A stretch of DNA of 64,000 nt from Azolla caroliniana (Eukaryota; Plantae; Polypodiophyta), in the NCBI GenBank assembly GCA_043228905.1, contig JBHGNT010000011.1, positions 8,494,001-8,558,000 on the forward strand. The letters run 5' to 3'. Below, piece by piece: positions 1-64,000 of the stretch. The notes under the pieces were generated by a model, which saw nothing but the letters and a program-made list of their open reading frames with translations, had not been told where the DNA came from and made no database searches. The number at the start of each line of letters is the position of its first letter. Position 1 is the stretch's first letter. The translations under genes and the position numbers were made by a program.

Positions 1-531
1 CCATAAGCTTGCTTGCCATATTTTTCTGGCCGTAACATCGCCCGCATAGTGTCCCCCTACCGTTCTGCGGTGAGCTTCGTGCAAAACAGCTTCTTTCTCA
101 TACTGGCGTATCCCGCGTCACCACATTCCATCGCTACCCTTGTGATAAAGGACTCCTTCAACCAGGCAAAAGTTACGACTACAGATAGCCAATCACTTCT
201 TTTCGTCCGTCCTTAGTTGCGGCGATGGCAATCCCATGGTCAGAAAGTACGTTATCTCCATCAGCTAGAGATCCAGAAAAATTTTCTCTTCCAATGACGC
301 TATCGTCGCGACCTGCAGAATGTCAGCATCGGGAAAGTCGTTGTCATTCTCCCGCGCATTTTCCCCGTTATCAATTCTGCTTAAAAAATCCGCTACGGTG
401 TGTTGTGTACTTGACCAATGTTGAATTACGAAGTCGAACTCCTAGAGCAGAAACATACATCTGGCCAGCTTCCCTGTCAGTACCTATTTCTCAGCCAAGT
501 ACAGTAGCGTCGCGTGATCTACGTGAAAAGT
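1..531 (-). pseudogene. pol: Athila-like Gypsy pol fragment (RNase H end and integrase Zn-finger region), distal part of host element K/H
   Basis: Minus strand reads TFHVDHATLLYLA...GGHYAGDVTARKIWQASLW, collinear with element E pol (SFHVDHSALLYLV...GGHYAGETTARKIWQSGLW); degraded. Confidence 0.85.
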
Positions 532-1177
532 TGTCGTGAAGAAGACCAGCCATAGGCGGAATCGGACAAAAAGGCGCATGAACCGGCTCTCACACGGATG
601 GGCGCGTGAATTGATATTTTGATATTGATTCATGAATGGACCGGCTGATGTAAATGCTAAGTAGTACATATTTATTAAGGGATTGTGCGTATCTCAGAAG
701 GCACAGGGAATAAAGCGATTTGACTAGGGAGAAAGGGCACCCCCTTTTGGGAACTATTTAAGGAGAGGAGAGAAGGGAGAGAAGATATCGCGCATTGGCG
801 AGGATGAAGTGTTGCTGCAGAACCAAGTGTCGGGCTCTCTCTCTCCTCAAATCGTCGTTCTCTGCAGGTGTCGGGAGTTCGCTACCTCTGCTTCGTGGAC
901 AGCCCCTGTGCTTCCAGCTGAGTCTCTCTCCTTCCCCTTTCCCCTTTGTTTCTTCGAGTCGTGTGGCTATTGTCGGTGTGCGTGAGTAGGACCCCGTGTC
1001 GGGTCCATTACCGGGTTGCCGGTTGTAAGCTATTGACTATAGTAATCAGATTCTTGTTTTCCTTGCTCTTAATCTCTTTCTGTGTACTTGCATCTCTCTC
1101 TCTCTCTCTCTCTCTCCTTGGTTCTAGACCCCTGTGGTCCCACCTCTTTCTACACGCACGCGCGTAACAACACGACA
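532..1177 (+). repeat. 5' LTR of element A
   Basis: TG...CA termini; direct repeat of 26866-27527; followed by PBS. Confidence 0.92.
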
Positions 1178-1181
1178 TATT

Positions 1182-1198
1182 TGGTGAACCCGACGTGA
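1182..1198 (+). promoter_or_regulatory. Primer-binding site, tRNA-Trp
   Basis: TGGTGAACCCGACGTGA, complement of the plant tRNA-Trp 3' end (...TCACGTCGGGTTCACCA), 4 nt after the LTR. Confidence 0.9.
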
Positions 1199-1220
1199 AG
1201 GGCGGAAAAGGAATCGAAAG

Positions 1221-1670
1221 ATGAGGGGCTCGGAGCTAGCAGAGGTGATGGCGGTAGCCATCGACCGGCTGGTAAGCGCTTGTGAGGGGACGGGTACCCT
1301 CGATAGAGCCATTGAATCGATCGTCGGCACTATAGGCCGGTTCGGAGGGAAAGACGCCACAAGTTTTTTGGAGGCTTACCAGGCTAAAATGATCATGAGG
1401 GATATCCCGGTGGCCAGGCGGTTGTCCAAATTCCCTCGGGTGGTGACGCCGAGCATCCACGCGGAGGTGCTCGAGGTCCTGGCCAGATGCCAGACTTGGG
1501 AGGAGTTCGAGCTGCGGCTCCTCGAGAAGTATGGGTTTGGCGACTCGCTTCGGCTGTCGAGGCGGGACTTCATGGCATGAGTGGAAAGCCCCGGAAAGGG
1601 GAGGAACACGTCGGTGCTCCTCCAGGAGTTCGAAAAACGGTTCGCGCGACTGTCGACGCTGGACCAAAGA
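1221..1670 (+). pseudogene. gag: Element A gag, N-terminal part (premature TGA at 1578; interrupted by B)
   Basis: ORF MRGSELAEV...FLEAY...WEEFE; frame continues FEKRFARLSTLD and resumes after 7186 (RTVLETSQVLLFVKSVD). Confidence 0.8.
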
Positions 1671-2458
1671 TGTCGTGTTGTTACGCACGTGCGTGGAGAA
1701 AGGCGGGACCACGGGGGTCTTGGACCAGGAAGTGACGGAGCGTAGGAAGTCGTACTTCACCGTTTCCGGGGCATCCCAGAAGCACACCGGAAGCAACCGA
1801 AGGGAGAGAGAGAAAGAGAGAAAGCGCGCGCTTAACACCGGCTCACGCACACACAGGCCGACCCGACTCACGCCCTTATGTACAGGAAACGCAAGAAATG
1901 GGAAGCACCCGACACCAACAGAGACGCAAATATGCACAGACAGACGCAAATGTATATATATAAAGGGAAGAATACATTCCCGGCTTCGAGCCGGACCATG
2001 GTAGGGTAGGTTACAGCAGTAGTCTGCTGCCAAGCCGCCGTCCGGGGAGCTCTCGGGCTCGTCACGCAGAGCGGGGTCTTGCACAGGAGACCGAGCAGAA
2101 ACAACCCTCAACGGTCGACCTCCCCGCGAAGGAGAAGAAGAAGAAGAAGAAAAAAAAAAAGAAGAAAAAAAAAAAGAACTAACCCTAAATCTAACGGTAT
2201 ACCCTCTAATACAAAAATGGGCAACCCCTTCACAAAGGGCGCTCCCTTCCTTTTATAGAACAAGGAGAGGGATGCGTTACAATGTGGGATAAATCCCGAC
2301 TTACATGGGATCGTCTGTCCCGACTTGACTACTCTTCAGCGCCATAAAGGCGCCCTCGTTATTCCCACTAAATGTACAAGGGTGAGCACACATGCTGCAC
2401 CCCGCCGATGTAGCCAATGTTTCCCAGTTTCCGCCTCAGGCCGAAATTCTTCACGACA
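1671..2458 (-). repeat. 3' LTR of element B (788 bp)
   Basis: Minus strand TGTCGTGAAGAA...AACAACACGACA; U5 end similar to the A LTR; preceded by a PPT-like tract. Confidence 0.8.
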
Positions 2459-3639
2459 TCCGCCCGCACCTAACCGCACGTCCACCGGTATGTGCCAAAT
2501 CTGGTGAAGGGTGAGAGATTTCGGCCGGTGAGAAACCGGTCTTCCGTAATCCACATCCCGGCTCGCTGCCAGTTTGATCCGTCGGCTTCGGTTCTTCCTT
2601 CGCACTTACCTCCCCGTAGGCTCATTCGACCCGTTGATGGGTCCTCTACCGCGATCTCCGTAGTCCGCGTACTTCCGTTGGCCCTTGTTCGGCCGTATGA
2701 ACGCCCCGCTCCCCGCCGTATGCCCGATGTCCTCCGCTTGAGGAACACCCATAGTGGTCCGCTTGGCCTCCGTTGACCATTCGTGATGTCCTGATTGTCG
2801 TCCCATGTTGTTTCGCGTTGCCTTCGTCCTCTCGCCGCCACCTTCCTTCTCCATGGTCTTACATCGCCGCGTCGGCTCGAATCACCATGGTCTCCAGAAC
2901 GGTGTGGAGGATCCCTTTCTGGCCTTCTACGTGCTACCTCCGAACCGCACAACCTATCTCCGCGCTCGCCTTTCCGCTCCGGCACCTCCGTGTGCCACAT
3001 ACCCTCGTCCGTTGTTTGGCATTGCCTATGCCGTACTCCGAATCATTGCATGCCTTGTCGGCCCCTTTCCCGGCCAGATCGTGCATCGCCGCTCACCCAC
3101 ATACTGGTGTCCTTCGCATCCGAGGAACACCCCGTAGTAGCCCGCTTGGCCCTTTCCGTCTTCGTGCTACTACAACAGGTCCTGAGTCTTCCGCTTGCCG
3201 TCGTCCCCTCGCCCCCACCAGCTTGTCACCCCGGGCTTGCCATGTAAGTCCTCGCTTCTTCGACGGAGCTCCCGAGATCTACGAAGCGAGTGTGGAGGAT
3301 CCTCCTCCTGCCTCTCTTGTCATCCCCTGACTCCGATCCTGTGCAGTCCACTACGCACTCGTCACCTCGTTCCCGACACCTCCCTTGTGCCGTCTTCCGC
3401 TTCCTTTGTTCAGCTCCGCCCGCGCCGAACACCGTCCCGCAGTCATGCTTCGATCCGGCCCGCGATGGCCACTTGCGAGACTCTTGTTCCCTCCCAGGTG
3501 TGCCTTTCCGACCTGACATACCTCCCCGTGTTTGCCCCTACCAGCTCCTTCCGAAACCGTAACCGGCCGGTGAGGGTTTCGCACTTTGTCCGCGCAGTCT
3601 TACCGGCTCCCTATTCGCTACCTCGTGTCATTGGGTCCC

Positions 3640-5690
3640 GTTCCCTGCCACCACCGTCCTTCTCCCTAGGTCTCACGTTGCCACGTTGGCCGAACTGCCG
3701 GGGTCTCCGAATCATTGTGAGGGTCCCATAGGACCGGTCTTCGTTTCTAGGCTTGCCGAAATTCGGGTGTCTTTTGTCGGAGTCCTTCACGACTCTCCTT
3801 GTGTCTTCCACGTAGCCGGGTTCCGTCTTCGTGTTGCCGGGTCCCGTTTCCGGCCGCCACCAACCTTCTCTCTCGGTCTCATGTTGCCACGTCAGCCGAA
3901 CTGCCGGAGTCTCTGGTTCGGTGTGGGTATCCCGTAGGACCGGACTTCCTTACGCCCACCTGGCTTCGGTTGCCCGCCTTGCTGCCACCACCGTTCCTTA
4001 CTCTAGGTCTCACGCCTCCTCTTGTCGTTGGCTGCCGGAGTCTCTAGAATCGGTGTGTGTAAGGTCTCAGTTGCACTGCTCTGCCTCCGCCATCCTCTTT
4101 TGTTGGTCACGTTCACCTGCCGCCACCGTCCTTTCCTATAGGACTCACGCCGGCTCTCAGGCCGACCGCCGGATCGGTGTGAGGATCTCCGTGGACCGCC
4201 CATCCGTAGCCCTTTGCCTTCGTCCCCTCGCCGCCACCATCAGTATCTTGGTCTTACGTCGACCGCGTTGCCGATTGCCGAAGTCTCTAGAACCGGTGTG
4301 AAGAATTCTCCTTGGGCCTCTGATTTGTCTTCCTGACCCTGTCCCGGGTCGTCCTTTTCCGCATGCCGAGAGGGCGGTTTACTCCGCACCCTCTCCCGTG
4401 GTACCGATGTACCGTGTCCTCGGCCTCTTCGTAGGCCTGCTCTCTTCCTCCCTTCTAGAATGGTCATCCGGGAGTCCGCTCCGCCCGGTTCTCGTCCGGG
4501 TTCGTTCGTCATTCTCCGAATTGCCGGGTCCCGTTCTCCTGTCGCCACCAGCCTTCTCCCTAGGTCTCACGTTGCCACGTTTGGCCGAACTGTCGGGGCC
4601 TCCGGACTGGTGTGGGGATCCTATAGGACCGGTCTTCGTTCTCCTCTTCATCCCTTGTACTTCTCCCGAACTCGTCGTTTCTCTCCTTCTCGAGTACTCG
4701 CCTTCATCTCCCATCTCTCTAGGTCTCACGTCGGCGCTCGTTACCGGCTGCCTGAGTCTCCGGATAAGGCGTGGTGCTTCCGTCCCGTAACGATTTGCGG
4801 ATGCTCGTTCGGGGTACTGCTCCCAAGTACGTTTGGTGAGAAGCATCTGGTTTGTGATCAACCAAGCCCCGCCCGGGCTTGGTTCTCCAATATCCGTAGT
4901 TTCGGTTCTGATGCCGACCTCTCCGGACTCGTTCCGAACCCTTGACCACTTCCCTTCCAATTCCCGACCTTCGCCTGGTCGGTCTTTCTCCCCATGTAAA
5001 AGAGGGCGGCTCGTCCCGCACCCTCTCCCGTATCGGCACCTTCATGCCGATTCTGGCCCCAATCGAACAATCCACGACCAGATTACGCTCCACCCGTACC
5101 GGAGCGTCGCGTGGTTCGGTCCCCGGTCGGGTCGTTCCTTGGTCTCCTCGTTGCCCCTTTCGCTAGCCATCTCCCATCCATCTTCGTTGGCATCGTGCCA
5201 GGACTCCTCGGTACCGCCATCCATGTCCTCGGTCCTACATGGGCATACGGGCCCGAATGCCGAGTTCTCCGGAATCGGGTCCGTGGGCTTTCGTGTTCTC
5301 CTTCGCTGTATCGTCTCGCCGGTGATTCTTGGTCTTTCGCCACCGCCTTCCTCCGCTTGGGACTCACGTGGGCACTCGGGCCCGACTGCCATCGTCTCGG
5401 GAGCAAGTGTGGGAAGACACAAAGAATCGCCCGTCCGTTTTACGCCCTTGTCCGTAGACACCGACTCTTCGTGGTCGGCGGTCATCTTCTTACCGATCGC
5501 GCAAGCCCCGCCTGGGCTTGCTTATCCAATTTCCGGGGTTTCAAGCTGACACGCCCGAAATCGTTGGTCCCAACTATCCGGTTCCGCGATCTGTATCTCA
5601 ACCTCGTCCTTGGCCGTTCTATCTCCGCAAGTCGAGAGGGCGTTTTGTTCCGCACCCTCTTCTGTGGTACCGTCGTACCGATCTTCCGCC
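3640..5690. repeat. Degenerate internal repeats of element B
   Basis: Motif CTAGGTCTCACG(TTGCCACG...) near 3667, 3872, 4004, 4138, 4250, 4560, 4719; GAGAGGGCG...CGCACCCTCT near 4369, 5001, 5634; CAAGCCCCGCC.GGGCTTG near 4863, 5501. Confidence 0.75.
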
Positions 5691-6499
5691 TTCTCGTGGG
5701 CCAAGACCATCTCCTCGGTCTCAGCTTGGGGCCTCGATCTCTCCTCTTCCTCGAGCATCGTCTCGAGAGCTGTGTACGCCTCCGCAATCCGGGCCTCAAC
5801 GCCGACCCTTGCCAACTCCCTTTGCCGTTCGGCCTCTTCCCGTTGTGATGGCACGCCGTCACGCGCCTTCCTCTTAGCCTTCTCGGCTCGCTCATCGTCT
5901 AGCCGTTGGCACACCCTTCCGACCTTCAACCAATCCTCCGTAAGCCCATTCGCTCCGTCATCGTCTTCGAGCTCCATCCCGATGGCCTCCCGTTCCGCTC
6001 GGTCGATCGACCTGACGAACAATAGGACCTTGTCCGTCCCCACCAAACCTTGTTCCCGCTCCGGGAGCCGAGCAAGCCGTCGCTCGAACTCTCGGAACGC
6101 CTTCTTCGCGCCCCGGTGGGTCTTTGCTTATGCGACCCACTGGTCGAAGTCGTGTCGTCCCTGGCTCTTCCGCCGTCCTCCATATGCCTGCAAGAGCGCC
6201 TCTTCAAAGGCCTCCCACGAACTATGAGCTTGTCGGAGCTCCTTTACTTCCGCGTGCACACGGACGGCGACAACCCGATAGAAGAATTCCAGCCTCAACG
6301 CTTCGTCCACGTCTCGCTCCTCCATTTCCGCATTGTAGGCTTCCAAGTAAGATGGGACTTTGTCCCCGCTGAAACAGTCGACTCTTTCGACCACTCGCTC
6401 AACCACTTGTTGCGCTGCTTCTCGCCTCATCACCACTCATGCCGACTCCAACACCACTTCAGCCACCATCGCCGCGAGGTCGTCGTCTTCCGACTCCAT
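5522..6499 (-). pseudogene. gag: Element B gag (in-frame stops near 6437 and 6128)
   Basis: MESEDDDLAAM...FSGDKVPSYLEAY...WEAFEEALL...VLLFVRSID; homologous to A gag; ORF pieces share one frame. Confidence 0.8.
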
Positions 6500-6515
6500 C
6501 CTCCCTTGCCTCCTT

Positions 6516-6532
6516 TCACGTCGGGTTCACCA
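6516..6532 (-). promoter_or_regulatory. Primer-binding site, tRNA-Trp (element B)
   Basis: Reverse complement TGGTGAACCCGACGTGA, identical to the A PBS. Confidence 0.9.
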
Positions 6533-6536
6533 ATGA

Positions 6537-7186
6537 TGTTGCGTTACTACGCGCGTGCGTGGAGAAACGAGGCGGGACCACCGGGGTCTTGAACCGAAGA
6601 GCAGGTGATACAAGGGGAAAGAGAAAGAGAGAGACGCCCGGTTACGTATGAGCAAAGAAACACAGGGACACGGCCCGTCAACGTGGAAGACACGAATGGA
6701 CACAGAGACAGAGAGACACGAATGTTTGTATATTAACGAATGGCAAATAAACAACAGAGCACGCGAGCGATTACAACCGAACAAGCCGGTGAACAGATGT
6801 TGATGCCTGCTCGTCTGCACACGAAAGGGGATAGGATGGAGGTGTTGCCGGAAGCACACGGGCGTTCCTCAAAGCAGCGCGAGCCTCCCGAAAACCTGCA
6901 GAGAAGAGCGATGGAGAACGAACAGAGGAGAAGCGTTCCGTTTCGGTCCGACAACACTTCGTCCTCCTCAACGCGCAATCCCCTCTCCCTGCGTCTCCCT
7001 CTCTTTTATAGCTTCAAGAAGGAAGCCGTTTCCCTCATTAACTTCCTACCTACCGAATCTAACTACCTAGGATATACCTTTGTACCTAATTCTCTATTAT
7101 ATACATTACAGGGGCGTGCACGCGTGAAGAGCCGGTTCACGCGTGCTATGCACCGATTGTGCTAAGGGACGGTTTTCTTCACGACA
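6537..7186 (-). repeat. 5' LTR of element B (650 bp)
   Basis: Minus strand TGTCGTGAAGAAAACC...GTAACGCAACA followed by 4 nt and the PBS. Confidence 0.8.
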
Positions 7187-7800
7187 CCGGACAGTGCTCG
7201 AAACGAGTCAAGTACTACTGTTCGTCAAGTCGGTGGACGCGCCCGACAGGGAAAAGGTGGGTCCCCTATTGGAAACGGACGAAGGGCTCACAGCAGACTA
7301 GGTCGTGGTAAAACGGGTCTGTAGCCGTTTCAACAAACGACGCGATTGGAGTGACGGAAGCTCGTCGGGGTCAAGGCCGGTCCCGGGGAGGAGGCTCGAG
7401 GAGCCGGTATCGGTGCCGATCGGTAGGAAGGAAGCGACCCTAATCTGGCTAGACTCGGGGTTGGTATCGAATGACGTGGTCAGAGGCCCATCCGGAAGAG
7501 CGGCTCTAGAGGAGCTGACACAAATGGTGCGCGACCTGCAGATCGCACAAGCCTGGAGAGACAGCGGCGAACAACCTCGCGACCGAAGGCCGCCGGCTGG
7601 GCAGCGTTGCATGTGGTGTGACACGATCGGTCACATTCGGAAGGATTGCGCGTATTTCGCCGACGCGCTCAGGACCAACGTGGTGTACCTCTGGAACGGG
7701 CGGGTGCACGCGAGCGAGACCCGGAGAGCCCTAGAACTAAATACCAAGCGCGGCAGAATGAAGAGGTTGATGGAAGAGGCCGCGGCACGGCACGTTGAAA
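7187..7800 (+). pseudogene. gag: Element A gag, C-terminal part with CCHC zinc knuckle
   Basis: CMWCDTIGHIRKDC; no protease motif found downstream, so an internal deletion near 7800 is likely. Confidence 0.75.
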
Positions 7801-7936
7801 TTTTGGTTCTTCGACAACAGAGGTTGTACTATAGCCAGCGTCAGCTGCCGAGAAAGGAAGCGAGCGGAGGAGCGACTCAGGGGATGCGGAGTCCTCTCCC
7901 CCGACGAAGAGATCAGCGGCGTCTTTTGACGACACC

Positions 7937-10243
7937 TTGGGCGAGTTGCGTAAGGTGATCAGTGAAGACCTTAGGGAGGACCGGACCGTTCTGGTTAGTT
8001 CGATGGGAATGTACGAAGTCATCGCGGACTTCGGGGAAAGGATCGGGTCGGATCGGACGGCCCGCGTGGATACAAAGTACAAGACTGTGGACCGGAAGGT
8101 GAGGCCAGTCGCGGCACCCTTGCCAGAGGGCAGCGAGGAGCGGATAAAAGGGGTCGTGTCGGACCCAAGTTTACGGAATCTGGTTGGCATAGGGCACCGG
8201 TTCACCGACATAATGCTATGGGCGCTCAAGGTTGGTGGGGGTGGCTTCATACTGCTGGCGGAGGAGGACAGGTTTCAGAGAATGCTCAGAAGGCAGGGGA
8301 AAGCCTTCGCGTTCTCGCCATAGGAGATCGGGTGCGTGGACCCGATGATTGTCGAACCGATGGTGATCTTCACGGTACCGCCATGTACCGTGGAATCTCA
8401 AACCAATTCCGGAGCCGAGAGCTCACATCCCGAAGTTGATGGAGCTTCTAAAGCAGAGGCTGGAGATGAGCATCCTTGAACCGTCGAGTGCCCCGTATTC
8501 GAACCGGTGGTTTACGGTGCCAAAGAAGAACGGCACGCTGCGCTTCATTCAGGACCTGCAACCAGTCAACAGGGTGACCATCCGTAACGCGGCAATCGGA
8601 CCGACCATAGACGAGTTCGCGGAGGCCTTCGCTGGAAGGTCAATCTATTCGGTCGGTGACTTATACTTGGGGTACGACCAGTTCCAGCTAGCAGTGGAGA
8701 GCAGGGATATCACGACAATGCGAACCCCTCTCGGCCTAGTACGGATGTGTACCCTACCACAAGGCGGGATGAATTCGGTGGCGCATATGGTGAACGCAAT
8801 GAACAAGGTGCTAAGGGACTGCATCCCAGACATCACCATACCATTCTTGGACAACATCCCAATAAAGGGGTGTCCGGTGGATGATCTGGACGAGACTGTC
8901 GGGCCAGACGGATGCCGGAGGTTCGTCGTGAAGCACATCAACGACTGCGAGAAGGTGCTGCAAAGGCTCGAAAACGCACGACTCACCTTCTCCGAAGAGA
9001 AATTGGCGTCCGGGCAGTCGGAGATCTTGGTGGTCGGGCACCTGTGCGGGCCCTACGGTAGGAAACCGTCTCTGGCAAAGATAGAGGCCAACTCAGCGAT
9101 GAGGGATGGTTGCGGGTCGGTCACGGAGGTCCGCAGATTCTTGGGAGCATGCACGTTCTACCACATCTGGATTCCGCACTATGCGCATGTTGCGGAGCCT
9201 CTCTACGGGCTATTGAAAAAAGGGTGTGGATTCGAGTGGAGGACGGAGCACACGGAGTCAGTCCGGAGACTAAAGGCGGCGCTTACGGTAGCGCCGGCCC
9301 TCCGTAAATCGGTTTACGGCGAGGGTGTCCCCATTGGCGTGACTGTGGACACGAGCCCGACCAGGATCGGGTGGGTAATCAGTCAGGAGGACAAGGACGG
9401 CGTACGATTCCCGATCCGGTTCGGGGCGAAGGTATTGAGCGAGCGGCAGCAAGGATACGCCCAAGTTAAGCACGAGCTTTGGGGTATCGTTTCGGCAGTC
9501 AAGGCCGACAAGGACTATCTGATCGGGATGGAGGTGATCATCGAGACAGACTGCCTACCAATACTCGGCATGGTTTCCGGATGCGCGATGCCGGACCTAG
9601 CAATGCTCCGGTGGATAGCGTACATTAAGTCCCTGAACCCGGAGATACGGCACATCTCCGGAAAGGACAACGCCATGGCCGACATGCTTTCGAGAGCGAG
9701 GGTCAACAACGAAGATGGCATGGTTTCGGATGACGAAGAAGTCGGCAAGGACTTCTTCGGGTCGGCTAACGTAACGACGAGGAAAAGGGACACTCCGGCG
9801 CTTAACGAATTTGACGAAAGCAGGTACGACAGAGAGTGGCTCCAAATTGGGAGGTTCCTACGGACGATGACGCCGGACGCAGCATGGACGAGAGAAGAGG
9901 CGAGCCGGGTATGGAAGAAGGCGTACCGATTCTTCCTGCGGGACGAGTGCATATGGAAGCACCCAAAGAAGAGAAACGGCATCCCGCTCCGAGTAGTGGC
10001 AAAGAAAGAAGAACAGGAGGAACTACTGGCGGCATTTCACGAGAGTTCCTGGGCCGGGCACCGCGGAACGTGGGCCGCGTTCAAGAAGCTGAAGGAGAAG
10101 TATTGGTGTTCGGGGCTGTACCAGGACGTGCATCAGTTCGTAACGACTTGTGAAAGCTATCAGATGCACTCCGTGGTCCGACATCGGGACGAGCTACACC
10201 CGACTTACCCGCCTGCGGTCCATTTCAAGTGGATGGTGGACTT
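7937..10243 (+). pseudogene. pol: Element A pol: RT, RNase H, integrase N-terminus
   Basis: VPKKNGTLRFIQDLQPVN, LPQG, PFLDN (RT core mutated), VTVDTS, ADMLSR, H-X6-H...C zinc finger; stop and frameshift before 8436; interrupted by C. Confidence 0.88.
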
Positions 10244-10708
10244 TGTTAAGAAAACGTGAAGAAGGCACTCGAGCTCTTCTTATGTGCGCGGCGGATCGTA
10301 GTGTGCTGGATCGTTAGCGTGCTCTAAACAGACAGAGAAAGGAAAGGGGACTTACCTCTGTAGTAGCAAAATGGTTTTCTTCTATTACATGTAGAGCTCA
10401 ACTTGCTCTTGTCAGTCTTCTGGTCTCTCACTCTCTCTCAGAGTTCTCTACTCACTATACTCTGTTTTTTCTTACTGCTTACTTCCTATTTACTCTCACT
10501 TACTTTTACCTAAGTCATAAGTTATTACACATGCAGCTAATTAGCTGCCAATAGCTAATTAGCTGTCAGTCGCTAAATAGCTGTCAGTAGCTAATTAGCT
10601 GTCAGTAGCTAATTAGCTGTTTCTCCTTTATGTTCACTAGTAGCTAAATAGCTACTATAGCTTATTTCTCATAAGCATCACATACCATGTTGAGCTTGCT
10701 TCTCAACA
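10244..10708 (-). repeat. 3' LTR of element C
   Basis: Direct repeat of 25399-25863; contains ~18-bp tandem units with the palindrome AGCTAATTAGCT (10536-10620). Confidence 0.95.
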
Positions 10709-10748
10709 CTCCCCCTCAAGCTCAACTTATTCTTGCTTGAGGTTCTCT

Positions 10749-11372
10749 TCAATCTTCTTTTCCATTTTGCTTTTTAGCCATCTCATCAATGTTTACAACT
10801 CCCATCATGTTCCGAAACTGTGTATGTTTTTCCACACTCAATCCCTTCGTAAGGATATCAGCAACCTGCTGATTTGTATTCACATACACCAGATCAACTT
10901 CACCTTCCATCACTTTTTCTCTAACAAAGTGATAATGCACCTCAATGTGCTTTGTTCTTGCATGGAACACTGGGTTCTTTGCAAGCTGAATGCTGCTCAT
11001 ATTGTCACACCAGATTGTGACAGCACCATCTATATATACTCCCAGATCAGCAAGCAGTCTTCTGATCCATACTTCTTCACATGTGGCTATTGCAGCCCCT
11101 CTATACTCAGCTTCTGTACTGGACAATGCAACAGTAGCCTGTTTCTTGCTACTCCATGAAATTCCTGCACTTCCCAAGGTAAACATGTATCCACTTGTGG
11201 ATCTCCTGTCTGTTTGGCTTCCAGCCCAATCAGCATCTGTATATCCTTCCAGATTTATGTCTAGATCAGCCCTGTAAAATAGTCCAAAGTTCTGAGTTGC
11301 TTTTACATACCTCAGAATCCTTCTGATGCAGTCCAAATGTGGCTTTGTTGGCTGTTGCATAAACTGGCTGAC
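10749..11372 (-). pseudogene. pol: Element C pol C-terminus (RNase H)
   Basis: VSQFMQQP...GYTDADWAG...SSTEAEY...HARTKHIEVHYHFVRE...QVADILTK. Confidence 0.93.
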
Positions 11373-11986
11373 TGTTGGGATTACGATCCCTTCGGATGGG
11401 ATGGTCGGATGTCGGAGATGAATGCCGACGAGCCCGGTTTCGGTTTCGGATCCGGATGTTGAAGACCCCGGCTTCGGTGCCGGATGACGAATGTACCCGG
11501 AGAGCGATCTGGATGCAGGGACATATCCGTGAATATGTCCGCTAAGGGCCCCTGAGGCTATAGTTGTAAATATCCCCAAAGTCATATATGTATAAATATG
11601 ACTTAGGGCAAATAGTTTTGTTGTTGCTAATCATTTTTCTGTTTTTCCACTCAAGAGGAGTGAAGAGGGAGCAGCCGTGAGAGAGAGAGAGAGAGAGATA
11701 GAGCGTGAGAGAGGAAGAGGACTACGCCTCTGTGTATTTCCGCCGCCTGTGGCGAGGACAGCGAGCTCAAGGTCGTCGCCTTGCAGCTCGCCATTGTGTA
11801 CTTCTCTTTGTATAGCGTTGGTTTGGAGTCTCGTACTCCCGTGGTTTTTCCCATCTAGGGCTTTCCACGTTAATCCCTGTGTATACGTTTGTTTCTCTCT
11901 TTGGTTCCTATTTTCTGCTGCATTGATCCGCGATTACTCGGTTGTGGCCGAGTGGTGAAGGTCAATCGAAGCGTCGATTCACAACA
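11373..11986 (+). repeat. 5' LTR of element D
   Basis: TGTTGGG...CACAACA; one difference seen from the other copies (T11573 vs G). Confidence 0.95.
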
Positions 11987-11989
11987 AAC

Positions 11990-12001
11990 TGGTATCAGAG
12001 C
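11990..12001 (+). promoter_or_regulatory. Primer-binding site, initiator tRNA-Met (element D)
   Basis: TGGTATCAGAGC 3 nt after the LTR. Confidence 0.95.
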
Positions 12002-12016
12002 GAACTGCTGCTGAAA

Positions 12017-15000
12017 ATGGAAGGCGGCGGCAGCGGGCAACCGGGGATGATGGTGCTGAATGCGCAGAATTACGCCGACTGGAAGATCAAGATGGAGGAT
12101 CTTCTGATTGTTCGGGACCTGTACGAACCGATTGACAGGTCGGAAATACCGAAGGGGGTACTTGAGTCGGAGTGGAAGCTCCTGAACCGGAAAGCCGTAG
12201 CGACGATCCGACAATATGTCGATGTAAGCGTCCTACAACATGTGGCGAACGACACCAACGCATATGAGATGTGGAAGAAGCTGTCGGGCCTCTACGAGAG
12301 GAAAAATGCGTTGAACCGGACCTCCCTGATGAGGAAGATAGTGAATCTCAAGTACCGGGACGGCGAGAGTATGGTGGAACACGTAAGCACGTTCATGGGA
12401 TTCGTGAATCAGCTTGCGGCGATCAAGTTCCCGTTGGAGGATGCAATGCAAGCCATCATCCTGATGTGTACATTGCCGGAAAGCTGGGAGAACTTGGTGG
12501 TGACTCTCAGCACCTCCTGCACAGAAGATAACTTGTCCTTGCAAACGGTAAAGACAAGTATTTTGAACGAAGAAGCGCGTCGGAGAGATAAAGAACCGGC
12601 CTCCGACCCGAAGGCGCTGCTTACCGAATCGGATCGGGGAAGACAATGGAACCGGAGTCCGCAAAGACGGGAGAAGTCGGGGACCCGGTCGCAGTCAAGA
12701 GGAAGGCCCACATGCTTCCACTGTGGGAAACCGGGGCACTTCCGAAAGAATTGTCGGCATTACCGAAAAGACAACGGAGCCAACGACACCGATTCGAAGA
12801 AGTCACCGGAGAGAAACGGTGCATACCGGGGAGCCACGGACCGGAGAGGTTCGGATCGGCGAGGGCAGGACCGGAAAGGAACGACGGCACTCGCGGCAAG
12901 TGAGGAAAAAATCATGCTCATCACCGAAGAAGGTGAACTAAACATTGCCGGCGATGAGACGACCTGGGTGGTCGATTCCGGAGCATCGTTCCACCTGACC
13001 CCGGAGAGAAGATACTTCTCATCCTACACAGCCGGTGAGCATGGCTGTGTTCGGATGGGAAATGAAGGTACGTGCCGGATTGCCGGCATAGGAGACGTGT
13101 GGTTGACAACCCCGACCGGATGCAAAATGCTGCTGAAGGATGTCCGACACGTTCCGGAGGTCCGATTGAACCTGATTTCGGCCGGGAGGCTAGACGATGA
13201 AGGCTACGCAGGTAGCATCCGGAACGGCGTAATGAAGTTCAGCAAGGGGAGCCTGATAGTGGCTCGGGCCCGGAAAGACAACACACTGTACCTGATGAAT
13301 GCCCGGTTATGTCCGGAAGAACTGAATGTGGCAGCCGACACTGCCGGTGAGCTGTGGCACAAAAGACTGTGCCACATGAGTGAGAAGGGGATGAAGAGGC
13401 TTGCAGAAGACAACCTTATCCCAGTGAAGCATGTGCACCTGGAGAAGTGCACCGATTGCCTGGCCGGTAAGCAGAACCGAACCTCCTTCCACTCAAGGCC
13501 ACCGACGAGACGTAGCGCACCATTGGAGTTGGTGCACACTGATGTGTGTCAGGTAGAAACGAAGTCACATGGCGGAGCCCAGTACTTCGTAACATTCATC
13601 GATGATCATAGCCGAAAACTGTGGACGGCACCGATGAAGACAAAGGACCAAGTGTTGTGCGTCTTCAAAGAACTCCACGCGAGAGTGGAAAGGGAATCCA
13701 GCAAGAAGCTGAAAGCGATACGAGCGGATAACGGAGGGGAATACCGGGGGCAGTTCCAGGAGTATTGTCGCTCGAAGGGAATCCGACTCGAGTTTACTGT
13801 GCCGAAGATGCCGGAACTGAACGGGCTGGCCGAGAGGATGAACCGGACCATAATGGAGAGGGTCCGGAGTATGCTGGCGCATGCGAAATTACCCAAGGGA
13901 TTCTGGGCTGAGGCAATGTCGACGGCGACATATGTGATAAACAGATCACCCTCAGTACCTTTGGACAGAGACACGCCGCAGAGAGTGTGGACCGGTAGGG
14001 AAGTATCCTACCGGCATCTGAAGGTGTTCGGGTGTCTCGTATACGTGCATGTGGCAAAGGACCGGAGAGGAAAGCTAGATCCAAAGACCCGGCCATGCAT
14101 ATTCCTCGGTTACGGCGACGACGAGTTCGGCTACCGAGTATGGGACCCGGTTGACAAGAAGATATTCCGGAGTCGTGATATCATCTTCATGGAGAACAAG
14201 ACACTCGCCGACTGGGAGTCGGAGAAGAAGATGAAGAGCTCCAAGTCGACCGGTGAGGATCAACTCTACGAGGAGCAGTCCCGACCGGCAAGGGACCGGT
14301 TAGCACTCGAGGATCCGGCCGAAGACGGTGAAGAAACAGAACCGGCCGAAGAAGATGAAAATGATACCGGAACCGGCCCCGATCCCGAAATGGATTCGGA
14401 TGAAGAAGAAGAATCGGAAGAACCGATTACCGAAGCTCCCGAACGGAGATATCCTCTAAGAGAGAGGAGGGCCCCCCGGAGATTTCCGGATCCAGAGCAC
14501 GTGCTGCTAACCGACGAGGGGGAGCCGGAGAGCTTTGAAGAAGCAAAGCACGACACCCAGAGCCGCAGGTGGTTGAGTGCCATGCAGGACGAGATGGATT
14601 CCCTGCATGAGAACCACACATATGAACTTGTGGAGTTGCCGAAAGGAAAGCGGGCACTTCGAAACAAGTGGGTGTTCAAGCTGAAACCGGGAGATGCCGG
14701 AAACCCCCCGAGATACAAAGCCAGGATCGTGGTGAAGGGGTTTCAGCAGAAGAAGGGCGTCGACTTCGACGAGATATTTGCCCCGGTAGTGAAGATGACC
14801 TCCATCCGGACGGTGCTGAGCATAGCGGCAAGCATGGACCTCGAGGTAGAACAGATGGACGTGAAGACGGCATTCCTTCACGGTGACCTCGATGAAGAGA
14901 TCTACATGCAGCAACCGGAAGGATTCGAGAAGAAAGGGAAGGAGCACCTGGTATGCCGGTTGAAGAAGAGCCTTTACGGACTGAAGCAGGCTCCCCGACA

Positions 15001-16093
15001 ATGGTACCGGAAATTCGACTCCTTCATGACCGACGAAGGGTACCTCAAAACGCAGTCCGACCACTGCGTGTTTGTGAAGAAGTTCGAAGGAGGAGACTTC
15101 CTAATACTCCTCCTGTACGTGGACGACATGTTGATCGTCGGACGGGACCAGGTCAAGATACGGATGCTGAAGAAGGCTCTTCACCGAACCTTCTCAATGA
15201 AGGACTTGGGTCCGGCGAGGCAAATACTAGGGATGCACATCATCCGGGACCGGAAGAAGAAGCAGTTGTGGCTGTCACAGGAGAAGTACGTGACGAAGGT
15301 GCTTCACCGGTTCAACATGTCGGAAGCAAGACCGGTCGGATCGACCCTCCCGGCAAACTGCAAGCTGTCCAACAAGCAAAGTCCCAAGACAAAGGCTGAA
15401 AAGGAGGATATGATGAAAGTGCCATATGCCTCAGCCGTCGGGAGCTTGATGTACGCCATGGTGTGTACGAGACCGGACATCGGATATGCAGTCGGAGTGG
15501 TGAGCCGGTACATGAGAAATCCCGGCAAAGAGCATTGGAACGCGGCCAAGTGGATACTCCGATACCTGAAGGGCACGGCAAACGTGTGCCTCCGATTCGG
15601 CTCCGGTAAGCCCGAACTCGACGGCTTTACCGATTCGGATATGTCGGCTGATGCAGATACCAACCGGTCCACATTAGGGTATGTGATGACGTATGCAGGG
15701 GGAGCTGTTTCATGGCAGTCGAGGCTGCAGAAGACGGTTGCGTTGTCAACTACGGAGGCGGAGTACATGGCGGCTGTTGAAGCCGGCAAGGAAGTAATAT
15801 GGATGAAGGACTTCATTAGAGAGCTCGGTATCCGGCAGGAGGAGTACCGACTCCACTGTGACAGTCAGAGTGCAATCCACCTTGCGAAGAACGCGGCCTA
15901 TCACTCCCGGACGAAGCACATCCAGCGAAGATATCACTGGATCCGGGAAAGGATAGAAGACAAGGAGTTCGTGCTGACAAAGATCCACACGGACGAGAAC
16001 GGGTCGGATATGCTGACCAAGGTCCTCACACCCGACAAGCTGGAAGCATGCCGGAAGAGGATCGGATTGGAAAGACATCCCATGCCGAAGTGA
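12017..16093 (+). CDS. Copia Gag-Pol polyprotein (1358 aa), uninterrupted
   Basis: CFHCGKPGHFRKNC knuckle, VVDSGAS protease, HKRLCH/CTDC and DDE integrase, GKLDPK, YVDD RT, DSD...TEAEY RNase H; first ATG after the PBS. Confidence 0.96.
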   Translation: MEGGGSGQPGMMVLNAQNYADWKIKMEDLLIVRDLYEPIDRSEIPKGVLESEWKLLNRKAVATIRQYVDVSVLQHVANDTNAYEMWKKLSGLYERKNALNRTSLMRKIVNLKYRDGESMVEHVSTFMGFVNQLAAIKFPLEDAMQAIILMCTLPESWENLVVTLSTSCTEDNLSLQTVKTSILNEEARRRDKEPASDPKALLTESDRGRQWNRSPQRREKSGTRSQSRGRPTCFHCGKPGHFRKNCRHYRKDNGANDTDSKKSPERNGAYRGATDRRGSDRRGQDRKGTTALAASEEKIMLITEEGELNIAGDETTWVVDSGASFHLTPERRYFSSYTAGEHGCVRMGNEGTCRIAGIGDVWLTTPTGCKMLLKDVRHVPEVRLNLISAGRLDDEGYAGSIRNGVMKFSKGSLIVARARKDNTLYLMNARLCPEELNVAADTAGELWHKRLCHMSEKGMKRLAEDNLIPVKHVHLEKCTDCLAGKQNRTSFHSRPPTRRSAPLELVHTDVCQVETKSHGGAQYFVTFIDDHSRKLWTAPMKTKDQVLCVFKELHARVERESSKKLKAIRADNGGEYRGQFQEYCRSKGIRLEFTVPKMPELNGLAERMNRTIMERVRSMLAHAKLPKGFWAEAMSTATYVINRSPSVPLDRDTPQRVWTGREVSYRHLKVFGCLVYVHVAKDRRGKLDPKTRPCIFLGYGDDEFGYRVWDPVDKKIFRSRDIIFMENKTLADWESEKKMKSSKSTGEDQLYEEQSRPARDRLALEDPAEDGEETEPAEEDENDTGTGPDPEMDSDEEEESEEPITEAPERRYPLRERRAPRRFPDPEHVLLTDEGEPESFEEAKHDTQSRRWLSAMQDEMDSLHENHTYELVELPKGKRALRNKWVFKLKPGDAGNPPRYKARIVVKGFQQKKGVDFDEIFAPVVKMTSIRTVLSIAASMDLEVEQMDVKTAFLHGDLDEEIYMQQPEGFEKKGKEHLVCRLKKSLYGLKQAPRQWYRKFDSFMTDEGYLKTQSDHCVFVKKFEGGDFLILLLYVDDMLIVGRDQVKIRMLKKALHRTFSMKDLGPARQILGMHIIRDRKKKQLWLSQEKYVTKVLHRFNMSEARPVGSTLPANCKLSNKQSPKTKAEKEDMMKVPYASAVGSLMYAMVCTRPDIGYAVGVVSRYMRNPGKEHWNAAKWILRYLKGTANVCLRFGSGKPELDGFTDSDMSADADTNRSTLGYVMTYAGGAVSWQSRLQKTVALSTTEAEYMAAVEAGKEVIWMKDFIRELGIRQEEYRLHCDSQSAIHLAKNAAYHSRTKHIQRRYHWIRERIEDKEFVLTKIHTDENGSDMLTKVLTPDKLEACRKRIGLERHPMPK

Positions 16094-16103
16094 AGGGGGA
16101 GTT

Positions 16104-16717
16104 TGTTGGGATTACGATCCCTTCGGATGGGATGGTCGGATGTCGGAGATGAATGCCGACGAGCCCGGTTTCGGTTTCGGATCCGGATGTTGAAGACCCC
16201 GGCTTCGGTGCCGGATGACGAATGTACCCGGAGAGCGATCTGGATGCAGGGACATATCCGTGAATATGTCCGCTAAGGGCCCCTGAGGCTATAGTTGTAA
16301 ATAGCCCCAAAGTCATATATGTATAAATATGACTTAGGGCAAATAGTTTTGTTGTTGCTAATCATTTTTCTGTTTTTCCACTCAAGAGGAGTGAAGAGGG
16401 AGCAGCCGTGAGAGAGAGAGAGAGAGAGATAGAGCGTGAGAGAGGAAGAGGACTACGCCTCTGTGTATTTCCGCCGCCTGTGGCGAGGACAGCGAGCTCA
16501 AGGTCGTCGCCTTGCAGCTCGCCATTGTGTACTTCTCTTTGTATAGCGTTGGTTTGGAGTCTCGTACTCCCGTGGTTTTTCCCATCTAGGGCTTTCCACG
16601 TTAATCCCTGTGTATACGTTTGTTTCTCTCTTTGGTTCCTATTTTCTGCTGCATTGATCCGCGATTACTCGGTTGTGGCCGAGTGGTGAAGGTCAATCGA
16701 AGCGTCGATTCACAACA
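16104..16717 (+). repeat. LTR copy 2 of element D (follows PPT)
   Basis: Direct repeat of 11373-11986. Confidence 0.95.
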
Positions 16718-19700
16718 AACTGGTATTACATGTAGAGCTCAACTTGCTCTTGTCAGTCTTCTGGTCTCTCACTCTCTCTCAGAGTTCTCTACTCACTATA
16801 CTCTGTTTTTTCTTACTGCTTACTTCCTATTTACTCTCACTTACTTTTACCTAAGTCATAAGTTATTACACATGCAGCTAATTAGCTGCCAATAGCTAAT
16901 TAGCTGTCAGTCGCTAAATAGCTGTCAGTAGCTAATTAGCTGTCAGTAGCTAATTAGCTGTTTCTCCTTTATGTTCATTAGTAGCTAAATAGCTACTATA
17001 GCTTATTTCTCATAAGCATCACATACCATGTTGAGCTTGCTTCTCAACACTCCCCCTCAAGCTCAACTTATTCTTGCTTGAGGTTCTCTTCAATCTTCTT
17101 TTCCATTTTGCTTTTTAGCCATCTCATCAATGTTTACAACTCCCATCATGTTCCGAAACTGTGTATGTTTTTCCACACTCAATCCCTTCGTAAGGATATC
17201 AGCAACCTGCTGATTTGTATTCACATACACCAGATCAACTTCACCTTCCATCACTTTTTCTCTAACAAAGTGATAATGCACCTCAATGTGCTTTGTTCTT
17301 GCATGGAACACTGGGTTCTTTGCAAGCTGAATGCTGCTCATATTGTCACACCAGATTGTGACAGCACCATCTATATATACTCCCAGATCAGCAAGCAGTC
17401 TTCTGATCCATACTTCTTCACATGTGGCTATTGCAGCCCCTCTATACTCAGCTTCTGTACTGGACAATGCAACAGTAGCCTGTTTCTTGCTACTCCATGA
17501 AATTCCTGCACTTCCCAAGGTAAACATGTATCCACTTGTGGATCTCCTGTCTGTTTGGCTTCCAGCCCAATCAGCATCTGTATATCCTTCCAGATTTATG
17601 TCTAGATCAGCCCTGTAAAATAGTCCAAAGTTCTGAGTTGCTTTTACATACCTCAGAATCCTTCTGATGCAGTCCAAATGTGGCTTTGTTGGCTGTTGCA
17701 TAAACTGGCTGACTGTTGGGATTACGATCCCTTCGGATGGGATGGTCGGATGTCGGAGATGAATGCCGACGAGCCCGGTTTCGGTTTCGGATCCGGATGT
17801 TGAAGACCCCGGCTTCGGTGCCGGATGACGAATGTACCCGGAGAGCGATCTGGATGCAGGGACATATCCGTGAATATGTCCGCTAAGGGCCCCTGAGGCT
17901 ATAGTTGTAAATAGCCCCAAAGTCATATATGTATAAATATGACTTAGGGCAAATAGTTTTGTTGTTGCTAATCATTTTTCTGTTTTTCCACTCAAGAGGA
18001 GTGAAGAGGGAGCAGCCGTGAGAGAGAGAGAGAGAGAGATAGAGCGTGAGAGAGGAAGAGGACTACGCCTCTGTGTATTTCCGCCGCCTGTGGCGAGGAC
18101 AGCGAGCTCAAGGTCGTCGCCTTGCAGCTCGCCATTGTGTACTTCTCTTTGTATAGCGTTGGTTTGGAGTCTCGTACTCCCGTGGTTTTTCCCATCTAGG
18201 GCTTTCCACGTTAATCCCTGTGTATACGTTTGTTTCTCTCTTTGGTTCCTATTTTCTGCTGCATTGATCCGCGATTACTCGGTTGTGGCCGAGTGGTGAA
18301 GGTCAATCGAAGCGTCGATTCACAACAAACTGGTATTACATGTAGAGCTCAACTTGCTCTTGTCAGTCTTCTGGTCTCTCACTCTCTCTCAGAGTTCTCT
18401 ACTCACTATACTCTGTTTTTTCTTACTGCTTACTTCCTATTTACTCTCACTTACTTTTACCTAAGTCATAAGTTATTACACATGCAGCTAATTAGCTGCC
18501 AATAGCTAATTAGCTGTCAGTCGCTAAATAGCTGTCAGTAGCTAATTAGCTGTCAGTAGCTAATTAGCTGTTTCTCCTTTATGTTCACTAGTAGCTAAAT
18601 AGCTACTATAGCTTATTTCTCATAAGCATCACATACCATGTTGAGCTTGCTTCTCAACACTCCCCCTCAAGCTCAACTTATTCTTGCTTGAGGTTCTCTT
18701 CAATCTTCTTTTCCATTTTGCTTTTTAGCCATCTCATCAATGTTTACAACTCCCATCATGTTCCGAAACTGTGTATGTTTTTCCACACTCAATCCCTTCG
18801 TAAGGATATCAGCAACCTGCTGATTTGTATTCACATACACCAGATCAACTTCACCTTCCATCACTTTTTCTCTAACAAAGTGATAATGCACCTCAATGTG
18901 CTTTGTTCTTGCATGGAACACTGGGTTCTTTGCAAGCTGAATGCTGCTCATATTGTCACACCAGATTGTGACAGCACCATCTATATATACTCCCAGATCA
19001 GCAAGCAGTCTTCTGATCCATACTTCTTCACATGTGGCTATTGCAGCCCCTCTATACTCAGCTTCTGTACTGGACAATGCAACAGTAGCCTGTTTCTTGC
19101 TACTCCATGAAATTCCTGCACTTCCCAAGGTAAACATGTATCCACTTGTGGATCTCCTGTCTGTTTGGCTTCCAGCCCAATCAGCATCTGTATATCCTTC
19201 CAGATTTATGTCTAGATCAGCCCTGTAAAATAGTCCAAAGTTCTGAGTTGCTTTTACATACCTCAGAATCCTTCTGATGCAGTCCAAATGTGGCTTTGTT
19301 GGCTGTTGCATAAACTGGCTGACTGTTGGGATTACGATCCCTTCGGATGGGATGGTCGGATGTCGGAGATGAATGCCGACGAGCCCGGTTTCGGTTTCGG
19401 ATCCGGATGTTGAAGACCCCGGCTTCGGTGCCGGATGACGAATGTACCCGGAGAGCGATCTGGATGCAGGGACATATCCGTGAATATGTCCGCTAAGGGC
19501 CCCTGAGGCTATAGTTGTAAATAGCCCCAAAGTCATATATGTATAAATATGACTTAGGGCAAATAGTTTTGTTGTTGCTAATCATTTTTCTGTTTTTCCA
19601 CTCAAGAGGAGTGAAGAGGGAGCAGCCGTGAGAGAGAGAGAGAGAGAGATAGAGCGTGAGAGAGGAAGAGGACTACGCCTCTGTGTATTTCCGCCGCCTG

Positions 19701-21547
19701 TGGCGAGGACAGCGAGCTCAAGGTCGTCGCCTTGCAGCTCGCCATTGTGTACTTCTCTTTGTATAGCGTTGGTTTGGAGTCTCGTACTCCCGTGGTTTTT
19801 CCCATCTAGGGCTTTCCACGTTAATCCCTGTGTATACGTTTGTTTCTCTCTTTGGTTCCTATTTTCTGCTGCATTGATCCGCGATTACTCGGTTGTGGCC
19901 GAGTGGTGAAGGTCAATCGAAGCGTCGATTCACAACAAACTGGTATTACATGTAGAGCTCAACTTGCTCTTGTCAGTCTTCTGGTCTCTCACTCTCTCTC
20001 AGAGTTCTCTACTCACTATACTCTGTTTTTTCTTACTGCTTACTTCCTATTTACTCTCACTTACTTTTACCTAAGTCATAAGTTATTACACATGCAGCTA
20101 ATTAGCTGCCAATAGCTAATTAGCTGTCAGTCGCTAAATAGCTGTCAGTAGCTAATTAGCTGTCAGTAGCTAATTAGCTGTTTCTCCTTTATGTTCACTA
20201 GTAGCTAAATAGCTACTATAGCTTATTTCTCATAAGCATCACATACCATGTTGAGCTTGCTTCTCAACACTCCCCCTCAAGCTCAACTTATTCTTGCTTG
20301 AGGTTCTCTTCAATCTTCTTTTCCATTTTGCTTTTTAGCCATCTCATCAATGTTTACAACTCCCATCATGTTCCGAAACTGTGTATGTTTTTCCACACTC
20401 AATCCCTTCGTAAGGATATCAGCAACCTGCTGATTTGTATTCACATACACCAGATCAACTTCACCTTCCATCACTTTTTCTCTAACAAAGTGATAATGCA
20501 CCTCAATGTGCTTTGTTCTTGCATGGAACACTGGGTTCTTTGCAAGCTGAATGCTGCTCATATTGTCACACCAGATTGTGACAGCACCATCTATATATAC
20601 TCCCAGATCAGCAAGCAGTCTTCTGATCCATACTTCTTCACATGTGGCTATTGCAGCCCCTCTATACTCAGCTTCTGTACTGGACAATGCAACAGTAGCC
20701 TGTTTCTTGCTACTCCATGAAATTCCTGCACTTCCCAAGGTAAACATGTATCCACTTGTGGATCTCCTGTCTGTTTGGCTTCCAGCCCAATCAGCATCTG
20801 TATATCCTTCCAGATTTATGTCTAGATCAGCCCTGTAAAATAGTCCAAAGTTCTGAGTTGCTTTTACATACCTCAGAATCCTTCTGATGCAGTCCAAATG
20901 TGGCTTTGTTGGCTGTTGCATAAACTGGCTGACTGTTGGGATTACGATCCCTTCGGATGGGATGGTCGGATGTCGGAGATGAATGCCGACGAGCCCGGTT
21001 TCGGTTTCGGATCCGGATGTTGAAGACCCCGGCTTCGGTGCCGGATGACGAATGTACCCGGAGAGCGATCTGGATGCAGGGACATATCCGTGAATATGTC
21101 CGCTAAGGGCCCCTGAGGCTATAGTTGTAAATAGCCCCAAAGTCATATATGTATAAATATGACTTAGGGCAAATAGTTTTGTTGTTGCTAATCATTTTTC
21201 TGTTTTTCCACTCAAGAGGAGTGAAGAGGGAGCAGCCGTGAGAGAGAGAGAGAGAGAGATAGAGCGTGAGAGAGGAAGAGGACTACGCCTCTGTGTATTT
21301 CCGCCGCCTGTGGCGAGGACAGCGAGCTCAAGGTCGTCGCCTTGCAGCTCGCCATTGTGTACTTCTCTTTGTATAGCGTTGGTTTGGAGTCTCGTACTCC
21401 CGTGGTTTTTCCCATCTAGGGCTTTCCACGTTAATCCCTGTGTATACGTTTGTTTCTCTCTTTGGTTCCTATTTTCTGCTGCATTGATCCGCGATTACTC
21501 GGTTGTGGCCGAGTGGTGAAGGTCAATCGAAGCGTCGATTCACAACA
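16718..21547 (+). repeat. Three tandem 1610-bp units (AACTGG stub + copy of 10383-11372 + D LTR)
   Basis: Exact 1610-bp period in the sequence and the ORF track; units 16718-18327, 18328-19937, 19938-21547. Confidence 0.96.
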
Positions 21548-24500
21548 CTGACTAATCCAACAGCATAGCTCAAATCAGGTCTTGTTATAGTCAAATAAAT
21601 AAGGCTGCCCACCATAGACCTGTATATGTTTACATCTTCTATCTTGGCTCCCAAATCAGCCCTCAACTTGCAGTTTTTATCAAGTGGTACAGCAATAGGT
21701 TTGCATCCAAGCATACCATACTTTTTCAACATAGTTGTTGCATACTGTTTTTGCAACATACATATACCACTTTCAGATCTGATGATTTCAATACCAAGAA
21801 AATATCTCAGATCTCCCAAATCTTTCATATGAAACTGCATTTCCAGATTTTTTTTCAACTTTCTTATTTCATCCACGGAATCTCCTCCAATAATCAAATC
21901 ATCTACATAAATCAGAATAATAACAATGCAATCATTTTCACTTTTTACATACAAAGAAGGATCAGCTTTTGACATTTTGAAACCAAGATTTTTCAGAGAA
22001 TCTGAAAGTTCTCTGTGCCATGCTCTTGGTGCCTGTTTCAGTCCATAGAGAGCTTTTTTCAGCTTACATACATAATCAGGATGTTTCTTATCTTCAAAAC
22101 CTGGTGGTTGACTCATATACACTTCTTCTTCCAAGTTACCATGTAAAAAAGCATTTTTTACATCCATGTGATGCAAAATCCATTTTCTGGCTGCTCCTAC
22201 AGCAAGTAGTGTTCTCAAGGTTGCCATCTTTGCAACCGGTGCAAAAGTCTCATCATAATCAATCCCTTGCATCTGAGCATATCCTTTTGCAACCAATCTT
22301 GCTTTATGTCTACTTACATTCCCATTGGAGTCATGCTTTGTCTTGTAGACCCATTTGCAGCCTACCACATTTTTCTCTTTTGGTAACTTCACTAAATCCC
22401 ACGTTTTGTTCTCAGCCAATGCATCAATCTCTTCTTGCATTGCATCCATCCATTTCTTCTCAGATTTTGCTTCTTCAAAGCTGTTTGGGTCAGGGATCTG
22501 TACCACCTTAGACATATATGCATAGTGCATAGCCATATATGTATCATACCCAAATCTTTCCACAGTCTTTTTCTCTCTATCTGATCTTCTCAGTTTCTGA
22601 TTTGCATTCTTTATTGCCTTTTCCATACCAGGGATTTTCATTTCCTGTATTCCAAGGAAATCATCCAAAGACATATCTGAATCTTCATCTTCCATGTTTT
22701 TTGATAGGTCATCCGGGATTTCATACTCTGGCATTTTCTGTTTTCCTTTTTTGTCATCAGATTTTTTCTGTCCAGTTTTTCCACTCCATGAATTTGAATC
22801 AAATTTACCATCTGAGCTTTTTGATGGTCCAGAACATTCTGTTGATGTTGGACTTTGCTGTCCAACCTTGTCTCCATCTCTGTGACAGTCTTCTACATTT
22901 TCTGATCTGTCTTTGTCTTCATTTTGACAGTCTTCATCAGTCTCTAGATTCTGTTTTGGGCTGTACCAACTAGCCAACTCATCAAATATCACATCTCGAC
23001 TTGTCACAATCTTTTTAGTCACAGGGTTATAACATCTGTACCCTTTTTGTTCTTCTGAATATCCAACAAAGATACATTTTTCTGCTTTTGGATCCAACTT
23101 ACTTCTTACTTCTGCAGGCACATGTACATATGCAAGGCATCCAAACACTTTCAAGTGTTGTAAGCTAGGCTTCCTGCCATAAAAACACTCTTCAGGAGTT
23201 GCCTCATGTACTCCTGATGTAATACATCTATTTAAAATGTAATTTGCTGTATTTACAGCTTCTGCCCAATACTATAATGGCATGTTCTTCTCAGTCATCA
23301 TTGCCCTTGCTATGTTCACCAAAGTTCTGTTTTTCCTCTCAGCAACTCCATTTTGCTGTGGAGTATATCGGCATGTGAACTGTCTTCTTATTCCCTGATT
23401 ACACAAAAAATCAGAAAATTCATTGGAGAAATACTCTCCTCCTCCATCAGATCTCAAACATTTTATCCTTGTACCAGCCTGCTTTTCTACCATGCATTTA
23501 AACTTACGAAAGCAGTCAAATACTTCACTTTTCTCCTTCATGAAGTACACCCATGTCTTCCGTGAACAATCATCAATAAATGTAACATAAAATCTGCATC
23601 CACCAATAGATGCATTCTTTGTTGGTCCCCATACATCTGTATGTACCAAATCCAACAGATTTTTGCTTACATGTCTCTCATGAGGGAATGGCAACCTGTT
23701 TTGCTTACCATATTGACATGCTTCACATACTTTTCCCATTTCACACTTTTTCAAGTTTGGCAGTCCAGCCACTGCATCTTTTCTCAACATATTCTTTAAT
23801 GTTTGCATACTTATATGGCCAATCCTTTTATGCCACATTTCCACATCTGAGATTACACTCGTTCCATTTGCAAACATGGCTGAAATCTGTTTGGGCATTT
23901 CTACATCCAAGATAAACATTCTTCCTTGTCTCTTCCCTTTTGCAATGAGCTTCCCATTCTTTTCTATATAGCATCCACTTTGCTTAAACTTCACTTGCAT
24001 ACCTTGCTCTACAATCTGTCCAACAGAAATCAGATTCTTAGCAAGGTTTGGAACATGCATCACATTTAACATATACTTGGTTTTTCCTCTTTCTTCCCAC
24101 AATGGGATATCTCCAACATGTTTTATTTGGTGAGTTGTGTCATCACCTGTTTGTACATAACCAGGAACCTCTGGTTCTCTTAAACTCTCAAACCAATTTG
24201 CATGTCCAGTCATATGGTTAGATGCCCCCGAGTCTACATACCACGTAAACTCTTCATTACATTTCTGTGAGCTTTCAGCCACTGCTGCTATCTCATGTTG
24301 CACTACAAAAACACCTTCCTTTTCACAATCTTCACTAGTAGAGGCATAGTTACTCTGTTGTCCTTTTCCTCTTTTCTCATCATTTTGTTTCTTGTAACAT
24401 TCAGCTTGTGTATGGCCTGGTTTACCACAATACCAGCAGCCATCATCATTTACATAAGTTTGCTTACCTCTACCTTGGTTGCTCCCCCTGCCTCTGTTGT

Positions 24501-25254
24501 TGTTTCCTCCTCTATGAGCTTGTTGTCCTCTTCCTTGAAAGCCATTATTATTGGTTCTTCCTGAGCCAAATCTTCCATGGCCTCTTCCTCGGCCTCTTCC
24601 GGCATTATTATAGAGGGCTTGCCCCTCGTTCTCTGAGTTTCCTTTATTTGCATCATCCATCTGATTCCTTTCCTCTACCACAAGCATTGAGACCAGATCT
24701 GAAAAACTTGGGATACTATCCCTTGTGAGCATAGAAGTTTTAAAACTCTTGTATTGAGGTCCTAAGCCTCTTAAGCATATTTCCACTTTGTCATCATCTT
24801 CTATCTTCACATTGATAGAAGCAAGTGATTCACATATACTCTTGATTTTTAGGGCATATTCATTTATTGACATCTTACCTTTCTCCAAGGTATTTAGCTC
24901 AGTCTTTAACTGGAGCTTTCTAGCCTTTGTGTTCACAGCAAACAGTTTTACCAAGTTGTCCCAAGCTTCTTTTGGGAGCATAGCATCTTGTATATGCCCA
25001 AGCATTGAATCTGAGATGCTGAGTGATAGCCAATGCATTACTTTCCTTGCCCCTTGATTCCAATCTTTAAATGCCTTAATATGTGCAGCTGTTGCATTCT
25101 CTTCTGGGATCTCTGGAGCCTCTTCTAGGTCTCCTTCAATGTAATCCTAGTATCCTTTCCCCATCAGAAAGTTTGTCATTCTGAATTTCCACGCCGGGAA
25201 ATTGTTTTTATCTAATTTCTCTGTGACCATTTGGCCTACATTCTCTGCAGCCAT
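21548..25254 (-). pseudogene. Element C gag-pol (gag, protease, integrase, RT) with two in-frame TAG stops
   Basis: ATG 25254; stops near 25147 and 23272 in one frame; CWYCGKPGHTQAEC, YVDSGAS, SKLDPK, YVDD. Confidence 0.93.
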
Positions 25255-25386
25255 TTTTTTCCTTCCAAAAAACCAGGGTTTTGCTTTAGTTACTTCAACA
25301 AGTAACTTTCTGATTTCTGATCAGCAACCAGAGAAATAACTTTCTCAGATTAAGGCACTGCTATACTCTTCCTTACGAGCTACTAT

Positions 25387-25398
25387 GCTCTGATACCA
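25387..25398 (-). promoter_or_regulatory. Primer-binding site, initiator tRNA-Met (element C)
   Basis: Reverse complement TGGTATCAGAGC abutting the LTR. Confidence 0.95.
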
Positions 25399-25863
25399 TG
25401 TTAAGAAAACGTGAAGAAGGCACTCGAGCTCTTCTTATGTGCGCGGCGGATCGTAGTGTGTTGGATCGTTAGCGTGCTCTAAACAGACAGAGAAAGGAAA
25501 GGGGACTTACCTCTGTAGTAGCAAAATGGTTTTCTTCTATTACATGTAGAGCTCAACTTGCTCTTGTCAGTCTTCTGGTCTCTCACTCTCTCTCAGAGTT
25601 CTCTACTCACTATACTCTGTTTTTTCTTACTGCTTACTTCCTATTTACTCTCACTTACTTTTACCTAAGTCATAAGTTATTACACATGCAGCTAATTAGC
25701 TGCCAATAGCTAATTAGCTGTCAGTCGCTAAATAGCTGTCAGTAGCTAATTAGCTGTCAGTAGCTAATTAGTTGTTTCTCCTTTATGTTCACTAGTAGCT
25801 AAATAGCTACTATAGCTTATTTCTCATAAGCATCACATACCATGTTGAGCTTGCTTCTCAACA
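25399..25863 (-). repeat. 5' LTR of element C
   Basis: Direct repeat of 10244-10708. Confidence 0.95.
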
Positions 25864-25868
25864 GACTT

Positions 25869-26795
25869 GGTGACGATGCCGATGGGAGTAGGACAGATGC
25901 GATACTTGGTGCTTGCGCGGGAAGACTTAACAAACCAGGTGGAAGGCCGTGCGCTGCAGAACAAGACAACCGCGGCGGTGCCGATTCCTAATCGAAGAGG
26001 TAGTGTGTCGGTACGGGTGCGTCGGGAGGGTCGTGGCGGACCGGGGAGAGCTGGATGCGCGGGAAGCTGAGGAGTTGTTCGACCGGCTAGGGGTCAAACT
26101 CTCCCTCACTACGGCGTACAATCCAGAGGTGAACGGGAAGGTAGAACGTGGGCACGGGCCGATCGTAAAGGCGTTGGTGCGTGCATGCGGAGGGCAGGTC
26201 GGGAATTGGCCACGGCTCCTTCCTTACGCACTATGGGCGGACCGAACTACGCACAATTCGATGACAGGGTTTATGCCGGCAGAGCTGATGTACGGACAGA
26301 AGCCGATCATGCTGATGGAACGGACGGTTTCTTCATGGGCGGCAGTAGATTGGAAGGACGAGATGAGCCGGGAAGAGTTGCTGGCAGCGCGGATTCGGCA
26401 ACTCGAGCGGAGGCCGGAGGACGTGAAAAGGGCGAAGGAAAGGCTGCAGGCGGCAAGGGAGCGGAATAAGACCCGGTTCAACCGGACGCACCGGTTGCGA
26501 CCAAAGAAGATCAAGGAAGGCGACTGGTCTTGGTATACGACAGCAGCCTCGACAATCAGCATAAGGCGGTGCGAAAGTTCGCTAGGAGATGGTTCGGGCC
26601 GTACACTGTGACGAGCGCGAATGACAACGGCACGTACCACCTAGCAGAACTCGACAGGACACAATTAGCGGTACCGGTGGACAGAAAGTGAATCAAAGCG
26701 TTCAAGAAGCGATTCGAAGACGAGCCGGAGCCGGCGAGCGAGAGCGACGACGACGATCAGTTCGGGCCCGGCGAAGAATCGGAGAGCAACGAGTG
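25869..26795 (+). pseudogene. pol: Element A integrase core and C-terminus (frameshifted)
   Basis: WMVDL|VTMP continuity across C; VADRGEL, YNPEVNGKVER, RWFGPY. Confidence 0.87.
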
Positions 26796-26865
26796 AAGCC
26801 GGTTTTCTTCGGTATCTGCCCGTCTCTGGCGCATGTCGGTGGATGCGCGGTTTGGTGGGGGTGGA

Positions 26866-27527
26866 TGTCGTGAAGAAAACCGGCCACAGGCGAAATCGGA
26901 CAAAAAGGCGCATGAACCGGCTCTCACACAGATTGGCGCGTGAATTGATATTTTGATATTGATTCATAAATGGACCGGCTGATGTAAATGCTAAGTAGTA
27001 CATATTTATTAGGGGATTGTGCGTATCTCTGTCAGAAGGCACAGGGAATAAAGCGATTTGACTAGGGAGAAAGGGCACCCCCTTTTGGGAACTATTTAAG
27101 GAGAGGAGAGAAGGGAGAGAAGATATCGTGCGTTGGCGAGGACGAAGTGCTGCTGCAGAACCGAGTGTCGGGCACCCTCTCTCCTCAAATCGTTGTTCTC
27201 TGCGGGTGTCGAGAGTTCGTTGCCTCTGCTTCGTGGACAGCCCCTGTGCTTCCAGCAAAGTCTCTCTCCTTCCCCTTTCCCCTTTGTTTCTTCGAGTCGT
27301 GTGGCTGTCGTCGATGTGCGTGAGTAGGACCCCGTGTCGGGTCCATTACCGGGTTGCCGGTTGTAAGCTATTAACTATAGTAATCAGATTCCTATTTTCC
27401 TTGCTCTTAATCTCTCTCTGTATACTTGCATCTCTCTCTCTCTCTCTCTCCCCCTCTCTCTCTCTCCTTGGTCCGAGACCCCCGTGGTCCCGCCTCTTTC
27501 TACACGCATGCATGTAACAACGCGACA
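26866..27527 (+). repeat. 3' LTR of element A
   Basis: Direct repeat of 532-1177, preceded by PPT. Confidence 0.92.
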
Positions 27528-28750
27528 ACATAAATTTTCGCCCTAGCAGGTAATGCCGGAATTTGTTGATGTTGTATATCTTTCCCAACGCCCCCCGTTC
27601 TGTTGTGGAGTAATTTCGTTCGGCAATAGATAGCATACGACTAGCGTAATAGACTAGACTATACCGATTCGCCTCTGTGAGCTGCATCAATGCGTTGCCT
27701 ATTGCTATATCTAAAGCATCCACAAAGACAAGGAAAGGTTTCTCCCAATCTGGTGGTTGTACGACCGATGCCTGAGTTAACATTATCTTGAGTGCGTCAT
27801 AAGCTTTTTCTTCAATTGTCGTCCACTTGAAAGGCGTGCGATGTACGGCGGCGTGTAATGGGGTAGAGAAATCTGCCAAATACCGTAACATATGGCTATG
27901 CCAATGTATTTGTCCTAGAAAACGGTTGAGTGTTTTGGCACTAGTCGGAGTTTTTGCTTCAATGATTGTCGTAATTTTCTTAGGATCCACCGCTATCCCT
28001 TCCTTGCTTACGATGTGGCCAAGGAGAGCTCCACTAGTTACGCCGAATGCCCATTTTGCTGGGTTCAAGCTTAGACGTGAGGTACGACAGCGTTCCAAAC
28101 AGAGTCGGAGATGGGCCAAATGTTCGGCTCCTATTCCATATACCACGAAGTCGCCAAGGAAAACTTGCATAAAGGTGGGTATATACTCCCCAAAGATCTT
28201 TGTGATTGTTCGCTGGAAAGTTGTAGGCGTTGTCTTGAGCCCAAACATCATGATCACCACGACGTAAACCCCCCAGTCCGTGACGAACGCAGTCTTCTCT
28301 TGATCGTCAAGATGCATATGTACCTTATTGTATCCGTTGAGGCCATCTAGAAAACTATACATGTCATGGCCTACCACCACGTCTAGTACGCTATCGGTGA
28401 AAGGCAAAGGAAACACATCCGTAATCGTCACAACGTTTAACTTACGATACTCTACGCAAATGCAGATTTCGTCATTTTTTTTTGGCACTACGACTATCGG
28501 GCTTAGCCACGTTGCTTGCTTTACCGGCCATATGAACCCTACCTTGAGAAGTTTGTCAATTTCTTCTTTTACGTGAGCCACGTAATTCGGGTTCATTTGA
28601 TACCGACGCTGTTGTACAGGTTTTGCGTCGGTAGATAAGTTGATTTTGTGCGGATAAAACTTTGGGTCCAACCCCTTCATGTCCTCGTGTGACCATGCAA
28701 CAACATCCTTATATTCCTTGAGCAGTTCCAACATCGCCACCTTGAGGAGT
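27528..28750 (-). pseudogene. pol: Athila-like Gypsy RT-RNase H fragment (host element K/H)
   Basis: ORF 27346-28740 closely parallels E pol (WLSPIVVVPKK, YSFLDG, FVDA, RNYSTTER); RT core mutated to FLGD. Confidence 0.9.
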
Positions 28751-28855
28751 GTCTGATAGTATTAATAGTACTAATAGAGTGTTTGATAGTATTCATAGTA
28801 CTAATAGCCCAAGTATCTCAAATAAATTTGAAATCCTTAGTCAATTAGATGAAGA

Positions 28856-31199
28856 GTTAAACGATTGAGTTCAGCCAAAATAGGAGCCGTTTGGTTGGAC
28901 AACAGCCCTAGATTTGTACAGCCCATTAGTGGTTCCATTCCTTCCAAGCAAGTTAGCAATGTGTTCCTAGCCCAAGTCATTGTTAGTACTAAAAGCACTC
29001 CCCCAGTACCCGTCCTAGCACTTCTAGATTCCGGAGCTAATTCCTGTTTCATGGATCGAAATTTTGCCCAAGCTTCTCAGATATCCTTAAGAAAACTTCC
29101 TTGTCCCGCATCTGTAGTAGTCATTGATGGTCGTCCCATTGCTTCCGGGAATATTGTAGAAGAATCAGAACCCATTCAAGTTGTCCTAGGTAGTTTTGTG
29201 TGTTTAATATCATTTAATATAATTAGTAGTCCAGAGCATCCCATTGTCCTAGGATTACCTTGGTTTGAATTACATAATCCAGCCATAGATTGGAGAACAA
29301 GAGAAGTCCGATATCGACCACCCCAAGAATCAACTCACCAAGTTTCGACCATTTCACCCCATCAACTATGCGAAGAAGGACCCAAGGAGGCAATGTTCCT
29401 ATTTGCAATATCAGTACATCCTTCTAGCACTATTAAGAAGGACTCCTCAGTACAACTTCCAGCAAAATATCATCCTTATGCCGATGTATTTGACAAGGTA
29501 AAAGCCGGTACCCTTCCTCATCACCGTCCCTATGACTGTCCCATCGATTTACAACCAGGAACCGAGCCACCATGGGGACCAATTTACAACTTGTCACCCA
29601 CCGAGTTAGAAGTCCTTCGAGCCTACATAGAGGAGAACTTGGCAAGCGGGTTCATCCGCCATTCGAAATCTCCGGCCGGTGCACCCATCTTCTTTGTCAC
29701 TTCGTCTTGTCGTTGATTACCACGGATTGAATAAAGTCACCATCCAGAATAGGTATGCACTTCCTCTTATATCAAGTCTTTTAGAGCAAGTTAATGGTGC
29801 CAAGTTTTTTACTAAAATCGACCTACGAGGAGCGTATAACCTCGTGCGGATCCGATCGGGAGATGAGTGGAAGACCGCCTTTCGCACGCGGTATGGGCAT
29901 TTCGAGTATACTGTTATGCCGTTTGGCCTAACCAATGCACCCACAGTCTTCCAACACATGGCAAATGATATATTCAGAGACCTCTTGGATATCTGTTTGA
30001 TCATTTATCTGGATGATCTATTGATTTATTCGAAGACCCAGGAAGACCACGATTCTCATGTACTATTAGTACTAAAGCGACTCCGCGAGAATGGTCTTTA
30101 TGCCAAGCTAGAAAAATGTAGCTTTGACTGCAAGCAAGTGGAATTTCTAGGCTACGTCATCTCCTCAAAGGGCATCGCCATGGATCCAGCTAAAATCCAA
30201 ACTGTACTAGAGTGGCAAATTCCACGGTCGGTACGAGATGTACAATGTTTTCTAGGTTTTGCTAACTTCTATCGTAAGTTTATACAGGATTACTCGAAGA
30301 TTATTTTACCTCTCACACAACTTACGAAGAAGGGTCAAGCATTTCTTTGGTCCATAGAAGCAGATATGGCTTTTCGGCATCTTAAGAAAGCCTTTACATC
30401 AGCACCGATTCTAGCTCATGTGGATACAAGCAAACCATTCATCATGGAGGCCGACGCATCAGATTTCGCCCTCGGTAGCATCCTTTCTCAACAAGGCGAT
30501 AAAGAAGAGTTGCATCCGGTGGCTTTCCATTCGCGCAAATTCGATGTCGCAAAAATCAACGACGAAATACATGACAAGGAGTTATTAGCTATCGTGGATT
30601 CATTTGTACAATGGCGGCATTTCTTAGAGGGCTCTCCACATCAGGTCATTGTCTTTAGCGATCATAAAAATCTTGCTTATTTTCAGAATGCTCGCGTACT
30701 AAATCAACGGCAAGCTCGGTGGGCGCAATTCCTCACGCGTTTCGACTTCAAAATCACATATCGACCGGGGAAGCAGCAAGGAAAAGCAGATGCACTATCA
30801 CGGCATTCATATCTTGCACCTCGTCCTAGTGACGCAACATTTGATAATCAAAAGCAAGTAATCTTGGGACCAACACGATTGCACACGACGCGAATTTTTC
30901 ACACCCCGATGGATTCACGGATTACCGATGACATACGTGCAACCTTGAAGATGGATAGTTTTGCTCAAGACATCCTGGCGCACATTGATACTTCTCGGGC
31001 ATCCTATTCTCAGTCTCAACAACCAGGTATTGACTACCGACAATTCGAATATCATGATGGTTTGTAGACGACTACGTTCGGACCTGTGATGCTTGTTGCC
31101 GAGCAAAGATGCCACGACACCATCCATATGGCTTGTTGGAACCTTTACCAATTCCAAGTAAACCATGGCAGTCTATTTGTCTTGATTTTATCACAGATC
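28856..31199 (+). pseudogene. pol: Element F pol (protease, RT, RNase H, partial integrase) with small deletions
   Basis: ORFs 28865-29716 and 29679-31067; KKKDGS motif deleted near 29698; integrase Zn-finger deletion near 31062. Confidence 0.88.
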
Positions 31200-31570
31200 T
31201 GTTGTATGTATGGCTGGACTAGCCGCAACACAGGTGTCTATCCGAAACTTCTCCAAAGGGGTGGTAGGGATAGGATGTTAATACACGCGTATGATAATTA
31301 CACTTAAGCACAGACGAAGACAAGATTAATAAGCATAAGCAAAACTATATTAATTCTTCGCCACTTCATTACAAAACATCGGATCCTTTTATAGGCATCC
31401 GGCCAGATTACAATCGGTGCTCGGTAGGCAACCGTTAACCGAAACCGAATCGGTTCGGATCCGGATCGGTTACAACTACCGGATCCGTCCCTCCTAATAA
31501 TTCTATTCCTATTTCTATATTTATCCGATCCGACCTTGCTTTCCCATTTGCCTTCTCTGACCGGCCAACA
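31200..31570 (-). repeat. 3' LTR of element E
   Basis: Direct repeat of 40987-41357; minus-strand TATAAAA near 31390. Confidence 0.95.
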
Positions 31571-31572
31571 CA

Positions 31573-31613
31573 TGGCACGCCCGTGGGAAAGTGCATTGCA
31601 CTTCGAACCCACA
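31573..31613 (+). promoter_or_regulatory. Second, antisense tRNA-Arg(UCU)-type primer-binding site at the PPT position of element E
   Basis: TGGCACGCCCGTGGGA-[AAGTGCATTGCACT]-TCGAACCCACA starting 2 nt from the LTR edge; no purine tract on the sense strand. Confidence 0.75.
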
Positions 31614-31824
31614 GCCGGCTTCAGTCTTCCTCCAAATTATCCAGCAAACTCCGCTCAGAGGTTTCAAGTGTTGTCTTGCCTGTGCCGTCTCCGACTTCCG
31701 ATTGGATTGGCTGCCTTTTCGCATCTTGCTGCTCCGACTCTGCTTGTACCGGTGGTACCGGTGTTTCTTCTGTATCCTGTCCGGGTCTGTCCTGCTCTAC
31801 CTCCATTCCGTTCCCGGTATCGCT

Positions 31825-34821
31825 CTATCCGGTTTCCACTGGTTGTGTCCTTTCCTCCCCGGATTCGGTACTTCTCTGTCTCCACTCTGCATCATCCCCG
31901 GCATCAACCTGTTCTTGCTCCGGAAGTTCTTCCTCGGGTAATTCTTGTCGGGGTGCATTGTTGGTTGGGTCCTCTTCAGCCGGTCGCTCGCCCTCACTGA
32001 CGGAGATCGGCGTTGTGTGTCCCTCGGCTTCCTGTCGCAGTCGGTCCTTCTCGTACCCTTCCAATTCTAGTTGGGTTTCGAGCTGCCCGTCATCCAACCT
32101 CTCTACTAACCCTCGGATTTCCTTGAGATGCTCTTCTGCTAGAGCATAGAAATCCTCCGACAATTCTTCCCGGATGTTGACGATACTTTCTTCGTCCATT
32201 TTATAGAACCCATCTCCGGTTTTCTTCCGATTTTCTGCATCAGCTCGGAGTGTCTGCAGTTCAGCTGCCTGTTGTGCCCATTCCCTCCAGAGTTTCTCCG
32301 TGCTTTCATTTATGCTGGCCTGAGCTCGGGTACTCCAACTTGACATGATGAACTTAATTCGGTCAACCCCTGCTTTAGCCTGTTCCGAAGCTGCTTGTTT
32401 TTCCTTCCTTATCCGTTTGATGATGTCGGCCATTAACTGAGCTTGAGCTTCAGAGTCGGCTTTTTGCTTGTCACAGGTACTCCGCCATTTGTTGATTTCG
32501 AAAGTCGACTTCACTTTTTCCTCGTTCCTGCTCTTTGTCAGCTCCCCTACTTTCTGCCGAAGTACTTCCATCTCCTTTCTTTGTTCCGACGTCAAGGTCT
32601 TCTCCGTCGATACTTCCTCCCTCGCTTTGGACAATTCCAAGCGGTTTTCCTTGAGCTGCTCTTTCAGCTTCTCTATCTGTCGGTCGTACGTTGTTGCCTG
32701 ATTCTTGATGTCCGACGTGGCCTGTTTATAATCCTTACATAGTCGGTCGAATTCCTCCGTCTTCTGTTTTAGGCGTCGGTTCGCCTGAGCTCGCAACTGA
32801 TCATCCCGGTCCTTTTGTTGTCGGAGTTCCTCTCGCAACCGCTCAATTTCCTGCTCCATTCGTCGACGCAGCCTATCTTTTTCCTTTTGCAGTGTCCCGT
32901 TTTCTTCTTGTAGTCGGTCATTGGTGGCTTTGCTTCGGCGAAGGCCTTCCTCCATTCGCCGTCTGTCGTCTTCTACCAACTTCCGCTGCTCTCTTTCGTT
33001 ATCTCTCAATGCCTCCTGAGCCTGTAATTCTTCTTTCAAAGTTGCTATTAACTTCTCGGTCTCAGGGCCGGTTTGCAAGGCCTTCTCCATTTCTGGTTCG
33101 GCTTGCTTTTCTGATGTCCCGACCGGCTCGGTGCCATCTTGTGCTTGTCGGCTGCCTTCTTTTGCCTGTGCTAGCTCTTCTTGCAGCTCATGTAATTGTG
33201 CCCGGAGCATGACCATATCCTTAGTCGTCGTCCTAGTCACTTCTTCCCTTTGCTCCTCCTCTTTCTCCATCTGGTCTGCTACTCCCGACAACTGCCCTGA
33301 CAACCACCTTAGCCATTGTGCCTTTGTTCTGCCTTCGTTGGTGTCAGCAGGCGTGCCTAGCTCCGGCTGTTTTTCCGGCTGTTTCTCCGGCCTCTTCTCT
33401 TGTTCCGGCGCTTGTTCCTTTCTTTGTTCTTCGAACTCCGCCGCCGTCGGTTCCGGTACTGCCGTCTTTGGTGCAGACGGACCTTCATCCTGTGTCGCTT
33501 CTGTTCCGGTTACTGGAGGCGGTTCTTTTGCCCGTTGCTGACTTCCGTCCGCTGTTGGGGTCGGTCTTGTCGCTCGTTTCTCCTTTCCTTGCCTGGGTGG
33601 TAGTATTAACATCGGTTCGGATGAGTCTTCCTCTGTTTCAGCGTCCTCCGTCGGTGCGACTATTGGTTCCTTTACTGGTACCGGTTCCGATTCGAGCGTT
33701 ACTGGTTCGGTGTCGGTTTGCCTCTTGCTGGTCTTCTTCGCCAGCTTCTCCTTGCCTTTTTCCGCCTTTTTCTTCTTCGTTGTCGGTTGCTGTTGCTGTT
33801 TCTGTGGCTGCCGTGATGAGCCTTCCTCCCGTTGCTGTCGGGAGGAGTCTTCTTCCCGCGGTTGTCGAGATGAACCTTCTTTCCGCAACTGTCGGGATGA
33901 TCCCTCTTCCGGCGGCCGTCGGGATGATCCTTCTTCCCGCGGCGCTTCTTCTTCCTGTGTCCATCCTGGAGTGTGTTTCTCTAGGATTCGTCGGCGCTTC
34001 ATGGTTTGCTTCGGCGTAGTCTCCTGCCGACTTCTTTGCTTGTGCTTGAGGGGGGACACCGGTGGGACCAACACTGTTAACCATTGGGATATTCCGGCCC
34101 ATGGCTTCTTCCCTTCCACCAAGTGCTTGATCGCCTCTTTCAGTCCTTCGGTGATGAAGTGGAGCCAGTCCACCTGCAGGCCTTCGAATGTCGCGATGAC
34201 TATCGCTGCTCGGTATTTGGCTATGGCTGGCGGCCGAGGGTTCACGAACCCATACTCCATCAGGGCGCGGGCCACCTCTCCGAACAGCAGGTTCTCTCCG
34301 CCCTGTGTGCGATACGCCTTGCTGCTAAGGGAGTATTCGCCGAAATACTCGAAGAATATTTGGCTCGAGGGTAGCTCTATCGTCTGAAGTCCTCCCTCCG
34401 AAATCCCTGTGAGCGCTTGTACCGCTCCTTCGGTGACTTCTGCTAAGTCCACCGCTGTTGCCGCCTGCTCTGGTTCCTTGTGTGGTGGAGCGTCAGCGGC
34501 CCGCAGCAGCCCTCCTAATCCGTTCTCCGTCAGCCATTGTCGCGCTCCGTCCGACAGTGCCATCGCTTCTTCTTCGTCTGCTGCTGCCTGTGGTCTGAGG
34601 TCGGGGTGTAGGTGTTCTGCGCGTCGGATCTTGCTGTCTTGAGCCTGCGTTTGCTTGTGGGAAAATTCGTAAAAAGTGAACCCTTCTCCGGTTCTTCCTT
34701 TATATAGTGCCGTTTCCCTCGAGCCGCCTTTTCCTGTTTTTCGCGCGTGCGTATCTTCTGCCATAATTAGCATGTCACTTTTTAATTTTGGCGTCTGCAC
34801 GTCCTCTGCCTCGAATAGCAT
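31825..34821 (-). CDS. Extra ORF of element E (998 aa): small globular N-terminal domain, repeats and long coiled coil; function unknown
   Basis: Open 3-kb frame between pol and the 3' LTR in sense orientation; E/K/R/Q-rich heptads; frame continues past the TAG to 31621; true start may be ATG 34563. Confidence 0.85.
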   Translation of the reverse strand: MLFEAEDVQTPKLKSDMLIMAEDTHARKTGKGGSRETALYKGRTGEGFTFYEFSHKQTQAQDSKIRRAEHLHPDLRPQAAADEEEAMALSDGARQWLTENGLGGLLRAADAPPHKEPEQAATAVDLAEVTEGAVQALTGISEGGLQTIELPSSQIFFEYFGEYSLSSKAYRTQGGENLLFGEVARALMEYGFVNPRPPAIAKYRAAIVIATFEGLQVDWLHFITEGLKEAIKHLVEGKKPWAGISQWLTVLVPPVSPLKHKQRSRQETTPKQTMKRRRILEKHTPGWTQEEEAPREEGSSRRPPEEGSSRQLRKEGSSRQPREEDSSRQQREEGSSRQPQKQQQQPTTKKKKAEKGKEKLAKKTSKRQTDTEPVTLESEPVPVKEPIVAPTEDAETEEDSSEPMLILPPRQGKEKRATRPTPTADGSQQRAKEPPPVTGTEATQDEGPSAPKTAVPEPTAAEFEEQRKEQAPEQEKRPEKQPEKQPELGTPADTNEGRTKAQWLRWLSGQLSGVADQMEKEEEQREEVTRTTTKDMVMLRAQLHELQEELAQAKEGSRQAQDGTEPVGTSEKQAEPEMEKALQTGPETEKLIATLKEELQAQEALRDNEREQRKLVEDDRRRMEEGLRRSKATNDRLQEENGTLQKEKDRLRRRMEQEIERLREELRQQKDRDDQLRAQANRRLKQKTEEFDRLCKDYKQATSDIKNQATTYDRQIEKLKEQLKENRLELSKAREEVSTEKTLTSEQRKEMEVLRQKVGELTKSRNEEKVKSTFEINKWRSTCDKQKADSEAQAQLMADIIKRIRKEKQAASEQAKAGVDRIKFIMSSWSTRAQASINESTEKLWREWAQQAAELQTLRADAENRKKTGDGFYKMDEESIVNIREELSEDFYALAEEHLKEIRGLVERLDDGQLETQLELEGYEKDRLRQEAEGHTTPISVSEGERPAEEDPTNNAPRQELPEEELPEQEQVDAGDDAEWRQRSTESGEERTQPVETG
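33795..33945 (-). repeat. 27-bp coding tandem repeat (EEGSSRQxR x5)
   Basis: EEGSSRRPP EEGSSRQLR KEGSSRQPR EEDSSRQQR EEGSSRQPQ. Confidence 0.85.
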
Positions 34822-35107
34822 GTCCTATTTTTGGCGCCTGCGCATGCTCTGTCATGAATAGCATGTCTGTCCTTTGCTGCCGCGTGTCAGGCTTGCGCTT
34901 CTTTGCCGCGTGTGTCGAATCTCCTACGTGTCTGTCATTATGACTCCTTGATTGCCGCACGTTTTAATTCCTGTACATCGGCCCCCCACGTTCTGTGCTT
35001 TAAATAGCTCGTGCACCCGTGTGACGGTTGTAACTACTTCCTTCATCATTACCATGATTTTCTTGATCTTCTTGTCTTGAATTTTCTACCCGTAGCACCA
35101 CGTCATT

Positions 35108-35109
<2 letters not shown>

Positions 35110-35143
<34 letters not shown>
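35110..35143 (-). repeat. A34 homopolymer just after the pol stop of element E
   Basis: 34 T on the plus strand. Confidence 0.95.
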
Positions 35144-35147
<4 letters not shown>

Positions 35148-35159
35148 ACATGTGCCGCA

Positions 35160-38100
35160 TCATTGTTCGGTTCCCCCCGATGTGTTCGGGTCGGTGCGCA
35201 CTGTTGTCGGTTCCTCGTCGTTGTTACGCGTCGGTGTCGGCTCCTCGGTCCTCCGGATCTGTGTCGGTTCCTCGCCATTCGGGATTTCCGGGTCTTGCTT
35301 GAAGGGGTTAGCTGGCATGTGCCCCTTATACGGTTTTAGGCGAAACCCATTTGCCCATTTGCCCACAACTTCTCCTGACAATGTCCCGAGCTGGTAAGAC
35401 CCATTGTACTCCTTTGTGATCCAGAATGGTCCAGTCCACCGAAATCGCAATTTCCCTGGCATGCTCCCCATCCTTGTCTGGAACAGTAATACAGGTTTCC
35501 CGACCTCGAATTCCTTTTCGTTACCGCGCCGGTGTCGGTCTACAAAGGCTTTCCTCCTCCTTTGCTCTAGTTCTAGCTGTAGCAGGCTGGCTATTCGATT
35601 TTCTTCTAGTTCCAACAGCATCTCCAGCCGGATTCGTTCGGATTCCTTCTCGCTTAACCGCTCCTTAACCTGTATTCTTAAGCTAGGAATTTGGAATTCT
35701 ACTGGCATGACTGCTTCCAAGCCGAATGCCAGTCGGAACGGGGTTGTCCGGATGCTAGTCTTGTACGTCGTTCGGTACGCCCACAGCACGCTCTGCAACT
35801 TCGTGTCCTAGTCGGTCCGGTTCTCATTGACGATTTTTCTAAGGATGTTCTGTAGCGTTTTGTTCGTTGATTCCGCTAATCCGTTGGCTTGAGGGTAGTA
35901 GGGAGTGCTTCGTTTGTGTACTACCGCATAGAATGATGTCAAACTTTCCACCACCTGCCCGAGGAAATGTCCTCCCTGGTCACTGATCAGCTCAATCGGG
36001 CATCCGTACCGACACCATATGCATTCATATAAAAATTTGGCCGTGGACGCCGCCGTGTTGTCCCGTAATGCCTTTGCTTCTACCCATTTCGTGCAGTAGT
36101 CGGTAGCTACTATTATATACCGATTTCCGGTCCGCATTGCCGGTGGCTTGAATGGACCGACAAAGTCCAAGCCCCACTTTTGGAATGGTTCTAATGGCAA
36201 GACCGGGTGATGTGGCATCCGGGCCTGCTCCGTGGGTTGGCCCAGTCGTTGACACAGGTCGCATTCCCTGCTATACTTAACGGCATCTCTCATGGTAGTC
36301 GGCCACCATAGTCCGCTCTGCCATATCTTCCGGGCTGTTGTTTCGCCGGCATAATGCCCGCCTGCAATTCCACAGTGGGCTTCCCTCAGGATCAGATCCT
36401 TTTCATCGCTCCGCACTGCTCGCCTCCATACGCCATCTGCCCCCTTGTGATAGAGGGTGTCTCCTACCAAGCAGAAATGTCTGCTCCGTACTGCCATCCT
36501 TTTCCGTTCGTCTCGGTCCAGGTTTTCCGGGGGAACTCCGGTGCTCAGGAACTGATGCATTTCGGTTAACCATTTGTCTTCGTCCGCTACTGTGGCCTCC
36601 GTTGCCGGTGCTGTCGTGACCCTAAACAGCTCGGCGTCGGGAAATTCGTCCTGTACGCCGTCCCCTGATTCTCCGGATTCTAGTCTGCTCAGGTAGTCTG
36701 CTACCGCATGCTGCACCCCGGGTCGGTGGAAAATGTCGAATTCGAATTCCTGTAATAGCAGCGTCCACCGTGCGAGTTTTCCTGTCAGGGCTGCCTTTGA
36801 GACCAGGTAGAGTAGTGCCGAGTGGTCAACGTGGAAGGAGAACTTTCGTCCGAGCAGATAGTGCCTGTACTTTGTGACACTCTACACCATTCCTAATGCC
36901 TCTCGTTCCGTTGTAGAGTAGTTCCGTTCGGCTTTCGAGAGTTTCCTGCTTGCGTAGTACACCGGCCGATACCATTTCGGTTCCGTGAGTTGCATCAAAA
37001 CGCTGCCGATTGCTACGTCCGACGCGTCGACGAAGACGTGAAAGCTTTTACTCCAGTCCGGCGGCTGCACCACCGGAGCTTGTGACAGCATTACCTTCAA
37101 CGCTTGGTAGGCTTTCTCCTCCGTTTCTGTCCATTGGAAAGGTACTCTATGTACAGCAGCGTGCAATGGTGTAGCAAAGTCGGCAAGGTGCCGTATCATC
37201 CGACTATGCCACCTTATTTGACCAAGGAATCGGCTTAAAGCCTTTGCGCTATTCGGTGCCGGTGCGTCGAGAATTGCTTTTACCTTATCCGGATCTACCG
37301 CGATTCCTTCCCGACTCACCACGTGGCCTAACAAGTTGCCGCTTGCGACTCCAAAGACGCACTTAGCCGGGTTCAGACTTAATCGGTACTCGCGGCACTT
37401 TTCTAAGCATAGTCGTAGGTGATCGAGATGCTCTCCGTGTCGGCTGTAGACGGCGAAATCGTCTAGGAAGACCTGCATAAAACCGGGAATAAAATCACCG
37501 AAGATTTCCATAATTATCCTTTGAAATGTTGCAGGGGCTGTCTTTAATCCGAACATCATCACGACCGCGACGAACACTCCCCATTCCGTCACGAACGCTG
37601 TTTTCTCTTGGTCGGCCGGGTTCATTCGGATTTGGTTGTAGCCGCTGAATCCATCCAGGAAGCTGTAAACTTCGTGGCCGGCCACCGCATCTAGCACTCC
37701 GTCCGTGAATGGTAGTGGAAAAGCGTCGGTCACTGTCGCGGCATTTAGTTTCCTGTAGTCCACACATACCCGGATTTTGCCGTTCTTTTTCGGGACCACC
37801 ACTATCGGGCTTAGCCAGGTTGCCTGCTTGACTGGTCGGATAAATCCGACCCGGAGAAGCTTGTCAATTTCCTCCTTCACCTTTGCCGCATAGTTTGGAT
37901 TCATCCGGTACCGACGTTGAGCGATGGGTTTCGCGTCAGTACTTAGATGAATTTGGTGCTGGTAGAGCTGGGGGTCCAACCCTCGCATGTCTTCGTATGA
38001 CCATGCGAACACGTCCTTGAAATCTGTTAACAGTGCTACCATTGCCTGTTTTTCCTCCTTCGGCAATTCCTTCGCGACTTTTACCGGTCGGGGTTGTTCT

Positions 38101-40934
38101 GTTGTGCCGAGGTCCACCTCTTCCAGCTGGGATGCTTTCACCCTTTGGGATATCGTCATTTCTCTTTCTAGGGCTTCCTGTGCTTGGCGTAGTTCCCGGA
38201 TCGCCACTTTGTCCGGCTCGTCTGGCATTGTGATGTACGGCTCTACTGCTGCCGTGATATCCACCTCAAAAAGTGGGACGATCTGTGGGTGTTCCTCGAG
38301 GTACCGATCAACTTCCTCATCCGGTAAGCCCTCCAACATGTTGATGCTTTCGGCGTATAAAGGGGTTGCCTCCTTGCTAGTGAGCACCCGTGGTTGCGTG
38401 GCTACCCGTACCTTTGTTTTCCCTCGTCGGAACGTGATCATATTCTTTTGCCAGTTTTGCTTGATATGCGCCGTTCGCAGCCATGGTCGTCCTAACAGTA
38501 GGGGATATGCGCCTTGTACATTCAGCTCTAGTACCACGGCCGATATCCGGAATACGTGGCCTCCTATTGTTACTTCCAAGTCCCGGATAAGACCGGTTGG
38601 TCGGACTGAGCTTGTATCCGCCATGCGTAACCAGAAGGGGCATGGTTCCCACTCCTGGATGCCTAGGTCGTCGCATGTCTGTCGACTAATGACGTTCACC
38701 CTGGAGCCTCCGTCAATAATTGTTCCTGGAATCTCCTTTCCTTTGACGATTGTCGTGATTGCTGGGCTACTGGTATCGACCACCGCTGGGCCTTCCTCCG
38801 GGTTGGAGAAAAATGCCGGTGCTGGTGTCGGCGTCGGTTTGCTCACGGCGGCTTGTAAGTCTGCTGTAAACCGCGGCACCAACTGCAGTAACCGTGCCAA
38901 CGGCAGCACGATCTGACAATCTTGTAGTGCTTGCCATGTCGGGTTTTCTCCTGGCTGTGCGATTTCCTCATTCTTTGGCATATTTTGGTCTCTTACTTCC
39001 GCCGCACCTTGTTCGTTGGCTTCTTTGATCCATTGTGCCGCTTGTTTTCTGATTGCTTCCTGGGCTTCCCATTCGGCGGCCTTCCCCTTCGACCGCGTGG
39101 TAACCTGCTGTACTTCGGCTGTCACCATGTTGACTGTTGGCTGCTTGTCGGCTGTTTTGCTTGGGCATTGATTACTGTAATGCCCTTCTTTTCGGCAGTA
39201 ATAACAGTACACCCTGTGCGTGTTGCTGGATTCTCCTTTTTCCCATGTTTGGGGAAGGGGCATTCCCCGGCGGTTGTCCTCGGTTTTTCGGTTCTCCGGT
39301 GCCGCTACTGGTTTGTCATTCCTTGTTGCCTCCCGACGCTCCTCTCTACGGAAAAATCCCCGCCTTTGGTTCCGTCGGAAATTCCGGTTCCCTGGCCGCC
39401 TGTCTTCTCTGCGTCGCTCGTATTCCGGGGATTCGTCTCGGTCGTACCGGTCCCGGGGGTAGCTATCCCTGCGGTTCTCCTCTCGGTCATAGCTGTCGCG
39501 TCTTCTATCAGGGTATCTGTCGCCGCGTTCTCGTCGGTAGCGGTCGTCCCTCCGGAATCGATCCTCTTCCGGGTCCCGATTGCGCGGTTCTATGTGTCGG
39601 ACCGGTGCCGCTTGTCGAGTTAATAGGTTATACTCGCATCGGTTTGTTGTGTGGGCGCGAGAATTGCATATCATGCACTGTGCACGCAGGGTGCAGTCGA
39701 CGGCTGAGTGCCCCGAATTTAGGCATGTTGTGCATTGTAGGGCTTGTCGGAACCGGAGGTCCTCCTCCTTCGGAAGCGCCTGGTGTAACGCCCCCATCGG
39801 CAAGAAGGGGCTCGTGTTGTCCATTTCCAGGACCCGATCAATGACTTGGTCCATTGTGCTGGTGCTGAAATCGAGGATTCCACACATCGCTCGAAGTGGG
39901 TCTTTTAACGCAGCCAAAAAGACTGCCTTGGCCTCCTCTTCGGGTGGTGCTCTTGCTAATTGACTGTGCAAGGTCTGGAAACGAATGATAAATTGTGGGA
40001 CCGTCTCGTTTTCTCCCTGCTGAGTGGTGTAGAATTGTCCGACCAATTCCCTTTGTTCCACTCGTCTATGAAACAGGCGTAAAAACTGGGTTTTCAATGC
40101 CTCGAACGTGGCGAAGCTGCCTGGTAAGTGCTTTGCGTGCCACCGGGCCGCCGGTCCTTCTAATGTCATGCCGAATTCGGCGACTTTGGATCGGTCGGCC
40201 TCGGGCTCCGTCAGTCTCTGGGACACGTGGTTGGCTTCCCATGTTCGCAGGAATGCATACACATGTGCCTCTCCGTCGGGCTCATCCCGATACTTTGGGT
40301 ACGGATACGGCATCGTGTCGTCCCACTGATTCTCCTGCGCTGGTTCCTCCGAAGTCGGTCTCCGCTCCTGCGGTTCCTCCGCAGGTGGTGTTGGTATCCG
40401 CTCCTGCGGTTCCTCCGCGGGTGGTGTTGATAACCGCTCCTGCGGTTCCTCCGCGGGTGGTGTTGATAACCGCTCCTGCGGTTCCTCCGCGGGTGGTGTT
40501 GGTATCCGCTCCTCCCTCCTCGGCGATTGCCGGTCACCGAACTCCAGAGTTATTTCCTCCTCTGGCTCCGATGTTGCTGAGTGATCCGACTCAAAGGGGT
40601 TGTTCTCGTGGCTGCTTTTATAGCGGGATCCCACGCTTTCCCCGCTATCCGAATCCGCCTCTAATGTTGCAAATGCCGCTGCGTCCCCGTCGCCGCCGGC
40701 GAGAGTCTGTAGTAGTGTCTCCGCTTCTTGGAGGCTGGTTATGCTACTGCCTTCGTCGGAAGCTTGTAGAACCTGGAACTGCAGTGCTTCTTCTGCGATT
40801 TGCCGAAGCGTTTTTGAGAATGACCGATCGCGCCGGATCTCGTCGACGGCTTGCTGCAGGGCTTCCCGTCGTCGCTGCCGTTCGGCGTGGCGTCTCCCTC
40901 TTTCGGTGATGTGGTCGTTATTTTGTCTAGACAT
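35160..40934 (-). pseudogene. Element E single-frame gag-pol with two in-frame TAG stops (36882, 35808)
   Basis: ORFs 36882-41018, 35808-36716 and 35160-35798 share one frame; three CCHC knuckles, IIDGGS protease, FLDD RT, FVDAS RNase H, integrase with GPF motif. Confidence 0.93.
40345..40512 (-). repeat. 33-bp coding tandem repeat (TPPAEEPQERx, 4-5 copies) in the N-terminal extension of gag
   Basis: GCTCCTGCGGTTCCTCCGCGGGTGGTGTTG.TA repeated. Confidence 0.9.
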
Positions 40935-40968
40935 CCATCCCCCGGTTGTCCTCTGCACTCTACAGGAA

Positions 40969-40980
40969 TCGTGGTCGCCA
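40969..40980 (-). promoter_or_regulatory. Primer-binding site of element E, probably tRNA-Arg(UCG)
   Basis: TGGCGACCACGA 6 nt after the 5' LTR. Confidence 0.75.
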
Positions 40981-40986
40981 AAATAG

Positions 40987-41357
40987 TGTTGTATGTATGG
41001 CTGGACTAGCCGCAACACAGGTGTCTATCCGACACTTCTCCAAAGGGGTGGTAGGGATAGGATGTTAATACACGCGTATGATAATTACACTTAAGCACAG
41101 ACGAAGACAAGATTAATAAGCATAAGCAAAACTATATTAATTCTTCGCCACTTCATTACAAAACATCGGATCCTTTTATAGGCATCCGGCCAGATTACAA
41201 TCGGTGCTCGGTAGGCAACCGTTAACCGAAACCGAATCGGTTCGGATCCGGATCGGTTACAACTACCGGATCCGTCCCTCCTAATAATTCTATTCCTATT
41301 TCTATATTTATCCGATCCGACCTTGCTTTCCCATTTGCCTTCTCTGACCGGCCAACA
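40987..41357 (-). repeat. 5' LTR of element E
   Basis: Direct repeat of 31200-31570. Confidence 0.95.
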
Positions 41358-41362
41358 AGATC

Positions 41363-42424
41363 TGCCGGTCTCGAAGGGGTTCGATGCTATCCTAACCGTC
41401 GTCGATCGATATACGAAGATGGCACATTTTGTCCCATGTACTAAAGCCATCACTAGCGAGGAAACCGCCGCTCTTGTTATGCGTGAGGTATTTCGGCATC
41501 ATGGCCTCCCAGACAGTATTATCAGTGACCGAGGCCCGCAATTTGTCTCCAAATTTTGGCAGCATCTCTTCAGGATGCTCAAGGTCTCCTGCAACCTCTC
41601 CTCCGACTACCATCCTCAGACCGACGGGCAGACGGAACGAACAAACCAAACGCTTGAGCAATATCTCCGGTGTTTCCTGAGTTATCAACAGGACGATTGG
41701 GCCGAGATTCTCCACTTTGCGGAGTTTGCGTATAATAATGCTATTCACTCCTCGACTCGGGTCTCCCCATTTTTCGCTTATACTGGTTTCCATCCTCGTT
41801 GGTCGGTGATCGATACTCCGGAGCTACCTACCAACCCTCGTGCCGAGGATCATTTGGAGAGGTTACGCAAGATCCAGATGGATCTCTCTACTCACCTTCT
41901 TCATGCTCAACACACAGAAGACTTATGCGAATCGTCATCGGATTCCCTCCTCTTTTGGCATCGGAGATCGAGTATGGCTCTTACGTCGTCACATCAAGAC
42001 TACTCGACCGTGCGACAAGTTGGATTATCGACGACTCGGTCCCTTCCGTATTACGGGTAAGATTAATGATGTCACCTTCCGCCTTGATCTCCCTCCGCAG
42101 CTTCAGATACATCCGGTTTTCCATTGTTCTCTTCTTGAACCTTATAAAGCCAACACCATTCCCGATCGTGTGACACCACCGCCGCCCCCGCTGGAGTTGG
42201 ACGTCGGCCCGGAGTATGAAGTTGCTGCCATCCTCGATTCCAAACTTGTTCGCAACAAACTTTATTACTTGGTCGATTGGCTCGGTTATAGTCCGAGCGA
42301 ACGTACTTGGGAACCCGTCGAGCATGTTGCCAATGCACAGGATCTTCTTGCTGATTTCCACCGAAAGTATCCGGACAAACCCGGTCCGCAATTAGTGCCG
42401 ACTCATTCCACTCGTCATCTTTAA
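41363..42424 (+). pseudogene. pol: Element F integrase core, GPF motif and chromodomain (one frameshift near 41910)
   Basis: DFITD|LPVSKGFD continuity across E; ISDRGPQF, HPQTDGQTER, LGPF, chromodomain. Confidence 0.9.
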
Positions 42425-42435
42425 GGGGGAGATAG

Positions 42436-42859
42436 TGTCATGATATGGCAAGACTCGAACCCATGACCTTATGCTACATGGGTCGAGCTCTTACCATTAG
42501 ACTATGAATTGTAATTTGTAGGATATTATTTTCATTTATGCTTTATCATAGAAAATTGATGTATATTCCAGATCTCTCTGGAACATTCTAGAAGCTTCAG
42601 GATTATTCCTAAAAACACTATAAAAGGAGGCACAAGGCATTGTTTTGAACCAAATTGGTTCAACACCAGTCTTAAGCCTCTTAGCCGATTTGTACTTATC
42701 TTTCATATAATATAAGAGTTGTTGTCATCATCCTATCTCTCTCTCTCCTCTTCTCACTTCCTCTCTCTCGGGAATCTTACGCAGTCCCGTCCTCTTAGTA
42801 CTAATAGTACTACTCTTCTTAGTACTAATTCCATCTCTGTTTTAGTACTATTCCTGACA
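42436..42859 (+). repeat. 3' LTR of element F, with antisense tRNA-like A/B boxes
   Basis: TGTCATGA...TCCTGACA after the PPT; TATAAAA at 42619. Confidence 0.85.
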
Positions 42860-43740
42860 CAAGGCTTTTACGCAGCTGAAAGACGCATTCACATCAGCAC
42901 CCATCCTAGCACATATTGATCCTGAAAAGCCATTTACTATTGAGGCGGATGCATCAGACTTTGCATTGGGGAGTATCCTATCGCAACCAGGCGAGGACGG
43001 GCAAACACATCCAGTCGTGTTTCACTCGAGAAAATTTACTGTTTCGGAGATAAACTATGAGGTGCATGACAAGGAGTTACTAGCTGTGGTCGACTCATTC
43101 GAGCAATGGCGTCATTTTCTAGAAGGATCACCTCATCAGATTATCATTTATAGTGATCACAAAAATCTCACATATTTTCAAACAGCTTGAGTATTAAATA
43201 GACGACAAGCACGGTGGGCCCAATTTCTAACGCGTTTCAATTTCAAGATCATTTTTCGCCCCGGAAAACAACAAGGGAAAGCAAATGCTCTGTCTCGACG
43301 TTCGTATCTAGCACTTCGACCTGGAGATCCGGCCTTTGACAATTAAAAGCAAACTCTCCTCGGGCCATCAAAGCTACAGGTAACAACAATTTATGCCACG
43401 CCACTTGATTCTACCCTTCTTGACACTATTCGGCAACAACTTCATTTGGATGCTTTTGCTAAGGATGTCTTAGCCCACTGTGGTTCAAGTCGTCCATCTT
43501 GCTCCACATTGCCAGGGTCATCTCAACATTATCAGGACTTCAAGTGGCAAGATGGCTTACTCTTCTACAAGAATCTCCTTTACATCCCCGACGGATCACC
43601 CCGACTTCAAGTGTTGGAACATTGTCATGATGCCCCCATGGCTGGACATTTTGGTATTTCCAAGACCATTGCGTTGGTGAAACGTTCGTTTTGGTGGCCT
43701 CACTTGCAAAAATTTGTCGAAGATTATGTTCGCACTTGTG
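42860..43740 (+). pseudogene. pol: Tcn1-like RNase H to integrase Zn-finger fragment (G1)
   Basis: AFTSAPILAH...IEADASDFALG...HDKELLA...CHDAPMAGHFG with stops. Confidence 0.85.
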
Positions 43741-46700
43741 TCATAGTATAGTCTGAGTCTCTTGAAACTCCAACAAAGGATCTTGGATCCCACATGATTT
43801 CAACAATCTCTATACATCAGTTATGAGAGGATGGAAGGAAGGAAGACATGATGGTGTTTGCGGTTTTAGTAACTCCCTCATCTAGCTCACAAGAATTGGG
43901 GGTCCAATTACCAAAGAAGTACATAGAATTCTCCGATGTGTTCGATAAGGTGAAGGCTAATAGATTACCAGAGCATCGACCCTATGATTGCCCAATTGAT
44001 TTGCAGCCAGGAAAAGAGCCTCCATGGGGGCCAATTTATAACCTTTCGCCCACAGAGTTAGAGGTTCTTCGAGAATATATAAATGAGAACCTGACAAATG
44101 GTTTTATCCAACATTCAAGATCTCCTGCTAGTGCACCCATCTTTTTCGTTAAGAAGAAAGATGGTACGCTTCGTATGGTCGTGGATTATTGGGGCTTGAA
44201 TAAAGTAACTATTAGAAACCGATATGCTCTACCATTGATCTCAAGCCTTCTAGAACGCCTTAGTGGAGCAAAGTATTTCACGAAGTTAGATCTTCGAGGT
44301 GCCTACAACCTTGTTCAAATTCGTCCTGGGGATGAATGGAAGACCGCTTTCCGCACTCGCTATGGTCATTTTGAATATACAGTGATGCCATATGGTCTCA
44401 CGAATGCACCATTAGTTTTCCAACATATGGCGAATGACATTTTTCGAGACTTCCTCGATATCTTCATCATAGTTTACTTGGATGATATCTTGCTCTACTC
44501 AAAAACTCAAGAGGAGCATGAGATACATGTTCGCCAAGTTTTGCAACGGTTACGAGAGTATGGTCTCTATGCTAAATTGGAGAAGTGTAGTTTCGACCAG
44601 TGTCAAGTGGAATTTTTGGGGTACATAGTCTCTTCAAATGGCATCTCTATGGATCCATCAAAGGTTCAAACAATTTTGGATTGGCAAATGCCACAGTCTG
44701 TGCGAGATGTACAATGTTGTTTGGGGTTCGCAAACTTTTATCGCAAGTTCATCAAAGATTATTCAAAGATTGTATTGCCCCTCACTCAACTAACGCGCAA
44801 GAATCAACCATTTGTATGGGGTATAGATGCGAACTTTGCATTTGAGGGTTTAAAGCAAGCGTTTACATCTGCACCAATTTTAATGCATGTCGATCCAATG
44901 AGGCGCTTTATACTTGAAGCTGATGCATCTGATTTCGCACTCAGAAGCGTACTATCCCAGATTGGTGAAGATGGCAAACTGCACCCCGTGGCTTTTCACT
45001 CACGGAAATTTGATGCCGCAGAAATCAACTATGAGATTCACGACAAAGAGCTTCTTGCCATTGTGGATTCTTTTCAACAATGGCATCATTTTTTGGAGGG
45101 TTCTTCTCAACAAATTATTGTCTTCAATGATCACAAAAATCTAACATACTTCCAAAGTGCTCGAGTCTTGAATCGTCAACAAGCTCGTTGGGCGCAGTTC
45201 TTAACTCGTTTTGATTTTGTAATTCTATATCGCCCTGGGATGCAACAAGGAAAAGCAGATGCTTTATCTCCGTTCGTATATGGAACTTCAACCAGGAGAG
45301 GCCGCATTTGAAAGTCAAAAGCAAATCCTCTTTGGTCCTGATCGTCTACGAGTAATGGCAATACATACTATCAACACACCAGGAGATTCGAGGCTTCTTG
45401 ATTCCATTCGGGAGCAGATTGCGACAGATGCATTCGCCCAATAGGTTTTGAGTCATATTATCCCACATCGTGCTTCCAGCTCTCAATCTAAAAATCCTCG
45501 TCTAGACTACACCCAGTTCAATTGGCATGATGGTTTGCTTTTTCGACAAACTCTCTTGTATGTGCCTGATGGTCCTTCTTGACTCAAAGTCGTGCAACAA
45601 TGTCAAGACACGCCAATGGTTGGACATTTCGGCATCCACAAGACTTTTGAGTTGATTTCTCGCCGATATTGGTGGCCACAGCTTCGCCATTTTGTTATGG
45701 ATTATGTTCGTAGTTGTGATACATGTTGCCGATCAAAAAAGCCTCGACATCATCCATATAGCCTATTACAGCCAATGCCTATTCCGGAGAGCCCATGGAA
45801 ATCTATTTCCTTGGACTTTATTACGGATCTTCCACCTTCCAAGGGATTTGATTCTATTCTCACGGTAGTCGATCGTTTTACGAAGATGGCGCATTTCCTT
45901 CCATGCACAAAGACCATTACTAGTCAAGAGACAGCCGATTTACTCATGCAGGAGGTGTTTTGCCATCATGGTCTTCCAGATGATATTATCAGTGATCGGG
46001 GTCCCCAATTCATCTCAAAATTTTGGTGGCACATGTTCAAACTCTTACATACTTCTTGTAAACTTTCTTTCGGCTACCATCCAGAGACTAATGGGCAGAG
46101 TGAGCGCACCAACCAAACAGTCGAACAATATCTACGTTGTTTTGTCAACTATCCACAAGATGATTGGGTGATTTATTACATTTGGCGGAATTTGCTTACA
46201 ACAACTCCGAACATTCTTCTACTGGCTATTCCCCATTTTTTGCTAACATTGGGTACCATCCTCGTTGGACGATGCTTGAACATTCCGAACTCCCGAAAAA
46301 CCCAGCTGCTGAAGATCGGCTCACTCAACTCCAAGAAATTCAAGATATACTTTTGCATCATTTATGTGATGCCCAAAACACTCAAAAGAAGATTGTTGAT
46401 CGTCATCGGCGTGATTCATCGACTACGTTTCAAGTAGGAGATCGTGTATGGCTCTTACAAGGTAGCATTAAAACCACTCGACCTTGCTACAAATTGGATT
46501 ATCAACATTTCGGCTCATATGTGATCTCTGGTAAGATCAATGATGTGACATTTCTTCTTGATCTCCCTCCTCATATGCGTCTTCACCCGGTTTTCCATGT
46601 TTCACTTTTGGAGCCCTACACAACAAGCTCTATTCCAGGTCGTCTTACACCTCCCCCACCTCCAATCGAAGTTTCCAATGGCTCTGAATATGAGGTTGCT

Positions 46701-47281
46701 GCTATTCTCGACTCCAAGATCATCCGCAACAAACTATATTATTTGGTTGATTGGTTAGGTTATACACCTAATGATCGAACATGGGAGCCTGCCGAGCATC
46801 TTGCTAATGCCTCCGACATGGTTGTTGCATTTCACGACAAATATCCCCATAAACCAAGTCCGAACTCTTGTCTTCTGACTCGTGGAACTCGTCCTCGAAA
46901 AGGGGGGATAATGTCATGAAGACAACATTTTGGTTATCAAGAATCGAACCCACGACTTCTTGGTCTATGTGTTGAACCCTTAACCATTGTAATAACATAT
47001 ATGTTGTGTGATTATAATAATTATGTTTCTAGTTATTACAAGATATTAGAATATTCTAGAACATTCTAGATTATTCAGAACATCCTTTAATAATTCATGA
47101 TTATATTTCTTATCATAAAATCTAAAATATTCTAGAACATTCTAGATTACTCCATAAGGACCTATAAATAACTGTCTATACATTCGTTTCAACTCATTCG
47201 GTTCAACACCAGTCTTTAGCCCTTAGCCTACTCATTGTAATCTTGTTTCATCATAATATAATCTCATTTCTATTTCAAGTC

Positions 47282-47316
<35 letters not shown>

Positions 47317-47379
47317 GCACACACACACACACCCTCTCTCTTTCGCTCTCACTCTATCTTCTACCCACGAGTCTCGACA
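43741..47379 (+). mobile_element. Element G2: 5'-truncated Tcn1-like chromovirus (RT-RH-IN-chromodomain, PPT, 3' LTR)
   Basis: ORFs 43848-45311, 45592-46437, 46164-46919; PPT AAAAGGGGGGA. Confidence 0.88.
46912..47379 (+). repeat. 3' LTR of element G2, with antisense tRNA-like A/B boxes
   Basis: TGTCATGA...TCTCGACA; shares the post-TATA motif GGTTCAACACCAGTCTT with the F LTR. Confidence 0.82.
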
Positions 47380-50239
47380 TTATGTCAATTCCGAGCAATG
47401 GAACAATCCGCGGGTGATCATCAAGATATGCCTCCAGCTCTGTATCATCTACTCCCTCTAGCATATTTATGTCTTTTGCATATAATGGCGTTATCCCCTT
47501 CGATTGTGCCGCCATTTCCTGAGTGGGTACACGAACTTTGCTATGTCCCTGTCTGAAACTGATACAGTTATGCTGTCAGTTCTGTTTGATGTTCGCCGAA
47601 CATAACCACGGTCTGCCGAGCAATATTGGGTACGCTCCCGGAGCATCTAGTGCAAGTACAACTGCAAAGATGTCGAAACGATGGCCGCCAACGATAATGC
47701 CTAACTTTTGGATCAACCCTAAGGGCCTAACAGAATGGGTGTTTGCCATGCAAAGCCAGAAAGGGCAGGCTTCCCAATCTGAAATTCCCTATCGTACGCA
47801 CGTCTTTGTACTAATGACATTGACGTCGGATCCTCCATCAACTATACATCCCGAGATTTCTTGTCCTTGTAGTACCAACTGAATGGTTGGATTATGGTGA
47901 TCCAATACTGATGGACCAGCACTAGTCTCCGCAAAATTTGCTAAGACATCTAATCCGGGTGTGCCCTTGATGCGATTCTCCACGACCTGCCGGAATCGTG
48001 GAACCAGTCGGAGGAGCTTCTCCATGGTCATTTTTATTTCATAGTCTGCCAGTGCTTGCCATATGGGATCCGGTGATAATGTGTCCTCCTCCATCGGCAA
48101 ACTGTTGTTTGCAGACTCCTGCCTCATACGCTCTGTATTTGCCACATTTGCTTTTTCTACCCACGCTTGGGCTGCTTTGCGTATCTCATCTTGCACAGCC
48201 CAATCCGCGTTCTTTGCTTGTTGTCGTGTTGTGACTTGTTGGACTTCCGCTGTGATCGTATTTACAGTGGGTTCCTTGCCTTGTGATGTGGACACTGCAT
48301 TGCGTAATGTCCGGGTTGCTGGCATACGAAACAATGGACACTGGTCTCACCTCTCTCTCCTCCTGGCGGTGTTGCCGCCTCCGCGGGTATGTGTTGCTCC
48401 TCCCGATTTTGCTAAAGTCTCCTGTTATGTCGTGGTGGTTGTCGGTGTTCCCAATGTAGCTCCTGACGCCGCTCATCTTCCGAACTCTCATCATAGCGAC
48501 ATCGGTCCCTATATTGTCTATTGTGTGCATTTGGTCGCGGTCCATTGAATCCTCCGCGATTAGTGGACGAACGTCGATTGCCATAACGATGCCCTCCTTT
48601 ATTATATCGGTTGGTATTCCGATAGTCTTCGTCCTCATGTTCTTCCTCGTCGGAAGAGAGGTTGCTATTACGGCGATTACGGTACTGACGCTCTTCACGC
48701 TAATTCCATTCCACATATCTGAACCGTTCCTCTTGTCGCCCTTGATCATTCCTGCGATGTTATCGTTGTGGTTCTATGCGTCGCACAACATGTGTAGGTC
48801 TATTAAGCATGTTGTATTCGCATTGCTCTACCGGGTGTGCCCTTGAGTGACATATCGGACAATGAATTCTCATATTGCACTCTACCGCGGAATGCCCTGA
48901 ATTTAAACAGATTGTGCATTGTATAGCCTGGTGGAATCGATGTTCCTCATCCTGAGGCAACATTTGTCGTAACGATGACATGGATAGTCCCTCATCTTCT
49001 TCCTCTAATTCGAGCTATAATGCTCCCTCAATAACCATATCCGTTGTTTCCCCTTTCACACTATGTGTGTTAAGCGTCGTCCGGATAGGTCGTCGTAAAG
49101 CTGCCAAAAGCGTCTCTTTAGCCTCTTTGTCTATCAAGGCTCGTGTAAGTTGCCGTCGTAGGCTCTGGAAACATAGGCTGAAATCCACTACGGATTCCAT
49201 TGGAAATTGCTTAATGGTGTAGAATTGCCTGATGATCTCACGTTGCGGTACCCTCCGATGAAAAAACCACAAAAATGCTTATTGTAGTTGATCGAAGGTT
49301 GTGATTGCTGCCAAGTCCATCTGAGAATGCCAACACGTCAATCTACCATCTAGAGTTAACTCGAACTCTGCGGTCTCTGATTCGTGCACTTTTGTTGCTA
49401 GAAACCGTTGCACCATATGATTAGCATTCCAAACATTCAGGAACAGCTAGATGTTGCTTGCAGCGTCTGGTTTTGCCATTGAAGCATGGGTAGGAGAAAC
49501 CCATTCCGGACGTTATGGTGACTATCGGCAGGGGAAGACCACGGTTTTCGTGTGGTGACAGGGCTTCCTACTTGACGTCGCGGTGTTCGGTGAGCATGGG
49601 GTCGATCTTGAACTCCTGAAAGGAAACGTCGTGGTCGTTGAGACAAGGTTTTCGCTTAGCACGCTCTTCTGTCTGGCAAGTGATAGACCTTGTCCATGGT
49701 CAATCTTGTTGGGTCGGTTCTCTGGGTCATCTATGGCTAGACATCCATTCCTTGTTGCTCTTCTGCGAGGAATCACAGATCACTAAGCGTGCCAAAAGTG
49801 TTACCGATTAGGAACACTATCTACGCTCAGTCCTTCGGGGTAGACTTCAAGGTGATTGTGTTTACAAGCAACAGGTTTGTGTTGGGCGTGAGTCGTAACA
49901 GGATACTAAGCAAACGTATCATCTGGGTGTGAAGGGAAGAACGCACTTACCCTACGCTTATAACCCACAGTTACGAATCAGAATGCAACGCCAAGATAGT
50001 AGACTACTTACACAGACAGACAAGGAGATCAGAGAAGATAGGATTCTATTACAAAAGCTTCACTCCCAAAAATTACACGCTCCCTCTTACAGAGGCTTTC
50101 TGCCCTTTATATACATAGGGCTTTTAGTCGATCACGCTCCTCGCGTGAACCGTTACATAAATTTCCTAATGCTTCTAATATATTTTATATTTTATATTTT
50201 ACGCACCATGTCTAGCGGTTACAATTCCGACAGACAACG
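47380..50239 (-). mobile_element. Element K: 5' part (LTR, PBS, gag, protease) of an Athila-like Gypsy related to E
   Basis: LTR ~49799-50239, PBS TGGCACGCTTAGT at 49782-49794, CTICLNSGHSAVEC/CPICHSRAH knuckles, IVDGGS protease; many stops. Confidence 0.85.
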
Positions 50240-50857
50240 CAATGTTGGATTTGTCCTGGTACCGGAGTCTCACTAATTTCCGAAATACCGAAACTTGATT
50301 TACGGCATTTTTGCTCTCCAGCATGGTGCCGATTTTCTCTTAGAGCACATGAGCCTTACTTTCTTCATTGAAGTTGTTGTACAGGCTCATGTCGATGAAG
50401 CATCATATGTATGTCGTCTTCTTCATGTGCATCACCTCCCATGTCGTGGCATCGATCTTGTCTGGCTTCTTGTCCCCAAACTATACCGGCAACCAAAGAT
50501 CTTTGACCACAAGCATGTCCCTCATCTTCGACTTCCACATTGGGTAGTTGGAGCCGGTGAGCTTGAACATGCTTCCGAATGACTCTTCCATTTTCTTGTT
50601 CGCTTTGATACCAGTTTGTGCGGAATAGCACTCAGCCACAACCGGGACTCAAACACTTGATGAAAGAACAAAACAGAAATGGACGTTCGTACACTTACAT
50701 AGAAGAGACGACACATGATGTTTACGTGGAAAACCCTTATAGGGAAAAAAACCATGGGAGCCCACAGACTCCAACTATCACTATACGAGAAAGGAGGTAC
50801 TACAGGAGACTTAGAGGCAACGACCTCGAGCTCTGTATCTTCGCCTACCAACGGCTT

Positions 50858-50929
<72 letters not shown>

Positions 50930-51194
50930 CAACTATGATGCAACTAACAATAACACCAACCACACAAAGTGATTGCCCTAAGTCATATTTATACTTATAT
51001 GACTTTAAGACTATTTACAAATATAGCCTTTATAGGCACACCAGAAACATATTTGCAGATATATCCCTAGATCCGGTTCACACCGCATCCATCTGGATAT
51101 CTTCCGGTCCGGTTTGGATCCTTCCTTCGGCTCGTCTGATCCGGCTCCTCCGGTTCTCATCCAGATCCCATCCGGAGGGACCGAATTCCCAACA
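50240..51194 (-). mobile_element. Element O: 5' LTR, Met PBS and gag start of a Copia related to D
   Basis: LTR 50617-51194 begins TGTTGGGAATTCGGTCCCTCCGGATGGGAT like D; PBS TGGTATCAAAGC 50602-50613; gag ...KNAVNQVSVFRKLVRLRY. Confidence 0.85.
50863..50926. repeat. (CT)n microsatellite within the O LTR
   Basis: About 32 CT units. Confidence 0.9.
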
Positions 51195-51409
51195 AAGTGG
51201 AGCTTTCCTTGAGGGAACTTTTGGGCATATCTAAAAAGGAATTTCATGAAGCAATAATAGATGGAATTAAAAGAAAACGACAGAGTATTGAAGCCATTGA
51301 AAACCAAGGAAATGAAGTGAAGAAAAAGTCTATTAAAGGAGGCAATTGGTTATGATGATAATGTGGTAACACCGTCTAATTTATCGGCATTGGAGGATGA
51401 TCATTTTGC

Positions 51410-51550
51410 TCCACATGAACCTGAGAAAATCCTTGATCATAGGTCTAGAAACCTAAGGTCAAAAGTTGGTCATCACTATAAGGTTAAGTGGAAGGATAGA
51501 TTGGAAGAAGACACTACATGGGAAACCGAAGAGACATTACGCAAACAAGG
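51410..51550 (+). pseudogene. Isolated chromodomain fragment of another chromovirus
   Basis: EPEKILDHR...YKVKWKDRLEEDTTWETEETL. Confidence 0.7.
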
Positions 51551-51569
51551 ATTAATTATCTTGGTTATT

Positions 51570-52100
51570 ACACATAGCGATTCCCGAAGGTTGTCATTCT
51601 CAAGTTGAAGTTGATGCATGGCTTCCATGAGCTGATTTATTCTCTCGGTAAGATCCGACATGCTGAGGCTTAGACAATGGGAAGGTGAACAAACTGTCAC
51701 GGATGGGTAGACGAGGCTCGATACTAAGAGAGACAGAGACAGAGACAGAGAGTATACACAAGAGAACATGAAAAAGAGAGCGAGAAACTAGACAAGAGAA
51801 CAAGAATTGAATTATGCTTCCATAACTGGTGTTGTTCACCTTGATTGTAATCAAGGTGCACTTGAGTATTTATACAAGAATGTGGTGGTATGCATGTAAG
51901 CTAGGAAACTCTAGAGAGTGCATGAAGATGCATTCTCTAGAAGTTTCTTGAAAGTTCTCGTGATTAATCTACAATGTAATAAGTTGATCTTATACAATAA
52001 ATAATGCATAGATGGAGGTAGTTCAACTGGTAAGGTTGCCCAATAAGACTAGGAGGTCATGGGTTCAACCCCCTACATTCCATGTGGCAAACTCCTGACG
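51570..52100 (-). mobile_element. Element J: 5' LTR (51695-52100), self-priming PBS and gag start of a Tcn1-like chromovirus
   Basis: LTR ends ...CCGTGACA; TATAAAT 51868-51874; CAACACCAGT motif shared with F and G2; gag MSDLTERINQLMEAMHQLQLEN from 51662. Confidence 0.78.
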
Positions 52101-52695
52101 ACGTTCCTTCTCATGTAGTTGATGTATAGAGATTGTTAAAATCTTGTGGAATCTCATATTCCCTTGTTGGAGTTTTAAAAGACTCGGATTATCCTTTGAC
52201 CTCTTCAATAGTTCTTTTTCTCCAATCAATCGTTGGGTTACGTAGCTCAAACAATGGAAGTCCCTAAATTAGGGAGCGCTCTGCACTACTAATGATGTTG
52301 AATGAGATGACACTGGACAAATTACCTAGGACCACATGAATCGATTCAAATTCTTCAACTATATCACCTGATCTATGGGGTGTCCATCAATGACTCTGAC
52401 ATACACTGGGCTTGGGAGCTTATGCAATTGAATATTATGCATTACAACGAACTCATAATCCATAAACCAAGATTTGGCTCCAGAGTCTAAGAGGGCAAAA
52501 GTTGGGACTCGATGGCACCTAGATGTGTTAAGCTCAACTTGTGTAGAGAAAAATCGACTAAATTGACCAGATGAAATGGAACCGCTATTGGGGACGGACG
52601 TTATATGGCTAGGGCTATCCAACCAAATGGCTCTGATTTTAGCCGGACTTACTCATTTAACACATCGTCTAATTGGCTCAAAACCTCAAACATAT
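52101..52695 (-). pseudogene. Tcn1-like gag end and protease fragment
   Basis: FEVLSQLDD, IWLDSP, FALLDSGA, VIDGHPI; parallels F 28826-29370. Confidence 0.8.
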
Positions 52696-54299
52696 TTTTA
52701 TGACAGGGGCTAATAGGCCTACTTAGGTTACAAGAAGGTGGGGTAGCAATTTGAATGGGGTTGTCATGGGTATTTACTTGGTTAACTTGTCATGGTTTAT
52801 GTGGACAATTCACACCTATATGTCATGGACCACCACAATGTAGGCATAAACGATTCGTTTGACGTCATTGCTTTTCAGCATCATTGTTGAGAATCAAGCT
52901 CAACTTGGTTTAGTATGTGAACTCACCTTGAGAGTGAATAGACACTCCAACTGTCAAGAGTCACCATTAAGTCACCACTTTGTATTCTAGCATTTATTAT
53001 GAGTCATAGAATCATATTCTATGACACATAACTTATGAGCTTTCACATTCCCCATGCTCCATGAGTCTTTTAGTTAATGAAGAGAGAGGGTGACTATATA
53101 AAGCACCCTCCTCCCACCTTGTATTACGTTGAGTCTTTCTCCTTTGTTAATATAATCTACCTTGCGTATACTCTGTGTCTTACTCCTTGTCTCTCTCTCA
53201 CTCTCTCTCTCTCATACACACACATAGTTCACATCTATTCCGCTACACAAGAATCATACCTGATTCTTTACATGGTATCAGAGCGGTTTGGTACCTCGAT
53301 CTAGCCCATTCATCTCATCGTGATCGTGTGTTGTGCTCTACACCGACGACCAAGAACTGGCTCATCGTTATCGTAGCTTCGCTACATAGCTTGCATTCGA
53401 AGAGAGAAGAAGAAGAAGAAGAATCGACATAATGAATACTCAAATGGGGAGCGCTCTCCCTATCGAGAAGTTGGATCGAAACAACTTCGCATCTTGGGAG
53501 TACAAGATGCACCAATACCTTGTCGGACAAGGCTATTGGAGCTACATCAAAGGAGAGCACGAAGAAGCGGCTCCTAGATACGCGACATGGGAGCAAGCCG
53601 CAAGCCGCGTGATGTATTGCTTGGCGACATGTGTTCATGATCACATGCTTGTCTACATTCGCGAAGCCAAGGCGCCGAAGGAGGCATGGGAAAATCTACG
53701 AAAGATTTTCACGGCGAACACAACCGCAAGAAGGCTTCAACTCCGCTAAGAGTTGAACAACATTCAACAAAGGGACATGTCCATCACAACATACACCTTG
53801 AAGATCAAGGAGCTTTGCGACTCGCTCGGCTAGATAAGCGTAAGTATCGATGATGATGAGATGGTGCAAATATGCCTCGGCGGCCTCGCACCACGGTTCG
53901 GCACGATGCGAACCGCCGTTCTAGCACGGGAGAAATCTCCCTCCCTCTTCGAGCTCCAATCAATGCTATTGGTCGAAGAAACCCACATGTGTACAAGGAG
54001 CTATAAGTCGGAAGGCCACAAGCTCTACACGCACTCAAACGGCGGAAGAGGACGCGGACGAGCGAGAGGCTAATTCAGCCAAGGACAAGGCAGACGAGGT
54101 CCGACCTACGACAACAACTCCCAGTTTCAACCGCAAAACGGAAGCCAACGAGGAACCTTCGCAAGAAGGGGGAGCTTCCACTCCAGCCCAAGCCGTCAAA
54201 ACGCAACCGAATGTGGATATTGCGGAAAGTTCAGCCACCACGAAGAAGATTGCCGAAAGAAGATGCGTGAATCGGCTTCCACAAGCCGACAACTCACGA

Positions 54300-54412
54300 A
54301 TTACGCGCACAATTCCGACTACGAAGAGTATAGCGGAATGTATGGGCACAACTCCAACTACGAAGATCGTGGCGGAATGTACGCACACAACTCCGACCGT
54401 GGCGGAATGTTC
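54300..54412 (+). repeat. ~39-bp coding repeat x3 (YAHNSDYEE.GGM)
   Basis: TACGC.CACAA.TCCGAC...GGCGGAATG units. Confidence 0.75.
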
Positions 54413-57135
54413 ATGATGAAACATAGAGCAAACTCTATGTCGGCCTCAACCTCAACTACTGCCCTCAATCCGGAAGACGTATGGTTTTTGACTCCGGAGC
54501 CTCAAACCATATGACATCTCATAAAGAATGGTTTCACGAACTTCGAGAGCCGGAGCGACCCGGTTATGTCGAAACCGGAGATGACAGTACACACCCGATT
54601 CGGCACATTGGCAATGTTTTGTTCGGCGAAAGAGGTAAGCAAACATACATTAAAAATGTCTTGCATGTTCCCACCATCACGAAGAATTTGGTCTCGATCA
54701 GCCAAATGGTTGAGCAAGGGATGCAAGTACGATTCGACCAAGAAGGGTGCTTCATCGAAAAAGAGGGTTGAATCATCGCGCACGGAAGAAGAGAGGACCA
54801 GATGTTCATTCTCGATTCACACGAGATGAAATCCGCCATGTTCGCAAAAAGCACGAAAGCCGACTCCGACATAGAGCTATGGCACAAGTGAATAAGCCAC
54901 ATCAATCTCAACAAACTCAAAGCAATGAAATCGAAAGGAGTCGTCATCGGACTCTCGACATTCAAAGAGAAGGAGATTGAAGGTGTATGCGAAGCGTGCC
55001 AATTCGGCAAGCAACACCGACACCCATTTCCGAAAGAGCGGAACGTGAGCAAAGGTCTACTCGACGTAGTCTATTCTGACGTATGGGGACTGACGCAAAC
55101 GGCTACATTCGGCGGATGCTGATATTACGTGCTCTTCATCGACGACTTCTCCAGGCACACTTGGATCTACCCGATGTGGCAAAAGAGCGCAGTGTTCAGA
55201 CACTTCCAAAAATTCAAGAACGAAGTCAAGAAAGCCACGGGCCGACCTATACGATGCCTTCGATCTGATGGCGGTAAGGAGTACTTCTCGGACGATTTCA
55301 CGGTGTATCTCTCAAAGGAAGGAATTTGGCGAGAATTCACTTGCCGACACACTCCACAACAAAACGGAGTAGCCGTGCGCAAAAATCGGCACATCCTCGA
55401 AGTAGTGCTGGCCATGATGAACGAGAAGCATATGCCCAAGTCTTATTAGGCCGAAGCTGCAAATATGGCCGTCTACCTAATGAACCGGTGCACAACATCC
55501 GGCGTGCACAAGGTCATTCCACACGAAAAATACTTCGGAAAGAGGCCGAACTTATCGCACATCCGGATATTCGGTGCGATAGCGTACGTGCACATCCCCG
55601 ACGAGAAGCGTCAAAAGCTTGAGCCGAAGTCAGAGAAATGTATCCTCGTAGGATACTCATTGGACCAAAAGGGGTACAAGTGCTACAACCCCTCAACTCG
55701 AAAATCTCGAGTAAGTCGAGACGTCATGTTTGACGAGTCTGCATCCTGGTACGCACCAGAGACAACTTCGACTCCGACTCTGCTCGACCCGAAATCCGCC
55801 GAACAAGAGATAGAGGATGAAGATAACCTTACACGCATGTTCGAAGAAAGTTCGATCACGACCCGACTAAGCGGACCACAAGAGCCTTCGAGTGATCAAA
55901 GCACATCACAGCCTAGCTCGAAGATGGACAAAGGCAAGGCGAAAATGGCGGAATACGAAGACGATCACTTCGACGACGATGAGTCGACTCACTCACTCGA
56001 CAGTGAGTTCGGCGGCTTCGATGTACCAATCAGAGCTAAGAAAGCCCTCATCTCTGCAAATGAGAAGCTCCCTCGCTCCACCTGTGAAAAGAATCCGGTC
56101 AGCCGATTCGGTTACAACGACTACATGGCATGTCACTATGCCTTTATGATGAAGATGGCGACAGTACGCGAGCCGGAAACATTTTCCGAAGCAGCCAAGG
56201 ATCCGTGATGGATCAACGCCATGAACGAGGAGATGCAAGCACTACGCAAGAACGAGACGTGGGATCTCGTTCCCACCTCACCACACAAAAAGGCGATCGG
56301 ATACAGATGGATTTACAAAGTGAAGTACAACGTTGACGGTTCCGTCAACCGCTACAAAGCGCGACTCGTAGCAAAAGGCTACGCACAAATGCACGGAGTT
56401 GACTACGAGGAGACCTTTGCCCCGGTGGCAAAGATGACGATGGTACGAACCATAATTGCGCTTGCCGTGGTGAAAGGGTGGAACCTCCATCAAATGGACA
56501 TCAAGAACGCCTTTCTACAAGGCGAATTAGAAGAGGAGGTGTTCATGATACAACCACCCGGTTTCAACTCGAGCACCCATCCGAAAGTTGTATGCCAACT
56601 CAAGAAGCCACTCTACGGCCTCAACCAAGGACTGTGTGCTTGGCATTCGAAGATAATGCACTATCTTCATCACATCGGCTTCCGTATGTCAAAATCGGAC
56701 AACTCCCTCTACATACAAAGCGATTCCGCAAGTCCGATCATCATCATCTTATATGTGGATGACCTAATCATTGGAGATGAGCATCTCGTGGAAATCAATA
56801 AGGTCAAAACCCTCCTTTCCGACAAGTTCGAGATGACAGACATGAAGGAGCTCCACTACTTCCTCGGCATCGAGGTAATTCGGACTCTGGCCGGAATCAT
56901 GATCACTCAATGGCACTACATCCTCAACTTGTTATACAAGTTCGATATGGCTAAGTGCAAATCCGCGGCAACCCAACTCGATCGCAATCTCAAACTCGAT
57001 GCGAACTCCAGCACCAAAGCATGTGAGCAGACCCAGTATCTGCAACTCATCGGGAGTCTAATCTACCTCACGATCACACGACCTGATCTCAGTTATCCGG
57101 TTGGTCTCCTTGGCCAATTCATGCAAACACCACGT

Positions 57136-58196
57136 TGTCGTGAAGATTTTCGGCAATAGTGTGAAAATCCCATAAAACGTACAAAATCGAGTATAAATCA
57201 CATAATACAATAATTGTGAAGATAACATTTTAAATAAATTTAATATCTAAGTACAAAATGAAGGAGATTTCGAATGCACTTTATTACACGAGAAACGGAC
57301 AACTAAATGTTAAGATATGAGGGTATAAAGTTTGTGAAAGGAAAAGAAAAAATTGTGAGATATCCCACATAGGCACGACAAATACGGCTCTCATCATATA
57401 TAACGTGGAGCAAAAGATATTATCTTTGTGTCTATGTGTGGAGCATAGAGAGTTCAAGGTAACTTGAACTAAGAGTGGAGGTGGACTAGCTACTCATAAA
57501 GGGTTTTGGCCAACCAAAACCGGACCGGCGATGGAGCCGGTGATCCGGCGCCAGTGAGAGACCGGCATCTGATGACAATCCGGCGACGGCGAGGCGGCGA
57601 CATCCGGTAACAGTATCCGGCGACGACATCCGACAAACCAGCGACTAGATATATACATATATACATATACAAGGAGGGCAAGGAAGGATTCGAACCTTGC
57701 ACCTCCAAGTTAGGAATCAATTGGCTTACCATTAAGCCATGTTATTTAGTTGAAATTATATTTCTATCATTGTACTTTTACATGTAAATTCTCATACATA
57801 AGAGCTAAAATGAGTGACATGGTTATCATGCACCACATGTAATACATAAGCGCCAAATGGCAAACATGCAATTTATGCATGTCTTGTACCCTCACATGCA
57901 TCATATGCATGAGAGCATCTATAAAAGAAGGAAGGGGGAGGAGAAAAAACACGTTTTTTTTTATTATGAAATTAAGAAGAAGAAATTCGTTATCAAATTG
58001 ATGGTGTAACTTGTTTCTTAAATCTAAAGTTAAAAGTTCAATCAATCTCTCTCAATCGTTTAATCTTAACTTCTCTCTTTCCCAAACTATCTTAAGTACT
58101 TTCTCGCCAAAGCTTGTATCGACTTTGAATCCTTCCGATCCAGAACCCCGGCGGTTCCGCCTCACGATCCGCGCGTAGTGACGGATCTTCACGATA
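57136..58196 (+). mobile_element. Element M: solo LTR (1061 bp) of the TGTCGTGAAGA family
   Basis: Terminal inverted repeat TGTCGTGAAGAT/ATCTTCACGATA, 4-bp TSD ACGT (57132-57135, 58197-58200), TATAAAA at 57920; L frame resumes (QTPR|DTHLD). Confidence 0.85.
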
Positions 58197-59345
58197 ACGT
58201 GATACTCATTTAGATTGCGCTAAGCGAGTTCTACGATACGTGAGCGGCACAATGGATTGCGGCATCCTTTACAAGACTGCGATGCCAATACGACTCGAGG
58301 GGTACACAGACACCGATTGGGCCGGCTACAAAGCCGATAGAAGATCAACCTCCGGATTTGTTTTTTCCCTCGGCAACGGAGCAATATCCTGGAGCAACAA
58401 AAAGCAACCAATCGTTGCTCTTTCGAGCACGGAGGCGGAATACAGGGGCGCGGCAGTGGCCGCATGTGAAGCCGTATGGCAAAAGGATACTCAAGGATCT
58501 GGGCATACCCATCAAGGATCCGACTTCCCTTTATTGCGACAACATGAGCAGTATCTATCTGGCTCGGAACCCGGTGTTCCACGCGCGGACAAAGTATATC
58601 AAAGTGCACTATCACTTCATCCGAGAGCACGTTCTAGCTGGCGATGTTGAGCTACAACACATTAGCACCAATCTTCAAACGGCCGACATCTTCACTAAAG
58701 CCTAAGGAGCCGACAAGCTAGGGCAATTCATGACCGATCTCGGATTGACGATCCCTGACCTGCCAAGCTTGAGGGGGAGTACTGAAGACACTACGCAATA
58801 ACGCGTGGATTCCACAACCGTGCAAGACACTACGCAGTAACGCGTGGATTCCGCAATTGCGCAACAAAGCCGTGAAGAGCCAATCTACCGTGCAAAGCCG
58901 CGATGAAAGACGCAAGCCGAAGCACAGACTTCGCAACTACGCACAACGCAAGCTGGAGCACGTATTCTGCAACTCCGCATAAATGCGAGTCGAAGCGTAT
59001 TTCAGATACCGTCTGAAACCGACTCGACTTGAGCTTGAGGGGGCGTGTTGAGAATCAAGCTCAACATGGTTTAGTGTGTGAACTCACCTTGAGAGTGAAT
59101 AGACACTCCAACGGTCAAGAATCACCATTAAGTCACCACTTTGTATTCTAGCATTTATTATGAGTCATAGAATCATATTCTATGACACATAACTTATGAG
59201 CTTTCACATTCCCCATGCTCTATGAGTCTTGTAGTTAATGAAGAGAGAGGGTGACTATATAAAGCACCCTCCTCCCACCTTGTATTACGTTGAGTCTTTC
59301 TCCTTTGTTAATATAATCTACCTTGCGTATATTCTATGTCTTACT

Positions 59346-59348
<3 letters not shown>

Positions 59349-59402
<54 letters not shown>
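59349..59402. repeat. (TC)n microsatellite expanded in the L 3' LTR
   Basis: Accounts for the length difference between the L LTRs. Confidence 0.9.
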
Positions 59403-59405
<3 letters not shown>

Positions 59406-60329
59406 CACACACATAGTTCACATCTATTCCGCTACATAAGAATCATACCTGATTCTTTACAATCATATAATGGTCCTCGACGTTGTGTTGTCTCGATTTC
59501 CATATGGAGTGGGGCCTTCCATCAAACTTGGCTTTAACCCTAACCCTAACCCTAACAATAATAGATAGTCTAGTGCCCATATTAACTCCAACAATCATCA
59601 ACGTCCACCATGACGACAACAACAAAGAACCAGTAACATCCTCTACACCTGTAACACAACCACAAACGAGGTGATTCAATCCTATAACCTATTTACCCAC
59701 TATTTATTAATCCCTACACATACCATAATAGCTTTGAGCTTCCTCCACGACACCCAATCTACTCCCATAATGTATCCATTTTGGTGGCTTCCTCTATCCA
59801 ACCACATCCACCTATGACAATCAGTGCCCCTCCTTCTAGTAATCCGCATCGAAACCTGCATAAGCCACCGAATATACACTTTCAACAGCATTACAACTAC
59901 GGCTTCCCTCAACAACCCACATTTTTGCAAACACCACCGCCATCAACGCCATCGTCACCGTCGTCATTGTCGATGTTGCCGCCGCCACTGTCTATGCCCC
60001 TCCCACAACATACACCGCCTATGGCACATAGTAATCCCCCCCCCCCCCTACACATACCCCATTATATACATGAGTATGGATCTGCCTCTGACAACAATCT
60101 CATACCCAAATGTATATTCCCCACCCCCATTACTTCATAGGATGTTTTGTTTGGGACTGCATATGGTAGTAGACATGGGTGCTACCTCCTCTCCTTCCAT
60201 CTCCGCCTATTGTAACAGGGTTTCAAAACCCTAATTCCCATATCTTCCCCCCTCATAGTCAAACTCACACTCTCTCTAATCAGGCGCTCTCACAAACTAC
60301 CCCTCCCCCTCCAAAAATCAACTACATCA

Positions 60330-63300
60330 CGGACCCATATCTTTCATTGAGAAAGACCTGCGCAAGGCCTTCTTCAATATCCCAATTTTGATGCGGTGTC
60401 GTCCGACAATCAGCATGTCGTCAACGTACAACATGAGTATTATGAAGTCTCCTTCGTCAAACTTCTTCACGAACACAAAATGGTCGGCCTACGTCTTGTG
60501 TATCCTTGGTCAGTCATGAAGGAATCGAACTTCCGGTACCATTATCAAGGGTCTTGCTTAATCCATATAAGCTCTTCTTCAACCGGCACACCAGGTTCTC
60601 CTTCCCTTTCTTGATGAATCCTTCCAACTATTGCATGTAGATCTCCTTCTCAAGGTCATCATGCAAGAATGCAGTCTTCACATCTAATTGTTTGACCTCG
60701 AGATCCATGCTTGTTGTTATGCTCAAAACCGTCCGGATAGATGTCATCTTCATTATCGGGGCAAAGATCTCGTCGAAATCCACTCATTTCTTCTGTTGGA
60801 AGCCCTTCACCACAATGTGGGCTTTGTACTTTGGTGGATTTCCGGCGTCTCCCGATTTCAACTTGTATACCCACTTGTTTCGGAGCACCCTCTTTCCCTT
60901 CGGTAGGTCCATCAATTCGTATGTGTGGTTCTCATGCAAGGAGTCCATCTCGTCCTGCATGGCACTTAACCACTTGCAATTGTGGGTGTCCTTCTTTGCT
61001 TCTTTGAAGCTCTCTGGCTCCCCCTCGTCGGTCAGCAGTACATGCTCTTCAGCCAAAAATCTCTGGGGACCCTTCTCTCTTTGAGAGGATATCTTCTCTC
61101 CTTGGTCGACACAATCGGCTCCTCTTTGACTTCTTCTGTCAGTTCTTCATCCGAGTCGGAGTCGGCTCTATGTTCAGTTGACTGCCTTGTTCCCTGTTCG
61201 ACAGTCGACCTGACTCTCGGTTCGACTTCGACTATTGACCCGAATTCGGTAGACTCTCCAGGTTCTTCAGTCAGTTTTCAGCTTCCGATTGTTCGGGCGG
61301 ATGTGTTCTTCTCCAACTCCTCGTCGACAATTGTCATCTCCTCCATGAAGACTATGTCTTGGCTCCGAACAACATTCTTGTCGACTATGTCCCATAGTCG
61401 GTAGCCGAATTCTTCATCTTCATATCCAAGGAATATGCATAACCGAGTTTTCGGATCTTGTTTTCCTTGTTTGTCCTTTGCTATATACACATAGGCAAGA
61501 TAGTCGAACACCTTCAGATGCCTGTATGAAACGTCTTTGTTAGTCCACACTCTCTATGGTACATCTCCGTCCAAGGGTGCCAAGGGCGATCGATTTATCA
61601 CATACGTCGTTGTTATCAGCACCTCAACCCAGAACATCTTGGACAGCTTGGCATGTGCAAGCATACTTCAGACTCTCTCCATTACAGTTCAGTTCATTCT
61701 CTCAGCCAACCTGTTCAGCTCTAGCATCTTCGGCACGGTGTACTTGAGCCGGATTCCCTTCGACTGACAGTACTCCTCAAACTGCCCTCGGTATTCGTCT
61801 CCGTTTGTCCGCTCGAACTGCTTTCAATTTCCAGCCAGTTTCTCTTTCTACTCTCACCGGTTTCGACCAAGAAGAAGGACCAGGTACTCCTTGAAGACGG
61901 ATAGTACCTGGTCCTTCGTCTTCAGCGTGGAGAGCCACAACTTCTGGTTGTTGTCATCTATAAAAGTCATGAAGTACTGCGATTTGGCATGTGACTTCGT
62001 GCCCACGGAGCATACATCGGTATGCATGAGTTCAAACGGTGCGCTCCATCTCATCGGTGGTCTCGACTAGAAAGAGGTTTTGTTCTGTTTTTCGGGCAAG
62101 CAATCACTGCACTTCTCAAGTTGCACGTTTTTCACCTCCAAAATGAGGTTATCTTTGGCAAGTCTCTACATCCCCTATCTGGCTCATTTGACACAACCTC
62201 TTGTGCCACAACTCACCGACAATGTCGGCTGCCACATTTGCTTCCTCCCGACATATCCGAGCATGCATCAAATATAGCGTGTTGGTCTTCTTAGCATGGG
62301 CCACAATCAAGCTTCCTTGGCTGAATTTCATGACGTCATTCCAGATGCTACCCGTGTAGCCTTCATCATCCAGCCGATCAACTGATATCAGGTTCAGTCG
62401 AACCTCCGAAACGTGTTGGACATCTTTAAGTATCAGTCGACGTTACCAGGCACACATCTCTGATGCCAACAATTTGGCATGCACCTTCATTTCCCATCCT
62501 TACAAAGCCATGGTCTCTTGCCTTGTATGATGAGAAGCATTTCTGGTCAGGGGTCAGGTGGAACGATGCTCCCGAATTGACCACCCATGCCAATTCACCG
62601 CCAACAAAGTTCACTTCTTCTGCTCACTTATGAGCAACAACTCCTCCTCACTTGTCGTTATTGCCAACGTTCCCTTTCGGTTCAAACTCTTCTTCGAGTC
62701 GGCATTGTTAGCTCCCCCAATCATTTCAACCAACTAAACCTAGTTGTTAAAGCGAGACTGGCAAGTGGTTGGGGGCATGAATTCTTTGTTCCGCATAAAG
62801 AAATTCAAAGGACGGATCAAATGCTAGGAAACAAATCCTGATTTTGCTTGCTTGCTTGTGGGGAAATCACAAAGAAGTTCCGAGACGCGGGCGGCAAAAA
62901 CCCAGAGACCTTGCAAGCAACATTGCTCGCCCGTAGCAATGCTTGCCTTAGCCATTATCACCCACCAAATTACACTTTTCAAAGCTCGCTCTAGCCATTT
63001 CTCTACTGCTTTCCGGCATTGCCGAAAATGATTGAAATGAAAGGGTTTCAATTCTTCTAGAAGTGCCCCGACTTCCCATAGTAGAAGCACGTTGGCCTCC
63101 CCCTTGACTTCGACCTTGTCCCCGACTTCTCTCGGTTCAGGGGACTCCTGTTTTGACCTCTTCTTCTATGCATATCTCTTTCCATGACTATTGCACTTGG
63201 GTCGAAAATTGCCTCCTTGTCCTTTCGACGAGCCTCCTCATCCACAAGCTCGATTTTACTCTTGCCAGGGATATGTGCTTCCCTTCTGGTCTAGCATTGC

Positions 63301-64000
63301 TCAGTGTGACTACCAGTGTCTCTCAACTATCCAAAAGGGACCCGAGCAATAACAATGCCAATACCTCATCGGCTAGTGGTACTTTGAGTGAGGTGGTCTG
63401 GTTTATTAGTCCCTGCATTCATATGCTCTGCCATGTTGGCACCGTCTTGGTACATTCTTGTTCTCCAACATAATGTCGATCTTCTCCCAGAGTTCATGAG
63501 CCTTGTTCTCCTCATTAAAGTTATTGTATAGGCTCATGTCGATGAAGCATCTTATGTATGTCGTTGTCTTCATATGCATTACTTCCCAAGTCGTTCATCA
63601 ATCTTGTCCGGTCTTTTATCTCCAAACTATACCCACAACCGGTGATCCTTGACCACCAACATGTCCCTCATCTTCAAATTCCACATTGAGTAGTTGGAGC
63701 CAGTGAGCTTCAACATACATGCCTTTGATGCCTCCGAATGAATCTTCCATTTCACTTTGTTTTTGTTTGAAGTTTAGAACTTCGCTTTGATACCAGATTG
63801 AGAGGAATCGTTCTCAGCCACAACCGAGTTCCAAACGCACAATCGAAGAAACAGAATCGAATATAGAGATTGATGCACTTACACACAATAAGTTTTGCCC
63901 TAGTTATTCATACTCATATAATGTTTGGGCTATTTACAAGTATAGCCTCAACAGGCACATCTAAACATATTTACTAATATGTTCCTACTATTGGTTCACA
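60330..64000 (-). mobile_element. Element N: degenerate 3'-truncated Copia related to D (partial LTR from 63799, Met PBS 63784-63795, gag to RT)
   Basis: EHVLLTDEGEPESF, GDAGNPPKYKA, YVDDMLIVG, RSKSRGRPTCF parallel the D polyprotein; many lesions. Confidence 0.88.

Follow-up and report, generated by a model that had tools for sequence, protein, structure and literature searches.

A tRNA 3′ end takes the place of the polypurine tract in a clade of Ty3/Gypsy retrotransposons and is a likely plus-strand initiation site

We found that element E, an LTR retrotransposon of Azolla caroliniana, has no polypurine tract (PPT) next to its 3′ LTR and carries there a 42-nt block that ends, in the sense of the element RNA, with the acceptor strand and CCA of a tRNA. 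Apart from the missing PPT, and a 5′ PBS whose match to a tRNA is putative, E is a Ty3/Gypsy retrotransposon on every structural criterion. The distribution and conservation of the block among related sequences argue that it is a cis-acting replication signal and is not private to E. We consider it likely that the block is the plus-strand initiation site of the whole clade, because it is where the plus-strand primer ends, on its 3′ side, that fixes the U3 boundary in LTR elements (PMC5371799), and nothing else is conserved at that boundary. The clade therefore probably starts its plus strand by an undescribed route. Positions refer to the window, the whole stretch of 64,000 nucleotides that was analysed.

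Element E lies at 31200-41357 on the minus strand and is a non-chromovirus, Athila/Tat-like member of Ty3/Gypsy. Its LTRs, a 3′ copy at 31200-31570 (minus strand, sense TGTTGG...ACAACA) and a 5′ copy at 40987-41357 (minus strand), are direct repeats of 371 bp with termini of the TG..CA type (TGTTG...CAACA). They differ by a single mismatch, at 31246, and a 5-bp target site duplication (TSD), AGATC on the plus strand, is present at 31195-31199 and 41358-41362. The preliminary description had called E young on the grounds of LTRs differing at about 1 of 371 sites and a perfect TSD, and both observations were borne out. The minus strand encodes gag, a zinc knuckle, protease, RT, RNase H, and integrase in Ty3/Gypsy order (Pfam), and Pfam returned no chromodomain match in E. 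The domains from gag to RNase H share an open frame at 36882-41018 (minus strand; mechanical ORF limits). The zinc-binding domain and core of integrase follow at 35808-36716 (minus strand), with one in-frame stop in this copy. ORF3 (31621-34821, minus strand) encodes a coiled-coil, low-complexity protein with the conserved C-terminus ..LLD(N/I)LEED*, and in the E family it terminates at TGA 31621-31623. A TAG at 31825-31827 is private to E, as every Logan contig has C at 31827 (sense GAG). An intact polyprotein of 1901 aa exists elsewhere in the family at 98% identity (P0001). Carrying two stops despite near-identical LTRs, E was either mutated after insertion or mobilised in trans. In an RT tree, E falls among Gypsy elements of liverworts and ferns. 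The end of pol and ORF3 are separated on the sense strand by a run of some 34 A residues (35110-35143, minus strand); it is missing from the relatives examined and could be a trace of the acquisition of the ORF3 module or a copy-specific expansion.

How does the internal region of E end? On the sense strand, with a slash marking the LTR edge, it reads ...GGAGGAAGAC TGA AGCCGGC TGTGGGTTCGA AGTGCAATGCACTT TCCCACGGGCGTGCCA TG/TGTTGGCCGG, and the LTR side starts TGTTGG. All of the following features are on the minus strand. The last A of the ORF3 stop is the first base of the 7-nt spacer AGCCGGC, whose other six bases, GCCGGC, make up the segment 31615-31623 together with the stop. Next comes the 5′ half of a T arm (31604-31614; sense TGTGGGTTCGA, plus strand TCGAACCCACA), corresponding to tRNA positions 48-58. 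A 15-nt palindrome, AAGTGCAATGCACTT, is inserted in the T loop at position 59 (31589-31603); the insert that replaces this tRNA position amounts to 13 nt and forms a 6-bp hairpin. The copy of the tRNA 3′ end, sense TCCCACGGGCGTGCCA, occupies 31573-31588 and consists of the 3′ strand of the T stem, the 3′ strand of the acceptor stem, and CCA. The spacer dinucleotide TG (31571-31572) leads from CCA to the LTR edge. On plus coordinates 31573-31588 reads TGG..GGGA, and minus-strand DNA there is TGGCACGCCCGTGGGA, an inverted primer-binding site (PBS). The palindrome had been described as a perfect 7-bp repeat with a 1-nt loop; the stem in fact has 6 bp and the loop 3 nt. As RNA, the block folds into a single long hairpin, the core of which reaches -25.9 kcal/mol (z = -3.4; 0 of 200 shuffles were as stable). 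Fold z-scores were not significant for longer windows or for the relatives L047 and L048 introduced below, and only the E-type core hairpin stands out.

The lack of a PPT in E had been noted in the preliminary description and is upheld by base composition. Purines make up 53%, 40%, and 43% of the 15, 20, and 30 nt that directly precede the LTR, no PPT adjoins the 3′ LTR, and the nearest purine run of at least 7 nt is 63 nt upstream. That run, at 9 nt the longest within 200 nt of the 3′ LTR, lies in the region of the ORF3 stop. The sequence GGAGGAAGA, conserved 45-63 nt upstream, encodes the acidic C-terminus of ORF3. We rejected it as the true PPT because its position does not fit the LTR edge: if synthesis began there, some 55 additional bases would lie outside the LTR, and both the 5′ LTR and the TSD rule this out.

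The upstream purine run also bears on a different proposal, in which the block is a cis signal conserved for some other job and the plus-strand primer has gone unrecognised. The job could be to package the genome by way of proteins that also pick out tRNA-Arg, to promote dimerisation or strand transfer, or to direct the processing of an ORF3 mRNA at its 3′ end. The block starts 7 nt past the ORF3 stop codon, the purine-rich run is itself conserved, and the conservation of the block and its retention by a non-autonomous family show that it has a function, not which one. Nevertheless, we regard this proposal as improbable. The U3 edge must be set by an adjoining primer and nothing else is there; the purine run codes for acidic residues and is excluded by the same 55 bases; and the motif is located exactly where relatives have their PPT.

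Which tRNA does the block resemble? The two T-arm halves of E agree with the documented T arm of human tRNA-Arg-TCT-3-1, an Arg(UCU) tRNA, UGUGGGUUCGA-GU-CCCAC, at 11 of 11 and 5 of 5 positions (PMC9126842, PMC13267816). Relative to canonical tRNA geometry, the E copy is one base short between the T stem (CCCAC) and the acceptor strand (GGGCGTG), and all 25 non-redundant representatives described below share this 1-nt deletion. The earlier identification of the block as the T-arm and acceptor half of tRNA-Arg(UCU) thus agrees with this human T arm and departs by one base from the canonical geometry. The assignment of the whole block to Arg(UCU) is provisional and draws in part on a plant tRNA whose acceptor strand we take to be GGGCGTG. 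The CCA end is not encoded in tRNA genes. ARAGORN predicted no tRNA gene in the window or in 53 loci, Rfam gave no match at 31480-31720 with E <= 10, and the acceptor-stem partner CACGCCC does not occur upstream of the block. We therefore rejected a full tRNA or tRNA-like structure, as there is neither a cloverleaf nor a paired acceptor stem. The want of an acceptor-stem partner, and so of a full tRNA-like fold, and the empty Rfam search also count against a cis signal with another job. A role as a Pol III B-box or promoter was rejected because the T loop is interrupted. The complement of the tRNA-like block occurs once in the window, with up to 3 mismatches allowed.

E also has a putative 5′ PBS, sense TGGCGACCACGA (40969-40980, minus strand), which is conserved in subfamilies. 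A normal PBS at the 5′ LTR had been claimed; the sequence is indeed present, but a 6-nt spacer, CTATTT (40981-40986), holds it away from the LTR. The spacer is 6 nt in the E family, of the form C/G-A/T-ATTT (40981-40986; L031, L039, L044), against 2-3 nt (CT or TTT) in relatives. Unless primer processing is different in the E family, its linear DNA would consequently have 6 additional bases at the right end. The 12-mer of the E PBS equals the start of the ERV9 PBS, for which an assignment to tRNA-Arg or tRNA-Trp is disputed (PMC4724089). The PBS region of E is homologous to the PBS of L049, a PPT-bearing relative from Riccia sorocarpa, and the LTR TATA box (sense CCTATAAAAGG, 31385-31395, minus strand) points in the direction of gag-pol. 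Together, the homology to this canonical element and the direction of the TATA box settle the orientation of E.

Two further explanations hold that the block is a functionless relic, a tRNA fragment acquired by template switching in the course of reverse transcription, or that the LTRs are flipped and the block is an ordinary PBS. On the plus strand, LTR-CA-TGGCACGCCCGTGGGA does have perfect PBS geometry. Moreover, reverse transcription is known to yield tRNA read-through products as a by-product. Flipped LTRs were rejected, in keeping with the preliminary description, because gag-pol and TATA agree in direction and the 5′ PBS is homologous to that of the Riccia element, which has its canonical PPT at the opposite end. 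A relic would not be expected to be about 96% conserved next to flanks at about 50-60%, to occur in four organisms, or to be kept by a non-autonomous family. Both versions are largely refuted, and we give them very little credence.

The conservation of the block was assessed in two ways. First, metagenome contigs were scanned with a pattern from the hairpin region, and all 46 loci recruited have the same junction arrangement. The invariance of the hairpin stem in the 46 loci holds by construction, since this region was part of the search pattern. Conservation was therefore computed for columns outside the pattern, on 25 non-redundant representatives (<95% identity): it was 0.96 for TGTGGG and 0.97 for GGCGTGCCA, compared with 0.49-0.64 for ORF3, the spacer, and U3. 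The only substitutions within GGCGTG in these representatives are CpG transitions. Second, the read depth and variant table of Logan contigs provide support for the hairpin that is independent of the search. When contigs from four organisms were mapped to 31150-32350, depth at 31560-31600 was 5-10 times that of either flank in each of the four, and dozens of contigs diverged just past 31612 and before 31567. Within the block, common variation is confined to the hairpin loop base at 31595, where A>C is the majority in 4 organisms; across the metagenome loci this base is G, A, or T. No RNA runs containing the stretch were found. In L023 and L043, roughly the first 40 nt of the LTR recur in inverted orientation just after the LTR end (GTACCCTTCCCACTTGTCC...CCGGCCAACA), which may be a nested or rearranged insertion.

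The preliminary description had proposed a check of sister copies, and the motif proved not to be unique to E, being present at the 46 loci, in the relatives L047 and L048, and in the non-autonomous L022. Relatives were recruited by RT similarity. L048, with 60% RT identity, reads CCCAGCCGGGTGTGCCA-GG/TGTTGGCCGG, the edge being defined by both LTRs; it is an old copy (LTR identity 85%) that has neither the hairpin nor the 5′ half of the T arm. L047, with 66% RT identity, reads GGGTTACCA-CATTTGTC-TC-GACAAATG-CTCCACCAGGTGTGCCA-AG/TGTTGG, its U3 edge being taken from TGTTGG as the contig begins inside the 5′ LTR. A different hairpin (CATTTGTC-TC-GACAAATG) thus occupies the same place as that of E. 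The 5′ PBS of L047, TGGCGACTCCGCTGGGGA, is 2 nt from the LTR and presumably corresponds to a tRNA-Arg isoacceptor. The earlier claim that in E exactly 2 nt separate CCA from the LTR edge holds, and the same spacing is seen in L048 and, with the inferred edge, in L047. The dinucleotide itself varies across lineages (TG, GG, AG) at a constant position, as expected for bases that integrase trims. Lineages also differ within the tRNA-end copy, reading CC-A-GGCG or CC-G-GGCG.

More distant relatives retain a PPT at the same junction. In Riccia sorocarpa L049 the junction is AAAGGGGGATAAA/TGTTGCAC and the PBS is TTT-TGGCGACCATGCTGG. The PPT junctions of L052 and L054 are AAGTGTGAGGCTA/TGTGG and GAGCTGGGGGGA/TGTTAGG. 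Those of L055 and L056 are AGGAGTGGGGCTA/TGTAG and AAAAAAAGGGAGAAGAA/TGTTGAC, their LTR edges being inferred from PPT-TG only. The survey excludes L050 (Marchantia) and L053, which carry segmental duplications rather than LTR pairs, and the contigs of L051 and L057 stop before the 3′ LTR. In an IQ-TREE phylogeny built on the RT-RNase H region, L047, L048, and L051 group with the E family in a single clade with support 100/99. Its sister is the L056 group, which has a PPT, as do the outgroups L049, L052, L054, and L055. On the simplest reading of this phylogeny, a copy of a tRNA end would have replaced the PPT once, at the base of the E clade.

A family without pol also carries the block. L022 (1-3285; with L003, L018, and L019), a circularly permuted contig some 3.2 kb long, has its own LTR and a non-coding, purine-rich interior. 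Blastn aligns it to E in the 42-nt block alone, where 42 of 42 nt are identical. It shares the PBS type of E (ACAACA-CCTTT-TGGCGACCAC), and its spacer from CCA to the LTR is 3 or 5 nt, according to which LTR start is chosen. L022 looks like a dependant of the E clade. Dependent elements keep their cis requirements, and the retention of the block in L022 thus points to a replication signal.

How might a tRNA end start the plus strand? In our judgement the chance is a little below even that a host tRNA, or a 3′ fragment of it, anneals to minus-strand DNA and serves as the primer. In this scheme, the ordinary 5′ PBS would serve minus-strand DNA synthesis, after which RNase H would clear the template. 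Two bases in from the U3 edge, minus-strand DNA would then expose TGGCACGCCCG(T)GGGA, and the candidate sequence for pairing with 10 or more nt of a tRNA 3′ end is TGGCACGCCC. An Arg(UCU/CCU)-type host tRNA, or an 18-22-nt 3′ fragment of one, would anneal by its CCA end, and its 3′-OH would be extended through U3-R-U5. Beyond TGGCACGCCCG, minus-strand DNA could offer GTGGGA past one bulged base, and an extruded DNA hairpin would further offer the complement of positions 48-58. The hairpin and this T-arm complement might hold the site open or lengthen the contact between tRNA and template. RNase H would finally take off the plus-strand primer, as it does the minus-strand tRNA, leaving 2 extra bases for integrase to trim.

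A tRNA primer has several attractions. It would require no new enzyme, since RT extends tRNA 3′ ends and RNase H removes tRNA primers (PMC5371799), and it would explain both the CCA and the fidelity of the block to tRNA sequence. The 5′ PBS sequences of the clade resemble tRNA-Arg isoacceptors, with the match in E being to the disputed ERV9 PBS. If they are indeed tRNA-Arg isoacceptors, we speculate that one packaging route could supply both primers. The fuller proposal, that both strands of the clade are tRNA-primed, with a tRNA-Arg-type primer on the RNA and a second tRNA or 3′ fragment on minus-strand DNA, and that the PPT and its RNase H specificity are dispensable, is tentative and to our minds somewhat doubtful. 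Some points count against tRNA priming. The 1-nt gap would limit contiguous pairing to about 11 bp, followed by a bulge. The tRNA would face competition from the element's own RNA, identical in sequence and cut into fragments by RNase H. Finally, the 5′ half of the T arm and the hairpin, which are absent in L048, are unneeded for plain annealing of a 3′ end.

Could the primer instead be cut from the RNA of the element itself? Such a cis-derived primer would be a fragment ending at or just after ...GUGCCA(UG). The hairpin would stall RT or bound the RNA/DNA hybrid, and RNase H would cut about 18 nt downstream, at the U3 edge. To RT, a structured RNA with an annealed 18-nt tail may look like a tRNA on a PBS, and the resemblance to tRNA would then reflect origin and mimicry of the initiation complex, with no tRNA used. 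Counted from the 3′ base of the inner hairpin, the LTR edge is 18 nt away in E and 19 nt away in L047, for hairpins of different sequence, and the strength of the E hairpin as RNA (-25.9 kcal/mol, z = -3.4) also favours this idea. Short, impure primers have precedent, as in the Ty1 plus-strand primer GGGUGGUA, and the tail here is G-rich (GGGCGUG). The plus-strand primer of hepadnaviruses is an RNase H leftover of about 18 nt. The 1-nt deletion would matter less to a mimic than to pairing with a real tRNA. However, RNase H would have to cut a non-purine hybrid at a precise point, and no specificity of that kind is known. L048 has no hairpin, although it is an old copy, and the retention of CCA and the exact acceptor strand across 60-100% RT identity is left unexplained. 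We consider a cis-derived primer rather unlikely, even though it appears to accommodate every sequence fact as well as a tRNA does. The preliminary description had suggested that a second tRNA or a tRNA-mimic RNA primes the plus strand: the site is very likely the plus-strand initiation determinant, and tRNA and mimic fit the sequence about equally.

Comparison with known systems helps to place these possibilities. Retroviruses and Ty3/Gypsy elements (Metaviridae) prime the minus strand with a tRNA and the plus strand with a PPT (PMC5371799). E resembles them in its LTRs, 5-bp TSD, gag-PR-RT-RH-INT order, putative tRNA-type PBS, and 2-nt spacer at the U3 edge, and differs in having a same-sense tRNA 3′ end with CCA instead of a purine tract at that edge. 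Extended or split tRNA-template contacts occur in Ty1, Ty3, and avian retroviruses, and like them E has tRNA-related sequence, T arm included, near its 3′ LTR. The bipartite PBS of Ty3 combines the 5′ PBS with a segment in U3 that, on the genomic RNA, is the complement of tRNAiMet and helps to start the minus strand (PMC5371799). The RNA of E, in contrast, carries the tRNA sense, a difference already pointed out in the preliminary description, and does so outside and upstream of U3 and with CCA; only minus-strand DNA could therefore bind the tRNA. Tf1-type self-priming, and any pairing of the motif with the 5′ PBS, were rejected because the block is not complementary to its own 5′ PBS. Tf1 self-priming and the half-tRNA primers of copia and Ty5 are variants of minus-strand priming (PMC5371799, PMC6317226). 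They show that the type of primer can change by lineage within a conserved scheme, as may also have happened in the E clade, although every known variant affects the minus strand.

Other likenesses lie outside the LTR elements. Hepadnaviruses, like E under the cis-derived reading, use an RNA primer that is not a PPT and whose length is set by RT-RNase H spacing, and the 18-19 nt from hairpin to U3 in E is comparable. The hepadnavirus primer is a capped 5′ end that is translocated; the E primer, by contrast, would be internal and used in place. In the Mauriceville retroplasmid and in plant viruses with a tRNA-like structure (TLS), 3′ tRNA-like structures with CCA start cDNA or RNA synthesis, and E shares with them tRNA mimicry, CCA included, that is probably tied to the initiation of replication. 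Those structures are full acceptor/T-arm mimics at the 3′ terminus of the template, whereas the E block is half a tRNA, internal, and followed by U3-R. Our literature search, whose coverage was incomplete, found no report of a tRNA-like sequence replacing a PPT or of any other alternative plus-strand primer.

Why does this matter? Annotation tools look for a PPT, and those that require one would miss or mis-orient the E clade; the 42-nt block is a specific marker for the clade and its non-autonomous dependants. PPT priming of the plus strand is taken to hold for all retroviruses and LTR retrotransposons (PMC5371799). A recently active clade without a PPT is thus a natural test of how the U3 boundary is set when the PPT is missing. 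If the clade is tRNA-primed on the plus strand, the dependence of retroelements on host tRNAs would be wider, as would their dependence on the tRNA fragments that hosts use against PBSs.

The surroundings of E hold further repeats. E is nested in a second, plus-strand Gypsy element, within its integrase core (31100-31199 and 41358-41460), and the integrase reading frame of this host element runs on across the TSD of E. Nearby, the chromovirus F has, on the plus strand at 42445-42507, inside the start of its LTR and after the PPT AAGGGGGAGA, a sequence complementary to a near-full-length tRNA (TGGCAAGACTCGAACCCATGACC...). The F sequence is complementary to tRNA and inside U3, whereas that of E is in the tRNA sense. 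Finally, the region 10383-25837 contains a tandem unit of 1610 bp, with copies at 16104, 17714, 19324, and 20934 and further copies at 11373 and 25538.
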